A DNA stretch of 60,025 nucleotides, counting the filler, from Jimgerdemannia flammicorona (taxonomy: Eukaryota): assembly GCA_003990765.1 (NCBI GenBank). It is 2 parts of 2 records of this genome, joined end to end, with 100 filler letters (N's around TTAATTAATTAA, not from the genome) between each part and the next. Parts side by side here need not be neighbours in the genome. Positions count along the whole stretch, not along the records: positions 30,065 to 60,025 come from RBNJ01000461.1; 1 more part is not named here. One strand, given 5' to 3'. Numbering within the stretch: position 1 is the stretch's first letter; each line of letters opens with the position of its first letter. Under the pieces are notes generated by a model. The model saw nothing but the letters and a program-made list of their open reading frames with translations. It did no database searches and was not told where the DNA came from. The translations under genes and the position numbers were made by a program. Shown here piece by piece: positions 1-60,025 of the stretch.

Positions 1-139
1 TTTTTCTCTCTTCTCTTCCTCCCCTCTTCCAAACAACCTTCGTCCAAACATCTTTCTTATCCATACTTCAATCGTGATCCTGGAACAGATAACGGTTCCC
101 GCGATGATCATGAGCATTATGGGTGGGATCCTCGTCTAC
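1..139. repeat. Contig-start copy of a ~138-bp direct repeat also at the contig end (29827-29964)
   Basis: ctctcttctcttcctcccctcttccaaacaacc...gatcctggaacagataacggttcccgcgatgatcatgagcattatgg aligns with 29827-29964 with about 6 differences. Confidence 0.95.
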
Positions 140-673
140 TCTACAAGTAAGTGTTGCTTTTTTTATGTTTAGTTTTGTAGGAGGCTCGGAGTAATGGATT
201 TCGGGATAACGGTGATATAAGAAGAAACATCGGTGCTTTCGAAATAGGTTTTGCCAATGTTCCTCGATTTTCTCTCACATATTCGTTTCCTCCTTCTCTC
301 CATCCTCCCATGCAGTTATTGCGTACTCGCACTTCTTCGCGACCGAGGGCGACGAATTCTAATCGCGGGTCATTTCAAGCAATCCACCTCCTAGCTTGGA
401 TTGAAGCGAGGCCACCGAGGGTTTCAGGGCTGGATTCGTCCGGCGAAGGGAGCCCCGTCCGCATAATTTACGCACTTGTATCTTTTTCCATCGTTCGAAT
501 TTTTGGTTGGCACCACCCTTCCCACGAGCCCCGCAATGATCATTGCCCATCGGATTTTCTAATAAATTGGGAAGATTCCTATCCCCGTGCGTATCGTATC
601 GTATGGCCTCGTTTGCAGTTGCATTCGCTACCTGACAGCCAGCCGCTGCTCGTCGCTGATCAAACCATCTCGC

Positions 674-727
674 TTCAGAACGGTGTGTGGTTTCAGAACG
701 GTGTGTAGTTTCAGAACGGTGTGTGGT
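674..727. repeat. 3 x 18-bp tandem repeat (TTCAGAACGGTGTGTRGT) upstream of the 883 gene
   Basis: Units read directly at 674-691, 692-709 and 710-727; one mismatch. Confidence 0.95.
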
Positions 728-882
728 TTGTGATGAGGAAGTGGCCAAAACGGGAAAAGTCTCAGCGTGCAATGCATACTGCGGCAGTCACACCTTGTGT
801 CACATGACGGTGTTTTTGCACGACGACTGTTATAAGTTGCTGAGCCACAAACACCCCTTTCTCTCTCTAATGCTTCGAAGCC

Positions 883-3066
883 ATGGACACACTACCGCTT
901 CCACTCCTCTCCGACATCTTTGTCCTCGCCCAAAATGCCGAAGCATTTTCTCAGACATGTCGCCTCCTGCGGGATGTCTCTTTTGACTCCCTAAGCCGCG
1001 CCAAGTACTTATTGGTACGTTATGGGCCCTATCTGAGCCTTCCCATGGCCGCCCTCCGTCATCCCGAAATCCTGACCCGTCCCGTGTCCCGCGCCCTCAT
1101 CGCCAACGGCGCCATTGTCTCTCGCCACTTCGCTCAGCGCCTCCTGCGCCACCACGACGGCGGCTACCGTCCTATGCATGTCAGCGCCTCCACCATCACC
1201 TACGTCCTCGACAACGCCATCAACACCTACGGTGATTTCTCGGCGCCTGACGACGACCGCAAAAACCTTGCAGACATCTTCTGCCTCATTATGAACAGCG
1301 AGGACACGGATAGGGAGCGCCTCGCGACCCTCACAGATCACCTGGACGCTGTCTTGGAGAGCTCCTCCTTCTACCCGATCCCCGAAATCGTCTATTACGC
1401 CGACTCGGTGGACGTGCGCAACGGCCACTTTTACAAGTCATATCCGTACGAGGCTGTCCTCCTCCTCCTCGTCACCTATGCCCTCCCTTATTTAACGCGC
1501 ATTGTCCGCGCGGGCTACCACCTCCGGCACGAGAACGTCCAGCGCTTCTTCTCGCAGTTCTGCCTCGCTGCGTCCGTCTTCCGTCACTCTTCTTCCCGCG
1601 CCTCTGCCCTCCTTACCATCGCCCTCCAGCGCTTAATCGACCTCCGCGTCATCAGCCCGACAGAGGACGACATCCACCAGCTCATCGTCCACGATATGCG
1701 CCAGGAGTCCGTCCACGTCGCCGGCACCCTTGGCCATCTTCGCTTCAGCTTCCCCGTCAAGCCCATCTTCGAGCGTGTCGTCCTCGAGATCATTTCCGAT
1801 CCGCAGTTTATGTCGTGGGAGAAGGGGTTCCGTCGCCTCTACGAGACCATGCCGTGCCCGAACGTCATGGCGCGCGCCTTGCTTGTCCGGTTCGCAGACG
1901 CTGCCAAGCTCGTCGTCCCACCCGACAGTGAGGGTGAGAAGGGGAAGATGCCTGTTTTGAGAAGGCGAGCGGACGTGGATTTCGGGTTCGGGTTGACACG
2001 GGAGTTTGCTATGCTTGTGCTACACGAGCTCGGGGCCAAGCACCCGGCCACTAGGGTTGTGTTCGCGAAGTTGATACTCGGGATCGTGGCGGCCGGCGGC
2101 GAGGATTACGATCCGTACGGGGATAAACTTGGCGAGAGGTTGAGGTTGATGACAGATATGATGGACGGCGGATTGAAGCTGAGCAAAAGGCATTTGAAGT
2201 GGTTTGTGTTCGCGTCGAATGGAAACTCGTTGAGGGAGTTTTTGACGAAGGTCGGAGATAAGATCGAGATTGTGGTCGATGAGGAGGATGCGGCTAGTGT
2301 GGAGAACAAGGAGAGTACGGAATCGGAGGCGGAGGCAGGGATGTTGGGTGAGAAAACAATGCACGCGGAGTTTGTGTTCTCGGTCGCGAGTGATAGGCCG
2401 CTCGTCGAGCAGGAGGGCGGAATTGTCGTTGGTGAGGTTGAAGGATCCGAAGGAACACCGCAACAGCAACAGCAGACCACGTCCGTCCCCGCGTCACCAA
2501 TCTACTCCTGCACTTCCACCATATCATCGATTTCGGTCGCTACACAAACCCCCTCACCTCCCACCACCCTCAAGACCCGCCCTTTAAACGGCGTTCTCGC
2601 CGAGATCCTGACCGAAGAGCGCGACCGCCAACGGTACCTGGCGTCCAAAGATCCGTCGCGCCGCGGAGAGAGGCGCAGGCTGCTCGTCGCGCGCGATGCG
2701 AGCAAAAACCCGCTGATCGAGGAGCTGAGCGTATATCTGGCGGGGAAGAACGGGCCAACAAAGTTGACGCTTGTGGAGGAAGAGGAAAAGGGGAAGGAGG
2801 TCGTCAAGATCGGAGAGGAGGATACGGTTGTCGCGATGCCAGAGGGGATGATGTATTCGGATGCCTTGACGGAGATCTTGGCGGAGGAGGAGGGGGAAGC
2901 GGCGTTCATTGAGACGAAGGGGAAGGGAAAAGCGGTTGAGGACGTGCCGAGAGAGTCGGCGGCGGTTGTTGGGGAGAAGCGGGTTGAGGCTCACGCGCTT
3001 TGTGAGAGCGACGACGACGGCGACGAGGACGAATACTTTGAGGCGTCGGAGTGGTTGGTGCTTTGA
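883..3066 (+). CDS. 727-aa intronless hypothetical protein with F-box-like N-terminus and acidic, low-complexity C-terminus
   Basis: Long ORF with GC3-rich codons. N-terminus MDTLPLPLLSDIFVLAQNAEAFSQTCRLLRDV fits the F-box pattern LPxxLLxxIF...CR; the F-box call is tentative. Confidence 0.85.
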   Translation: MDTLPLPLLSDIFVLAQNAEAFSQTCRLLRDVSFDSLSRAKYLLVRYGPYLSLPMAALRHPEILTRPVSRALIANGAIVSRHFAQRLLRHHDGGYRPMHVSASTITYVLDNAINTYGDFSAPDDDRKNLADIFCLIMNSEDTDRERLATLTDHLDAVLESSSFYPIPEIVYYADSVDVRNGHFYKSYPYEAVLLLLVTYALPYLTRIVRAGYHLRHENVQRFFSQFCLAASVFRHSSSRASALLTIALQRLIDLRVISPTEDDIHQLIVHDMRQESVHVAGTLGHLRFSFPVKPIFERVVLEIISDPQFMSWEKGFRRLYETMPCPNVMARALLVRFADAAKLVVPPDSEGEKGKMPVLRRRADVDFGFGLTREFAMLVLHELGAKHPATRVVFAKLILGIVAAGGEDYDPYGDKLGERLRLMTDMMDGGLKLSKRHLKWFVFASNGNSLREFLTKVGDKIEIVVDEEDAASVENKESTESEAEAGMLGEKTMHAEFVFSVASDRPLVEQEGGIVVGEVEGSEGTPQQQQQTTSVPASPIYSCTSTISSISVATQTPSPPTTLKTRPLNGVLAEILTEERDRQRYLASKDPSRRGERRRLLVARDASKNPLIEELSVYLAGKNGPTKLTLVEEEEKGKEVVKIGEEDTVVAMPEGMMYSDALTEILAEEEGEAAFIETKGKGKAVEDVPRESAAVVGEKRVEAHALCESDDDGDEDEYFEASEWLVL

Positions 3067-3344
3067 GGCGCAACAGGCAGTCTGATCTAGATGAGTGGAT
3101 GTTGTGGATGTGCGGACAATGTGCTTGGGTGGTTGGTGTATATTAATTAGTACATGGCGTGCATATAGGGGTCGGATGGTTTGTATGTAACATTTCTTTT
3201 CTTCTTTAAATTGCATTTTGGGCACGTCTTCCGCTTCTTTCCATACGTACATACAATATACATACTGGCTGCATGGAAATAAATGGGTAAAACGAACACA
3301 ACACCTTGTTGCGGCTCCGATCTGGGGTTGGCCTGAAACGGTTG

Positions 3345-3368
3345 CACGTGCCGACCCACGATCACGTG
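3345..3368. promoter_or_regulatory. Two CACGTG E-box motifs ~70-90 bp upstream of the APRT start
   Basis: CACGTG at 3345-3350 and 3363-3368; function not demonstrated. Confidence 0.3.
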
Positions 3369-3433
3369 CATCGGAAGGGTTCTGGTGGCCTCTTTTTTTT
3401 TATCGTACTACTTCACCACCCCGTTCTTCATCA

Positions 3434-4508
3434 ATGGCCGACATAGAGCGCATCAAGAACCTTCTCGGCACCCACGCCGACTTCCCCAAGAAGGTCTGCA
3501 CCCCGCCCCTATCCTCCTCGTCGCCTATGCGTTCGTCCGGTTGTATCGGTCGGCGGTCGTGCGACGAGCGGTCTTCTTACCACGACACTGTCGTCCTCTA
3601 CAGGGCATCGTCTTCAAGGACATATTCCCCGTCTTCCAGGACTCGACTGCCGTCGAGGCCCTCATCACCAACTTTGTCTACCACGTCAGCTCCACCCACA
3701 CCGAGAAGGTCGATGTCGTCGTCGGTATGTATTGAGAGGAGGGGATGTCCGAATTTGTTTCGGTATTTGACATCCGACTTGAATCGTTCCGATCCTCGAA
3801 TCGACGTGCTCCACCCACTTCATCGTGCCATGAATCGGGTTGGACATCATGCTCATCCCCTCCCCAATCAACTTGCACAGGTCTTGACGCTCGCGGCTTC
3901 CTCTTCGGCCCGCTGATCGCGCTCCGCCTCGGCGCGGCATTTGTCCCTGTCCGTAAGCAGGGCAAGCTTCCCGGGGAGACCGTCAGCACCGTCTACGCCA
4001 AGGAGTATGGAGAGGTGGGTTTTGTTGGGTAGAGAAGCAGGTTTTCGCCGTTTTCGGAGCCGTGTGGGTGGGTGAGGATTATGCCTTGGGTTGGGTTGCG
4101 GTTATCGAGATGAGCCGATTGCGTCAGTTCCATCACCATCATATTGCTAACGGTGAACACCGCGTCTTGACCCGCAGGACATCTTCGAGCTTCAGAAGAG
4201 CGCCATCAAGGCCGGTCAGCGTGCCATCATCGTCGACGACCTGATTGCGACGGGCGGGAGCGCCAAGGCGGCCGGTACGTGGATCCTTCCTTAACACTTG
4301 TGTATATTTTTGGAACCCAATAAAATTGAGACGCTAAATCCAATACCACCTTTCTTTTAATCCAATCCATGTCTCCCCATCAGGCGAGCTCGTCCGCAAG
4401 GCCGGCGGCAAGACGGTTGAGTACCTGTTCGTGATGGAGCTGTCGTTCCTTAACGGCGCCGCGAAGCTCGACGCGCCGTCCTACTCGCTCGTCAAGCTAG
4501 ATGATTAG
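3434..4508 (+). CDS. APT1: Adenine phosphoribosyltransferase, 5 exons (3434-3493, 3604-3724, 3881-4014, 4178-4274, 4384-4508)
   Basis: GT-AG introns join into MADIERIK...[14 protein letters not shown]...[11 protein letters not shown]...[11 protein letters not shown]...EYGEDIFE...[20 protein letters not shown]...LDD*; contains the PRPP-binding [10 protein letters not shown] motif. Confidence 0.97.
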
Positions 4509-5075
4509 GGGTGCGCGCTAAAATGGTATATGATACGTTAGGCGTGTCTTCCGAAAATAAAAAATAAAAATAAAAGGCACATGATAATATAGCGATGTCT
4601 ATGTATTTATACTAAATAGCCTTGCGAAGCTCCGGGCGATGTTGCTTAAATTCCCTAAATCTTGCGAAACTCGTTATTAGGTTGATGTGTGGGTATACAA
4701 TGTTAGGTTTACTGCCATGGGATTCCATAGCTTTTAACCAAAAATCCGGGGAAAAGAGCGGGTTGCGCAGACGAAAGTTGCTGGTGTGGAGAACACGGGG
4801 CAGAGCTCAGATGACAACGCTGGGGTGCGTTGGCTTAGCTTGGCTTTGGGGGGGGAGGGAAGGCGACTTTCAAAATGATGCTTGAGCTGGTAACATCGTG
4901 GCTGGAAGATTTATTGTCGCAATTGCTGTCATAATCGCATCGGATGCTTGCAGACAAACACTACATTCCTTCGCACCACAAAACTAATCCGTTGATCTAC
5001 TCCCACCACACTCACCAACCCAGTCTACCCTCTTGGCACAGAACAGATATCATGGTCCCCGTGAACTCCACCAGC

Positions 5076-6806
5076 TCACGCGCGCTTCCTGGCCAGGACG
5101 AGCCAGCGGCCTAGCACGCCACAGCGAAGCAAGCGCGCCGTCCAGAGAAGGTGGAGGTGATGGTGACGGTAGATGGCGTCGCCGTGGATCTGTCTGTGGT
5201 GGACAGTATTAACTTTCGACTCGATAAGAAAAAAGAGCAGCATTCCAATTTCAGCGGCGAAGATAAGCCGCAACATCCCAACCAAACCGCACACCATCAC
5301 CTACCGCACGATTCTCTCCTCCGCCGTCCACCTATACGCCCATTCCTCGCACGTCCTCGCCGTCATTCCTGCAACATTATCCCCGGCCTCGACGACAAAC
5401 CCTGCCTTCCCAATTTCCTCCACCACACGAGCAAACTTTCTAACCATCACGCCGACACCGGCGCCGGCGCCGCTTATATGGCGCAGGCGATGCAGATGGT
5501 ACTGCCACGCCTCAGCGTCAGACCGCTCATTGGTCGTGAACTCGAGCAGGAGGGAGCCACCCGGGAAGAGGAGGTGGTCGGCCTGTAGCAGATGGAGGAG
5601 GCGGCGGAACGGGACGGTAGGAGGGAGACGGTCAAGGGTTTGGAGGGCTAGAATGTGGTGGAAGGGAGGGCGGCGGCGGCTGGCTAAGGTTATGGATGGA
5701 GTCGGGTGGAGGTAAGGGAGAAGGGAGGGAGGTGGAAGAAGAATTTCAGGGAGAAAGAGGTGTGGGAGAAGAGTAGATAGCGTGGTCCGGGCGTAGCGGG
5801 CTTGGGGCGTGATGAAAAGGAGGAGTGTCAGGTCGTCGAAGCTGAATAAAATCGAGTACAATAATAGAACAGTAATAAATACCACCTTGTTCCTCCGTCG
5901 CCGCAATACCCACAACCCTCACACCCTCGACCTTCCGAACCATGAACCCCGCCGCAAATCCCCACTCTAACTCGAGGTCAAGTACGCGGTCTTGTGGCCG
6001 AAGTCCGAGCAAGTTCGTGGAAATGTGCTCCATCTTGGCAAGCTATCAAAGAAGGCGGATCGGAATTAGAGCGAGCGTATTTTCGATGTGTGGGCATGAA
6101 TAATGGGTGGGAGTTTACCTGCGCATCCTCGAGCTTCATGTCCGGGTGCGTGAAGTGGGCCGAGGCAGTGGACATGGTCGAGCCGAGATAGGCAGTGTGG
6201 AAGTCTCCTAATGGAGAAATGAGACAGATATTTTTTCAGTTGGTAGGTCTACGCGCAGAAAATCTTGAAAATAAAATCGTATGCAGATCCGTCTTGAGCA
6301 ATGGAAGCAAAGTCGACCTTACCTCCCTTTTCGAACCACTCCCGCTCCACCTTCCCCTCACCCCGCCATAATACACCCAACACACCTGCGTGCCACACCA
6401 GCCCGACGAGATCCCGGATCCCAAGCCGAAAATCGATGTACCGATCCATACCCGCCAGCCTTTCAGCGCCCTCCTGGAACTCGACCTCGCCCGCGGCGTA
6501 CAATCGGATGAACGTCCCGACAGGCAGTTTGTAGCAATCGTTGAGGACGAGAGAAGAGTCACGGGGCTCGAGAAATGTGCGCGGGGAGACAGGTGCGGGA
6601 AGCCTGCGGAGGTGCGCGCGGAGCGAGCGCAGGAGCCATAGGAAGAGGAGGAGGAGAAAGACGTGGGTGAGAGACAGCTGTCGGAGATGGATGGAAAGGA
6701 TGGAAAGGAGAGTGGAAAGGAGCTCGGAGAGATCAGTGAAGGAGACATAGTGGAGGGTGGAGGAGGAGAGGTCGCAGAGAGCGTAGATGGTGGTCGTGAT
6801 GTCCAT
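5076..6806 (-). CDS. Multi-exon cyclopropane-fatty-acid synthase / sphingolipid C9-methyltransferase-like protein with degenerate motifs
   Basis: N-terminal hydrophobic segment, then KLPVGTFIRLYAAGEVEF, GDFHTAYLGSTMSTASAHF...LEDAQ, LGLRPQDRVLDLELEWG, LFPGGSLLL, AGFVVEAGDNV..TCEEWAYRW and YGDAIYR...LRCG, in CFA/C9-MT order; internal exon boundaries approximate. Confidence 0.75.
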
Positions 6807-8115
6807 GGCTTTGTTTTGCGGTCGAAATGATTTTGCGGCCATTTATGCAAATGACGGAGGTTCGCTGACGTGGTGATGAGCGTCAGATTCGTGGTCTGAT
6901 GTTCGTCCAAGGCATAAGTCTGCATCGCAAATTGCCTTCATACATCGCACACCCCAAGTTGAGCAAAATTATGTACCCAATGGAATGGACAAATAATCTT
7001 GCGGTTGGGAAGCTTGCATGGATCCAGAGGCCACTCTGTGTGAGTGCTAAAGTGAGCTTCAATGTTGTATTGAACTGATCTTCAACAAGCAGGAAAGATA
7101 TACACAGCAAACTATTAATTTTGGTTCATCACCTTCTCCGTCATTATTCACCTTAATCGTTCCAACAATACGTGAAGAGCTTCATGCAACACAAACTCTT
7201 CTATTGGTTGCAATCTCAACGAATCATGCATGCTACGTTCTCTGATTTTTAGAACTACTCCCACGATTCTCGTGCAGGTCCGGCTTGTTCGTAAAGTCCG
7301 TCTCGGACATGCGGACTTTGCTTGGATCATATGATTGTCGAGGGTAGGATCCCTGAAACGTTTTGTTCGCAGGAACTTAGAATTGGTGACAAGTAGACAG
7401 AATAAAGGTCTGGATACGGGTTGTGGAGGATGACGAGTGGTTGGAATTGGTGCTAATAAAATCTTTGCTGGCAACCGAACATGTATTGGGAACCTGATTA
7501 TATATGTACTTGCACAAAACAATTATATCCTAGCCTTTGTTCAACCAAGCAACACATCATGTTCGATGATCTAAATATTCCGGCTCGATTGGGGCTTGGT
7601 AACTATTTACTAGAACCAACCATCCGCAGCCAATGTAACCGGACAAGCTGCGATTAGGCCTATCGTCTTCAGCATGAAAGTTCTCCTACTGCAGGCTTCG
7701 CGATGCAAACATCATATTTGACAGGCACCTAGCTCTTGCCTGGGCTCAGGGCTTTGGTACACTCTTCCGATAATATACATAATTATATATATTATTGTTT
7801 CTGCTGCAGAAGAGCAGCTTTGCTATTCAGTAAGAATATATAGATAATAGTCATAGTAATGCTAGAGTTCAATAAAGCTGTTGCGCATCTTATTATTTAA
7901 TGGCAAAAATAACACAACTAGAATGAATGAATGGAGGGAATTGAGGAATCGGGCAAAGTTCATCACAATATCCTGGTATATACTGTATATTGAGCTATAT
8001 ATGTATAAGTACGCCATATATGTGACGTAGTTATATAAGAACACAGAGATTACCAAGGTCGTTGCATATAAAAAGGCCTAGCTCTACAGGCAATATTCAT
8101 ACCAATTTTTTAATC

Positions 8116-8385
8116 ATGTTTAGTAAATCACTCCTTTACGTGTGCCTTCTGGCAACCGACTTCCTGGGCAGCTCGGGTAACTTTGATGGCTTCTTCGACT
8201 TCACCCTCGCTAAGAACAACCTCTCTGGCAACCTCCTCTCCACGCCCGCACTGGCCGACTTCCTGGGCATCTCGGATAACTTTGGTGGCTTCTTCGACTT
8301 CACTTTCGCTAAGAACAACCTCTCCAGTAACATCTCGCTGCCCGCGGCCAACTATCCGGGAAGCAAGCCGCCTTTCTTGGTTTGA
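8116..8385 (+). CDS. Small ORF (89 aa) with signal-peptide-like start and a 99-bp internal duplication; possibly a pseudogene
   Basis: TATAAAAA at 8067-8074; MFSKSLLYVCLLAT start; C-ending codon bias; DFLGxSxNFxGFFDFTxAKNNLSxN occurs twice (8158 and 8257). Confidence 0.5.
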   Translation: MFSKSLLYVCLLATDFLGSSGNFDGFFDFTLAKNNLSGNLLSTPALADFLGISDNFGGFFDFTFAKNNLSSNISLPAANYPGSKPPFLV

Positions 8386-8629
8386 CTGATGTCAGAATGG
8401 GTAAGTCTGACCTCGTTGCTCACCCTCTTTCCTTCATGCGATTCCGATCTTTAGAGGAAGTCATCGACATCATCTTCTACCCAGCCCTCTACAGGGGAAC
8501 TGAGAGTATCGGTTGGAACTGGAGCGCGAATGCTAACATCTCCGCTCGACTTCTCATAATGCACATCGACTCCTTTCTTGGACAGTATAGTTTCAGGGCA
8601 ATATCTCATTCCCACAATAATGATTAGTT

Positions 8630-9488
8630 TCAGAACTTGAGATATAATATATAATATCAGATAGCTTAAGACATTATACTATAATAGAGATTTGTTTAAT
8701 AATCTCAAAAGATCTAATAAATTTGAAATTTGGTTAATTGACATTTGGCTTATGACTGAATCTTAAGATTTTTGATAAATAAAAGAACTTAATTACTAAT
8801 AGTATAAATAATATTATAGTATTTCTTTATACATATACTTAACTTAATATTATTGAGCTTTTTAAAAGTTAATAATAGTAATATAAGAAACCTAATAAGA
8901 TTCTTAACAATTGGAACATATATTTAACAAAAGACAAAAACTGACAACAAATTCTGAGCAGGAGGTAGATATTTATTTGAAAAGTAAAACTATTAAATTT
9001 TAAGCAGAAGTTGATATATTATCTTGATAGCAAGTAAGTTAAAAATTTATATTTGAATTAGGTTAATTTGAAATATTATTTGAGTTTCTCTAATTGATTT
9101 AATTGATTAAGAATATTAGAGCCATAGTAGAGATTTCTCAAATTTAGCAAAAATAGTATATAACTACTTAGCTATCTCAGCAACAAGTACTCTAATTGAG
9201 AGAGTTTTTTCAAATAGTAAAGATCTTATAACAGCTAAAAGAAGTACTTTAGACCCTGAAACAATTTATAAATATATGTATTTAAAGATATAGTAATCTG
9301 TCTAGTATTTCAATAATAATAACTAATTTCAAATCTCAAAATATAGTTAAATTTCAAAATATCAAATAAATATAGTACTCAGGTATTATATTATATAAGT
9401 ACAATCCAGAATACTATATCTGAATATAATTTCTGAATACATATCTAATTATCATATTTAAATATAATTTTTATCATTTCCAGCCCTA
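8630..9488 (+). mobile_element. Decayed hAT DNA transposon (C-terminal dimerisation domain and probable 3' TIR)
   Basis: ~9121-9293 reads DFSNLAKIVYNYLAISATSTLIERVFSNSKDLITAKRSTLDPETI..YMYLK, matching hAT IPATSxxxERxFS; ends CAGCCCTA; left boundary approximate. Confidence 0.8.
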
Positions 9489-9653
9489 ATGAGATTAGTG
9501 AGATATTATTATATCTATTTAGGAGTATTAGAGATAGATAATAAGTAGCATAAATGATATAATATATAAAATTTCAAATATATTCAAAGCTTAAGAATAT
9601 ATATTATATACTTAGTTGCTATATCTGAAATATATATATATTTGTAAGCTTGT

Positions 9654-10063
9654 AAGCTCTTAATTCTATAAGCAACAAGTATAAGCCAAGAGCTTTGAAT
9701 ATTGTAATAAATATAAGCCTACAATTCTGTAAGCAATAAGTATAAGCCAAGAGCTTTAAATATTGCAACAAGTATAAGTCTACAATTCTGCAAGTAATAA
9801 ATATAAGCTGAGAGCTTTGAATATTGCAATAAGTATATATAAGTCTGTAATCCTATAAGTAATAAAAAACTACAAGCCTATAATCCTGTGAGCAATAAGT
9901 ATAAGTCAAGAGCTTTGAATGTTGCAACAAGTATAAGCTCATGATCCTATGAGCAATAAGTATAAACTAAGAGCTTTAAATATTACAATAAGTATAAGTC
10001 TATATATCTATAAGTCTACAAGTAATAAGTATAAGCCAAGAGCTTTAGATATTACAATAAGTA
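9654..10063. repeat. Minisatellite, ~61-bp unit, ~6 copies
   Basis: aagtataagccaagagctttgaatattgcaa-like core recurs at ~9689, 9750, 9811, 9909, 9970 and 10039. Confidence 0.85.
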
Positions 10064-10319
10064 TAGATAAAATATATATAAATAAGCTGGCTTTAATAAT
10101 AAAAAACAAATCAAAAATCAAAAATTAAAAAATGATCTCACTTTATAAAAAACTTCAATTCTATATTAATTATCTTTTTAAAGTCTTTGAGAATATAAAT
10201 AATGCTATCAACAAGATTGTCATCTGATTGAATGATGAAAAACCTAAGACTGATAATGAATATAAGAAGAAGAAGAAAATTGAAAAAGTAATTAAGTAAT
10301 TTATTTCAAAGACTATACT

Positions 10320-10660
10320 TAAAGCTACTCCTCAGATCTCTACTCCTGAGGCCTCTGAAGATACTACCTAAGCCCAAGCTACCATCTAAGCCTAAGTTAC
10401 TGTCTAAGCCTAAGCCACTACCACTCTAGCCCAAGCTGCTACCCAAGCCCAAGTTGCTACTTAAGTTCAAGCTATTACTCAAGTCTAAGCTACTACTCAA
10501 GCTCAAACCACTACCCAAGCTACCACCTAAGTTTAAGCCACTACTACTGTCTAAGCTATCACCCAAGTTCAAGGCTATCATCTATACTCAAGCTGCTGCC
10601 TAAGTCCAAGTTATCACCCAAGCCCAAGCTACTATCCAAGCTACTGCTCAAGCTACTACT
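10320..10660 (+). pseudogene. Decayed ORF made of 18-bp (ATTQAQ)n coding repeats
   Basis: gctaccacccaagcccaa-like units; in-frame stops are TAA at positions where other units have CAA (Gln). Confidence 0.7.
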
Positions 10661-10999
10661 TATTTAAAAACTAAAGACCAATCTCATACAAGCTGTAATA
10701 ATTATAGAAGATATAAAAAAACTATATTATATTTTTCTCAAAATCTGTCAACAACTCAATCTATTAATCTCTGATCTTTTGCTAAAAAAGAGATCATATA
10801 ATAATGCTCACTGGATAGCTGCTGCTATAACTAGATATGGCTGAGACCAGAACTAGAACTAGAGTTATATATATATAAATTTTAAGTAACATACCTTTCA
10901 AATAAAGAACTGATTATCTTATTATATAAGTTACTAAAAATCTTAAATTGATATTCAATTTAATTTGAATTAATTCAATTTATTTAGAAGTACTAGTGG

Positions 11000-11924
11000 A
11001 GAGAACTTACTATATTAATTTATATATATTAGTAAGAAAATGAGAAGATGCTCTAGAGATCTGAGATATATATAGAGGTAAGATAGGCTTCTTTTGAGTA
11101 GATCTTCTATAGTAGAATTTGACATCAATACTGATATAAAGTATCAATAGAGTATGGGAGATGATCTGTAGCTGGTGGGCTAGTAGTAAGCAGATGTTGA
11201 TAAAGAGTAAAATTGAGTAAGAATCTGGATATAGAGTATAGAGATGAGAAGGTGGCTCTCTTCTAATATAGTAGTATATCTTGAGAAGAAATATCATATT
11301 GAACTTTAGGTCTAGACACTTGGTAGATAGTGGGATATTCAAGTATAAAGAATGTTTCAATGTTGAATAGGAGAGAGAGAGAGTGGTACAGACTCCAGAA
11401 TATTAGTTGGAAGAGTATACTATATATAGTGATTTCTGGGAGATAGTTAGTAATCATCTTGAGATATAGTATCAAGCTAGTGGAGATATAAGAAGATAGA
11501 ATGACCTAAGGGAGAGGCTGGTGGAGAATGTTAGCAATGAGTAACTTATAGTTAGGTGAGTATTAGTAATATAAGTAGGATTGACTAGATACTGGTAATA
11601 TATATTTGAAAATAGATAATAAATATTATTAGGAGTAAGAGTAGTAAGGTGAGAGAGATTGATGGTAGACATTCTGTCTGATTGATAGAAGAAATAGAGC
11701 CTTCAGAAGAGTCACCACAGAAGATTAGTAGAAAGGATATATGAGAAGAGTAGAGAGTAGATTACAGTATTAACAACCTAGTAGTATTTCAGAGAGAGGA
11801 TGGAGAGAGAAGAATAAGTATTGGGATAGGATAGAGAGGGGTTGAGTGTAGCTACTGGTGTGATGTAGAGACTGTATCTATATTATAGATTAGTTAATAA
11901 AGGAGCCTAGTGCTCTATAAAAAG

Positions 11925-11955
<31 letters not shown>
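11000..11955 (+). mobile_element. 3' end of an L1/Tx1-type LINE (zf-RVT-like remnant plus poly(A) tail)
   Basis: LNFRSRHLVDSGIFKYKECFNVE*ERERVVQTPEY*LEEYTIYSDFWEIV resembles the C...ETxEHxxxxC...FW zinc motif; poly(A) at ~11919-11955; left boundary approximate. Confidence 0.55.
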
Positions 11956-11956
<1 letters not shown>

Positions 11957-11959
11957 ATT

Positions 11960-13345
11960 AGTAAAGAGAGTAAAAAAGACAATTGTAAGACCTCTGCCTA
12001 TACTATCTATCAGATTGAGGATAGAATCTTTGAGACTATTATTAATACAGGGGCAGGAGAATGCCTTTTTAGTAAGAAAGTAATAGACTGTCTAGATTGA
12101 AAAATTGAAGAAGTTATAAAATTGATATTTGTTAAGCAGATAGTATAAGAGCCATCCTTTTGGAAAAGATATATGAAATATCTTTATCATGTTTAGAAGA
12201 GCAACCATTCTGATAGATATGATTGTCATAAATACTACTAATTATAATATTCTTATTAGCAATTAGTGGCTTTATAAGATTAAGACTATAATTGATATAA
12301 ATTTTCAGAAAATACAAATTATCTACTAAGAACAAAAGATATAAATTTCAATCAATATCAATAAAGAAGTACTATATAAGATAGAGAAATAAGATAGTAA
12401 GCAAAAAGAAGCTTATATGATAACTACTCAGAAGAAAAGAAGAAAATCAGATAGATTAGTAAAGAAGATTGATATAAGAAGATTACTAAGAATATATTAT
12501 ATAAAAAGTCTGTCCTCACAGAATTCAGCAATACTATATAAAGCATATAGATGAGTACTATTAATATATTGCTAAGATCTATAAGATTTACTATAAAGAG
12601 AAGGAAAAAAGGCAGAAGTAGTAAGAAAAGAAAGTCCAGGAGAATAAGTCACCAGTTCTCTTAGAGAATAGTAATGATGAAGAAGAAATCAAGATCAAGA
12701 TTTAGAAAATTTATCCTGATGTAGTTTTGTTAGAATATAAGTCAGAAAATATAGCTAGAATAAATATCACCATAGTTAAAGAAATAGTTCTTGAACTCCA
12801 GACAACTACTCTACTTATAACTGACCTAGAGATAACTATTTCCAAGGACTATATTGGAATACTTAAGACAAGAAGTGATCTAGTCAAAAGTGGAATTTCT
12901 ATAGAAGAAGGAGTTATCAATTCTAATTATATTAAAGAAATTCTACTCATTACTAAGAACTATAACTCCATAATTCTATTTATAGTCAAGAAAGACTATC
13001 TGGTATAAATACTAATCTTTCTAATACTATAACTCAAGATCTTAGAAGTAAAGAAGCTATAAGAAATAAAAAGAAGAAGGAAATGATTTAGATCTACAAG
13101 AAGAGGAGTTTTTGTTAATATTAAGATTACTGAATTAAACTATAAGAAGGAGAAAATCACAGATAAGTATAACTATACTATAGGAAATGAATTTTTATTC
13201 AAGAAAGAACTCAAGAAGCTATTTTATAAATTCAAAGATATTCTTACTACTGATTTCAAAGATATTAAAAAAAAGACACTATATTACTATTATAATATAG
13301 ATACAGGAGTCACTGAGCCAATCTACTAAAGAGTGAGACTAATGA
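11960..13345 (+). mobile_element. Heavily mutated family-A-like Ty3/gypsy fragment: protease - CPH module - dUTPase - RT start
   Basis: IINTGAGECLFSKKVIDCL matches IIDTGTGGYLISKKAIDCL at ~41620; VCPH at ~12510; LKTRSDLVKSGISIEEGVINSNYIKEI dUTPase; colinear with ~41600-42950. Confidence 0.85.
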
Positions 13346-14522
13346 ACAGAAGTTGCCCCTTTCTCTGCTACCTTACTGGTCACAATAGTTTAGTGGGCAA
13401 TCTTCTGAGTCCACTTTCCACAATTATTACCCCCTCTACCTCAGGTTGGTTTACTGTACCTGTTGCAGGGTAGTGGGAAGAAGGCAATAGTAATGAGTTG
13501 CCCCTTTATCAGTATTGGATCAGTGTCTTCTCTACTTTTTTTACAGTTTCTAATACCTTTAGCTGTGTTTAGAGTGCATTCATTTTGGTACAGTACCTTC
13601 TTCCTTTTGCTGTTACCAATAAGATATTATCTCAGTATGTTATAGGCTATATAGGAAGTTGGCTGATCTTGAGCATTAAGAGCTTAGTATAGGTTACCTG
13701 CAGATCCTCGGTATCTGTAGTGGGGCCCTCTGGCTTTGGCGAGCTTCTTGGTAAGTGTGGTTCTGGTATAGATGACTGCTTTTTGGGTGTTGTTGAGATG
13801 GGAGGGGAGATGGCCATCACAGATAGAAGGAAGGGCAATAATGGTAAACCAGTAGAGTATCAGGCTGGGGGTAGTTATCAAGGCTGGAATAGATACTGCT
13901 TTGGTGGGGCCTTTTGATTGGTGCAGAGCAGTTAGGTGGTAAGTGTCACTCTCAGCTTCTTTTGGTGATTTAGTGAGTTGGGCCTCAGTTATTGAGGGGG
14001 GTTGGGGGGCCTGAGACTACCCATTTCAGGCATCTTAACTACACTCAACTAGAACTAAGAGCTGATATAATAACATAATTGAGGCCTGCAGGCTTGAGTA
14101 GTGAGATATTGGAGGTCTCCTCCTGCCTTATATGTAAGTCCTTTACTTACCTTAACTGGGAGAACCAGGTCCTATCCATTATGATATACTTTGATGAGGG
14201 TTTTTTCTTTATCTGTCATTCTCTTTAGGGTGGTAGAGGCTATTCTATTTGGCTTAGGCATGGTCTTATACATATATTGGGGTCTCAGGCATACACTTTT
14301 GGTCATTGGCATATGGCTGAGTTCCCCCTGATGGTAGGGAGAGTATAGTGTACATAATGAGATATGGACCAATATAGACTCTGCTACACCTGGTATGGTT
14401 GAGTTGCTGGACAATAGCTAGCCTAGGTTAATGAGAGGGCAGTGCTTGATGGGTGGTGAGGGAGGGTTTTGGTCTATATAGTCTAGGTTTCCTTTCAATA
14501 AAAATCCATGAGACATTGAGTC

Positions 14523-14563
<41 letters not shown>
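13346..14563. repeat. Unclassified CpG-depleted repeat-like segment ending in AATAAA and a poly(A) run
   Basis: Almost no CG dinucleotides; AATAAA near 14497; poly(A) 14527-14563; no recognisable domain. Confidence 0.45.
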
Positions 14564-14565
<2 letters not shown>

Positions 14566-14691
14566 GGTACGTATTGAGAATTTATAACTCCAATAAAATG
14601 AACGATATCATGTCACTCTACCGGCACAACTGACATCGACACGCAAATCCCATCACTTACCCGCTTCCAAAAACCTCAAACCCCAACTCAC

Positions 14692-15823
14692 CTTCCCTTC
14701 CTTCGACAGAAGTGGCCCGTCGGCTCTCCCGCCCCTCAATCCAGCGTCAAGCCTAGCCGCGTCACGAGCAAGGTCCACACGTTCGCCTCCTGCATCTCCC
14801 GCGCGTTCACGCATGCGGTGCATCTCCTCGAGCATAACTTCTTCCTGCGCGACCGAGGTCAAGTGGTCGAGCGTGCGCAGTACATGTAGGTCGATCAGTG
14901 TCAGGACGAACTCGCGGTCGGCGTCGTCCACCTCGCCGAATTCGGCTGACGAGTAGGGCGCCGAGCGGGTGTCCGTTTGGGAGAGGTGGCGCTCGAGTTC
15001 CTGATTGAGTGGAGGGGAGAGGTAAGAGAGAGGAGGGGGCGAAATGCATGGCAAACAAAGCTGGAGGGGGGGAGTATTGTGTTTACCTCTATTTTGGCTT
15101 TTATCGCCTTCTCCCGCTGGAACTGCGCGATCTTCTGCGCCCGTGCGCTCGCGGGATCGCCGCCTCGCGTCACGGCACCATCTTTGATCCTTTCCAGACG
15201 GGTCTTATCTTCCGCGCGCAGTATGTCGTGCGTGTCGCAATTGAATAGAAATTGCTCAAAATAGCTCTATGTGGGGACGATAGCACACGCAAAGATTGTG
15301 AATCAAGTTGAATCTTCGAAATTTCAAGGCGAAATCAGGTGGAGGTACATCGACAAAAAAATAGTGTACCTTTGCTGTTTTTAATATTTGCACCCGGTCC
15401 CCACCCACCAGCCTCAGTGTAAGGTCGCCCTGGTACGATTCTACGAGCAGGAACCTATCAAGTTACGAAGCATGAGCGTAAATCAAACATTACATAAAGA
15501 GCGCTGTCCACATCCAGGATATGCCTCTCTTATTATCGCCAACCTCCAACCTGTTTATTGTTATCCAGAAATCTTTCGAAGGGCAAATCCAGTACTAACC
15601 TCATGTCCGTTGTATTAATATCCTCGACGATTTCGTTCACGCTGAATAGGGCGACGCGGTGCACGAGGTCAGCGGCGGTCTCAAAATGGGCCAAAGCGGC
15701 ACGCACATCGCGCTGGTAGGCCGCATCGGTTGTTGAGAGGCTTGAGGCCTCGAGCCGCGAGTGGAGCTCCTGCCCGGCGACGAACTCGCCGCGGAGGGAG
15801 AGGTCTGAAGTCGAATCTGACAT
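14692..15823 (-). CDS. TAP42: TAP42/IGBP1 (PP2A alpha4 regulatory subunit), 5' four exons only; 3' end absent
   Basis: LFSVNEIVEDINTTDMR|FLLVESYQGDL, ARAQKIAQFQREKAIKAKIE, DREFVLTLIDL and GPLLSKEGK are TAP42 hallmarks; intron donor at 14691 with no matching downstream exon. Confidence 0.9.
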
Positions 15824-16145
15824 GGTGTAAGTGATAATGGAAAGCCGCGTGTGCGCCTTATAAATTGGTCACGTGTTCTTGAGGGACTGCGAAATACTTA
15901 TTGAGTACAATGCAAACGTTAGGACCTTACCGATAAATCACACTGCATATAATCAATTCGTACTCTATAAAAAAAAAAAAAAAAAAAAAAAATCAATTCG
16001 TACTCATACTGATAAGACCTGTAGAGAATCGACCCAAATTTGATGCCATACACGTTAACTGCATTATTTTTCAACATCAACTCGTGCCCCCGAACACGTA
16101 ATTCTTTATTTGACTTCAAAAAACTTATGCACCTATATGATCATT

Positions 16146-16961
16146 TCACCCTCTACGCGACATCGCGATCTCCGCGTCTCCAGGCATCATCTTCTCCATC
16201 TTGAGCTCGGCCAGATTGAATACCAGGCTCCAAACCATGATCACGAACTCTGGCAGTGCGGCAAGCCCGTACAAGTAGGCCTCTTGCGAATTGATGGCGG
16301 CCGTCGCGGGCGAGGTCACGACGACGATCTTGTACACCAACTCAATGGTGGCCATCACTGATATGCCCATGATGGTGACAAAGTGGCGGACCCTCGGGCG
16401 TTCATTACCCAGCGACACAAAGTATCCAAAATACGCAGCCGTCAATAAAAGATGCACAATTCCGACAGCGAAGAGACCATATGTGGCGGCGTAGCGAAGG
16501 GTCTGGGCGTTGTTGAATTCCTCCAAGCTCTTGACGTCGAGCAGCTTGACGGTAGCGACAATGGACAGAATTTGGAAAAGCAACGTGGCGGCGCGGGCGA
16601 TGCGGAAGAAGCGGCTTTCCCATAGGGGAGAGGCCTCGCCCCGGCGAAGGCCATGCTGGACCCACTGCGCGAGGGCACCGTACTCGGCGAAAAGGACGAT
16701 AACGAAGCCAGCGGTACTGAGGATCTCGGCGACGTACACCGTCGGAGTCAGGGCGGTCGGATCGGCCTCTTGGGACCAGGCAGCGCGTGTGGCGTAGGCA
16801 ATGGCCCGGATCAGGCCGAAAGTGCAGAGGTACGTGTATGGCTCAAAGCCCCTGGTTTGGATGGCACGGTAGATCATGAGAAGTTCGACAACGAAGAAGG
16901 CGATGCAAGCAACCACGGCGGGGATAAGGGAGGGGGCGGTAAGAGCGAAGGGCAAAGCCAT
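16146..16961 (-). CDS. RTA1-like multi-pass membrane protein (271 aa, intronless)
   Basis: About 7 hydrophobic segments; PSLIPAVV, GLIRAIAYATRA and EAYLYGLAALPEF resemble RTA1/Rsb1 motifs. Confidence 0.8.
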   Translation of the reverse strand: MALPFALTAPSLIPAVVACIAFFVVELLMIYRAIQTRGFEPYTYLCTFGLIRAIAYATRAAWSQEADPTALTPTVYVAEILSTAGFVIVLFAEYGALAQWVQHGLRRGEASPLWESRFFRIARAATLLFQILSIVATVKLLDVKSLEEFNNAQTLRYAATYGLFAVGIVHLLLTAAYFGYFVSLGNERPRVRHFVTIMGISVMATIELVYKIVVVTSPATAAINSQEAYLYGLAALPEFVIMVWSLVFNLAELKMEKMMPGDAEIAMSRRG

Positions 16962-17129
16962 TGTTGATTAAACTGCGTGAGCGATGTGAGTGTTATTGAA
17001 AGTTTTAATGTGGAGCAATTTGGAATGTATGTGAGGTTGTGATCGAGTAATGGAAAGAATTGTTTAAATGATGCTTGGATCTCGTCCCTTATAAATGTCG
17101 ACAATGATACTTTCATATTTTATTTAACC

Positions 17130-17323
17130 TTCAACTCAACTGGCTCAATTCAAAATCAAACACCTCGCGCCACCGCGTATATCGATCGCATTTGGTCAGA
17201 ACGCGCCGATCTTACTGCGCTTCAACCTCCCTGGCTCAATTCACGAATCAAACACCTCGCGCCACTCGCGTATATCGATTACATTTGGTCAGAACGCGCC
17301 GATCTTACTGCGCTTCGACCTCC
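17130..17323. repeat. 2 x ~92-bp tandem duplication upstream of the RTA1-like gene
   Basis: ctggctcaattca..aatcaaacacctcgcgccac..gcgtatatcgat..catttggtcagaacgcgccgatcttactgcgcttc present twice. Confidence 0.9.
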
Positions 17324-17400
17324 CGGTCAATACTCTACAAATCGAGTAATGCAAGTCACGTCCACCCAGACTGATGACTTCCTCGTATACTCATACGAAG

Positions 17401-17697
17401 TTATTCTTCATTAGAGAATGTTTTCTGTAGTGGTAGCCAAAAATATGAACAAGGAATGGCACCGAGCATTCTCAATGAAAATGCCAGCTTATCATTCGAC
17501 CATAGAGAAAAGTTCAGCGTCGTCGCACTTGGCGAAAGCAGCCCAATAAGGTTCCTGCCCGTTCCAAAAACTCTGCTCATCTCAACCACGTGCGCCAAGA
17601 ATGTGACTACCGTAATAACAATAGCTCCGACAGTACGGGGGAGGCACGAAGCCAGCAATGATTGAACCTTTACTGGTAATGGCCCGTTGCCATGACA
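17401..17697 (-). pseudogene. Possible frameshifted remnant of an RTA1-like paralog N-terminus
   Basis: With one frameshift reads FVPPRTVGAIVITVVTFLAHVVEMSRVFGT, resembling the first TM of the adjacent gene; same strand. Confidence 0.3.
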
Positions 17698-19911
17698 TTG
17701 TGCGATTGGCTATACCTCTAAGCGGTTAGCCTCGCTAAAAAGTGATGACAATAGGGTCATATTGTGAGCGCAAGCCCATGCGTTCTAAACGAAGCCCAAT
17801 TCCAAAATTGAAGACCTCCAGGTCGACAGAGAATGTCGTTGAGAATTCTGATGTCAGACACCCTTGTATATTAGTTCCATTATTTTCATTTACCAATTTT
17901 ATTTGTATGCACAAATTAACCCAAAAATGCGTTGTTTACCAAAACTGTGAAGGCGCCGAATTTCCCCGTACCCCGCAAATTCCATTCCGCGATAGAGCAA
18001 CACGCGGACGCCTTTCATTTGGCGTTCGTGACCAATTAAAGTCATGTAAGTTGCGGTATACATCCGAGGTGGCAAGTCTATAATCGACCTACGTTACACA
18101 AGGCGGCAAGCTCGGAAACGAGCCGCCACATAGAAAATTATAATAGGTTTAATAAATAATTAGAATAAGGTCTGATATAGCTAGCAACTCAGGACCATCA
18201 CCCAAAAATGAGGCTTATTCTTTAAAATACATAAAAAAAGAGGTTCACAAATTTATAGCTAAATAGTTTTCCTACAATGCAATAAAGCTATTTTTGAAAA
18301 AATGTTTGTGTAAGTGAGAGTAATATCGCCCGTCAGTATAGACTTAGTGCACCATACGCTAATTAAATAGAGGGTTTGGATCAATTTGATGCCAGGGTGT
18401 GTGATCACATTTTTCAAATCCAAAATACAATTGACACAGGCGTATCAGGTATCGTATATACTCATTAGAAAACATGGTAGTGCACTAGATGATGGTACTT
18501 ACATCCCGTTGACGTCACTAAAAACACGGGAATACCTTGCAAGGTTCAGGACGCCGCCGAATTCCCCGTTTTGCTTATGGAAAATTGCAGATTGTTGACG
18601 ACTCAAACTGATATCACGCCCCTTAGGTCATGAGGGCTTACTGTTTGCCAATATTATCTCCTTGTCTTAGGCAGCACTCCCGGTGAGGGTTTTCATATAC
18701 ACACATTCTTATATATACAACCATTTCCCAACAAGGTCTCATTTCATGAATACGAATGCTGCGGACGTAATTGATTGCTTAAGCCTATGTAATTTCGTCC
18801 TACTGGTCTACTTCTCAGAGTTCAGTGCAGTTCTGCGCGTAACCCTTCCATTATGTCATCCTTCGTGCAATCCGAATAGTTGTACTGTTTATCGGCATTG
18901 AATTATCCGAACATGAAGCGGGATTTTAGGCCTTGAGATTTTGATACATTATTATTTATATTGGCTCATCTTACTAAATAAACACAACCGGGATCTCAAT
19001 CGGATCGAGTCGTCATGACAAATGCAACTGTTGTTGTCACGATGCTTCGTGGAAGGTCAGGATACATTAGCACGTGACCATTTTTTACTTATAAGGCCGG
19101 TCCGGAAATCTGCTCTTTCCAAAGCGAGTGTTCCAATTCACAAGTAAATACTGTTTCCCAGCCGAAAGTAAACGAAGAATTGGCGCTTTTGAGAACAGAG
19201 GGAGGCCATGATGATTCCACGTACGCTAGTAGAGGTTCAATTTCATGAAATGCTAAATGCTATTGCGTGGTGGAGTTCCACATAAAACTGTATGGCAATG
19301 CATTCCCATGTTTCATGTTTCATGAAGAACCCCATTCGAGTCAGCCATGTGCTGGATTCTTATTATTATTCCCATCCTTATTTATTTTTTTATTTTATTT
19401 TTTTATATACACTAATTCCCACATGGCGGCAATTCGGTTGATCGGACGATCGATCTAAAGCCTGTGAGTATGAAGCTTATACAGTAGAGTACGCTTGATA
19501 GTGAGATGGTTCACAGGCCACGCCACGAGGTCGTTCCTTCTTTGGCGGATCCGTACCTCACACTGCATTTGGGATTTATAAGATGCCCCTGTTCCAGGTA
19601 GCTGCATACGCTTGGCATTTTAAATGTCAGACGACCTCTGCCAAATCCTGCTGAGATCTGGAATGCATGCCACTTAGATCTTGGGATTACTCGCACGATC
19701 AGACTGTGCCGTTTTGTGCTAATTCAAGCGATTTCGAGTCCCAGCTAAGAGATATTAGACGTCTGTTGATGCCACTAAAGTTTCTCGTTTGTCCGACCAC
19801 GCCCAAGTAATGTTACACAGCCAGCCATCACGTGGGTTCCCATCGATTTAACTTTGGATCATCACCTGGCTACCAAGACCCATCATAATCTTCGAGGAAT
19901 CTAACACCCGC

Positions 19912-22233
19912 ATGGCGACGAACTACCGCGACGTCCAGCAAACCTGGAATCCGTCCAAGACAACAGAGCGCACGCCGGTGGCGTGCACGCGGTGCCGGCG
20001 CAAGCAGGTCAAGTGCGATGGGGCGGCCCCCCGGTGCCGGCGGTGCGAGTTCTCTGACGAGGACTGCGTGTACGTGAAAGCCTCGAGATTGCAGCCGGAC
20101 CCGACAAAAACAGCGGAAGCCGAGATGAGGAAGGCGCAGACTATGGAGCGGAAACACGAGAAGCTGCTAAACGAGGTGAAGAGCGTCGAGAGGCAGATGG
20201 AGAGGATGAGGGAGGAGATCGATTCGTTAACGTTTATCACCCCCAAGGTCGAGCCGGAGCTCGAAATGCAGCGCGACGGCTCCCCATCTTCGGACGTAAG
20301 CATCCCGCCACTCAGAGGGTCTGGAAGTCCCGAGCAGGCGGTTCCAGACTCTCCTGATTCATGCGCTTTCCCCGGATCTCAAGGAGTGCCTGAGCCATTT
20401 TTCGTTGAGCAGAGCAATTGGACGACGGACGTCAAGCCATTGCGACAGCGCAAGCGGCGACAGGTCGTTGCGAATTGCGCTGGGTATTCCATATATCTAG
20501 AGAACCCACGACAAGAAGGGGATGTGGATTCCGAAGAGAATGACAACGGCTCGGGCCTGCAGGTGTCGCACCTCAGGAACAACAATTACGCGGTGAAGTC
20601 GTCGGGGTGGACGTTCACGATAACTGGCCATGGCGTACGAATCCAGACGGATATCCAGAACGTACGGCAACTTCAGGAATTCCTCTCGGCGTCGTTCCCG
20701 CAGCTCCCGAAGACGCCGTCGGAGCAGCGGCGGGGCTATAATACGACGGCGCGGATTATGTGGAGCAACCACACGACAAAATCTGTTAGGGGGATGCTCG
20801 AGAACGAGTACGATTCCGACGTGGCGCTGCACAGCCGCGAGCACGAGCTGTTGGCGTACACGCGCGTACACGAGCGTGAGATCATGCATTTCATCTTCAG
20901 GACGTGGCTCGGGCGCGACTCGGACAACCCAATCAAGAGCAAGTACCCGTGCAAGCTGATCTACATGGAGAACTACGCGGGCAAGCGGAAGATGTCGCTC
21001 GACTTCCAGACGCTGCTCTACTCACTCGGCTGCACCGTCGCCCAGCACGCATTCACTTACCACGAGTTCCCGTGTCCCAATCCCCTCCCTGCCGGCGTGA
21101 CGAGAGCGCGGATGGGAAAATTTGTCAGCCAGTACTTCTACCCGCGGATGAAAGACGCCGTGTTCACGCTTATGGAGGACCCCAAGCCAGAGTCCTTCAC
21201 CATGATCGCTCTGCTCAACATCATCTACCACTTCTTCCGCATCGCCGAATTCCACCTTGTCTCGATCTACCTTAGCATGGCCGTCCGCATCGCCATCCTT
21301 GCCGACTACGAGAGCAACGCTACGACGGCTGCGAGCCGCATCCACGGATGCATCATATGGAGCTACCTCATCGGCTACGACGAGAGCCTCGCCTCTAACG
21401 ACTTTCCGCCCGTCATCCCTGACCACGAGCACAGGCTCGACAAGATCTCCCGCGCCGTCATGAGGGAATCCGCCACGCTCAACCACGACGAGCAACAAAA
21501 CGTCGCCTATATTCGCCAGTCCATCATCATGCGCGACATCTTCGACACCTTTTATCGCGACGAAATCTCCCAACCCGATCCCTCGGACCGTAGGCGTCTC
21601 GAGAACGCATGGACAGAGTGGTGGAACTCCCTCCCGTCATCCCTGCGTCCTGAAACCATCCACTGTTCCATGAGCGTCGCGTCTATCATGACCGCAAAGC
21701 AGATGACCATGATCCGCGAGATCGGGGTCATGGATGTGAACGTGCCGTTCGTCAATTACCGCGGCGATGCCTTGTCCGACTCGGACTCGGGCCCAATCCC
21801 GCTGGCCCTCCACGCCACCCGCGTGAGTGCATCATGCGCGGTGAAGATCACGAAGCTAATCCTGGCCATGCACCGACATCCCAGCTGCCGGTTTCCGCTG
21901 TTCGAGCTCAGGCGCGCGTGCGAGGTGCATGTGATCAACATCGCGTCCTCGGATTCAGCGCTGGCAGGGCCGGCGCGCGCGTGCGTCGCACTATCATGGA
22001 AGATATTGAGGAGTCTCGAAGGCGAAGTTAAGCCCGCGGAGTTTGTCAGCTGGCTGCACGAGGTGATGATGGAAAATGGCGTGAATGTCGAGGAGGCTGA
22101 GGTTGTCGAGAGGGAGGTCGTGGAGGAGGGGGATGGTAACGAGCCGGAGAAGAGCGAGTGTGATTGGTGGGATTGGGATCAGCCATATGAGTTTTGGGAT
22201 CGAATCGGGAGGAGGGGTTCGCTGAGGCGGTGA
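19912..22233 (+). CDS. Zn(II)2Cys6 fungal transcription factor (773 aa)
   Basis: ACTRCRRKQVKCDGAAPRCRRCEFSDEDCVY cluster, then coiled coil and middle-homology-like region (YLSMAVRIA...IWSYLIGYD). Confidence 0.95.
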   Translation: MATNYRDVQQTWNPSKTTERTPVACTRCRRKQVKCDGAAPRCRRCEFSDEDCVYVKASRLQPDPTKTAEAEMRKAQTMERKHEKLLNEVKSVERQMERMREEIDSLTFITPKVEPELEMQRDGSPSSDVSIPPLRGSGSPEQAVPDSPDSCAFPGSQGVPEPFFVEQSNWTTDVKPLRQRKRRQVVANCAGYSIYLENPRQEGDVDSEENDNGSGLQVSHLRNNNYAVKSSGWTFTITGHGVRIQTDIQNVRQLQEFLSASFPQLPKTPSEQRRGYNTTARIMWSNHTTKSVRGMLENEYDSDVALHSREHELLAYTRVHEREIMHFIFRTWLGRDSDNPIKSKYPCKLIYMENYAGKRKMSLDFQTLLYSLGCTVAQHAFTYHEFPCPNPLPAGVTRARMGKFVSQYFYPRMKDAVFTLMEDPKPESFTMIALLNIIYHFFRIAEFHLVSIYLSMAVRIAILADYESNATTAASRIHGCIIWSYLIGYDESLASNDFPPVIPDHEHRLDKISRAVMRESATLNHDEQQNVAYIRQSIIMRDIFDTFYRDEISQPDPSDRRRLENAWTEWWNSLPSSLRPETIHCSMSVASIMTAKQMTMIREIGVMDVNVPFVNYRGDALSDSDSGPIPLALHATRVSASCAVKITKLILAMHRHPSCRFPLFELRRACEVHVINIASSDSALAGPARACVALSWKILRSLEGEVKPAEFVSWLHEVMMENGVNVEEAEVVEREVVEEGDGNEPEKSECDWWDWDQPYEFWDRIGRRGSLRR

Positions 22234-23591
22234 GATGGGGGAACTTTTTTATATATTTTATCTACTGTAAATACTTGTAAAAACTAGATTATAAGAGACA
22301 GCGCTTGCCACAAACGGAGCAAAGAGAGTATAGCACACCAGTGGTCTAATTTAGTTCATTTAATCTTACAGAAACACCATCGCATCGTTTGTTAATATTG
22401 GATCTGGATTTTCCCACACACTGACAACAGAAGAGGATGGTGACCTTTTATCGATGGCTTTTAATCTGAAACCCCATGATCGACCATGGTTAAGCTTTTT
22501 TTGTTTAAAAATATTATCTCATTCCGCTCTCCGATTCGGCTTTCCAAACCGTTCTGTTAAAGTATATATGCCTGAGGAAAAGAGCCAATTCTCTCGGAAC
22601 GAGAAATTGGGAATTACGCAAGGCAACCAAACTGGATATTATCAGACGCGAACAAAACGTTTATTCACAAAGCCAAGATCGGCAAAGCGGGAAGTCTTCC
22701 CGCATGAAACCAGTGATCCGCACCTTGTGGTGGCACTGGAGGTTAGCCTACGGAAATGTCGGAATCCTGCTAAAGTTATCTTTCCACATCATTGGTTGTT
22801 ATTAATGTAATGGCTATAAATCGAGCCTTCGTCAGTTGGCAACAATCCCATAGATGAGCAATCCTTCAAGGCGTTGATTCATAAGCTTGGGAGGGGGGTA
22901 TGCTCGTCAGATGACTATTTGTTGCAGTATCTTGGCCGTCTGCCATCGATTTCAAGAATCGAGCGGGAACATGTAGGCTGCCTCTCCATTTCTCACTTCC
23001 CTCCCGAGACCAGTGTTCGTTCATATTTGCTGGGATCGATTGTGGAAGTTAGGCTTGCGAATTGAGTCCAATCAACCTTGACTTTTGAATCTATCTACAC
23101 GAATCAAGCACATGAGCCTTCGAAATCGTAGACATCACTCGAATTCGGTATGTTGTGTTCAGGACACACGCGGTTCAAGCTAATTGAAACGCTGAGGATA
23201 GGGCAATAATTTCCGCGGCGGGAAGTTTTTCGCGAGGGAGCTATGCCCGTAAGCGGAAATAGAGGACGGATGAATCGGACATTGGGCAAGGCGTTTATGG
23301 AGTGGTGACGACACTCGGGACGCCATATGAAATCTGTGCGACACCAAAGAGTCACGTTGCGTTGAAACGTGCCTAGAAGAGAGACTTTTCATTCTTTTCT
23401 TGCTCGATATCAAAAAGAGTTATATTTGCTATCTATACACCCCACAAGCCGAGACACACGTCTTCAGTCCCTACCACCTTCCCGCCTTTCCCCCTTCTTC
23501 ACACCGACCACCTTTCTCCAACTTCCCCAGCTTCCACTCCTTTCCTCCTCCCCCCCCACACGCAACCACCCAACCCACCCACCCAGCAACC

Positions 23592-26500
23592 ATGTCCGTC
23601 CTGCTCGACTGGATCTCGCAAGGTTACAAGGTTTACAGCGAGTTGAACCCGGCCACTCTCTCCGGCGCCATCGACATTGTCGTCGTCGAGCAGAGCACCG
23701 GGGAGTTGGCCTGCTCGCCATTCCACGTGCGATTCGGAAAGCTGTCTACCCTGCTGCCGCAGGAAAAGAAGGTGGGTCCTCGCGATTTGGAGTCGTGTCC
23801 GCCGGGAAAAGGGTACTTTATTGTGATGGACGTGGGGTGTAAGTATGACCCGACCCAATCCTCCTTACTCCGAAATCCTTTTGTTGCTCGTCTCTTCATT
23901 AATGACGCAGGTCGAGATCCAGGTTAATGGCGAGCATATCGACTTCCCTATGAAGCTCGGGGACGCCGGTGAGGCGTTCTTTGTCTTTGAGACCGAGCAG
24001 GAGGTGCCCGAAGAGTTCCAAACCTCGCCGCTCGCCGGGCCGATGTCGGACAATGATGCGGAGGAAGGGGTAGGTGTGAATGGATTGGGATTTTTGAGGT
24101 GGCTGGGAGAACTTAGTTGGAATGGAGAAGGCCTTTTTACTGTAATTGCTTGGCATAGATTTTAAAGAGCATACTCTTGCATCAGGATCAATCTAATTAT
24201 ATTATTTAAAAGGAACCTACGTATCTCGATCTCGGCCCTCCGGATAGCACGGACGGTCATAAAGAGGATGGTAAGAAACAATCGTCTATCTTCTCTGGTC
24301 TTAATATTTAGGGTCACGTTTCTGTAGCCACCTCAAAAAACAAAATAAAATAAAATAACAGATAGCTAACCACACCCTTCTCCATCATCGATAACCCAAC
24401 AGACGCTGGCTACGTCAGTGCGCACAGCGCACACGGTCCCTTTGAGAGTGAGAGCGACGAGGAGACCAGTGCCGCCGCCGCAAGTAAAAAGGCGTACCGG
24501 CGCTCGTCCCCGCCGGACGGCGGGGTTCCGCCTACGATCGGGTCGCCCAAGATCATCGTCGAGGAGCAGGTCGAGGAGACGGTGACGCGCCACGTGGACG
24601 GGTACTTCCCCGCCGTGCTGGACGTGGCGGAGAATGAGGGCATGGTGGAGGAGTCGGCAGAGAAGGAGACTGTAGTGGAGGATACCAAAGTACTTATGGA
24701 AGGGATTATAGCGATTGACCTGAACGCGGTTCCAGCACAGGAGGCGGAGGAGCCGAAGCACAAGATGGCCACGGAGTCCGAGGCGATGGTGCTGGTCGCA
24801 GATCCCAAGCCTGAGAGCGAGAGGGAGACGACGCACACGAGCACTGAGCAACGCGCGCGGGTTCTCGAAGATGGGTCGACGGAAGTGGAGCGCGTTGTCA
24901 CGACAGAGACATCCTCGAACGCCAACGTTATGCGCAGCACCACCACTATCAACAGCGAAACCTTTGTCATCCGTCCCGCCGGCGGTAAAACCACCTCAGG
25001 CCTGCTCGAAGTCACACATCTCAAACGGAACGAGGAGGGTGTGAGTGCTGAGCGCGTCGAGGCTGCCGCGGCGGATCCGAAGGCCGCCGGGGACGATCAT
25101 ATCGTGCTTGATATGGCTGGGTACAAGACCGAGGGGGCTGATGATGTCCGCCGCCGTGCCGAGTCTATGGCCGAGGCCAGGGTCGACGTGTTCGAGCAGC
25201 TCCAGCAGCAACAGCAGACATCATCGGTGCCCGATCTTGGCCGTCTGCATACCGTCCACCACCACGACGACGACGACGACGACGACACGCTCTCCGTCAA
25301 GTCCGCCCCACTACCTGATCACGACACGCGCACGCCCGCTATGCTCCCGATCGCCATGCCCAAGAATGCCTCTACGCCCAATGTCGCCGCGCAATCCGAG
25401 GACGGGTTCGATTGGGATGATAACCAAGGCCCGTTCTCGGATACGGAGGTCGACCGTGGGCCGGGGTTGGAGCGCGGAAAGTTCTCGAGGACGAGCCCAT
25501 TAAGCGATACGGAGATGGAATATGAGCCGCAGTCGGGGAGCGGAAAGAAGGATAAGGCAGAATGGTCATGGGGGTGGGGCGCGTTGCCCGTAAAGAAAGA
25601 TAAGGACGGGATGGGGGACGTGAAGAAAGATAGGGAGAGGGAGAGGGAGAAGGAGGAGGAGAGGAGGAGAGAGAAGGAGAAGGAGGGGAAGACCACATTC
25701 TTGATCGAGATGAGTTTGTGTGGCGCAGCAGAGTTTGGAGCTGATGAGGTAGGTTGCGTTTTTTGGAGGAGGAATGGAGAGGAGGGATTGTGGTGGCGCA
25801 AGCGTACAGTCGATTGAATACGAATTTTTGACAAGTATCGTCCTTCGTTTCGGGGAATGTGGAAACCCAACTCTCTAGAAAAAGAACGAGGAACTGTTCA
25901 AGAGCCAGCAGCTTACGTACGAGGCTTTCGTCGAGAACCCCAACGTGCTCAACGACCAAAATCTAATCTTCAAGTACCAGAATAGGTGCGTACGCACATG
26001 GACGTCTTACCTCGCTTCAACCATACCTATTTTGTCGCCCTAATTCCGATCCCCTTCCCCACCAGATACTACAACTGGGCATTAGCTGGCCCGCTCTTCA
26101 CTTCGCTTCTCCTGCACCCAAAACCACACGATGACGCCACCCTGATTCCGCTTTCGTCCACTAACGGGTCCTCCAACCTAGCACAGGCCAACGCCGCGGC
26201 GGCCGCAGCCGCGGCAAAGGCCGAGACCGACAGGCGCAAGTCGTATAGCTTGAGCAGGAGTATAGGGAGGCTGTTCACGTGGTCGTCGACCACATCGTCG
26301 TCCACGGAGCAGCGCGTTGGAGAGCAGAGCGAGGTGATTGAGAAGGAGAAGGAGGGCGATGTCGTTGGACAGGTGGGTGTTAGATGAGTTTGGTGGAGAG
26401 CTCTGTGGGGAGTTGGGTTTTGTCGGCGCGCTTTGGCGTTGTCCGATGGGGTTTTTGTGGGTTGAGGACATTTGTTTCATGCGTGACTACTTTCGCAATC

Positions 26501-28356
26501 ATAGCAAGTGGAAACCACCACTACCACAACCACAACGACTACGTCGCTCGGCGTCGAGCAGCTTGCGCCAGATGAGATCCCGGGAACCCCCACGGAAGCC
26601 ATGCCACCGTCCAAGAACTACGCTAAGACATTGAGGCTGACATCCGATCAACTGGTGAGTGTGCATGTTTCGTTATACACTTTTTGATTAACCTCGGATT
26701 TCTGCTTCGGATAGGCCACCCCACCTTACCCACCTTTGAATAATACCCGCCCGCCTACAGAAACGTTTGAACCTCAAAAAGGGCGTCAACACTGTTTCCT
26801 TCAGCGTGAGCAGCTCCTTCTCTCGCCAGAACGCTATTTGCGTCTCCAAGATTTTCTTTTGGGACCATACCACCCAGATCGTCATCTCCGACATTGACGG
26901 CACCATTACCAAGTCCGATGCACTCGGTCACCTTTTCACCATCGTCGGCAAGGACTGGACCCACAGCGGTGTCGCCAAGCTCTACACCGACATTCACAAT
27001 AATGGGTACCAGATGCTGTACCTCACGAGTCGGGCCATCGGGCAGGCAGATTATACGAGGAATTACATGAAGAATGTTAATCAGAATCACTATCAGTTGC
27101 CCGATGGTCCCGTGATTATGTCTCCTGACAGACTGCTAACTGCGTTTCATCGGTAGGTTGGAGAGTGCCTAAGAGAGAGCTGAGGAGGTGATGCTTGGGG
27201 TTTAGTTGCGTGTGGTCAATTATGTGCTGTGACCACCGTATTAAGATGAGTTTTGGTCGTTTTTTCCCATCCGCAGCGAGGTCATTGCGCGCAAGCCCGA
27301 GATCTTTAAGATGGCATGTCTTCGGGACGTGCAGCGGTTATTTGACGATCACAACCCGTTCTACGCTGGGTTCGGCAATCGCATCACGGTATATATCATG
27401 TGTTTGTCAATCGTCATTGCGAAATTATGGAAAGTTGCTGATGACATCACCCGTTGGATCTGTAGGATGCCCTCTCGTACCGCAGCGTGAACGTGCCGAT
27501 CTCGCGCATCTTCACAATCGACTCGAATGGCGAGTTGAAGCTGGAGCTGCTATCGGGCTACAAGTCGTCCTACCTACATCTCAACGACTTGGTCGACCAG
27601 ATCTTCCCACCCATCAACAAAAAACTGGTCGAGGAGTACAACGACTGGAACTTCTGGAAGGCGCCGCTGCCCGAGTTCGACCTTCCTGAACTCCCACCAC
27701 CGCCCAAGACTCCTCCACCAAGGTCCCCGCCGCTCTCCTCCTCCCCGCCGCTCCCATCCCGCGCCTCTATTTCAGATCTCAAGCTCTCCTCCTCCAAGAG
27801 CACGCCCTCATCGAGCACGTCACCCTCGCCTGCGCCCTCCACAGGTGGAAGATCGAGGCGGCTGTTCTTTTCGTCGTTCGACCCGGCTAAGGAAGGGACC
27901 GAATCACCGTCACTCAGCACATCCAGCACGATGCCCATGGAGACTACGTCGCCCCTGCAGTCGGACGACGAGGGCCTGGCGGCCCCCTCGCGCAGGTCCA
28001 TAACTGATGACGTAGGCCTGGAAGGGTCGCATGCGATTCCGATCCGGAGACAGGGCGGGCGCTCGAGGGAAGTGCCGCCAAGGCCGGCGTCGCCGAGCTC
28101 GTTGACGGAGGAAGTGGTTGAGGCCGTAAAGGGTATGGTCGGGATGGTGGCGGGAAGGGAGGTGTCCAGGACGCCGTCGCCGCCGGCGCCGGAGATTGGG
28201 GACAGGATTGAGGAGGGGGAGAGATCTGATGATGAGAACTATGAGGGCGAGGATGAGGAGGGGGATTCTGATAAGTATGAGGAGGAGGGGGATTCTAATA
28301 AGTATGAGGAGGAGGTGGATGTTATACCAGATATCGATAATGTGCCGTATTTGTAA
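23592..28356 (+). CDS. PAH1: Lipin / phosphatidate phosphatase (Pah1/Ned1), multi-exon
   Basis: [19 protein letters not shown]...[59 protein letters not shown] (DxDxT), [28 protein letters not shown] introns. Confidence 0.97.
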
Positions 28357-29228
28357 AGGATGGATGTGGGAAGGGAAGACAATGCGGCTGGGTTGGTGTA
28401 ATTGGTCGGGGTTGGTAGGGTCATTTTTCGCGACTAGCAAACTATCTACGTATTTGTAATTATACCAAACCGATTGCCACAATTAGAGGCCTTATCACAT
28501 GTGAACACAGTGACGTCGGTGCACGGCGCACACACCCCATTTCCCCTCCTCGTGTGTCCCCGTGTTCCCCGTGTGCCAGCAACTCCTGAAAGCAACAAGT
28601 CATGGCCGGCTTAAGAAGTACGCTTTGAGAAACGACAGCTGACCACAGTACAAAATACTCAACTGTTACGCTGACTTGTTTCCACCCCCATCCCACACAT
28701 ACAACCTCATGGCCGACAAATCACTTGTAGCGTACGTGCCTGCTTTTTCCGCGGGAAAGGGAACTTTTTTTTTTTTTTTTTAATTTGAGATGCGAAAGCT
28801 GACAGATCGTTATTTTCGTCCCTTTTTGTGGGAATGCACACAGTATCATTGCCTTGGCGCTCGTCCTTGCCGCGGGATTCCTGTTGGTTATTCTGTCGTG
28901 CGCTCTTTACCAGTAAGCTTGTGTATTTTTCTTTTTTTTTCCCTGCAACCATTTGGGGGGCCTGTAGAAAATGACCTTGTCTTGAAAACCGAATATTGGA
29001 AACTTATTTAGCTACCCGTATCGACCCCTTCCCTCCCCCCCCCCCTTCCCCTCATTTTGTCTATTTCAGTAACTGGTGGCCCTTGTTCGTTGGTAAGCGG
29101 GATTATTCATCTGTTTTATGTGGTTAGCTTTTCGAGCGAGACGGCGCAGTTTGGGAACCAAGGAGGTTGGATCGAATCTCCGCTCCGTGTATAACTGATT
29201 TCTCGCTTGATTTGATTTTTTCCACTAA

Positions 29229-29278
<50 letters not shown>
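29229..29278. repeat. (AAT)n microsatellite, ~16-17 units
   Basis: Read directly. Confidence 0.95.
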
Positions 29279-29280
<2 letters not shown>

Positions 29281-29826
29281 GTTGCCACGTACGTCCTGGC
29301 GCCACTACCCAACGCCCTGTGCGCCAAATGCGCGGGCGGAGACGACATTATGTCTGATCATTATAGGTGAGTGAGGTGAGACATATATATCGATCGGCTT
29401 CCAGTAATGTGAACTTGGGAAACGAGAAGTTGATCGATGAATGAGGCTGACGACCAGTACCTTTTTTTCTCTTTGTGGTATCCAGCTTCCCCGTGGATAT
29501 GGGCCATTTCTTAACCGGCATCTTCTTCATCACGGGGCTCTGTATGTATATGCTCAAATTTTGTTTGCGGTTCGCGTGATTATGTGCTGTAGTGGCGTAG
29601 GACCTTGGAGGGGGCATGGCATGGATGGATACAAGAGAACGTGCTGGAAAGGTCAACCTCAGCACACCATAACTTTCATAACCACTATCACTTCTCTTAC
29701 CCTGTGTCCTTTCCTCCACATTGAATTCTAAGGCCTCCCGTTCGTCCTTGCCCACGCCGCTGTGGTATGCATTCGAAATTCTCATTGGAATCGCGCCGTT
29801 GTCATCCTTTTTTTTTTTTTTTTTTT

Positions 29827-29964
29827 TTTTTCTCTCTTCTCTTCCTCCCCTCTTCCAAACAACCTCGTCCAAACATCTTTCTTATCCATACTTCATTCGT
29901 GATCCTGGAACAGATAACGGTTCCCGCGATGATCATGAGCATTATGGTTGGGATCTTTGTCTTC
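29827..29964. repeat. Contig-end copy of the sequence at 1-139
   Basis: Direct alignment; follows a ~24-T homopolymer. Confidence 0.95.
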
Positions 29965-30063
29965 NNNNNNNNNNNNNNNNNNNNNNNNNNNNNNNNNNNN
30001 NNNNNNNNTTAATTAATTAANNNNNNNNNNNNNNNNNNNNNNNNNNNNNNNNNNNNNNNNNNN
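29965..30063. other. Artificial contig linker (N44-TTAATTAATTAA-N43, six-frame stop)
   Basis: N runs flank the standard all-frame-stop spacer; the two sides are 29964 and 29962 bp long. Confidence 0.97.
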
Positions 30064-32160
30064 NCGGCTGCATACAGGTCATATCCAGCTGCTTTCTGAC
30101 TTCCTTTGGTTGGGGCCTTAGCAGTTTGTCTTAACTTGACAAAGTCTAGTATTCTGGTGGTCAGGTTGTTGAGGTGGTGCAGAGTGGTAACAGTTGCTCT
30201 TATTGCTGTTCAGGGTTTTTGGTTAGGGCAGGCACTGGCCATGTGACCTGTCTTTCGATAATAGAAGCATACTCCACTTCTTCGAAGTTTGTTTCTTTCG
30301 CCTTCAGTAAGTTTCTTGAAGGTACTTGGTTGGGTGGATTTATGATTTCTAGGTGTCCAAGAGGTGGATGTAGAGGGAGCTCGGAATGCTTTATGCTTGG
30401 GTTCTTCTTTCTTGGTCCAAGTCTTTTCCTTGTTATTGAATTGTCTTCGGGGCAGAATTGGTCCAGTTGTTAGGATTCACTTGATCATAGTCTTGATTCT
30501 TGCTAAACACCATTATTGGTGATCACAACCAACTGGGCACCCTTGTTCTTGGATTTTTCTAGTAAGCCATTCAGGTAGAGCATCGAATAAATGGTCTGCT
30601 CTTGTATCATTTTGTGCTTCATCATTGGCGATATATCCTAGGCCAATAGTGTTCAGGAGTGACTCAAGTTTTATACAGAAGGTTTCGAATTCTTCTTTGC
30701 CATGTATATCAAATTTGAAGTTGCGGAGTTTTACTCAAGATTCGGCAATTATGGTTTTACTGTGGTATTGAGCATTCATGAGTTGTTTGAGTCCAGGGAC
30801 TGCAGGATGGGCTCCATATTCTGGGGCATTGTTTGCTGCATTCTGAGCAACTACTGCAGGTCGGGTATCCCATGTGAGGGGTTTTTCAGGAAGGGTTCAC
30901 CACCATTCTTCGACAGGTCCTCAGAAGAATGTAACAACTCGGCGGACATAGGCTGTAGTGGTAGCAAAGAGTTGTTCCAGAGTGTGGTCTTAATTGTTTA
31001 TCAGAACATGGTCAGCAACTCGCTCATTAGTCCATTGATTGGCTTCGAAGTTGGTGTCAACTATACTAATGAAGCTTTGGACCTCTTGTGCAGTACCATT
31101 AAAGGTAGGTAGGCTCAGATTTTTTGTAGGTCGGATCTGTTTGGCTAAGGTAGTAATGGTTGCTGCCATTATGGCTACCTGGGCTGTGAGGTCTAGAATC
31201 TGTTGGTTCACTATGTTGTTTACTGGAGGTGGTTGGACTGCTGGTAGTGGTGTTACTGATACTACTTGAGGTACTGGTGCAGAGTGTGATGGGGTTCTTT
31301 GGGTCTGTGTAAGTTGCTAGAGTAGTAGTTGTGGGTCTGGAGTAAGGGCTTGATAGATAACTGTTTGTTACTATGTAGGTGTATTCTGTCCTGATGGGAG
31401 TACGTCTCCTTCAGTGGTATATCCGAGATCGAATTCAGTGAGATATTCCTCCTCTTCTTCAGTTTGGTTCCCGTGTAATTGGGTTTGCTCAGTATCAAAG
31501 TAGACAGAATCAGTTGTATATCTGATTTCAGATGGACTTAATTCAAAGTCAAGTTCCAGTTTGGTATTGATTTCAGATTCAGGTAGGGCTGTAGCAGGGC
31601 CTGCTTCAGGTTCGGTGTCAGGTAGTTGATGAAGGATTTCTCTTGCTTCTTCTTTAAGAATATGGCAGGCCTTGCTGTTCTGGAATCGGTAGTATAATGC
31701 AGTCTTGGTCCTGGTATGGTGAAAATCAGTAGAGTTGAGCCACTTGGCTATAGAGGCTTGGGCTTCATGAGGAACTAAGGCTAGAAAGACTGCTGCTGGT
31801 TGTCCTAGGTTGCTCAGATTTGTGGAGCTGACAAAACTCTTGTTGAGGAGAGTAAAGAAGGCTTCAATAAGATCTTCTTCATCTTGACTTGCTGGGTGTA
31901 GTGCAAGGAGTTCGGTGAATAGGGTTTCACCTATTTGCTGGTTTAACCAGAGTACTTCTTTCTTTGAATGAAGTTTATCCCACTTGTTGCAGGTGTGGAG
32001 GTCAAATTGTCCTTATATGTCAGGTTCAATTCTCTCCAGATTATTAGATGGTTCAGGATAAATTCCAGTTCAGAGGTTGGGCTTTATACCAACTTGTAGG
32101 AATTCTCAGAAGGGTTTGTAGCGAGATGAGAAAGTGTCTTGAAGCAGAATTGGATTGTAA

Positions 32161-32173
32161 ACCGCTGCTACCA
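32161..32173 (-). promoter_or_regulatory. Primer-binding site of family B (TGGTAGCAGCGGT), initiator-tRNA-Met-like
   Basis: 3 nt inside the LTR end; complementary to ...CGCUGCUACCA; also at ~58849-58859. Confidence 0.75.
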
Positions 32174-32176
32174 AGT

Positions 32177-34238
32177 TATAAGAGAATTGCTTTTTAGGGT
32201 AACTGTTACGTAGTTCTGGAAAGGTTTTCTGGATATTCTAGATATTCTGGATGACTGTTTTCTTATGGTCAAGATCAATTTCATATAGAGTATGTCCTCT
32301 ATACTTATTGATTTCAAGTTCGGGTTGATGTCTCAACCAAAGTCCTTCTTTGGAACTAGTTCTGGATGTTCAGGATTTCCATATTTCAGGAAGTTCAAGA
32401 AACTAAGACCAGCTTAGTTGAATCGGCATATTGCTGCAGACAATACCCAATTAGGAATTTTCATAACAGGGTTAGGAGTGGGACCTAATGGGGAGCAGGT
32501 TTACTTAAGAGTGGTTTGTGGATTATTGAATAGGTTTATTCACTATTCATGATATTGCTATACTAGGAGTAGTTGTGTGAAGGGGTATTGTGGGGAAGTA
32601 TTCAGGAATGTTTTTGTGTATTTGAGTCTGAGATTCTGAAGTCTGGGGGAGGGGGTGTTTATACTAGTGAGGGGCTATCTGGACTATGCTAGATATGGAT
32701 ATAGCACTAAGTGCCTTGCTGAGTCGGAATGCAGTCACATAGTACAAGTGTAATCTGATATATCAAGAGATCGTCTGACTGCTGAGTCAGTTCACAGTCA
32801 CATCATACAATGCTAATCTAACTATACTATGACTGCTAGGCTATTTATGGGTTTAGGCACTGTCTGGGTAGTCCTCGATGACATTACCATCGATTGCATT
32901 ATCTCTGATAAAGTAGTCATCTAGGAAGAGTGGTTCACGGATTACTTCTCCTTGTTCGCTGAGGTAATAATACATTGGAACTTCGTCTCTGTCCCACAAG
33001 ATGGCATCATCAGTCTCATATGCTGGATAAGGTGTTGGTGGGCAAAGGAGGGGTACATCATTTTCACTTTCGTTGGATTCACTGTCTGCATACCTTCTGT
33101 AGGTTACAGCACTATGAGTCACAGGGTTATAGTAAGCTGGTGGCTGTGGTTCATGTCACTCATACTCAGGTGGTGGAGTGGTTGGTTCAATCTCGAGGGT
33201 TGTCTGGAGGTACAGATTATATTCTCTGGTCTCTTCATTATAGTTGAAGTAATCAGGGGTGAATGCTGATTGGTATTCGTACCAGTGGTCATTGTCCCAA
33301 TAAGTCTCGTATGTAGTTATGAACTGTTGTAAGTTCATCAGCAAGATTGGCAGAGTGATCAGGGTTGGCAGAGATCCTTGGCTAGAGGTCATGTTGGCAT
33401 CAGAGAGATCATTATCTTCTACTTCATCTTCATCAAAGTGGATTATATTGTAGATATCCTTCATGGCGTATCCAACTTGGGGTATTTGTAGGATATGATC
33501 ATTAGAGTGTGGGAAGGTTCTATCTGTAGTTTCGACATACTTGAGGTACTTCTGGTTGAGTTCTTATATCATGTCATCGATTTGACCATAAGACAGGTAG
33601 CAACCATTTTGCTGGTAGTAACTCGGAGGCAGGGAATAATGGTACTGTACTCATAGAAGAGTTCTCGATGTTTGTGGGTGATGAGCTTCTGGTGTTGAGA
33701 CATCTGGGTAATGTCTGTATCATGGTGGTGTTTGACCATGTCTTCCAGGAGGTGGCCAATCTGGTAGTAGCTTGAGATTTGTCTGATTCGGTGGGCCTTG
33801 CTAAGCATGTTCAGAGCATTCCATTGGGCTTCCATGAAGTAGAGGGGGGCTAGGCTATGGATATTCATGAGGGGCAGAGGGGGTGTGGCTTGGTTGATAA
33901 TGGTATTCCAAATGTCAGTGTGGATATAGGTATAGATCTCAGTAGTCATGTTTGTATGTTTGGAAGTTGTAGTTGTTGTTTGTTTTTAGTTCTCTGGTTC
34001 AATATGTTTCGGTGCTTGGTATATATACATTTGATCCTAATTGGTAAGATTCTGTTTGTGTAAATCTTGTATTCTGTGACTTTGTATTGACTCAGCTTTG
34101 TGCACTGTAACTTTGGTTTGACTCAGCTTCATGATCAAGCAGGTGATTTCCAGATTTGTTCAGAGGTCATATGTGATTTCAGTGGCTTGTTCAGAGGGTG
34201 ACGTATAATTTCAGTGGCTTGGAGGTTGTGCGCTTACA
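32177..34238 (-). repeat. Family B LTR, long type B1 (2062 bp)
   Basis: TGTAAG...CTTACA termini (one mutated to TATAAG); homologous copies at 37229-38184, 44890-46317 and 50567-51458. Confidence 0.92.
32853..33949 (-). pseudogene. ORF embedded in LTR B1 (~365 codons; one frameshift and a few stops)
   Basis: ORF-track pieces 33949-33569, 33464-33156 and 33122-32853 join; the 50.8-kb copy reads through the frameshift (VAILLYGQIDNMIQEL); TATATA ~70 bp upstream. Confidence 0.8.
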
Positions 34239-35400
34239 CTGTATCTTGATGGTCTTTAGTCCCTCCTTTATAATTCTACATATGTGAACAATTTCTCTAT
34301 GATTGATAACATTAAGGAATCAGTGAGGCTAGACCTCCTTGGTCTACTTAAGTTCTGCATTGGTGACAAGAATTATATGCTGATTTGGGAATATCTCATA
34401 AAGTCCAACAAATGTAAGCTACCCATGTTTCACATACTGCCCAAGGTATACAAAGGGGTATGAGTGGTATGGTATCCTATCATTAGAGTATTTAACTCTC
34501 CCACAACTGAGATTTTATGTTTTCTATCTCACTTTCTCTATCTGTGGTTGGCCCATCTATACCTTAATGTGGATTACTCATGCTATTCATCTCTATATGA
34601 TATGTTCAAACTTTTACAACTAGTTTGATCAGATTACCTGGATGTATCTGATTATTCCTATATCACTACTGGATATTTTGCTATATTCTATACCAGGATC
34701 ACACTAGATGAGTATATTGACTACCTCATCTTCTTGTTGACTATGGCTTTCCCTCTGACTCATTGCTGCTTGATGCTATTCTCAGCCTTGTCTGCATAGT
34801 TATAACTTGTATGACATTCACATCTGTCATCAGTTCTTTCTGCTCTATGTCTGGTATTGCTATGAGAATGAATTGTGCCCCAGATCTTGCCAACCTTATT
34901 GGCTTCACATCTTGCAAGTATCTGACCATCTACTAAGTCAAGCCATTGTAACCAGGCTAAAGTTCTACTGGTATATTGATGATTTAATTGTCTTCATGCT
35001 TATGATTATGAACTTGGCTGTAATTTTTGATACTATATATCCCCCACACCATCATATCAATAGAGAAGTCTTGTCTACCAGACTATGCCATTACTTAGAC
35101 CTGGAAATCTGAGTTGCACCATTCTATATAGACTGTTTTGCCAAGTTCCCACATAGTACTCAGTTTGTCAACTAGTTGAGCAATCATTCTAGGAAGACAT
35201 TCTGTCTATGTATTGTGAATAAGGCCTGCTGCCTATCACTACTCTGCTCATCTCACCATGATTGGCTTGATGAGTATCAGTCTTTGGCCAAATTCCTAGT
35301 TCACAGAAAAGGATACCCTATTGATATTATAACTACTCAATTGAGTTTGGTTGATTGGCTTGAGGTTTGAACTTCACTTCTCACCCCTCTCCTTGTTTCC
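34239..35400 (+). mobile_element. Penelope-like element (PLE) reverse transcriptase remnant, 5' end cut by LTR B
   Basis: KLPMFHILPKVYK..YPIIRVFNSPTT (LPKIHK..RPI), GIAMRMNCAPDLANL, WYIDD (YIDD at 34972-34983), YLDLEI, SNHSRK...LLCS...RKGYP thumb region. Confidence 0.85.
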
Positions 35401-36368
35401 CACCCCCCCATTCCCCACTCTGCTTTTTCTCTCCTATTGTTTATGTCCAATATGATATGGCTCAATGGCTACATCAATAGCTCGATAAGACTCTATATAC
35501 CACTTTGCTTCATTTTGATTTCCTATAACTATCCGATGACCAATCATCACCCAGAAGAATGGTTTTACTATTCTTAATACCATCTCAAATACTAGCTTTG
35601 CTCTAAGTCCTCCTTGAAGGCTACACTGCCCATATGTGCTGTATGATGTTTAAAAATATGAAAAATCACCAGACAACCTCTAGTACAAGGCTCTAGGCCT
35701 GATGCCTGTATACCTATGCTCTATGATGCCTGTCTACCTCTGCTCACTTTACTTACTCCAGTGCTGAGGCTTTACTCTACTCCAGTCACAAGGCTCTAGG
35801 CCTGATGTCTGTGCCTTCAGGTGCTGATGATTTTTAGGTTTTTAAAATCTATAAGTGACAATTATATAACAACATGTGATTGTTATTGGTCTAGTTCCAT
35901 TTTTAGCATTTGTTTATATAAGTATAACATTAGATCACATAACTAGTACCTTTTCTCAATTGTTTCTATATCAGGTTTTTAATGGTCTGTTATATGTATA
36001 AATCAATGATGCCTGATTCAGACTATTGTTTGGATTGGGGCAAGGTCTGGGTACTTATACAATGTTCCAATTCCAGAATTCTGGGGTTAGATCCATGTCT
36101 TTGTTTACTCAAACTTTGTTCTCAATTTTGAATAAAGACTATTATGTATTGTGGTACCATGGGTAGGTTGCAGATCTATTGCACCTTACTTCAGAAAACA
36201 CTTTATTCTGTTTCCTTTATTCTGTTGTAAAAATTTACATAAGCTTTTCATTTTCAACTGTTTGACCTTTTACCCCTGACCTTCATATCTACCATAATAG
36301 TATCATATCTTACTCTAAACTCTTCCTCTATTATCTACTCATTTTATAATAAAAAAAAAAAAAAAAAA

Positions 36369-37228
36369 TTCATATAAAGCAAGGACCTGATTCTGATCTT
36401 AATTAATTAGTTGATAGTTTAAACTCCTCTAGCTTCAAAAGTCTCATGGATGAGTAGTTGCTGGTGCTATATCCTTTAGAAAATGGTTCAGACAGATTAC
36501 CTACTGATTAGAGGTCAAGCTGTTATGATTCATAGACTAGAATCTCATGGATAGTCATTATATTTTGCTTCTCTTATATAGGTTCATAGTGCTTCTTGAG
36601 TCTGTTCCTGTATACTATAGTAGACAGTATAGTCTCTGAGAGTTTTCTAAGCCAGAAGGTAGTTCTCTTAATATCTTGTATATAGAAGAGTCCTTCTCAT
36701 TTGGGCTTCAGGTTTCACAACTATAAGGCTTCTATTATATTTCAATACAGTAGGACCTTTTCTCTAATTTGGATAGATTCTAGGGTTTTGTGTATTCTTT
36801 CTTATCAGTATTTGTAACTTGATGATATAATCTTTAGCTTTCTTTCTGATTTAGTATAGTTTCTAGATTTCTGAGTCAATCTATCTCTAAGTTAGGTCTA
36901 GATTTATAGCTGAGATATCATCAGAATCTTCTTCTCTGAAGAGTAGTTCTCTTAGGATAAAGTGTATACTCTATGACTATATATCTCATAGGACAGAGAG
37001 AGTAGTTGGGAGATAGTTATTCCAATTGTCATATGTGTCTGAGATCTTTACCCAGATGTTTTTGAGAGTTTTATTAATTCTCTCTGTCTGTTCATTTTCT
37101 TGAGAGTGATATATGGTGGTCTTGATATACTGAATCTTATATTTCTGATATATTATCTTGTAGAATCCATTGAAAAATTCTGTGCTATAGTCTGTAGTGA
37201 TTTGTCTTAGTGTCTTATAGTAGCAGAT
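36369..37228 (-). mobile_element. Family-A-like integrase/3' fragment, inverted; flanked by a poly(A) run (36349-36368) and a B LTR
   Basis: Reverse complement aligns with 44745-44889 plus 46323-47050 and has no LTR at the CAGAC site. Confidence 0.85.
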
Positions 37229-38184
37229 TATAAGAGGGTTACTTATTAGAGTAACTGTTACATAGTTCTGGAAGAGTTTTCTAGAAGTTCTGAATATTCT
37301 GAAAGATCATTTTCTTAAGATTAAGATCAATTTCATATAGAGTACATCTTCTATACTTATTGATTTCAAAATTAGATTAATGTCTCAACCAAAGTCCTTT
37401 TTCAGACTAGTTCTAGAGATTCAGGATTTTCCATATTTCAGGAAGTTTAAGAAACTAAGGTCAGCTTAGTTGAATTGGCATATTGCTGCAGACAATACCC
37501 AATTAGGAAATTTTATAATAGGGTTAGGAGTGAGATCTGACAGAGAGCAGATTTACTTAAAAGTGGTTTGTGGGTTATTAAATAGGTTTATTTGCTATTT
37601 ATGATATTGCTATACTAGGAGTAGTTGTATAAAGGGATATTGTGGAGAAGTGTTCAGAATTGTTCTTGTCTCTTTAAGTCTGAGATTCTGAGATCTAGGG
37701 AGGGAGTATTTATACTAGTGAGGGGCTATCTGGACTATGCTGAATATGGATGTAGCACTTAGTGCCTTGCTGAGTATGTTCAGGACATTCTATCAGATCT
37801 CTATAAAGTAGAGAGATGCTAGGCTATAGATATTCATGAGGGGTAGGAGAGGTATGGCTTGGTTGATAATGGTATTTCAAATGTCAGTACAAATATAGTT
37901 ATAGATCTCAGTGGTCATATTTATATATATATTCAAGAGTTGTAGTTGTTTGTTTAGTTTGTTGTGGTTCTTCATTTCAATATATAGAGTTTTCAATATA
38001 TATATTTTTGGTCCTAATTGGTAAGATTCTGTTTATATAGATCTTATATTCTGTGACTTCAAGTTGACTTAGCTTTGTAATCTATAACTTTAGTTTGACT
38101 TAGTTTCATGATCTTACATGTGATTTTCAGATTTATTCTAAGAGTGATATGTAATTTTAGTGGCTTGGAGATTATATACTTACA
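37229..38184 (-). repeat. Family B 3' LTR, internally deleted (956 bp), with adjacent PPT
   Basis: TATAAG...CTTACA ends; polypurine tract on the - strand at ~38185-38200. Confidence 0.88.
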
Positions 38185-38784
38185 ACTCTTCTCTTCTTAG
38201 CTTTTGATATCCTCATTGAGGTCTTCATTTTTGATCTAGTATTATTATACCATTTGGATGATCAAAAGTCTGATAATATCTTTTTTTCTCAGAAAGTAGC
38301 ATGCTTATAGTATAGTTATCTAATGTGTTGAATTTATATATTAAAGGGTCATATGTTCAATATCATATATCAGAAGTAATTCTGATATCATTTACTACTA
38401 GAGAATTTCCTTTAAGGAATCTTCTTAAATATCTATGTCTCATTTCTCACTAGTGGTATGGAAAGAATAGGCTGGCTTTCAGTTTTGCTATTTTTCTAAA
38501 GGATCATATTCTTTTATCTTGACTTACCAAGTTCTTGATTATTGTAACAGTGACTCCAGAATGATGACATCAGCACAGGAGACAGCCTTTCCTTACAAGC
38601 CACCAGATCAGAACACAAGAAGATCATATGGTATACAAGATGAGCAATGATGACCAACTGTGAGTCATTGTGACCACAGTATAAGCATCCTGAAGAATAT
38701 AAAAGAAGGATCAAGGAACTGCAGTAGCAGCAACCAACAAGAACCACCAATCCCAAATTAGCTCAAAGACTTACCATAAATAAA

Positions 38785-39600
38785 ATACCTACTGCCTGCT
38801 AAACCTCAAGGTCAAGAAACCACCAAAGTATCTCAGTTGAAGAAAGGATGTTCCAAGACATCAGAAGAGCCATGAGGACCTGCTCAAGAAGGACTCCTAG
38901 TGTCAACCTGGGTACTGCAGACCCCTATCACTTTATCCTCTACCACTATGAAATGGAAACAAGGATCACCATTGCTACTGAATGCCTCCAAATATAGCAG
39001 GAGTATGAAATAGGAAACCTCCTCTGCTAGGAGTTCCCACAGACCAGCCCTCAAGAGCTACAAGATGCCACTCTCATGGACATTTGTGAGACAAGAATGG
39101 TCAAGAAGATCCATCAGATCTTCAGGCATGCACTATGGTCAATCCCCAACTTGGAGTATATTAGAGTCTCAGACTTCAAAGACCTGTCATCCCACCATAT
39201 CAATGCACTAGAAGCCAGGGTGGCCACAGAAGCTCAGTCCACTATCACCCTCAACAATGATGAAGTAAAAGACTTCTGGCATCTCATCCTTCAGGATAAC
39301 CCACACCAATTCCTGCAAGGATTGATCGCAGTATTCCAAGGCCCAAGCATCTAGGTTAGACCTCCCCAAGACCCCACATTTGTCCCTTATTTTGTAGAAG
39401 AGAACCTCATAGACTGGAGAGCCCCAGACCTCCTCCCCACTGCCAAACATGATGATGTCATTGGCAATGATGTCATCCTATGCAACATCAAAGTACACAA
39501 AATGTGCAACCTACATAATGAATTCATGGATCTCATCTCCTTCAGTGATGATGATGATAATGATGATAAAGTCCCCATAGTCCTGAACTTTCTACTCTAA
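38785..39600 (+). pseudogene. ORF embedded in family A 5' LTR (start mutated to ATA)
   Basis: Colinear with 47452-48261; TATAAAA at ~38698. Confidence 0.8.
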
Positions 39601-42600
39601 GTTCTTTGTTATACTAAATAATGCCAGCACTGGTATTCTGATGTAACACTGGATAATATCAGCACTGATATTCTGAGGTGATGCAAAATTGTTCCAGCAC
39701 TGGTATTCTGATGTAATACTAAATTATACCAGCATCCTGAACCTGTACAACCATCAGTACCGACCCTGGAACTTAGTAGTTTTAGTTATTGAAATTTATA
39801 TTTAGCTTTATATCTTAGCAACCATTGAATTATATTTTGTATAAATACTCCTCTTATTTCCTCTGAAATAAAGTCAGTTCCAGTTTCACTTACACACACT
39901 TCCTTACAAGTAATCTAAGAGATAATAAGACAGTTAAAGATAAGAAGTTTGAGGACTATAAGATCTTGGGAAGGCACTCCAATAAGAACTTGCTTATAAC
40001 AAACTTGAGTTAGTCTAAGAGATATATCTTGAAGAAAATCTGGCATATTTGAAGGACTTAGCAACTACTATGTGACAACTTGGTGCCCATTGGCTGGTGA
40101 TTCAAGATAAATCCCTCACTTTCAAGCTGAAAAACAAACAACCCCCACAACAACTACCCTGACTACAAGAGTCGCTCCTGCAAGAATTCAAAACAAGATG
40201 GAAATGTGTTCTCCTACATTCTATGAATATACTACTGAAGAGTCAATCCTGACCTTCATTGAAGACTTTGAACAATTTGCCACCATACAAGCCCTTGGTG
40301 TGGATACTCAATTGGCCCTTCTACCAGTCAGCCTCAGAGGACCTGCCAGAGACAAGTTCAATGCAGCCACTATTACTAATACTAGTGCAGCCAAACTTGC
40401 CAACATGAAGACCTTTCTCAGAATAATATATTATACCAAAGAGATCAAGCAAGCTCTCAAGAATCAACTCAATACTATCTGTCAGAGACTTAGTGAAGAT
40501 CCCAACTCATTCTATACCCAAATCTGCCACTAGATTGTCTTGGTTGGCTATGATGACCACCTCAAGGAACAAATAGCAGATTTAACTTTCCTTAAAGAAG
40601 TTCACTCTGAAATTGCCCTAGCAATCTGGTCTACCCTAGCTGCACTGACTCTTGATCAGAAAGTGGTCTTTGCACAGAGATATTGGACTACCAGATACCC
40701 TGCCAAATACTCAATAGAGAAAATAACTGGAATCAAGATAGAGCCATCAAAGCCAACTAGTATCTTACCCGCCACAGTTGTAAACAGACAACCAACCCCA
40801 CTTACCCCCAAGACAGCCAAAGCTGAACCAGTGGAAGAACTCACCAAGCAGTTTGCTGAGATGACTGCACACCTTGGTGATGTTGTTAGAGAAGTCTGAA
40901 GTGCCAACAGGAGACCAGTGCAGAGATTTGCAGCTGCTACAGAAGAATACAATATTACATGCTTCAGATGTGGAGAAGAAGGCCACTATGTAAAGAATTG
41001 CTTGACCAAAACAAGACACAAAGCCCAACCAAGCAATGCTAGCAGAACTAGAGAAAAAATCAATGCAGTAGTCATCGAGGAGATTGGTGACACTGATGAT
41101 GAAGAATACTATGAGGAGCTTGAATTCTACCCTGCTACTGAAGGTACCAGAACCTGGTCCAAGCCCTATGACAAGAAGAGCAACAGCAAGCCAGTTAGAA
41201 GACCAAAGAAGACTCCAGCCATCACTATTCAAAGCAAGACCCAACCTGAGGAGATTGATCAAGACATAGAGTTAGATGAAGCTGCCTGCTAAATTATTGA
41301 AGACACTACTCCAGTCTCAGGAGAAAGTAAAAGCAAGAAGGAACAGAAGCTGCACAAAACCAAGATCCATCAGTATGATATCTACAAGGACCTCAAGGAA
41401 CAGAAGATCAATGCTACCTTTGGACAACTAGCTGAAGTCCCTGCCTTCAGATAGCAGTTGAGAGTAGGACTTGCAACTATTACTAAGAATCAAAAGTACA
41501 AGATTGTAGAAGCTCATAATGCAGGAAGAATCTGAGAACTCAGGTAAAGAATCCAAAGACTAGCGCAAGACATCAGCCTATACTCCATGTCAGATTGAAG
41601 ACTGTATCTTTGATTCCATCATTGATACTGGTACTGGAGGATACCTCATAAGCAAGAAGGCAATTGACTGCCTAGGCTGGGACATTGAAGAGTCTACCAA
41701 GATGGTCTATATCACAGCAGATGGTATACGAGCTACTCCTCTTAGCAAAATCTGAGAAGTCCCCATCAAGATAGGAGGAGCTATATACCATCCCAGTAGA
41801 CATAATTGTTATAAGCACCACCAACTATGACATCCTCATTAGCAACCAATGGCTTCATAAGGCCAAGGCCATCATTGACCTCAATGTCCAGAAGATGCAG
41901 ATCAACTACAGAGGAAGAAAGGTACAAGTTTCTATCAATGTTCATAAAGGAGTCCTATCAGACATGGAGAAAGGAGATGAAGAAGATACAGGTCTTCATG
42001 CACTTAGTGAATAAGAACAAGAACAAGACACCCAAGCTCACAGATGAGCAGTGGTACAACAAGATCATTGATGGCTATGCCCCTCAAGAAAGATGCCCCC
42101 ATAGTACTAGGATGTACTGCTCTGAACACCTGAATGACTGCTGGTCTTATATCAGTGAAATCAGGAAAATCCATCAATAGAAACATGAGCAAGAAGCTGC
42201 TGAAGCAAAAAGGAAAGCTGAAGAAGATGACCAGCCCCCAGAGCTCCAAGCTGACAGCAATGATGAGGAGGAACAAGAATCAGACATCACCCTCAAGGTC
42301 AAGAAGTTTCACCCTGAAGCCAAGATCCCAGAATATAAGACTGAAGGAGCCATAGGAATGGACCTTGCCAGCATTCAAGATGCTACCCTCAAACCACAGA
42401 CCACTACCCTACTTGGTACTGAAATTGGAGTCAAGCTGCCAGAGAACTATGCCAGAATTATCAAGACCAGGAGCAGTCTGGCCAAAAGCGAAATCTCAGT
42501 TAAAGGAGGAGTAATTGACCCTGATTACACTAGTGAGATCTTCCTCATAGTCAGAAATCACAACCACACCACCCCCTTCAAAGTCAAGAAGCATGACAGG

Positions 42601-44889
42601 ATTGGCCAGATGCTGATCCATGAAATCAAGAAGCCCAAGATCATTGAAGCCATCAAACTCATCAAGACCAAGAGAGAAGAACAAGGCTTTGGATCTACTG
42701 GAAGAGAAGTCTATGCTACCACCAAGATTACTAAACTCAAGCATAAGAAAGACAAGGACCAGAACAAGCATACATATACCATTGGAGAAAACTTTCTCCT
42801 GGAGGAAAAACTTCTCAAGATCCTGCACCAGAATGAAGGAGTACTTGCTATAGACTTTAAGAATATCCACAATCAAGAACCCAAGTACTATTATGAAGTT
42901 GACACTGGTGATACCAAGCCCATCTACCAGAAAGCCAGACCTATATCACCTGCCTACAGAGAGTGGCTGTGAGCAGAACTCAAGGAAATGGAAGAAGCTG
43001 GAATCATCAAGCAATCTATCAGCCCCTGGGCTTCACCCATTGTCCTTGCCCCGAAAAAAGGAAGCAAACCTGGAGAATTTGTGCCAAGACTCTGTATTGA
43101 CTACAGGAAGCTCAATACCATTACCAAGAAGGATAGGCAGCTCTTGCCGAATATTCAAGAGATCCTTACCACCCTTGAAAGTAAAGCCAAATACTACACC
43201 ACCTTGGATCTGTTCTCAGACTTCCATCAGATTGGTCTCACTCAAGATACCAGTGAGAAATCAGCCTTCATCACACCTAATGCCACCTATATCTACCTGT
43301 GAATGCCATTTGGAATGTGCAATGCCCCAGCAAGTTTCTAGCAAATGATGAACAGAGTCTTCAGCAATGAGATTGGAAAATGACTCTTTGTCTATGTTGA
43401 TGATGTGATCATCTTCAGCAACACTGCACAGAAATATGTCAACCACATACAGCTAGCCCTCAAGAAGCTCAAGGAGCATGGCCTCTACATCAAGCCCAAG
43501 AAATACAAGTTTGCAGCTCAGGAAATCGCCTACCTAGGACACCTCATCAACCAGACCGGAATCCATACAGACCCTATAAAGATTGAGGCTGTTGCAGCCT
43601 ATCTGAGACCCAGAACAACTACAGAAGTCCATGTCTTCCTTGGACTGGCCAGCTACTATAGAAGATTCATCAAAGAATCCTCCAATATTACAACACCTAT
43701 CTATGAGCTACTGAAGAAGGAAATCAAATTCGAATGGACCAAGGAGCACTAAGAAACTTTCAATGAACTCAAGACTAGGTTGACCCAAGCACCTATCCTC
43801 AGAAGACCAGACTGGAATCTAGAATTCATCCTGCAGACAGATGCAAGTGCTATAGGACTTGGAGCAGTCCTAGCTCAGAAGAAAGATATATATGAATATA
43901 TCATCTCTTATGTAAGCTGAGGTATCTGTAGAGCAGAACAGAACTACAAGTCATGCAAGCTCGAATGCTTAGCAGTAGTTTGGACAGTAGACAAGTTCCA
44001 CTACTACCTAGCTGAGAAACACTTCACCATTCAAACAGACCACTCTGCTCTCACCTGGCTATTCCACACTCTGAACTCTAAAGGAATATATGTCAGATAG
44101 ATCTACAGACTGCAAGAGTATGACTATACTATTAAGCACTGCTCAGGAAAGACCAATACTAATGCTGATGCACTCTCAAGGACACCCCAAAACACCCCCA
44201 TCAAGACTATTCAACATGAATAAGGAGCTATACTATGGATTAATCAGCTATCTTGGGCAGCGGAAGATGCCCAACCACCTCAAACCTTGGACTATCAATA
44301 TCATCAGCTGGACTTGGAAACAGTTTGAACTAGATAACACTATACTCAGAAAAGGAGGAAAGCTAGTAATATCCAAACACAAGAAGTATCAAATAATGAA
44401 GGAAGTACATGAGCAAGGACACTTAGGAGGAACCAACACATATGACAAAGCAAGAAGAACTATATGGTGGTCTAAGATGGAAGAAGACCTGTGCCAATTT
44501 GTCAAAGGGTATGACAAGTGCCAAAAACAGAAATAAGATCAGTAAGACCAAGTACCCAGATCATCAAGAATTGAGTCTATCCCCTTTCATCACATTGCAA
44601 TAGATATCATTAGACCACTACCAGTAATACTATCAAGAAATCACTATATTATAGTTATTATAGACCTCTTCACCAAATGGATAGAGGTAGGAGCATTACA
44701 AGAAGTCAATGCCCTCTCTATAGCTAACTTCCTGTACTGAGAAATCATCTGCTGCTACAAGACACCAAAGCAAATCACAACAGACTAAGGCACAGAATTT
44801 GTCAATGGATTCCATGAGATAATATATCAGAAATACAAGATCTAGCACATCAAGACCACTGCATACCACCCTCAAGGAAATGGACAGAC

Positions 44890-46317
44890 TGTAAGAGGGT
44901 TGCTTTTTAGGGTAACCGTTACATAGTTCTGGAAGGGTTTTCTGGAAGTTCTGGATATTCTGGAAGACTGTTTTCTTATGGTCAAGATCAATTTCATATG
45001 GAGTACATCCTCTACGCTTATTGATTTCAAGATTGGGTTGATGTCTCAACCAAAGTCCTTTTTTGGACTAGTTCTGAATGTTCAGGATTTTCCGTATTTC
45101 AGGAAGTTCAAGAAACTAAGACCAGCTTAGTTGAATTGGCATATCGCTACAGACAATACCCAATTTGGAAATTTCGTGATGGGGTTAGGAGTAGGACCTA
45201 ACAAGGAGCGGATTTACTTAAGAGTAGTTTGTGGATTATGGAATAGGTTTATTTGCTATTTATGATATTGCTATACTAGGAGTATTTGTGTGAAGGGGTA
45301 TTGTGGGGAAGTGCTCAGGAGTTGTGTTCGGATTGTTCGAGTCTGAGATTCTGAGGTCTGGGGGAGGGGGTATTTATACTAGTGAGGGGCTATCTGAACT
45401 AGGCTAGATATGGATGTAGCACTAAGTGCTTTGCTGAGTCGGAATGCAGTCACATAGTACAAGTGTGATCTGATATGTCAAGAGATCGTCTGACTGCTGA
45501 GTCAGTTCACAGTCACATCATATAAGGCTAATCTAACTATATTATGACTGCTAGACTATTTATAGGTTTAGGCACTATCTGGGTAGTTCTCGATGATATC
45601 ACCATCGATTGTATCATCTCTGATGAAGTAGTCGTCTAGGAATAATGGTTTGCGGATTACTTCTCCTTGTTGGCTGAGGTAATAATACATTGGAACTTCA
45701 TCTCCATCCCACAGGATAGTATCATCTGTTTCGTATGCTAGATAAGGTGTTGGTGGGCGAAGAGCTTCTGGTGTTGAGACATCTGGGTAATGTCTGTATC
45801 ATGGTGGTGTTCGACCATGTCTTCCAGGAGGCAGCCGATCTGGTAGTAGCTTGAGATTTGTCCGATTCGGTGGGCCTCACTAAGCATGTTCAGGGTGTTC
45901 CATCGGGCTTCCACGAAGTAGAGGGGTGCCAGGCTATGGATATTTATGAGGGGCAGAGGGGGTGTGGCTCAGTTGACAATGGCATTCCAAATGTCAGCGC
46001 GGATGCGGTTGTAGATCTCAGTGGTCATGTTTGTGTGTTTGGAAGTTGTGGTTGTTGTTTGTTTTGGTTCTCTGATTCGACACGTCTCGGTGCTCAGTAT
46101 ATATGCATTTGGTCCTGATTGGTAAGATTCCGTTTGTGTAGATCTTGTGTTCCGTGACTTTGTATTGACTCAGCTTTGTGTGCTGTGACTTCGGTTTGAC
46201 TCAGCTTCATGATCAAGCAGGTGATTTCCAGATTTGTTCGGAGGTCGCATGTGATTTCAGTGGCTTTGTTCAGAGGGTGACATGTAATTTCGGTGGCTTG
46301 GGGGTTGTGCGCTTACA
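44890..46317 (-). mobile_element. Family B solo LTR (1428 bp, ~634-bp internal deletion) inserted in family A integrase
   Basis: TGTAAG...CTTACA; 5-bp TSD CAGAC (44885-44889 / 46318-46322); integrase GNGQT|ERTNK is restored on removal. Confidence 0.97.
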
Positions 46318-47451
46318 CAGACAGAGAGAACCAACAAGACCCTCAAGAACATCCTAGCAAAGATCTCAGAGATATATGAGAATTGGGATAACTACCTCCC
46401 AACTGCCCTCTCTGTCCTATGAGATATACAGTCACAGAGCACACACTTTATTCCAAGAGAGCTACTCTTTGGAGAAGAAGATTCTGATAGAACATCAGCC
46501 ACAAATCTAGACCTAACTTAGAGATGGGTTGATGTAGAAATCCAGAGACTATACTAAATCAGGAAGAAGGCTGAAGATTACATCATCAAGTCATAAGTAC
46601 TGACAAGGAAGAATGCAGAAAAGAATCATAAGGCCCTAGAACCCATCCAAATCAGAGAAAAGGTTCTACTGTATCGAAATATGGTAGAAGCCTCATGGTC
46701 ATGAAAACTGGAGCCCAAATGGGAAGGACTCTTCTATATGCAAGATATCAAGGGAACTACCTTCTGGCTTAGAAAAATCTCAGGGACCATACTGCCTACC
46801 ACGGTATATAGGAACAGACTCAAGAAGTACTATGAACCTATATAAGAGAAGCAAAACATGATGACTGCCCATGAGGTTCTAGTCTGCAAATCATAACAGT
46901 ATATCCCGTGACCAGCAGGCTATCTGTCTGGACCATTCTCTAAGAGATACAGTACTGGTAACTACTTATCTATGAGACTTTTGAAGTTAGAGGAGTTCGA
47001 ACTATCAACTGATTGGTCAAGATCAGAATCAGGCCCTTGCTCTATATGAAGGGAGCAACCCTTCACCATTATGCCAAAATACAAAGGGAAGATGCCAGCC
47101 AATAAATACCACTTTTCGACCCCTTGCCAGAGGTTATAGGATCAGCAAATTTCTCAGGACTGGACCAATGAATAAGGATGCTTAGAAAGATCCTTATTTA
47201 GGAGGAAGATGTAATGGTGACTCCAGAATGATGACATTAGCACAGGAGACAGCCTTTCCTTACAAGCTACTAGATTGGAACACAAGAAGATTATATGGCA
47301 TATGAGATGAGCAATAATGACCAACCATAAGTCATTATGACTACAATACAAGCATCCTGAAGAATATAAAAGAAGGATCAAGAAACTGCAGTAGCAGCAA
47401 CCAACAAGAATCACCAATCCCAAATTAGCTCAAAGACTTACCACAAATGAA

Positions 47452-48261
47452 ATGCCTGCTGCCCACCAAACCTCAAGGTCAAGGAACCACCAAGGTATTT
47501 CAGTCAAAGAAAGAATGTTCCAAGACATCAGAAGAGCCATGAGGACCCACTCAAAAAGGACTCCTAGTGTCAACCTGAGTACTGCAGACCCCTATCACTT
47601 TATCCTCTACTACTGTGAAATGGAAACAAGGATCACCATTGCTATCGAATGCCTCTAAATATGGCAGGAGTACAAAATAGGAAACCTCCTCTGCCAGGAG
47701 TTTCTATAGGCCAGCCCTTAAGAGCTACAAGATGTCACTCCCATGAATATATATGAGACAAGAATGGCCAAGAAGATCTATCAGATCTTCAGGCATATAC
47801 CATGGTTGATCTCCAACTTGGAGTATATTAGAGTCTCAGACTTCAGAAATCTGTCATCCTGCTGTATCATTGTACTAGAAGCCAGGGTGGCTACAGAAGC
47901 TCAGTCCACAATCACCCTCAATAGTGATGAAGTAGAAGACTTCTGGCATCCCATCCTTCAGGATAATCCAGACCAATTCCTGCAAAGATTGATCTCAGTA
48001 TTCCAAGGCCCAAGCATCCAGGTTAGACCTCCCCAAGACCCCACATTTGTTCCTTATTTTGTAGAAGAGAACCTCATAGACTGGAGAGCCCTAGACCTCC
48101 TCTCCACCACTGAACATGATGACATCATTGGCAATGACATCATCCCATGCAATATCAAAGTATGTGAAATGTATGACCTATATGATGAATTTACAGATCT
48201 CATCTCCTTCAGTGATGATAATGATGATGAAGCCCCCATAGTCCTGAACTTTCTGCTCTAA
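47452..48261 (+). pseudogene. ORF embedded in family A 3' LTR (270 codons, 3 in-frame stops)
   Basis: ORFs 47452-47658 and 47743-48261 are in the same frame; the stops correspond to CAA/CAG in the other LTR; TATAAAA ~85 bp upstream. Confidence 0.85.
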
Positions 48262-48738
48262 GTTCTTTGTTACACTAAATAATGCCAGCACTGGTATTCT
48301 GATGTAACACTGGATAATACCAGCACTGGCATTCTGAGGTGACATGAAATTGTTCCAGCACCAGTATTCTGATGTGATACTAAATTATACCAGTATCCTG
48401 AACTTGAACAACCATCAGTGCTGACCCTGGAACTTAGTAGTTTTAGTTATTGAAATTTATATTTAGCTTTATATCTTAGCAACTATTGAATTATATTTTG
48501 TATAAATATCCCTCTTATTTCTTCTGAAATAAAGTCAGTTCTGGTTTCACTTACATATACTTCCTTGCAAGCAATCTAAGAGATAACAAGATAGTTAAAG
48601 ATAAGAAGTTTGAGGACTATAAGACCTTGGGAAGACACTCCAATAAGAACTTGCTTATAACAAACTTAAGTTAGTCTAAGAGATACACCTTGAAGAGAAT
48701 CTGGCATATTTGAAGGACTCAGTGACCACTATGTAACA

Positions 48739-50540
48739 TTATATATGATAATTATAAGAGTACTTTTAATAATATTTGGGAGGAGTAATATATGTATAGA
48801 ATAGGACCAATAAGTGTTAGAGTATTTAGATTTTAGTTGTTCAAAGAATCATATTCCTGAACTAAGTCAGTAGCATTCTGGAGATTGGTTTTGGGTTCTC
48901 ATATTACATTATGGATCAGATAACCTTTTCATTTGACAAGATATTCAGAGTAGTTCTTATGACTGCATTTGTTGAGGATTTGTTCAACTTTGTATTCTTC
49001 TTAGTTATTAATAATAACAGATGCAGGTGGTTTTATAGTTTAGTTCAGGAATAGTATATCATTATTTTCATTATATTACTTGCGATATTGAATATTGAAG
49101 ACTGGGTAAATCTTAATGATATCTGGTAGTACTAATTTGTAAGAAGTTGGAGAGACTTATATGATAACTTTAAATAGTTTAATGAATTTGCTATTTATGT
49201 AGCTTTGTAGAGGATCTGTACTTGAGGCTATCAACTTGACATCCTTTGATATCTAGTAGAATTTTTTCTCTGATGTCAAAAGTTTCTTCTTAGTAGTACT
49301 TATTGATATACTGTGATTGTTGTTCTTGAGCTTGAGATAAATTCTCAATTGTAATCTGGCTTAAGTTGTACTTTTGGAGCAGGAATTCTTCAATAGCTTC
49401 AATAGTAGAGAGTTCATCAGTGGCTCTAATAAGGATCAGAGGGGCGTTTGGGTTTTATTCTATATTGGCAAAGAATGGGGTCATTCTAAGAGAGGCTTAT
49501 TTGCTATTATTATAGGTAAACTTAACTGTAGTAAGGTGTTTATGCCAATTATCTTATCTATAGGAAATATAGTTTCTTAGCATTTGTTCTAGAGTTCAGT
49601 TCATTCTTTCAGTTTGACCATCAGTTTCAGAGTAAAAGACTATAAGTAGTGCAAGTTTCATTCCAAGATATGTATGTAGAGCTTTCTAAAAGTAGCTGGT
49701 AAATTTCAGATCTTAGTCACTAACAATAATCTTGAGAAAACCATAATAGTAGAAGATATTATCAAATAAGAGTGTAGTGATTTCAGATACTATTGTAGTT
49801 GTAACAGTAGATATGAAGTAGGCTTATTTGCTAAGATAGTCTATGAAGATAACAATTGTATCTTTCTCATTCTTGGTTCAGAGTAGTTGTACAATGAGAT
49901 CTATAGATATTTGTTCTTGATTAGCAGATACATAGTACTAGGATAGGATGAAGTAGGCCAGATTTTGCTAGTATTGAGAACTTATTACATTGGTAGGTAT
50001 TATAGAAGGTGATATTGGTCTTTAGCTAATCCATTATACAGAGCTAATAGAAGTTTCAGAAAATAACTTTATAGTATTTATCAAATCCTAAATGTCTAGG
50101 TATAGGAACATCATAACATTCAAATAGGATAGTCCTTTAGAGGTCTCAATTGTTAGGAATATACAATCTGTCCTTATAGTAGATAGTATTGTCCTTCAGT
50201 TGATATTGATGATACTGAGAGTACTCAAGATTTCTCAGAGTACTTAAGCTTTTTTTTATCAGTATATATTATAATAATTTATTCTATAATAGAGTTGGTA
50301 ACCAAGATGAGAGTTTATATAACTTCTTCAATTAGTGGTCTAGAAATTGTATCAATAATAATATTCTCCTTATCAGGAAGATACTGGATTTTATAGTCAA
50401 AATTAGTGAGGACTTTTATCCATCTGACTTACTTTTGAGAAAGGGTAGCCTGAGTCTTGATATTAACTAATGATTTATAATCTGTCAATATAGTAAAGTA
50501 TACTCCTTTAAGATATAATCACTATTTGATCAGGGTGTCT
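48739..50540 (-). mobile_element. Family B pol 3' region: RNase H end, integrase and chromodomain (host of the family A insertion; continues at 38185-38542)
   Basis: FTILTDYKSL..RWIKVL; ETDGQTERMN; EEYKVEQILNK..EYLVK*KGY..*EPKTNLQNATDLVQEY chromodomain. Confidence 0.88.
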
Positions 50541-50566
50541 ACAATAGCTGACATTTCCTTTTTATA

Positions 50567-51458
50567 GATTGTAAGTTTATCAGCAAGGTTGGCAGGATGA
50601 TCAGAGTTGGTAGGGATCCTTGGCTTGAGGTCATATCAGTATCAGAGGAATCATTGCCTTCTGCTTTATTATTATCAAACAAGATTATATTATAGACATC
50701 CTTCATGGTATATCCAACTTGGAGCATTTGCAGAATATAGTTATTGAGATGTGGGAAGGTTCTATCTGTAGTTTGAATATACTTGAGATACTTGTGGTTG
50801 AGTTCTTGTATCATATTATCAATTTGGCCATATAATAATATAGCAACTATCTTAGCAGTAGTAACTCAAAGGCAGGGAATAAAGGAGCTATACTTATAGA
50901 AGAGTTCTTAGTGTTTACAGGTAATGAGTTTCTAGTGCTAGGATATCTGAGTAATGTCAGTATCATAATAGTATTTGATTATATCCTCCAGGAGGCAGCC
51001 AATCTGATAGTAGCTTGAGATTTGTCCAATTCAGTTGGTCTTACTAAGTATGTTCAGAGTATTCCATCAGACTTCCATAAAGTAGAGGGGTGCCAGGCTA
51101 TAGATATTCATAAGAGGCAGAGAGAGTATGGCTCAGTTAACAATGGCATTCCAAATATCAGTGTAGATATAATTGTAGATCTCAGTGGTCATATTTGTAT
51201 ATATATTTAAGAGTTGTGGTTATTTGTTTTGTTTGTTGTAGTTCTCTATTTTGACATATCTGATACTTGGTATATATGCATTCAGTCCTGATTGGTAAGA
51301 TTCCATTTGTATAAATCTTGTGTTCTGTAACTTCAAGTTGACTCTGCTTTGTACACTGTGACTTTTGTTTGACTTAGCTTTGTGATCTTGTATGTGATTT
51401 CCAGATTCATTTAGGGAGTGATATGTGATTTCAGTGGCTTAGAGGTTGTGTGCTTATA
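50567..51458 (-). repeat. Partial family B1 LTR (5' portion with N-terminal half of the LTR ORF)
   Basis: Aligns with ~33325-34238; ends CTTATA. Confidence 0.85.
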
Positions 51459-53971
51459 GATGTTTACTGGACACTCCTCTGTTTCTGAGCACCCCATACT
51501 TTCCCTGCCTCTTCTCAAAAACACTGAGCCTCAGACTTCAGTCTATACTACTAGTCTCTAATACTCAGACCTGCCTCCTTCTATGTTACAATCTGGAACT
51601 AAATCCTTCTCACTCAGGAATTCCACAGATTAGCTTTATCTAACAGAGAGGAGTTCAGATACCAATGTTCAGGCCCCTTCTACTTTCTCCAAACCTCTCT
51701 CTTCCCTGGATACCCTAATGATCTGACCAGGGGCACTATTCTATCTTCACTCTCTTCCAGACCATCTCCCCCCAACACTCAGCAGTCAAAACCCAATCAA
51801 TTATAGAGCCCAGCCCTCCTGTCCAATATGTGTATATCTGATATTCACTACCTTGTAGTCTCACAGTATCCATCAGAACACCAAGCCTCTCAATCTCCTC
51901 TCAGTTCTCCATCCCTCTACTTCTCTCTGATATCCTCCTTCTGCTATCTGTCCTGTCCAGTCTGCAATTCTAGACTATATTAAAGCAGTCCACCCCAGCC
52001 CCCACCAGAGCACCAGAGTTCTACAATACCTATATCTATTCCACTCTGATCCCTCTCTCTGCCAGACAGTAATAAAAAACTACAACTATATTACCCCAGT
52101 CTGGCCTCTACCACAACCTCTACACCAATCTGCTCTCTTAATATCCAATGTCTCCAATGTCCCCCTTCCCCCTTCTGATCAATATTCCCACCTTTTTCTA
52201 CCATATAACTGCCCCTCCCTCACCTTCTCATCCATTCCAATCTATTAACCTCAACCTCATACTATATATTCTGAAGTAGATACATATATATCTGCATCTA
52301 GTTTTCTCAGCCAGTCAAAGATATTATAATATCTCTCTGTTCTGCAAAGCCCATTCACATTTATAGAGAATATGTTGGTTATACTGTTCATATTGAATAA
52401 TGTTATAGAGGTATAGACTCACTCTATAATTTCATACTCACATTCTCTCCTACCATATCTAAGTTCTACTCAGCCTTGACCTCAGCCTCTAATTCCTGCT
52501 GTTCATCCAGAGCCACCAACAACTCTATATAATTCTCTCCATCTATTATTTCTATAAATACATTGTACTCCTCATACACTACCTACCATTTTGCCAGCCC
52601 ATTTCTTGGCCCCCACAGATATACTGCCTGATTATTTACAATATCCAAAAAAGTTGCCTCTTGGGTCACATCTATCTCATACTCTTTCTCTTTTAACAGT
52701 ACTATCATCATCTCATTCCTCAGCTTCCTCACCACTCTCTCACCCTATAGTACTTCTCCCCAGAAGGCCTCACTGATCACTTGAAAGTCTACCTCACCCA
52801 ACTTCTCTACCACTACATTCATCATTGTCTTCTACAGCTACTTCTCACCACCAACTGCCTCCTCTCTCTGCTAACTCCTGCTCTCTAGCTCCCTTGCCCT
52901 CCCCCTTCTCAGTCCTCTCAGATTTGTCTCATCTATTCTCTGATATATCCTACAGCTCCTCCTCTCTAATGCCAGATACTCCATACTAAATTGAAGCATC
53001 CTCTACCATCTCTATATCTGCTGAACTTCTGACCCTTAGTACTCTCCTGGTCTTCTCCTTGCTTCCCTATCCTAGCCCATATGTTAGCCCTCACACCCTC
53101 TTTACTAGCCACCTTGGCTTCCTTCTGGACTCCTCTCAGGCTCATCAATAACTCCTTCTGTACCTTCCTCCCCTGTGCCTTCTCCCAGAGAGCCCAGTCC
53201 ATCTGTATCTTCTTGCTATTGATGATCTCAACTACTGTCCTAGCCTCATACTTCTTCCAAGCCATCTACCTCTTCTTGACTGCTCCTACTGTATCCTCTA
53301 GTACCTCTAGCAGGTCCTTCTCCTCCTCTAGCATTTCTATCATTCTCAATACCTTATATTCCACCAGTCTCCACCTCAGCACTACCAGCTAGTCTCTCTC
53401 TTTCTCAGTATTCTCCTTCTCTATTAGCCTTACCCTAATATCCACATCTCTAGTTCTGAGCTCTGTCTCCTCCCAGACTCGAAATCTAACATCTACAAAC
53501 TCCTTGACTATATCCTCTATCAATTGCCTAGCTCTCTCCATTTTGACAGTTAGCACATTGGCCATCACCAGCTATACCACCTAGGGATCCCAGCACATAC
53601 ACCTCATCATTGGAACCACTACTCCTCTGATCTCTAGCCCTATCTCCAAAGCCCCCAATAATAGCTCCTCTTTCTCAAAGCCTATCTCTACTGACTTGAG
53701 CTTTTTCAAAAACTTCACTGAGGTTACACCTTTTATTTTCTTTGCCAAGAGCCCCAGTACCATCTTTGCTGTCACTATCAGACCCCAGAAGTATATTGTG
53801 ACTGTGAATTTGAATTTCAACTTCTTGAGTAACAGTACTGCTATCAGCTCTGTCACATCTTCAGCAAGATTACTAGGTCTTATACTCTTTCCATAACTCA
53901 GTCTACTATCAGCAGTCTTATTTAGATTTTTTTCCAGATTGCTCATTACACTCTCTTCAGCAGTTACTTCT
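51459..53971 (-). mobile_element. L1/Tx1-like LINE remnant (ORF1 plus AP-endonuclease of ORF2)
   Basis: MNSITNIFSINVNGL..IFDWLRKLDADI at ~52385; VPWSDH; GPEHWYLNSSLL; basic ORF1-like region 53946-52500. Confidence 0.78.
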
Positions 53972-56900
53972 TGTAAGAGGGTTGCTTTTTAGGGTAATCA
54001 TTACATAGTTCTGGAAGAGTTTTCTGGAAGTTCGGGATGTTCTGGAAGATCTTTTTCTTATGGTCAAGATCAATTTCATATGAAGTACATCTTCTATGCT
54101 TATTGATTTCAAGATTAGGTTAATGTCTCAACCAAAGTCCTTTTTCGGACTAGTTCTGGATGTTCAGGATTTTCTGTATTTTAGGAAGTTCAAGAAACTA
54201 AGACCAGCTTAGTTGAATTGGTGTATCACTGCAGACAATACCCAATTAGGAAATTTCATGAGAGGGTTAGGAGTGGGACCTAACAGAGAGTGGATTTACT
54301 TAAGAGTGAGTTGTGGGTTATTAAATAGGTTTATTTGCTATTCATGATATTGCTATACTAGGAGTAGTTGTGTGAAGGAATATTGTGGGGAAGTGCTCAG
54401 GAATTGTGTTCAGATTGTTCAGGTCTGAGATTCTGAGGTCTGGGGGAGGAGGTATTTATACTAGTGAGAGGCTATCTGGACTATGCTAAATATAGATGTA
54501 ACACTTAGTGCCTTGCTGAGTTGGAATGCAGTCATATAGTACAAGAGTGATCTGACATATCAAGAGATCATCTGACTGCTGAGTCAGTTCACAGTCATAT
54601 CATACAAGACTAATCTAACTATACTATGACTGCTAAGCTATTTATAGGTTTAGACACTATCTGGGTAGTCTTCAATGACATCACTATTGATGACATCATC
54701 TCTAGCAAAGTCTGAGCAGTTTTCTGACTTCTGACATCATCAGTTTCAAGATGTTGTCACTTCTATCTCTTGTAAGATTAAGGCTGTCCTTAGTGGCAGT
54801 GGTTGCACAAGGATAACAGGTCTTGGTTTTCTTTTTTTTTTGGTCTGCTGGTATATTTATAAGGACTGGCCATTCTTGTCTAGAGTGAGGGCTCCCAATG
54901 TTGCAGCTGGGGGTTTGAACCTCTTGGAAATGATATTTTCTGTAATCCAAGACAATTTCTAGTAGTAATATCTGTCATATGGATAGCTTGAGATTGGTTT
55001 TGATGATGTTGGCTTTCTTGAGTTCAGATGAAGCATCCATCACTCTCCAACAGAGGTGATACAAATAGAGCAAACGAAGTTGTTCAAATGTATTTTACTT
55101 CTGCTAAGTAATGAGGTCTTGTATAGTCACAGTGTATCTTGGTCTTGAGTTGATAAGTGCAGTTCATGAACCTTTTGATAGATGAGATAGGGTTCTTCTT
55201 ATCTCAATTTGAGTTTGGTACTTTTGGTTTCCTTTTGTAATAATACAGTATACCAAACTAGTTATAGTGGTTTGGAGTCAGTCTTGTGGTTATAGTACTT
55301 CTTCTAGTATTCTTGTATCTTGGCAGTAGGTTCTCGTGCTTGCTGGCGTATTTAATGTAACCAGATGATCTCTTCAGTAACTTATTTTGTAGTCTCATAT
55401 GTGGTTTCTAAATTAGTTCTGAGGATGCTATGCAATTTTGGTGGCTTGGAGGTTGTGTGCTTACAACTCTCTCCTTCTTAGCTTTTGACATCCTCATCAG
55501 GGCCTACTAATTTGTTCTGGTGTTGTTGTACCATTTGGATGGTTCTTGTGGTTGTATTTGTTGAGGATTTGTTCAAATTTGTATTCTTCTTGGTCATTAA
55601 TAATAACAGATACAGGTGGTTCTGTGGTTCGATTCAGAAATGTGTCTTGGGCTTTCTGGAGTAGTGGTCTGACATGGCTGTCAACTTTGGAAAAGTCTTC
55701 TTCAGAGTTCTCAGGTTCTCCTTTGGATAGATAGATGGAGATAGCAAAGAGAGGGCATTTCTTGACCAATTTCTTAAGTTGTAGCTTGTTGATGTAAGTG
55801 ATCTTTGGTCCAGGGTCACTAGAATTGAGTGGGTCCTTTTTGCCTTATAGTTTGAAGTTATGGCATCCTTTCTTGATGGTCAGAGAATTGTTTACCCAAT
55901 CAATCATAGAGTTCTCTTGTTTCAACCATAGGGTTCCAAGGATGATTTCATTATCAGGAAGTGGTACAATCTGGAGGGTAATATGTACTTCGTAGTCTCC
56001 AATTCGGAAGGGTAGGTTGTGGACTTCTCTGCTAATATGTAACATGTGAGGTTCCATCAGCTGTGGCAACTGCTTGAGTTTGTTGTACTGGAGAGGTGAA
56101 GACCTTAAGTCTATTGACTGTTTCTTCATTAATAAAGTTGCCTGAGGCACCACTGTCTATTATAATCTTAACAGGTGCTCAGTTGATAAAAGCTTTAAGT
56201 GTAAGTAGTTTGTCTGATCCAATAGTGGTGATTTCAGTTATAGGAGCTTTCCTTCTATTGGTTCTTCTTTATGCCAGTTCATTGACACAAGAGAAGCAAT
56301 TATCAATTATTCGGGAAGAGTACATTCCAATGCCATGAGGGCATTGGCCACTTGGTATATATCCATCTTTGATCTTCTTGTAGAATTGTTCTTTTTTGCT
56401 CATAGTAGATTGGGCTGAGGTCTTGTTCGATGAGCCAAATCCTTTGGATCCTTGGATGGTAGGTAGTAGTTCAGGGACTTCCTTGACTATCAGGGTTGAC
56501 TCAATTTTTTCAAATAGGATCTGGGCAATGTAGAAACCTATAGGGATCTTGAAGGGTGTCCAACTATGGTTTCGGATGAGGACAATAATTTCACCTGTGT
56601 AATCCTTGTCAATGACTCCTCCTTCTACTAAGAGTTCCTTCAATGCTAGGCTGCTGTAACAGCATATTCTTTCAACATGTCCCTCAGGAATTTGGATACT
56701 GATTCCTGTATAGACTTGCTTGACTTCTCAGTTGGAAACTGTAGCTTCTTCAGCTGCATACAGGTCATATCTGGCTGCTTTTTGACTTTCTTTGATTGGG
56801 GCCTTGGCAGTTTGCCTTAACTTGACAAAGTCTAGTGTTCTGGTGGTCAGATTGTTGAGTGGTGCAGAGTGGTAACAGTTGCTCATGTTGCTGTTTGGGG

Positions 56901-58978
56901 TTTTCAGTTAGGGCAGGCACTGGCCATGTGTCCTGTCTTTCAGCAATAGAAGTATGCTCTGCTTCTTCGAAGTTCATTTCTTTCACCTTTAGTGAGTTTC
57001 TTGAAGATACTTGGCTGGGTGAGTTCATGACTTCTGGGTGTCCAAGAGGTAGATGTAGAGGGAGCTCAGGATGCTTCATACTTGGGTTCTTCTTTCTTGG
57101 TCTAAGTCTTTTCCTTGTTGTTAAATTGTCTTCAGGGCAGAATTGGTCCAGCTGTTAAGATTTGCTTGACCATAGTCTTGATTCTTGCCAGGCACTATTG
57201 TTGGTGATCACAACCAACTGAGCAGCCTTGTTCTCAGATTTTTCTAGTAAGCCATTCAGGCAGGGCATTGAATAAATGGTCTGCTCTTGTACTATTTCAT
57301 GCTTCATCATTGGTGATATATCTTAGGCCAACAGTGTTCAGGAGTGACTCAAGTTTGGTACAGAAGGTTTTGAATTCTTCTTTGCCATGTACATCAAATT
57401 TGAGGTTGTGGAGTTTTACTCAGGATTCAGCAATCATAGTTTTGCTGTAGTATTGAGCAATTATGAGTTGTTTGAGTTCAGGGGCTGCAGGATGGGCTCC
57501 ATATTCTGGGGCATTATTTGCTACATTCTGAGCAACTACTGCAGGTCAGGTATCCCATGTAAGGGGTTTTTCAGGAAGGGTTTGCCACTATTCTTCAGCA
57601 GGTCCTTGGAAGAATGTAACAACTTGGCAGACATAGGCTGTAGTGGTAGCAAAGAGTTGTTCCAGAGTGTGGTCTTGATTGTTTGTCAGAACACAGTCAG
57701 CAACTCGCTCATTGGTCCATTGATTGGCTTCGAAGTTGGTGTTAACTACACTAATGAAGCTTTGGACTTCTTGTGCAGTACTATTGAAGGTAGATAGGCT
57801 CAGATTTTTGGTAGATCAGGTCTGTTTGGCTAAGGCAGTAATAGTTGCTGCCATTATGACTACCTGGGCTGTGAGGTCTAGAATCAGTTAGTTTGCCATA
57901 TTGTTTACTAGAGGCAGTTGGACTACTGGTAGTAGTGTTACTGGTACTACTTGAGGTACTGGTGCAGAGTGTGAGGGTGTTCTTTGGGTCTGTGTAAGTT
58001 GCTGGAGTAGTAGTTGTGGGTCTGGAGTAAGGGCTTGATAGATAGCTGTTTGTTGCTATATAGGTGTATTCTGTCCTGATGGAGGTACTTCTCCTTCACT
58101 GGTGTATCTGGGATCAAATTCACTGAGATACTCCTCCTTCTCTTCAGTTTGGTCCCCATGTAATTGAGTTTGCTCAGCATCAAAGTAGACAGAATCAGTT
58201 GTATATCTGATTTTGGATGGACTTAATTCAAAGTCAAGTTCAGGTTTGGTATTAGTTTCAGATTCAGGTAGAGCTGTAGCAGAGCCTGCTTCGGGTTTGG
58301 GGTTGGGTAGTTGATGAAGGATTTCTCTTGCTTCTTCTTTAAGAATATGATGGGCCTTGCTATTCTGGAATCAGTAGTATAATGTGGTCTTAGTTCTGGT
58401 ATGGTGAAAGTCGGTAGAGTTGAGCTACTTAGCTATAGAGGCTTGAGCTTCATGAGAAACTAAGGCTAGAAAGACTGCTGCTGGTTGTCCTAGGTCGCTC
58501 AGATTTGTGGAGCTGACAAAACTCTTGTTGAGAAGAGTAAAGAAGGCTTCAATAAGACCTTCTTCATCTTGACTTGCTGGGTGTAGAGCAAGAAGTTCAG
58601 TGAATAGGGTTTCACCTATTTGCTGATTTAACTGGAGTATTTCTTTCTTTGAATGAAGTTTGTCCCACTTGTTACAGATATAGAGGTCAAATTGTCCTTA
58701 TACATCAGGTTCAATTCTCTCCAGATTGTCAGATGGTTTAGGATAAATTCTAGTTTAGAGGTTGGGCTTGATACCAACTTGTAGGAATTCGCAGAGGAGT
58801 TTTATAGCTGGGTGAGGAAGTGTCTTGAAGCAGAATTGGATTGTAAACTACTGCTACCAAGTTGTAAGAGAGTTGCTTTTTAGGGTAACTGTTACATAGT
58901 TCTAGAAGGGTTTTCTGGAAGTTCTGAATATTCTGGAAGACTGTTTTCTTATGGTCAAGATCAATTTTGTATAGAGTA

Positions 58979-59056
<78 letters not shown>

Positions 59057-60025
59057 TTATAATAGAGTATGTCCTCTATGCTTATTGATTTCAAGATTGG
59101 GTTGATATCTCAACTAAAGTCCTTTTTCAGACTAGTTCTGGATGTTCAGGATTTTCCATATTTCAGAAAGTTTAAGAAACTAAGACTAGCTTAGTTGAAT
59201 TGGTGTATTACTGCAGACAATACTTAATTAGGAAATTTTATAAGAGAGTTAGGAGTGGGATCTAATGGAGAGCAGATTTACTTAAGAGTGAGTTGTGGGT
59301 TATTAAATAGGTTTATTCACTATTCATGATATTGCTATACTAAGAGTAGTTGTATGAAAGAATATTGTGGGGAAGTGCTCAGGAGTTATGTTCGGATTAT
59401 TTAGGTCTGAGATTCTGAGGTCTAGAGGAGGGAGTATTTATACTAGTGAGGGGCTATCTAGACTATACTAAATATGGATATAGCACTTAGTGCCTTGCTG
59501 AGTTGGAATGCAGTCACATAGTATAAGAGTGATCTGATATATCAAGAGATCATCTGACTGCTGAGTCAGTTCACAGTCATGTTATATAAGGCTAATCTAA
59601 CTATACTATGACTGCTAAGCTATTTATAGGTTTAGACACTGTCTGGGTAGTCTTTGATGACATCACTATTGATGACATCATCTCTGGTAAAGTCTGAGCA
59701 GTTTTCTGACTTCTGACATCATCAGTTTCAAGGTGTCATCACTTCTATCTCTTGTAAGATTAAGGTTATCCTTGGTGGTGGTGGTTGCACAAGGATAACA
59801 GGTCTTGGTTCTCTTTTTTTTTTGGTCTGCTGGCACATTTGTGAGGACTGGCCATTCTCATCTAGGGTGAGGGCTCTCAATGTCATGGCTGGGGGTTCAA
59901 ACCTCTTGAAAATGATATTTTCTATAATCTGAGGCAATTTCTAGTAGTAATATCTGTCACATAGATGACTTGAGATTGGTTTCGATGATATCAGCTTTCT
60001 TGAGTTCAGATGAAGTGTCTTTTTT
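53972..60025 (-). mobile_element. Family B non-autonomous element with variant LTRs (B2): gag-CCHC-dUTPase-CPH-protease-[RT/RH/IN deleted]-partial chromodomain
   Basis: LTRs 53972-55465 and 58863 to window end; PBS ~58849-58859; PPT ~55467-55480; GGVIDKDYTGEI..GFGSS; IIIDSGASGNFI; ILGTLWL..IDW; QEEYKFEQILNK. Confidence 0.92.
58971..59076 (-). mobile_element. Poly(A)-only retrotransposition scar with 15-16-bp TSD inside LTR B2
   Basis: ATAGAGTATGTCCTC (58971-58985) - T69 - ATTTATA - ATAGAGTATGTCCTC (59062-59076); other LTR copies have a single site. Confidence 0.9.

Follow-up and report, generated by a model that had tools for sequence, protein, structure and literature searches.

Long terminal repeats (LTRs) are normally regarded as non-coding control regions and are masked in genome annotation. 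The locus described here, from the fungus Jimgerdemannia flammicorona (assembly GCA_003990765.1), raises the question of whether an LTR can itself carry a protein-coding gene and, if so, how this gene relates to a similarly placed one in a second element family and what its product might do. Full-text searches of open-access papers returned no description of a sense ORF inside a fungal retrotransposon LTR. The window, by which we mean the whole 60,025-nt stretch of DNA analysed, is a fungal locus with host genes at 1–29 kb and nested, heavily transition-mutated Ty3/gypsy elements at 30–60 kb. The ORF in question lies in B1, the LTR of an element that we assign to family B, whose ends were located by pattern and flank reading and by self-BLAST matches to four other B LTR copies. 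The family B features are as follows.

32177..34238, minus strand: B1, family B Ty3/gypsy 5' LTR of 2062 nt, ends TGTAAGC...CTCTTATA
32160..32173, minus strand: B primer-binding site (PBS) TGGTAGCAGCGG, immediately past the B1 LTR end
30067..32176, minus strand: B1 element, 5' internal part with leader and gag-like ORF (31374-32012), halted at the N run 29965-30064
44890..46317, minus strand: B2, solo B LTR nested in element A, target duplication GTCTG on both sides
37224..38184, minus strand: B3, B LTR with a ~1.07-kb internal deletion, retaining the first 65 ORF codons alone (37918->37724)
50566..51491, minus strand: B4a, 5' part of a B LTR, 7 transition-type stops within a single-frame stretch of 209 ORF codons (51192->50566)
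53972..55465, minus strand: B4b, ORF-less variant (middle part different) serving as 3' LTR of a second B element, polypurine tract (PPT) AAGAAGGAGAGAG upstream
58863..60025, minus strand: B5, 5' LTR of the B4b element, likewise an ORF-less variant, extending past the window end

These are genuine LTRs. They possess TG...CA termini with short inverted ends (TGTAAG...CTTACA in B2 and B4b; the B1 terminus, ...CTTATA, differs by a transition), the PBS follows the B1 5' LTR and the PPT precedes the B4b 3' LTR, and the solo copy B2 is flanked by a 5-bp target duplication, its empty site being preserved in the second copy of the A internal region with a 6-nt overlap (37086-37091). Contig cover of B1, drawn from four public sequencing runs, halts at 34238, and loose ends resembling a PPT adjoin this position in runs X2 and X3. 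The B1 internal region has a counterpart at 56753-58986 with 90% identity. Family B pol comprises a dUTPase and an aspartyl protease, the remainder having been deleted; the Ty3/gypsy gag-pol content (protease, reverse transcriptase and integrase) was found with RVT_1 and Integrase_H2C2 supplied by family A.

A decayed ORF can be traced along B1 together with three candidate signals.

32853..33949, minus strand: decayed sense ORF of ~365 codons, N-terminal frame 33949->33572, C-terminal frame 33596->32853
34020..34027, minus strand: TATATA(TA), candidate promoter of the ORF itself, LTR offset 212, 78 nt 5' of the ATG (33949)
32658..32663, minus strand: TATAAA, candidate main LTR promoter at the U3/R border, LTR offset 1576, 190 nt past the ORF stop
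32535..32540, minus strand: AATAAA, candidate polyadenylation signal at the R/U5 border, LTR offset 1699

The initial annotation had described a 2.06-kb LTR carrying a ~365-codon ORF with its own TATATA and a second TATA near 32658. The length was measured as 2062 nt (34238->32177, minus strand), both boxes are present (34027-34020 and 32663-32658) and the peptide motifs quoted were all located where they had been placed. The sense path exists as well, but its frame is closed in B1 by one frameshift, where 1 nt has been lost near 33595, and by two stops, TAA (33566-33564) and TGA (33158-33156), so that the open stretches measure 126, 102 and 89 aa. The peptide originally read as VATLSYGQI is a read-through of this frameshift and agrees with the database protein P0001, and the B4a frame runs unbroken across the same position. 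Behind 33595, contigs of three of the four runs have an additional G; this G is found in a minority of the contig depth in runs X1 and X3, and the frameshifted copies may consequently have spread. Contigs of a further run, X9 (of guessed RNA type), cover parts of the ORF and are heavier over the last 400 nt of the LTR. The window holds no intact copy of the ORF.

The LTR reads, 5' to 3', as ~210 nt, TATATA, 78 nt, ATG and the ~365-codon ORF, followed by 190 nt, TATAAA, 123 nt, AATAAA and ~360 nt to the LTR end and PBS, with the promoter and poly(A) assignments made from hexamer motifs. All three LTRs examined (B1, B2 and B4b) retain both TATAAA and AATAAA, the ORF-less variant included, and since this conserved pair lies 3' of the stop the ORF can be placed in U3. 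A sense position between the LTR 5' end and the main promoter fits the order of the two putative signals. U3 would be copied to both ends of the element at reverse transcription, so that the gene would be present twice per insertion and once in solo LTRs. Transcription may start at the upstream TATA and terminate at the LTR poly(A) signal; alternatively, the ORF could be expressed as a 3' cistron of the element RNA.

A second family in the window, family A, presents its signals in the same order and also has an ORF in its LTRs.

38543..40077, plus strand: A1, family A 5' LTR, TGTAAC...GTGACA, 1535 nt, sense ORF 38848-39600 of 250 codons with 3 TAG stops
47210..48738, plus strand: A2, 3' LTR of the A1 element, ORF 47515-48261 with 3 stops

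Its internal domains are zf-CCHC, dUTPase, RVT_1 and Integrase_H2C2. The LTR protein proposed for this family proved to be real, with nine database relatives at 36–85% identity that share conserved blocks and in-frame indels; the family A LTRs too carried a genuine protein-coding gene, with open relatives at 36–79% identity.

Was the family B frame likewise a gene? Over its 365 codons the ORF path contains two internal stops, as against 36 in the worst frame. Each in-frame stop of the window copies lies a single transition from a Q, R or W codon, and opposite all 16 of them the relatives have Q, R or W. Differences between the B copies are distributed over the three codon positions as 54/22/74 inside the ORF (p=1e-6) and are flat in the non-ORF parts of the LTR (p>0.5 in five of six comparisons). 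A control pair that has undergone post-insertion decay only, A1 and A2, gave 32/26/22 (p=0.39). Codons with a single difference divide evenly between synonymous and non-synonymous in the B copies (46:46), compared to 14:41 in the A1/A2 control (Fisher p=0.005). Two database proteins cover the B product in part. P0001, a copy of the B element, is 81% identical to the N-terminus, and P0002 is 61% identical to the C-terminus, open over 247 aa and with gaps that are all in-frame, conservation that is inflated in appearance by the pre-selection of database proteins as open. A full-length B protein was absent from the libraries searched, P0001 being confined to the N-terminus and P0002 to the C-terminus. 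P0001 terminates exactly at the B1 TAA, and hence some lineages may encode the 128-aa part alone.

The B4a frame, the stop alignments, the codon periodicity and the open 247-aa relative lead us to judge the B1 ORF a former gene: it is probably a decayed but real accessory gene, in sense orientation, inside U3 of a family B Ty3/gypsy LTR. That family B LTRs encoded a protein, as first proposed, is borne out by the codon-periodic differences, the open relative at 61% identity and the transition-type stops. On the comparative sequence evidence the ancestral frame was open and evolving under protein-level constraint, and the window copies were then wrecked by transition hypermutation (C-to-T/G-to-A) as well as by deletions and a single 1-nt loss. 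The gene is dispensable in cis, since ORF-less LTR variants exist: the LTRs lacking a whole gene comprise the ORF-less B4b and B5 and the deleted B2 and B3. B2 keeps ORF remnants at 46028->45756 and 45756->45571 around an out-of-frame internal deletion of 622 nt, and B4b retains just the final 19 codons (54709->54653). For the B4b/B5 LTR, a gene in its alternative middle was ruled out, this segment having 10–13 stops per ~247 codons in each of the three frames.

Searches for relatives returned few matches. An exhaustive phmmer search with the B N-terminus against 1.84 billion representatives gave a single match, the copy of the B element; the B C-terminus likewise gave one, and the A profile nine. 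The suggested resemblance to expanded proteins of Glomeromycota/Mucoromycota, for which many relatives would be expected, was not upheld by these numbers (one and one for B, nine for A). In Pfam no family matched the B1 pieces, P0001 or P0002 at E<=1, and a PDB sequence search of the LTR proteins found no relative; P0009 had a lone 14-bit match to NpmA, far under the cut-off of 60. In the ESM Atlas, the A protein reached 0.86 to basidiomycete hypothetical proteins, under the lead level of 0.9, and the B protein 0.93 to a mixture of clusters (phage, bacterial and plant-virus) whose feature count was low and which we consider unrelated.

Three other accounts of the ORF deserve consideration. With every window copy broken, no known domain and poor structure models, the ORF might be taken for a frame that is open by chance in non-coding U3, was stitched together by the reader and was never a gene. 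The codon-periodic differences confined to the frame, the relative open over 247 codons, the derivation of all 16 stops from Q, R or W codons by transition and the two stops in the path against 36 in the worst frame make this extremely improbable, and we regard it as close to refuted. A fragment of a host gene or of another mobile element could instead have been captured into U3 without any retrotransposon role; it is precisely in the ORF segment that the LTR variants differ (other sequence in B4b and B5, deletions in B2 and B3), and the gene is dispensable in cis. No host-type relative was found, however, the searches giving a single match to either terminus and none in Pfam or PDB, the codon-periodic divergence among copies shows constraint while in the LTR, and a second element family has a gene of the same layout, so that capture is quite unlikely. 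The remaining account concerns position and not coding: if the upstream TATATA were the true LTR promoter, the ORF would lie in R/U5 as the first cistron of the full-length RNA. This box stands 78 nt ahead of the B1 ATG and is retained in B2 (offset 215), and a TATAAA lies 150 nt ahead of the family A ATG. Yet TATAAA and then AATAAA are situated past the stop, the ORF-less B4b LTR has this pair while missing the upstream TATATA, and an R/U5 of ~1.8 kb would be unusually long for an LTR element. We therefore hold a leader position to be unlikely and retain the placement in U3.

The initial annotation had further proposed that the A and B LTR proteins are apparently related in the absence of DNA similarity. 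The LTRs indeed share no DNA similarity (zero blastn matches at E<=1e-6), the PBSs do differ (TGGTAGCAGCGG in B, TGGTGCCCATTGG in A) and charge calculation confirmed acidic C-terminal tails in both proteins. Its contrast of a chromovirus with a non-chromovirus lineage was not confirmed: the decayed 3' pol ends of A (46317-47209) and B (55499-56301, internally deleted) contain no Chromo match at E<=1 in three frames. The protein kinship has an hhalign P of 0.0026 in its favour but a probability of only 11.7% and weak pairwise Smith-Waterman scores (z = 2.7 for B1 against A1 and 0.4 against A2). Initially hhalign of A against B gave P = 0.093 and a probability of 0.6%; the improved values were obtained with a deeper A profile and span 118 collinear N-terminal columns. 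A family A HMM run against the six-frame window had the B1 N-terminus as its best non-self match (E = 0.37). Profile comparison thus leaves homology suggestive, and we give even odds to the two LTR genes sharing their N-terminal domain by descent. A diverged gag can be ruled out as the source, hhalign of either LTR protein with the gag-region ORFs of either element giving P = 0.15–0.45.

It is an equally balanced proposition that A and B gained unrelated LTR genes independently and that their common layout, a sense ORF from ~300 nt into U3 with a helical head and an acidic tail, is convergent. Pairwise similarity is at chance (z = 0.4 for A2 is attained by 103 of 300 shuffles, with z = 2.7 for A1), the hhalign probability was 0.6% and later 11.7%, eight of 200 shuffles attain the score of the N-terminal domains alone, the HMM cross-matches have E-values of 0.37 and 3, and the C-terminal two thirds are without similarity. 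The families moreover differ in LTR DNA, PBS and the order of pol domains, protease then dUTPase in A and dUTPase then protease in B. Independent gain is in turn opposed by the ~35-fold improvement in P once a 36%-identical A relative joined the profile and by the collinearity of the 118 columns from a common start. Column shuffles attained the observed score in one of 250 cases, and reversed and gag controls scored 13–17 compared to 29.9 for A–B. The helices predicted by low-confidence models also coincide under the alignment. If the kinship is true, the gene either moved between element lineages or predates their split, and both cases would speak for a role of some importance to the elements. 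More tentatively, these may be homologous U3 genes in two otherwise unrelated gypsy lineages, a mobile accessory cassette exchanged between the lineages and kept under selection that would represent a new class of regulator. Its product, which even solo LTRs would express, might transactivate the LTR or block silencing by the host.

The fold and function of the LTR proteins are guesses guided by composition and modelling. Both have acidic, hydrophobic tails with a net charge of -10 to -13 per 40 residues, and the family A protein has a basic N-terminus. AlphaFold predicts both as all-helical, in models of poor quality (pLDDT 34 for A, 51 for B). The B product is predicted to begin with a helical domain of ~125 aa and to continue as a long, acidic, Tyr- and Pro-rich tail, with a pI of ~4. 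It is presumably not a membrane protein, with a maximum Kyte-Doolittle 19-residue mean of 0.97, below that of a hydrophobic segment. A PPxY motif (PPEY) in the B1 tail was given no weight because it is not kept in P0002. By analogy with foamy-virus Tas or HTLV Tax the B product could act in the nucleus as a regulator and raise the activity of the LTR promoter that lies immediately downstream, an assignment that we regard as doubtful.

Family B LTRs are an unusual place for a gene. Were the U3 gene conserved, every insertion and every solo LTR left by recombination would be a potential expression unit, fungal LTR retrotransposons would own regulatory genes as complex retroviruses do, and a protein family would have been hidden from fungal proteomes through repeat masking.

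The closest parallel in position is sag of mouse mammary tumour virus (MMTV), a superantigen ORF in the U3 of the LTR. Like the B ORF in its putative U3 position, it is in sense orientation, some 320–365 codons long and wholly in U3 upstream of the main promoter, so that paired and solo LTRs alike contain it. The virus is a vertebrate betaretrovirus and Sag a type II membrane glycoprotein, whereas the B protein has neither a Pfam match nor a hydrophobic 19-mer above 0.97 and shows no sign of kinship. Foamy-virus tas (bel1) and HTLV tax are regulatory genes at the 3' end of the retroelement; tas has its own internal promoter, and its product drives the LTR promoter with an acidic activation region. 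The working model for the B protein, a putative regulator driving the LTR promoter, resembles these factors. Their genes lie mainly upstream of or overlapping the 3' LTR, unlike the B ORF, which is placed wholly within U3, and the proteins share no sequence similarity with the B protein.

Amongst fungal Ty3/gypsy elements, the brtn ORF of Botrytis is reportedly antisense. It is an extra ORF besides gag-pol in BcGypsy1/Boty (PMC8365987), and an 'add. ORF' is indicated for fungal gypsy elements in the legend of Figure 3 of a second paper (PMC2864245); both are, like the B ORF, additional frames of unknown function, and the passages concerned do not state a placement inside the LTR. Basidiomycete gypsy elements with a dUTPase in pol, as in A and B, include PosPlaTy3 of Postia placenta and Phanerochaete elements (PMC2864245). 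The position of the dUTPase varies likewise between PosPlaTy3-3 and PosPlaTy3-5, and the sections on these elements do not describe an LTR gene (PMC2864245). The LTR subfamilies of crapaud in Podospora are distinguished by their 5' LTR halves (PMC10787394). The account of these subfamilies (PMC10787394) does not mention an LTR ORF, whereas the variable part of the B LTR is a gene in some variants. As in family B, the 3' part of the crapaud LTR is common and the 5' (U3) part variable, and the copies of both are blurred, in crapaud by repeat-induced point mutation (PMC10787394).

The long terminal repeats (LTRs) of family B, a Ty3/gypsy element on the minus strand, carry a real gene in an unusual place that is now dead in the window, and a different element, the plus-strand gypsy element of family A, has another gene, arranged in the same way. 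The LTRs and elements concerned are as follows.

34238->32177, minus strand: B1, a family B LTR of 2062 nt
46317->44890, minus strand: B2, a solo LTR of family B within element A, with GTCTG at both flanks
38543-48738, plus strand: element A, with LTRs of 1535 nt (TGTAAC...GTGACA) and its own primer-binding site and polypurine tract

The family B repeats are LTRs. They start with TGTAAGC and end with CTCTTACA; directly after B1 lies TGGTAGCAGCGG, a tRNA-type primer-binding site, followed by 2.1 kb that are also found beside the copy B5, and a polypurine tract stands before the copy B4b. The A internal region has a further copy in which the target of the B2 insertion is unbroken, and contig cover from four public sequencing runs stops at 34238 on B1, where the loose ends read as polypurine tracts. 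The empty target site of B2 is supplied at 36369-37231 by part of a second internal region of A type, in inverted orientation. Two 44-N runs (assembly gaps, 29965-30008 and 30021-30064) truncate the B1 element, leaving 2.1 kb of its internal part. B5 contains a 69-nt T homopolymer at 58986-59054 (poly-A on the element strand), some 120 nt before the LTR 3' end, that is not in other B LTRs.

Within B1 the motifs lie at offsets 212 (TATATA), 290 (ATG), 1386 (stop), 1576 (TATAAA) and 1699 (AATAAA), and the LTR itself ends at 2062. All three B LTRs examined, the ORF-less B4b among them, retain both TATAAA and AATAAA. Read conventionally, these motifs would give B1 a U3 of ~1.6 kb that holds the entire ORF, an R of ~0.1 kb and a U5 of ~0.35 kb. 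The same order recurs in the family A LTR (TATAAA 156, ATG 306, stop 1058, TATAAA 1298, AATAAA 1325). By position, the closest analogue of such an LTR gene is sag of MMTV.

The protein motifs, both TATA boxes and the B1 LTR length are as the initial annotation gave them. It had also described a 365-codon ORF in B1; the frame is not open, falling into pieces of 126, 102 and 89 aa, and its path requires a single frameshift near 33595 and has to read through one TAA and one TGA. Several independent lines of evidence show that this frame is a former gene. The path meets internal stops at 2 of 365 codons, against 36 in the worst frame over the same span, and a single frame of 209 codons in the copy B4a spans the position of the frameshift. 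Contigs from three of the four runs have an extra G behind 33595, at all depth in run X2 and as a minority in X1 and X3. All 16 in-frame stops of the A and B copies in the window stand where aligned relatives have Q, R or W, and a single C-to-T or G-to-A change separates each from a sense codon. Differences between B copies number 54, 22 and 74 at codon positions 1, 2 and 3 (chi-square p=1e-6). Of six comparisons in the LTR parts flanking the frame, five are flat (p>0.5) and the sixth has p=0.013. The LTR pair A1 (5') and A2 (3') of element A, identical at insertion, serves as a mutation-only control and is flat (32/26/22, p=0.39); among single-difference codons, synonymous to non-synonymous changes number 46:46 in the B copies versus 14:41 in this control (Fisher p=0.005).

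Database relatives add to these lines. The C-terminal 247 residues of B have a relative, P0002 (one match among 76 candidates), with 61% identity and in-frame gaps only, and it is open throughout. For the N-terminal 126 residues the sole relative among all 1.84 billion representatives (phmmer) is P0001, at 81% identity. Both searches covered libraries of called ORFs only, which pre-select open copies. The likeness to Mucoromycota or Glomeromycota proteins once suggested is not borne out by any tie between the LTR proteins and such families. P0001 has Arg codons where the window copies read H, C, Q or stop. It ends, after ...GQIDDMI, at the codon of the B1 TAA (33564-33566); a stop there may be common to a subfamily, or this may be the end of the record.

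The gene is optional for the B LTR. B2 has a 622-nt deletion within the ORF, out of frame, and B3 misses ~1.07 kb and retains 65 ORF codons. In B4b and B5, the LTR pair of one internally deleted element, the ORF is replaced by unrelated sequence with no preferred frame, and only its last 19 codons are kept. At 55466-56301 (minus strand) that element has lost nearly all of its RT, RNase H and integrase, passing from protease to the last pol residues and polypurine tract within ~150 codons.

The gene of family A is found in both LTRs of its element.

38848-39600, plus strand: A1 ORF, 250 codons with three TAG stops
47515-48261, plus strand: A2 ORF, twin of the A1 ORF, three stops

Sequence search retrieved six open relatives of its protein (59-79% identity) and profile search nine, including P0010 (36% identity over the full length). 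Conserved blocks of the alignment include W-EYEI, AKKIHQ, LWNPILQD-PDQ, GPPIR and PYF..I-WR, and the indels are in-frame and located in the acidic tail.

The initial annotation had taken the A and B proteins to be apparently related. Pairwise, their similarity is at chance level (Smith-Waterman: B versus A1, z=2.7, 9 of 300 shuffles as good; B versus A2, z=0.4, 103 of 300), and a first profile comparison gave P=0.093, the N-terminal domains alone reaching a score matched by 8 of 200 column shuffles. With distant A relatives added, the profile alignment that had been proposed as a check is suggestive: hhalign scores 29.9 (P=0.0026, reached by 1 of 250 column shuffles), with a probability of only 11.7%, over 118 collinear columns (A 24-144, B 8-126) in the register originally drawn. 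The score is 13 with reversed profiles and 13-17 with the gag-region ORFs of either element. Across all six frames of the window, the A HMM has its top non-self match at the B1 N-terminus (E = 0.37). Low-confidence predicted models of A and B are entirely helical, and the helices of the two coincide in the hhalign alignment. The C-terminal parts share no feature except acidity. Homology of the N-terminal domains is about as likely as not.

LTR genes aside, the two elements are distant. As had been claimed, their LTRs have no DNA similarity (blastn), and tblastx finds two similar segments only, at 38-39% identity, in dUTPase and protease, whose order is swapped (protease then dUTPase in A, dUTPase then protease in B).

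42181-42969, plus strand: dUTPase of A
56272-56727, minus strand: dUTPase of B, on the opposite side of the protease

The same variation of dUTPase placement is described for Postia placenta elements in a survey of fungal gypsy elements (PMC2864245). Pfam detected no chromodomain in the 3' pol end of A or of B, both of which are decayed. A 10.7-kb block (38261-48952) with element A inside splits a family B element a short way upstream of the 3' LTR of that element, B3; B sequence of 38112-38260 resumes at 48953-49052, as seen from a contiguous match to 55393-55641, and unexplained stretches of 282 and 214 nt separate the ends of the A LTRs from the B pieces.

The function of the LTR proteins we can only infer. 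Both are acidic (pI 4.0-4.6), and the acidic tails noted initially have a net charge of -10 to -13 per 40 residues with bulky hydrophobic residues interspersed. The B protein is rich in Tyr and Pro; the A protein begins with an Arg-rich stretch. They have no hydrophobic segment, no PDB relative in sequence search and no Pfam family at E<=1 except one 14-bit NpmA match, by P0009, a relative, far under its cut-off. Because of these features and the location just upstream of the LTR promoter, the protein might be a nuclear regulator of its own element's promoter, by analogy with Tas and Tax, a tentative and rather improbable proposal; an RNA-export factor or a counter to host silencing would have the same standing.

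Family B is abundant in one or more soil fungi, and B1 is a mutated member of the family. Among the runs listed, 10 from 7 studies, soil metagenomes for the most part, contain parts of its LTR. In four runs, short contigs matching at 80% likeness cover the LTR, including the ORF span, by the hundreds to thousands, with G or C at many sites where B1 reads A or T. Full-text searches of open-access papers turned up no description of a sense ORF within a fungal retrotransposon LTR. Extra ORFs of fungal gypsy elements are on record: brtn is one in Botrytis (PMC8365987), a figure legend marks a fungal gypsy 'add. ORF' (PMC2864245), and crapaud of Podospora is reported to have LTR subfamilies with a differing 5' half (PMC10787394).

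The window is fungal; the Pfam hits among 49 long frames are, within the first 29 kb, TAP42, an RTA1-like protein, a Zn2Cys6 factor and lipin and, from 40 kb on, pieces of zf-CCHC, dUTPase, RVT_1, integrase and aspartyl protease. From 30 kb to its end it is a nest of LTR elements, with a CpG observed/expected of 0.11 (30065-60025) versus 1.04 in the genic part (1-29000) and a G+C of 39% versus 47.5%. Comparison of the A1 and A2 LTRs shows 147 transitions against 6 transversions, the majority in a CpA/TpG context, from which it follows that the copies went through hypermutation, RIP-like or driven by deamination or methylation, and confined to repeats. Nest stretches 34240-36368, 48739-50565 and 51492-53971 match neither A or B parts nor Pfam (long frames tested). 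At 9653-10070 the genic part contains a short repeat, either tandem or direct, whose units have diverged (76-80% identity, offset ~60-220 nt).

What the first reader, a model, noticed from the sequence alone, without database searches (positions are those of the whole stretch)
42050..42700. Unrecognised CPH-x12-CxxC module attached to retrotransposon dUTPase
Seen: family A has WYNKIIDGYAPQERCPHSTRMYCSEHLNDCWSYISEI, where the last Y could be a TGT>TAT-mutated Cys. Family B has FYKKIKDGYIPSGQCPHGIGMYSSRIIDNCFSCVNEL (56270-56390). A third remnant, VCPH, is at ~12510. All three are directly beside the dUTPase. Known: dUTPase in fungal gypsy elements is uncommon but described (e.g. Tuber Tmt1). I know no such Cys/His module in gypsy pol. 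Inference: a small Zn-binding domain that travels with the dUTPase.
Basis: partly seen in the sequence, partly recalled or inferred. Interest (0 to 1): 0.7.

Follow-up and report, generated by a model that had tools for sequence, protein, structure and literature searches.

The report
Small zinc finger beside retrotransposon dUTPase
Several distantly related jumping-gene families of a fungus carry the same small, unnamed zinc-finger-like domain right next to their dUTP-destroying enzyme, on either side of it, where it most likely serves as a docking tag for that enzyme.

Summary
Confirmed. A 45-residue module, C-x-H-x12-C-x2-C between two helices, lies at 42043-42171 (+) and 56266-56394 (-), with a decayed third copy near 12510. 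The genome holds 1,754 exact motif matches (control 0), in five Ty3/Gypsy families of two RT lineages. All 30 sampled copies have a dUTPase beside them, in two orders: protease-module-dUTPase (22) and dUTPase-module-protease (8). The four ligands are kept in 15, 14, 15 and 15 of 15 diverged sequences under purifying selection. The Tyr in the window's copy is decay of a Cys. No Pfam, NCBIfam, PHROG or PDB sequence match passes a cut-off. AlphaFold folds it confidently; the core's only structural neighbours are classical C2H2 fingers, at weak scores. Its 'recognition' helix is acidic, so base-specific DNA binding is unlikely. 'Travels with the dUTPase' holds one way only: a sixth family has a dUTPase without it, and joint transfer is neither shown nor rejected. 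Best reading: a single-zinc finger that stays fused to the dUTPase and docks it on a protein partner (about 45%). Zinc binding and partner are untested. The scan noted this module before on other DNA of this genome.

The parts
42043..42171 (+). The module, family A: helix 1, C-P-H knuckle (C 42094, H 42100), short helix, C-x2-C (C 42139; fourth ligand at 42148 reads Tyr in this copy), helix 3
42172..42303 (+). Charged, acidic linker between module and dUTPase; one stop codon at 42178 in this copy; poorly conserved between families
42304..42705 (+). dUTPase of family A (Pfam PF00692, E 4e-26), same frame as the module
41575..41960 (+). Aspartic protease of family A, frameshifted in this copy; directly upstream of the module (limits approximate)
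40198..41530 (+). gag of family A with CCHC knuckle at about 40954-41001; several stops (limits approximate)
42910..46833 (+). RT, RNase H and integrase of family A; the integrase is split by an inserted piece of family B at about 44897-46317
38543..40077 (+). 5' LTR of the family A element (89.6% identical to the 3' LTR); holds an extra reading frame at 38740-39597
47210..48738 (+). 3' LTR of the family A element, with the same extra reading frame at 47416-48258
56266..56394 (-). The module, family B (C 56343, H 56337, C 56298, C 56289); all four ligands present; a stop codon at 56269-56271 cuts helix 3 in this copy
56428..56835 (-). dUTPase of family B, upstream of the module, frameshifted in this copy (PF00692, E 5e-20 for the in-frame part)
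55890..56208 (-). Aspartic protease of family B, downstream of the module; the element is internally deleted after it (limits approximate)
11975..13340 (+). Decayed family D relic: protease, module (about 12460-12590; profile match E 7e-5) and dUTPase

Best explanation
The module is a real protein domain of about 45 residues: one zinc held by Cys, His, Cys, Cys in a beta-beta-alpha core like that of classical C2H2 fingers, with an extra helix in front and a long helix behind. It is an appendage of the dUTPase. It is made inside the Gag-Pol polyprotein, stays joined to the dUTPase when the protease cuts on either side of the pair, and so appears three times on the dUTPase trimer. There it acts as a docking tag for a protein partner (capsid, RT, integrase, a host factor, or another copy of itself), which keeps the dUTPase where reverse transcription takes place. 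It would work like the nucleocapsid part of the betaretroviral NC-dUTPase, but through protein rather than base contacts. Shown: conservation, selection, position, decay. Predicted: fold and metal site (about 85%). Inferred: staying fused (about 65%) and a protein partner (about 65%).
For: Ligands kept in 15/15, 14/15, 15/15 and 15/15 diverged sequences with one fixed spacing. pN 0.19-0.36 against pS 0.50-0.92 in all 10 family pairs, while the next 20 codons give pN 0.48-0.68 in the 3 pairs compared. AlphaFold mean pLDDT 86.7: helix, hairpin around C-P-H, short helix, long helix starting at C-x2-C. The spacing C-x-H-x3-M-x5-[LIVM]-x2-C equals the core spacing of classical fingers (recalled pattern; noted before the search). 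For the 36-residue core, the only 2 of 48,161 chains at Z 2 or more are C2H2 fingers, and 15 of the 24 listed Foldseek rows are C2H2 fingers. dUTPase beside 30 of 30 copies, in both orders, and in 10 of the 14 true database homologues. The dUTPase-module linker is hydrophilic and 8-30 residues long, while hydrophobic site-like motifs flank the pair (cleavage preference recalled). Helix position 6 is Asp/Glu in 13 of 15, position -1 is never Arg, net charge -3 to +2. Precedents: NC fused to dUTPase, proposed to hold it at sites of DNA synthesis (PMC4531489, section on beta-retroviruses); single C2H2 fingers with extra elements that mediate dimerisation (PMC12774644, abstract).
Against: Structure scores are weak: Z 2.2 (rmsd 3.6, 33 aligned) and Z 2.0 (rmsd 2.1, 28 aligned), Foldseek E 6-10, on a model of pLDDT 67. 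dUTPases work without the module in family F (28 of 30 loci) and in P0026, P0027, P0029 and P0030. P0007 has the module but no dUTPase in its frame. The module always touches the protease too, so position alone does not single out the dUTPase. Basic runs flank it in families A, B, D and E, which fits nucleic-acid binding. Cleavage sites were judged by eye. Homologues were found with a profile that rewards the same Cys, so their conservation is partly selected for.
Confidence: 0.45

Rival explanations
1. Same zinc finger, same fusion, but it tethers the dUTPase to RNA or DNA without reading bases, through helices 1 and 3 and the basic flanks: a closer functional copy of the betaretroviral NC-dUTPase.
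For: The nearest folds are nucleic-acid-binding fingers. Lys/Arg are common at the position before the first Cys (11 of 15), in helix 1 and six residues after the last Cys. Basic runs lie just before (A, D, E) or after (B) the module. NC-dUTPase keeps nucleic-acid binding (PMC4531489; PMC1802613, abstract).
Against: The core is neutral to acidic, with Asp/Glu on the helix face that reads DNA in C2H2 fingers. An acidic linker follows in A, D and E. Families B and C already have a CCHC knuckle just before the dUTPase.
Confidence: 0.25
2. The module is a separate accessory domain with its own job (for example at the protease, or binding a host protein). It sits beside the dUTPase only because the protease region is where these elements tolerate inserts, or because both came in once from one donor.
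For: It touches the protease in both orders. Its identity pattern does not follow RT or dUTPase: C is 58-62% like A, D and E but 40% like B, although the RT of C is nearer to B (54% against 41-43%). P0007 lacks a dUTPase. A common origin of the module-bearing dUTPases is not shown.
Against: No module without a dUTPase among 30 genomic copies. The link survives a reversal of order in two RT lineages. Identity differences on 45 residues are noisy.
Confidence: 0.2
3. The Cys/His set binds something other than one zinc: two metals (some families add Cys and His, giving C-x2-C-x-H-x5-C-x2-H-x3-C-x2-C), or iron, and the fold belongs with RING- or B-box-like cross-braced fingers.
For: Seven possible ligands in family C and P0003. 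The extra Cys and His are each in 8 of 15 sequences. One weak hit of P0009 to a Vps8 RING model, E 0.002, under the cut-off.
Against: The extra residues are missing in family B and in 7 of 15 sequences, and no eighth ligand is kept. No RING or B-box chain appears in the fold searches, which is weak evidence.
Confidence: 0.1

Closest known systems
dUTPase-bearing fungal Ty3/Gypsy elements (PosPlaTy3-3, -4, -5 of Postia placenta; elements of Phanerochaete; Tuber Tmt1), PMC2864245
   Same: Ty3/Gypsy pol with a dUTPase whose position differs between families; that paper reports it at the N-terminus, at the C-terminus, or between PR and RT, from independent sources (passages seen).
   Different: In that paper's main text 'zinc' does not occur and 'cysteine' occurs once, for the Gag CCHC; its supplements were not read. 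Here one extra domain accompanies the dUTPase in two RT lineages and in both orders.
Classical C2H2 (beta-beta-alpha) zinc finger
   Same: Twelve residues between ligands 2 and 3, hydrophobic residues at +4 and +10 from ligand 2, predicted hairpin plus helix; nearest structures are ZFAT ZF6 and IKZF1 ZF2.
   Different: Ligands are C-x-H and C-x2-C, not C-x2-4-C and H-x3-5-H. It is single, has an extra N-terminal helix that the model needs (pLDDT 87 with it, 67 without it and the C-terminal tail), and its recognition positions are acidic.
Betaretroviral nucleocapsid-dUTPase fusion (M-PMV, MMTV)
   Same: A zinc-binding domain fused to a trimeric dUTPase next to the protease; proposed to place the enzyme at the site of DNA synthesis (PMC4531489).
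   Different: NC has CCHC knuckles, is basic, comes from Gag and is joined by a frameshift. The module is unrelated in sequence, neutral, in frame, and can lie on either side.
Single protein-binding C2H2-type fingers (UBZ domains; CGx-phi dimerising fingers, PMC12774644)
   Same: One finger with added elements, used for protein contacts.
   Different: Other ligand sets; the Asp between ligands 3 and 4 of UBZ3/UBZ4 (recalled) is absent; no sequence match.

Membership tests
dUTPase-bearing Ty3/Gypsy LTR retrotransposon (the carrier) | LTRs; gag, protease, RT, RNase H, integrase in this order; a dUTPase in pol | tested here: met
   LTR pair 38543-40077 and 47210-48738; Pfam domains in window copies and in other copies
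Chromovirus branch (family B) | chromodomain after the integrase | tested here: met
   PF00385, E 5e-17, in L061; none in the integrase of L175, of the A/D/E lineage; not tested for C and F
Classical C2H2 zinc finger | ligand pattern C-x2-4-C-x12-H-x3-5-H (recalled) | tested here: not met
   C-x-H-x12-C-x2-C in all rows of A2 but one
Classical C2H2 zinc finger | hydrophobic core residues at +4 and +10 from the second ligand (recalled) | tested here: met
   Met/Ile in 15 of 15 at +4; Leu/Ile/Val/Met in 14 of 15 at +10
Classical C2H2 zinc finger | beta-beta-alpha fold | tested here: inconclusive
   predicted hairpin and helix; nearest chains are C2H2 fingers but at Z 2.0-2.2 and E 6-10
DNA-reading C2H2 finger | base-contacting, often basic residues at helix positions -1, 2, 3, 6 (recalled) | tested here: not met
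   -1 Cys/Ser in 13 of 15, 2 Glu in 9 of 15, 6 Asp/Glu in 13 of 15
Any zinc finger | binds zinc through the four residues | not testable with these tools
Gag nucleocapsid knuckle (zf-CCHC) | C-x2-C-x4-H-x4-C | tested here: not met
   other pattern; the elements have a separate true knuckle
UBZ3/UBZ4 ubiquitin-binding finger | Asp between ligands 3 and 4 (recalled; a look-up in PMC8784325 found no passage) | tested here: not met
   no Asp at either position in 15 of 15
RING / B-box cross-brace finger | eight ligands, two interleaved sites (recalled) | tested here: not met
   four ligands are general, at most seven in any row; Vps8 RING hit under the cut-off in one protein
ZAS anti-sigma domain (zf-HC2) | invariant H-x3-C-x2-C (recalled) | tested here: not met
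   the His is present in 8 of 15; no zf-HC2 hit
Betaretroviral NC-dUTPase | Gag NC joined to the dUTPase by a gag-pro frameshift | tested here: not met
   single reading frame in undamaged stretches; the module is not NC
Betaretroviral NC-dUTPase (works like) | appended domain stays fused in the mature protein | tested here: inconclusive
   hydrophilic linker and flanking site-like motifs, judged by eye

The most novel reading that the evidence does not exclude
The module is an undescribed Cys-His-Cys-Cys branch of the classical zinc-finger fold that, with the dUTPase, forms a portable two-part tool passed between distant Ty3/Gypsy lineages and re-ordered on the way. It would be a second, independent invention of 'zinc finger plus dUTPase' beside the betaretroviral one, and would point to a partner that links uracil control to the particle or to a host defence that deaminates cytosine.
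Probability: 0.25. Interest if true: 0.65.

Novelty: new variant of a known kind. Interest (0 to 1): 0.45.

Why it matters
Why some LTR retrotransposons carry a dUTPase is an open question (PMC2864245 calls its role and origin unclear). A small conserved domain that stays beside the enzyme through a reversal of order in two RT lineages gives a handle: find its partner and one learns where and when the dUTPase is needed. It also adds an unnamed ligand set to the best-known zinc-finger fold, and a marker for annotating these families. The reach is modest: it is an accessory domain of mostly decayed elements, seen in one genome and about 15 metagenome proteins, with no function shown.

Tried and rejected
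Pfam on two modules at E up to 10: nothing. On 15 rows: nine scattered families, each in 1-2 rows; the first row's only hit (zf-C5HC2, E 0.02) is under its cut-off. NCBIfam: one row at E 0.12. PHROGs: best is an unnamed family in 3 of 15 rows, E 0.001, not followed. PDB by sequence: 2 hits at E above 1. ESM Atlas: no usable hit, and three unnamed clusters at 0.79. Phage records and viral contigs: no relative. Fold searches with the 64-residue model gave only helical bundles, best Z 3.8, among them anti-sigma factors; no RING, B-box or BED chain was listed, which does not exclude them. Three of the 17 profile hits (P0016, P0017, P0019) are repeat or low-complexity noise and were dropped. A Tyr-bearing subfamily of A: not supported; the label needs 10 changes on a star-like tree of 39 copies (shuffled mean 13.2; 23 of 500 shuffles as low), though no strongly supported branch forces more than one. 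Recent DNA exchange of the module between lineages: not supported, synonymous sites are near saturation (pS 0.50-0.92). A general second metal site: rejected, since the extra ligands are in about half of the rows. Searches of G000 with P0014's module and with P0009 returned matches at 40-53% identity and none closer; I take them for the known families (many places recur) but did not read those loci. Whether the module binds the dUTPase could not be modelled, so that question is open. Paper searches that showed no description of the module: dUTPase+gypsy+retrotransposon+fungi, dUTPase+LTR retrotransposon+chromovirus, dUTPase+transposable elements+Mucoromycota, LTR retrotransposons+additional domains+zinc finger+dUTPase (0 papers), Metaviridae+dUTPase+zinc finger. 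The library lacks most subscription papers, including the Tmt1 and Phanerochaete reports, and no TE library (Repbase, GyDB, REXdb) could be searched.
Full report
Observation. The window comes from a fungal-type genome (a Zn2Cys6 regulator and a lipin gene lie in its first half) and is rich in decayed LTR elements. The pattern CPH-x12-C-x2-[C/Y] occurs twice in the window and never in 60 shuffles. The two modules align without gaps at 42-46% identity over 50 residues. A 30-base pattern for the first half matches 1,754 places in G000 and the reversed control none.

Anatomy. Longer copies show two layouts. Family A reads gag-CCHC-protease-module-acidic linker-dUTPase-RT-RNase H-integrase. Family B reads gag-CCHC-dUTPase-module-protease-RT-RNase H-integrase-chromodomain. 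Further searches gave family C (layout of B) and families D and E (layout of A), and one metagenome contig, L175, with an open 1,281-residue frame of the E type. The RTs of A, D and L175 are 70-76% alike and form one side of a 100/100 branch; B, C and F are 54% alike; across the two groups identity is 39-45%. So two distant lineages carry the module, in mirror order, always between protease and dUTPase. The remnant at 12510 is a decayed D copy.

The Tyr. In the window's A copy the fourth ligand is TAT. It is Cys in 12 of the 30 most similar copies, a sample biased towards Tyr, and in 7 of 12 A copies picked on the first half only. In those 30 pattern-picked loci the third ligand is Cys in 27 and the fourth in 24, and all 9 departures are TAC or TAT. 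Against one natural copy, differences are mostly C>T and G>A (1,541 of 2,108), and G>A is frequent after C and after T. Tyr needs 10 changes on a star-like tree of 39 copies; there is slight clustering (23 of 500 shuffles as low) and no strong branch forces more than one origin.

Conservation and range. A profile of A and B found 17 proteins among 1.84 billion; 14 are true homologues and 3 are noise. A wider profile added four more, three with a dUTPase. The ten clusters looked up come from ENA, JGI, Logan and SRC entries, and only one carries a name; two of the 14 are close to families C and D, so the number of independent hosts is unknown. In 15 diverged rows the four ligands are kept in 15, 14, 15 and 15, at one spacing; the search favours such rows. 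Codon comparison is less circular: pN 0.19-0.36 against pS 0.50-0.92 in all 10 pairs of five families, against pN 0.48-0.68 in the 20 codons that follow, in the 3 pairs compared. Across the two RT lineages the module is 40-62% identical, the RT 39-43% and the dUTPase 37-42%; on 45 residues this is noisy, but the module is at least as well kept as the enzymes.

Does it travel with the dUTPase? One way, yes: 30 of 30 genomic copies have a dUTPase within 1.5 kb, 22 after and 8 before the module, and 10 of the 14 homologues carry one by Pfam. Of the other four, P0018 ends in what looks like a dUTPase start, P0009 and P0011 are too short to tell, and P0007 has none in 157 residues; its contig could not be read. 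The other way, no: of the 30 best dUTPase loci of G000, 28 belong to family F, which lacks the module (25 of them show the protease directly behind the dUTPase), one is a stand-alone gene and one is family B. Four of six further long dUTPase proteins are dUTPase-protease fusions without it. In a tree of 27 dUTPases the 16 module-bearing ones need two changes; holding them together costs 0.5 log units (p-AU 0.47), so one origin is allowed but not shown (six fragments under 95 residues were left out). Saturated synonymous sites speak against a recent exchange.

Fold. No family in Pfam, NCBIfam or PHROGs and no PDB sequence matches at a cut-off or a convincing E-value. AlphaFold with 22 rows gives mean pLDDT 86.7: helix 10-18, a small hairpin whose turn holds C-P-H, helix 36-41, and a long helix that starts at C-x2-C. 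That model finds only helical bundles. I then noted that C-x-H-x3-M-x5-[LIVM]-x2-C has the core spacing of classical fingers (recalled pattern) and folded the 36-residue core alone (pLDDT 67). Of 48,161 chains only two reach Z 2, both C2H2 fingers: ZFAT ZF6 (Z 2.2, rmsd 3.6, 33 aligned) and IKZF1 ZF2 (Z 2.0, rmsd 2.1, 28 aligned). Fifteen of the 24 listed Foldseek rows are C2H2 fingers, at E 6-10. Each score is weak; the agreement with a reading made beforehand is what counts. I could not measure the metal site in the model.

How it most likely works. On the C2H2 register the base-reading positions hold Cys or Ser at -1, mostly Glu at 2 and Asp or Glu at 6 (13 of 15), and the domain's net charge is -3 to +2. 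This lowered my first guess of nucleic-acid binding. The linker to the dUTPase is hydrophilic in both orders, while hydrophobic site-like motifs lie outside the pair (protease preference recalled, judged by eye), so the mature protein is probably module plus dUTPase, three modules per trimer. The betaretroviral NC-dUTPase is the precedent for an appended zinc domain, proposed to hold the enzyme where RT works (PMC4531489, passages and the section on beta-retroviruses; PMC1802613, abstract). Single C2H2 fingers with added elements can mediate protein contacts (PMC12774644, abstract). I put a protein-docking tag at 45%, a non-specific nucleic-acid tether at 25% (basic flanks), an independent passenger at 20% (it also always touches the protease; P0007), and another metal arrangement at 10%. 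Binding to the dUTPase or to itself remains unmodelled.

What is known. dUTPases in fungal Gypsy elements, at varying positions, are described (PMC2864245, passages; PMC2774666, passages; enrichment of the domain in Entomophthora, bioRxiv 2023.09.13.557621, one passage). Five searches of the paper library showed no account of this module, but the Tmt1 and Phanerochaete papers were seen only as references, supplements were not read, and no TE library could be searched. Two earlier notes of this scan describe the same module on other DNA of this genome; they are not independent evidence. New here are the C2H2-like reading of the core and the acidic helix.

Verdict. A real, selected, unnamed domain; very probably a single-zinc finger of the classical fold with a Cys-His-Cys-Cys ligand set; tied to the dUTPase by position but not required by it; function inferred only. 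New variant of a known kind, interest 0.45.

Noticed in passing
window 38740-39597 and 47416-48258 (+): Each LTR of the family A element holds a reading frame of about 290 codons with no Pfam match and an acidic tail.
   Followed up: partly
window 32856-33985, 37724-37927, 45571-46076, 50563-51201 (-); L063:607-1758: Family B-type elements carry an extra frame of about 380 codons after the integrase, with no Pfam match. It shares a short Y-[QE]-I-G-x-L-L look with the extra frame of family A, but BLAST gave no link at E up to 1.
   Followed up: partly
L175:5756-6256 (+): A 166-codon frame follows the integrase of the metagenome element; no Pfam match.
   Followed up: partly
L146-L174 (family F): A third dUTPase layout in the same genome: gag-CCHC-dUTPase-protease with no module and a linker of about 12 residues.
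   Followed up: partly
P0008 residues 151-168, P0024 residues 158-166, family B gag: The capsid end of families B and C and of P0024 has a conserved C-x-H-x3-C that looks faintly like the start of the module (profile E about 3-4); probably chance.
   Followed up: no
family A copies L001-L142 (39 rows): Decay is mostly C>T and G>A, strongest at CpG but also marked at CpA and CpC and weak at CpT, which hints at non-CpG methylation or a RIP-like process.
   Followed up: partly
P0007: A 157-residue protein with the module, no dUTPase, and a second Cys cluster at its end (H-x6-C-x-C-x2-C); context unseen.
   Followed up: no
window 44897-46317: A family B LTR piece is inserted in reverse into the integrase of the family A element.
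   Followed up: partly
window 29965-30064: Two runs of 44 N join separate contigs; 40-137 is repeated at 29865-29962 (96%).
   Followed up: no

Follow-up and report, generated by a model that had tools for sequence, protein, structure and literature searches.

Long terminal repeats (LTRs) of retroelements are usually treated as non-coding control regions and are masked by the annotation pipelines for transposable elements (TEs), and solo LTRs are usually counted as inert scars or, at most, as promoters. Genes that reach into this region are known from retroviruses. The nef gene of HIV and SIV overlaps U3, and the foamy-virus tas/bel genes also overlap U3, have a separate internal promoter and encode a product that transactivates the LTR; the tas product has a size similar to that of the protein described here and an acidic C-terminal part. 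MMTV sag, which encodes a type II membrane glycoprotein, and HIV nef are expressed mainly from the 3' end through spliced or subgenomic RNA. In the portions of the literature that were accessible, accounts of open reading frames (ORFs) resident in LTRs mainly concern MMTV sag. The accessible text of PMC2864245 describes an env-like ORF in Athila and an 'add. ORF' in Ty3/gypsy-type elements, as well as PosPlaTy3-5 of Postia placenta, a dUTPase-bearing Ty3/gypsy element of a basidiomycete, and that of PMC5408684 describes captured ORFs in elements of bdelloid rotifers.

We analysed a window of 60,025 nucleotides, that is the whole stretch of DNA studied, from Jimgerdemannia flammicorona (GCA_003990765.1), in which positions 30,065-60,025 are derived from RBNJ01000461.1. 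Our main reading, to which we attach a probability of roughly two in three, is that the 1.5-kb LTR of a Ty3/gypsy element in this window carries a protein-coding accessory gene of the element family, to which proposals on its expression and role are attached.

The family-A element and the reading frame in its LTRs

The element, here assigned to family A, extends over 38543-48738 and is composed as follows:

38539..38542 (.), left copy of the target-site duplication TTAT, the right copy being 48739-48742; these bases directly flank the two LTRs
38543..40077 (+), 5' LTR (LTR5), 1535 bp, TG..CA, with 90% identity to 47210-48738
40081..40098 (+), candidate primer-binding site (PBS) starting with TGG, 3 nt past LTR5, read straight from the sequence
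40111..41292 (+), gag with a CCHC zinc knuckle (zf-CCHC, E 5.8e-05) and two internal stops
41294..44889 (+), pol, broken by stops, with protease, dUTPase, reverse transcriptase (RT), RNase H and the N-terminal and core parts of integrase
44890..46317 (+), nested solo LTR of a second family (family B), 1428 bp, TG..CA, with a 5-bp duplication CAGAC
46323..47199 (+), remainder of the integrase frame and 3' untranslated internal region
47200..47209 (+), polypurine tract (PPT) AGGAGGAAGA, directly before LTR3 and absent before LTR5
47210..48738 (+), 3' LTR (LTR3), 1529 bp, TG..CA, directly followed by TTAT

Both its structure, with the TG..CA pair of LTRs, the TTAT duplication, the PBS candidate and the PPT, and the order of its domains are those of a Ty3/gypsy element. 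Along 40111-44889, the Pfam matches follow each other as zf-CCHC, Asp_protease_2 (a weak match with an E of 0.0015, below the cut-off), dUTPase (2e-25), RVT_1 (5.6e-29), RT_RNaseH_2 (4.9e-30), Integrase_H2C2 (1.8e-14) and rve (1.5e-07, just below the curated cut-off). The nested 1428-bp solo LTR is separate from the family-A element. Indeed, the contigs of three sequencing runs (X1, X8 and X2) join ~44886 to ~46323 without it, and the integrase reading ..HPQGNGQT / ERTNKTL.. continues across the excised sequence. Upon examination for a reading frame, none was found in this nested LTR, and the window contains no solo LTR of family A. Aligned over 1529 columns, the two LTRs of the element show 90% identity and a single in-frame indel of 6 bp, and their differences comprise 147 transitions versus 6 transversions.

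An earlier reading of the window, made from the sequence alone, had proposed that both ~1.53-kb LTRs hold the same frame of about 270 codons. This frame was found at the proposed positions:

38785..39600 (+), LTR gene, 5' copy, 271 codons, ATA replacing ATG, internal stops at 38800, 38995, 39028 and 39352
47452..48261 (+), LTR gene, 3' copy, 269 codons, ATG kept, internal stops at 47656, 47707 and 47719

The frame is in sense orientation, begins 242 bp inside the 5' end of the LTR and ends 477 bp from its 3' end, thus lying wholly within the LTR boundaries in both LTRs, and neither copy contains a frameshift. It holds 3-4 internal stops, as opposed to 9-25 in the remaining five frames over the same stretch. 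In 5000 mononucleotide shuffles the mean numbers of stops were 13.6 and 14.3, with probabilities of 0.0018 and 0.0002 for at most the observed numbers. Across all six frames of 29001-60025, the gag and pol frames included, only 3.0% of the 270-codon windows have four stops or fewer, the median being 16.

The sequence-only reading had attributed the disruptions mainly to C>T stops, several of them sense codons in the other copy. This holds for all seven internal stops: at each of these sites the sibling LTR has a sense codon, from which the stop differs by a single C>T or G>A change. The same seven positions are sense in two related DNA copies from metagenome contigs (L001 and L002) and in every intact homologue that reaches the respective column (5-7 per column, among seven). 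Since every stop is private to one LTR and is a single transition away from the sense codon of the sibling, the frame was open at insertion. The LTR frame is therefore a complete gene that was intact when the element inserted, and the claim that a complete gene resides inside the LTR is borne out. The differences between LTR5 and LTR3 are spread evenly over the three codon positions (0.14/0.10/0.10), which points to neutral decay of the copies in the window. Both copies are dead, inactivated by the C>T/G>A hypermutation to which the repeats of this genome are subject.

To what extent the gene belongs to the family, as opposed to being a fragment private to this one copy, can be seen from four sequencing runs (X1, X4, X8 and X2), the contigs of which are recorded as DNA or as being of unknown kind. 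The depth of the ORF bins was at least that of the internal-region bins in all four runs, and the LTR gene is thus no private fragment of the window copy. At position 38996 nearly all of the depth in these runs is G, converting TAG to TGG, with G depths of 576.7/684.3 in X1, 63.3/63.3 in X4, 17.1/22.1 in X8 and 87.9/93.2 in X2. Apart from the two LTR copies, a tblastn search detected nothing in the window that encodes the LTR protein.

Homologues, selection and the predicted product

Intact homologues of 247-342 amino acids with 27-78% identity are encoded on short metagenome contigs, and the 5' LTR frame matched one of them (P0003) with an E of 2e-123 in tblastn. The homologue search returned 6 matches with E-values of 5.8e-118 to 2.1e-36. 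Among 1.84 billion representatives, 6 matches had E-values of at most 0.001, 4 of them of at most 1e-30, and a profile search returned 11 matches. The full-length homologues start with MPA or MPP and have an uninterrupted frame. All matches come from jgi/ena contigs of at most 4.8 kb, the longest of which (4848 bp) carries P0020, and none comes from NCBI or UniProt sources. No fused forms were found in a 'longer' search (600-2000 aa), which is weak evidence. One long sequence of 1861 aa, P0021, aligned in 8 short stretches with an E of 1.7e-05 and probably represents a low-complexity match. When metagenomes were scanned for DNA copies, 2 were confirmed among the 85 pattern matches listed, while none of 65 pattern matches in viral_contigs and none of 12 in genome_contigs was confirmed. 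Four DNA copies could thus be compared, namely LTR5, LTR3, L001 and L002. It should be noted that L001 and L002 are contigs of 1.3-1.5 kb without visible LTR ends, and that LTR residence is known from the window copies.

The ratio dN/dS of the window copies was 0.18-0.23 against L001 and 0.20-0.25 against L002, values that are only approximate because dS is saturated, and that rest on three independent lineages. The ratio is thus not near 1, the value that would have spoken against a functional frame. Between lineages, the differences at codon positions 1/2/3 were 0.35/0.24/0.49 and 0.51/0.36/0.60, in both cases with position 3 exceeding position 1 and position 1 exceeding position 2. In shifted frames the same alignments contained 13-23 stops and showed lower identity, and indels were in-frame and fell within a variable acidic tail. 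By these alignments, the LTR gene is a member of a diverged protein family under purifying selection. So far this family has come to light only in the form of unnamed "hypothetical" proteins on short metagenome contigs.

The LTR proteins are acidic (pI 4.5-4.9), and a mass of ~30 kDa may be estimated, rather than computed, from their 247-342 residues. Their charge is unevenly distributed: the first 50 residues carry a net charge of +3 to +7 in five of six members (0 in P0020), and the last 70 residues one of -8 to -17 in the six members. A conserved C-terminal motif reads P-x-(V/I/T)-L-N-F. No hydrophobic segment was detected, the 19-residue hydropathy window staying at or below 1.07 in 6 of 6 members. 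An AlphaFold model of the core is mostly helical (pLDDT 67, pTM 0.58), and the full-length model of P0004 is poor (pLDDT 49). These features predict a soluble, acidic LTR protein in which a basic helix at the N-terminus is followed by a helical core and a disordered acidic tail.

Database searches did not relate this protein to any described family. The two window proteins matched no Pfam family at E-values of up to 0.1, and 13 homologues yielded at E-values of up to 1 only two weak, unrelated matches, ATG5_HBR (2 members, best E 0.088) and GAE_BBS1 (1 member, E 0.23). Searching PDB sequences with the profile gave 0 matches at E-values of up to 10, and the ESM Atlas gave nothing usable (best feature score 0.83, TM at most 0.33). 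With the core model, which is of medium confidence (pLDDT 67), Foldseek retrieved 0 matches at E-values of up to 0.001 from both PDB (best 0.22, talin rod) and BFVD (best 0.13), and in a wide VIA-align search 0 of 48161 chains reached a Z of 5 (best 4.7). Similarity of the LTR protein to the Gag of the element itself was considered and rejected (probability 0.3%).

The product may tentatively be regarded as a nuclear trans-acting regulator of the synthesis or the fate of element RNA, although we consider this assignment doubtful. Because neither Pfam, PDB sequences, Foldseek nor VIA-align provided a match, it draws only on the charge distribution of the protein and on the position of its gene.

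Signals around the frame and rival explanations

Three groups of signals surround the gene in the LTR:

38698..38705 (+), upstream TATAAAAG box preceding the LTR gene, at 87 bp from its start codon; second copy at 47365-47372
39608..39734 (+), three tandem repeats of 35 bp that follow the ORF stop and precede the downstream TATA; in LTR3 at ~48269-48395 by offset
39840..39872 (+), TATAAATA followed by AATAAA at 39867, 27 nt later; second copy at 48501-48533 with AATAAA at 48528

The sequence-only reading had placed a TATAAAA about 85 bp upstream of the frame, and a second TATA with an AATAAA downstream of it. The former is present at 38698 and 47365, and the latter pair was likewise recovered, with TATAAATA starting at 39840 and 48501. 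The TATAAAAG box is unchanged in all four DNA copies, at distances to the ATG of 87 bp in LTR5 and LTR3, 65 bp in L001 and 80 bp in L002. ATGCCTGC is likewise invariant in the four copies, and the surrounding non-coding DNA barely aligns. The proteins of the lineages that keep TATAAAAG 65-87 bp before the ATG are only 38-55% identical. The downstream pair is common to the window and L001, where the spacing is 26 nt; it was not found in L002, the contig of which ends 284 bp past the stop. This pair may represent the promoter and poly(A) signal typical of an LTR, or it may be a fungal poly(A) signal of the bipartite type. At the 35-bp repeats, joints in other copies skip 31-35 and 94 bases, and the copy number of these candidate enhancer or response elements therefore varies. 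In L002, a PPT-like AGGAGGGAGGA and TTGTAAT directly follow the stop codon. If AGGAGGGAGGA acts as a PPT, the ORF might be internal in the L002 lineage; the sequence after AGGAGGGAGGA/TTGTAAT has no match to the 5' part of L002, and past its own stop the window LTR carries a homologous TTGTTAT in the equivalent position. The motif is not counted as evidence here.

Because the gene lies between the 5' end of the LTR and the TATAAATA/AATAAA pair, it is most probably located in U3. We consider it somewhat better than an even chance that the gene would be transcribed from its own TATAAAAG box, 65-87 bp before the ATG, into an RNA of ~1.15 kb that would end at the poly(A) signal of the LTR and could be made from either LTR of the element as well as from a solo LTR, without dependence on gag-pol. 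The idea of the LTR as a self-contained transcription unit, also put forward in the sequence-only reading, is plausible on this arrangement of signals, and its corollary that solo LTRs would keep the gene is logically correct.

The same signals could be used differently if the ORF were part of a very long R region instead of U3. The upstream TATAAAAG would then be the sole promoter, and TATAAATA plus AATAAA the two-part polyadenylation signal. The genomic RNA would begin with the LTR gene as its first cistron and carry it again at the 3' end; use of the poly(A) signal in the 5' LTR would yield short mRNAs, and read-through past this signal would yield genomic RNA. The upstream TATA is indeed the best conserved non-coding motif (4 of 4 copies), and since yeast 3' ends are specified by an efficiency element of the UAUAUA type and, after it, a positioning element rich in A, the spacing of 26 or 27 nt between TATAAATA and AATAAA would fit such a signal. 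However, this arrangement needs an R of ~1.16 kb and a strong-stop DNA of ~1.35 kb, and we know of no R region of comparable length. Moreover, with a full poly(A) signal in the 5' LTR at a distance of 1.1 kb from the cap, most genomic transcripts would terminate prematurely, gag would lie ~1.4 kb from the cap behind an ORF of 270 codons, and the three 35-bp repeats ~105 bp upstream of TATAAATA resemble a promoter-proximal enhancer. We therefore regard a long R as unlikely. Less probable still is that TATAAAAG is no promoter at all and that expression of the gene is confined to the 3' end of element RNA, through a spliced or subgenomic RNA under the main LTR promoter. Being sense-oriented, the gene would indeed fall in the 3' U3 of every full-length transcript, but TATAAAAG has kept its place before the ATG in lineages with strongly diverged proteins, and splicing would require an intron of ~7-8 kb, which is unusual for fungi, where introns typically measure tens to hundreds of bases.

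The remaining explanations deny the frame a function in the element, or its translation altogether. That it is a passenger, either a captured host gene or the relic of another element, with no role in retrotransposon biology, would suit a protein that has neither a recognisable TE-related domain nor similarity to the Gag of the element, and the capture of extra ORFs by retroelements is described in the accessible text of PMC5408684. We nevertheless judge this very improbable: the homologues, without exception, lie on the short jgi/ena contigs described above, none being from NCBI or UniProt; fused forms did not turn up, for what this weak evidence is worth; the window encodes the protein nowhere else; and purifying selection persists across lineages that share the layout of promoter and poly(A) signals, implying selection while the gene was riding in the element. 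Finally, we attach hardly any credence to the view that the frame is untranslated, having stayed open by chance or as conserved cis-regulatory DNA, as this conflicts with the shortage of stops relative to the other five frames, the excess of divergence at third codon positions between lineages, the in-frame indels in the variable acidic tail and the presence, on independent contigs, of uninterrupted frames 247-342 codons long.

Returning to transcription from the gene's own promoter, we can combine it with the proposed regulatory role, so that the LTR would harbour the gene of a trans-acting regulator in the form of an autonomous mini-gene, which would have a promoter of its own and use the terminator of the LTR. 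This combination, with a Tas-like or an anti-silencing function, is a speculative one that we hold to be rather unlikely as a whole. The protein might act via the 35-bp repeats between the stop codon and the downstream promoter, boosting the promoter of the family in a circuit like that of foamy-virus Tas, or else it might counter the repeat-silencing and hypermutation machinery of the host. The sequence-only reading had likewise suggested an anti-silencing or host-modulating factor. If this were true, every LTR, including the solo LTRs left after element loss, would be a potential protein source, the protein dose would report the cumulative copy number of the family, and this would be the first description, from outside the retroviruses, of an accessory gene that resides in an LTR.

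Comparison with accessory genes of other retroelements

The LTR gene represents a third gene of the element, one that survives LTR-LTR recombination and the expression of which could be uncoupled from that of gag-pol. That such a gene is not a standard feature of fungal Ty3/gypsy elements, as had been suggested, is in line with exact-phrase searches of open-access text, which returned no description of an LTR-resident gene in an LTR retrotransposon, Repbase notes and subscription journals being outside their scope. The present findings suggest looking for coding frames in the long LTRs of other genomes before these are masked.

Judged by domain order, the carrier resembles PosPlaTy3-5, which likewise has a dUTPase between protease and RT and resides in a fungal host, but for that element and its relatives the accessible text of PMC2864245 reports no gene within the LTRs. 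Like the additional ORFs of Athila and bdelloid elements, as far as these are covered in the accessible text of PMC2864245 and PMC5408684, the LTR gene is a conserved extra ORF beyond gag and pol with an unknown or accessory function. Those ORFs, however, are situated internally, either separating the LTR from gag or following pol ahead of the 3' LTR, and are lost on formation of a solo LTR, whereas here the gene is inside the repeat.

With foamy-virus tas/bel and with nef of HIV and SIV, the LTR gene shares its place as an accessory gene at the 3' end or in the U3 of an LTR retroelement. As in the case of tas, there is a second promoter, here a candidate one, and the repeats upstream of the main promoter could be response elements. 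Yet tas and nef only overlap the LTR, while the present gene is wholly inside it, and the likeness is one of layout only: no sequence or fold relation to these proteins, or to transactivators and export factors such as Tax or the Rev-like ones, was detected in PDB sequences or, with the core model of medium confidence, by Foldseek against PDB and BFVD and by VIA-align.

The LTR gene differs from MMTV sag in having no sequence or fold similarity to it and no Pfam match, in encoding a protein that lacks a hydrophobic segment in all six members, unlike the membrane protein Sag, and in its fungal host, its non-infectious Ty3/gypsy carrier and the conserved TATA directly upstream of the ORF. Nevertheless, both are complete sense ORFs contained in the LTR (~300 codons in sag), followed by the poly(A) signal of the LTR and, in the LTR gene most probably, also by the LTR promoter, and an ORF of the sag type within the LTR is for this reason present in both LTRs of every provirus. 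The gene described here provides a concrete and testable case of an accessory function resembling those of complex retroviruses in a fungal Ty3/gypsy element. It is an LTR-resident accessory gene, an arrangement that is otherwise known mainly from the superantigen gene of MMTV.

The family-A element and its surroundings

Self-comparison of the window and pairwise alignment revealed two direct repeats, LTR5 and LTR3, which share 90% identity across 1529 aligned columns and differ by only one indel, of 6 bp. Both start with TG and end with CA, and TTAT is present on both outer flanks of the pair. A TGG-initiated candidate primer-binding site is located 3 nt past LTR5, and the polypurine run AGGAGGAAGA adjoins LTR3 and is not present before LTR5. 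According to Pfam, the internal region encodes, in this order, a gag with a CCHC knuckle, an aspartic protease (weak match), dUTPase, RT, RNase H and integrase. The repeat pair and its contents are a Ty3/gypsy element of 10.2 kb. Passages of PMC2864245 describe some basidiomycete Ty3/gypsy elements with a dUTPase between PR and RT, and in this position the family-A element resembles them.

Features of the family-A element and of the window around it
16146-16967 (minus strand), weak RTA1-like membrane protein, host gene
19852-22233, Zn(2)-Cys(6) cluster protein, host gene (E 3.7e-08)
23331-23927, N-terminus of a lipin homologue, host gene (lipin N-terminal domain, E 8.6e-22)
38543-40077, LTR5
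42181-42700, dUTPase domain within pol, between protease and RT (Pfam E 2e-25)
44890-46317, solo LTR of a second family, 1428 bp, TG..CA ends, 5-bp CAGAC duplication, interrupting the family-A integrase frame
47210-48738, LTR3

Contigs from three public runs join ~44886 to ~46323 without the nested solo LTR, and across this join the integrase reading ..HPQGNGQT/ERTNKTL.. is restored. The solo LTR contains no long frame, its longest open stretch being 87 codons. Just upstream of LTR5, an inverted fragment at 36369-37091 shows 82.7% identity to 46317-47050 in the family-A 3' internal region; it is what remains of a further family-A copy. Second-family pieces with 78-90% mutual identity surround the family-A element (30067-34239, 37224-38182, 50569-51456, 53971-55033 and 56753-60015). 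From 29 kb onwards, the window is a nest of decayed retroelements. The Zn(2)-Cys(6) and lipin genes, which lie where the window is rich in G+C, and the weak RTA1-like gene identify the host as a fungus. Between gene-rich stretches there is a very A+T-rich block (9000-13000, G+C 0.24-0.32), inside which a unit of ~200 bp is tandemly repeated at 9661-10070.

Decay and conservation of the LTR gene

The sequence-only reading had proposed a complete extra gene inside the family-A LTRs. Indeed, the same frame of ~270 codons, here termed the LTR gene, is present at 38785-39600 in LTR5 and at 47452-48261 in LTR3. The LTR5 copy has ATA at the start-codon position and four internal stops, the LTR3 copy has kept its ATG and has three, and neither contains a frameshift. 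Across this stretch, each of the other five frames contains 9-25 stops, and composition-matched shuffles (5000 each) have means of 13.6-14.3 stops, with probabilities of 0.0018 and 0.0002 for as few stops as observed or fewer. The earlier description of C>T-type stops that are sense codons in the other copy applies to all of them: 7/7 occur in a single LTR, and one C>T or G>A change separates each from the sense codon of the sibling. The two LTRs of one element are copies of one template at insertion. Since no stop is shared and both LTRs stem from this template, the frame was open at integration, over 271 codons.

LTR5 and LTR3 are distinguished by 147 transitions versus 6 transversions. Between them there are 23 adjacent TG/CA doublets, which are ancestral CpG sites where LTR5 and LTR3 underwent deamination on opposite strands, and CpA>TpA-type changes are also numerous. 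The observed/expected ratio of CpG is 0.02-0.03 in the family-A LTRs, compared to 1.07-1.08 where the window is gene-rich (1-8000 and 14000-29000). The genome defence appears to target CpG as well as CpA contexts, and the decay of the LTR frame is consistent with the repeat-directed hypermutation evident throughout the family-A element. Both window copies of the LTR gene are dead.

Intact relatives were found elsewhere when two very large protein collections were searched with an X-read translation of the window frame. The word-indexed search returned six matches (E 5.8e-118 to 2.1e-36), HMMER, run exhaustively against 1.84 billion representatives, returned six with E≤0.001 (four of them at ≤1e-30), and a 13-member profile returned 11. 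The proteins matched by the window frame are uninterrupted. Full-length members comprise 247-342 aa, begin with MPA or MPP, and share 27-78% identity with the window copy or with P0004, one of the homologous proteins. All homologues trace to jgi or ena; their contigs are 0.6-4.8 kb long, and their annotation is "hypothetical protein" at most. At the DNA level, two of 85 pattern matches were confirmed, namely the short metagenome contigs L001 and L002, with intact ORFs of 323 and 291 codons, respectively; LTR ends were visible in neither contig.

The dN/dS values, proposed earlier as a check, are 0.18-0.25 for the window copies against L001 and L002 (Nei-Gojobori); it should be noted that they are approximate, since dS is saturated, and that the DNA compared represents three independent lineages. 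A more robust measure is the difference per codon position: 0.35/0.24/0.49 for window versus L001 and 0.51/0.36/0.60 for window versus L002, compared to an even 0.14/0.10/0.10 for LTR5 versus LTR3. Therefore, purifying selection has acted between lineages, and the window copy has drifted neutrally since insertion. Shifted frames of the same nucleotide alignments contain 13-23 stops and show much lower identity. The possibility that the segment is a fragment private to this one copy was examined in two soil metagenomes and two runs of one organism (A), using contigs at ≥80% likeness whose molecule type was given as DNA or as unknown. It is not private, as ORF depth was at least as high as internal-region depth in all four runs. 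Among the 40 of 2261 variant rows listed is position 38996, where nearly all depth is G, turning the window TAG into TGG, as in all homologues.

Putative transcription signals in the LTR

As noted from the sequence earlier, a TATAAAAG box precedes the start codon, at a distance of 87 bp in LTR5 and LTR3, 65 bp in L001 and 80 bp in L002. The box and ATGCCTGC at the start are invariant in all four DNA copies (LTR5, LTR3, L001 and L002), and the non-coding DNA around them is hardly alignable among the four. The downstream TATA and AATAAA described before are likewise present, as TATAAATA at 39840 and AATAAA at 39867, 27 nt later. L001 shares this pair, 26 nt apart, and the L002 contig ends too soon after its ORF to reveal it. 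Tandem repeats separate the gene from the pair:

39608-39734 (and about 48269-48395), three 35-bp tandem repeats, beginning directly 3' of the LTR-gene stop and ending ~105 bp before the downstream TATA

Their number varies among family copies, joints in the public runs skipping 31-35 and 94 bases. Downstream of the L002 ORF (1420-1470 of that contig), an unrelated 16-nt motif is repeated with the same 35-bp spacing.

The simplest reading is that the LTR gene would lie in U3 and have its own promoter, the upstream TATA, and that the downstream pair would represent the canonical LTR promoter and poly(A) signal, with a short R. RNA from the upstream TATA would meet a complete LTR poly(A) signal and end there, yielding a transcript of ~1.15 kb that could arise from a 5' LTR, a 3' LTR or a solo LTR. 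The main rival takes the upstream TATA as the sole promoter, placing the LTR gene in an exceptionally long R, and regards the downstream TATA-like motif as one component of a fungal poly(A) signal that consists of two. We rate this lower, because such an arrangement would cripple genomic-RNA synthesis. A U3 gene with its own promoter is the reading we favour, and the predicted self-contained transcription unit is well motivated by conservation.

The LTR protein and known systems

The members of the family are acidic (pI 4.5-4.9), with a net charge of +3 to +7 over the first 50 residues in 5/6 members (0 in the homologue P0020) and of -8 to -17 over the last 70. In the best AlphaFold model, that of the L002 core (227 residues, 19-sequence alignment; pLDDT 67, pTM 0.58), residues 21-37 form a confidently predicted basic helix and residues 50-152 a helical core (pLDDT 70-94). 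The motif conserved most strongly, (V/I)PY(F/M)..x.I.WR, is covered by a small beta element. The tail varies in length by whole codons, is D/E-rich with hydrophobic punctuation (DLISF), and has a conserved P-x-(V/I/T)-L-N-F motif at or near its end. No recognisable family or fold was detected with Pfam, PDB sequences, Foldseek (PDB, BFVD), VIA-align (48161 chains) or the ESM Atlas, and the members contain no membrane-spanning hydrophobic segment. The LTR protein is therefore neither Sag-like nor envelope-like. It also bears no likeness to the element's own Gag. The layout of basic helix, helical core and acidic tail, together with the position of the gene by repeats upstream of the main promoter, leads us to a tentative guess, preferred over others and still more apt to be wrong than right, that the product may be a nuclear trans-acting regulator of the element, which could work either as a transactivator, like foamy-virus Tas, or in the handling of RNA.

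Additional ORFs of Ty3/gypsy elements are located in the internal region as described in PMC5408684 and PMC2864245. Phrase searches of open-access full text turned up no paper describing an LTR retrotransposon with a gene within its LTR, the matches for LTR-encoded proteins being papers on MMTV sag. We class the LTR gene as an accessory gene that resides in the LTR of a fungal retrotransposon and encodes an orphan protein family. The layouts of nef and of foamy-virus tas, the latter served by a second promoter dedicated to it, are analogous to that of the LTR gene, and the closest known arrangement is that of sag in the U3 of the MMTV LTR.
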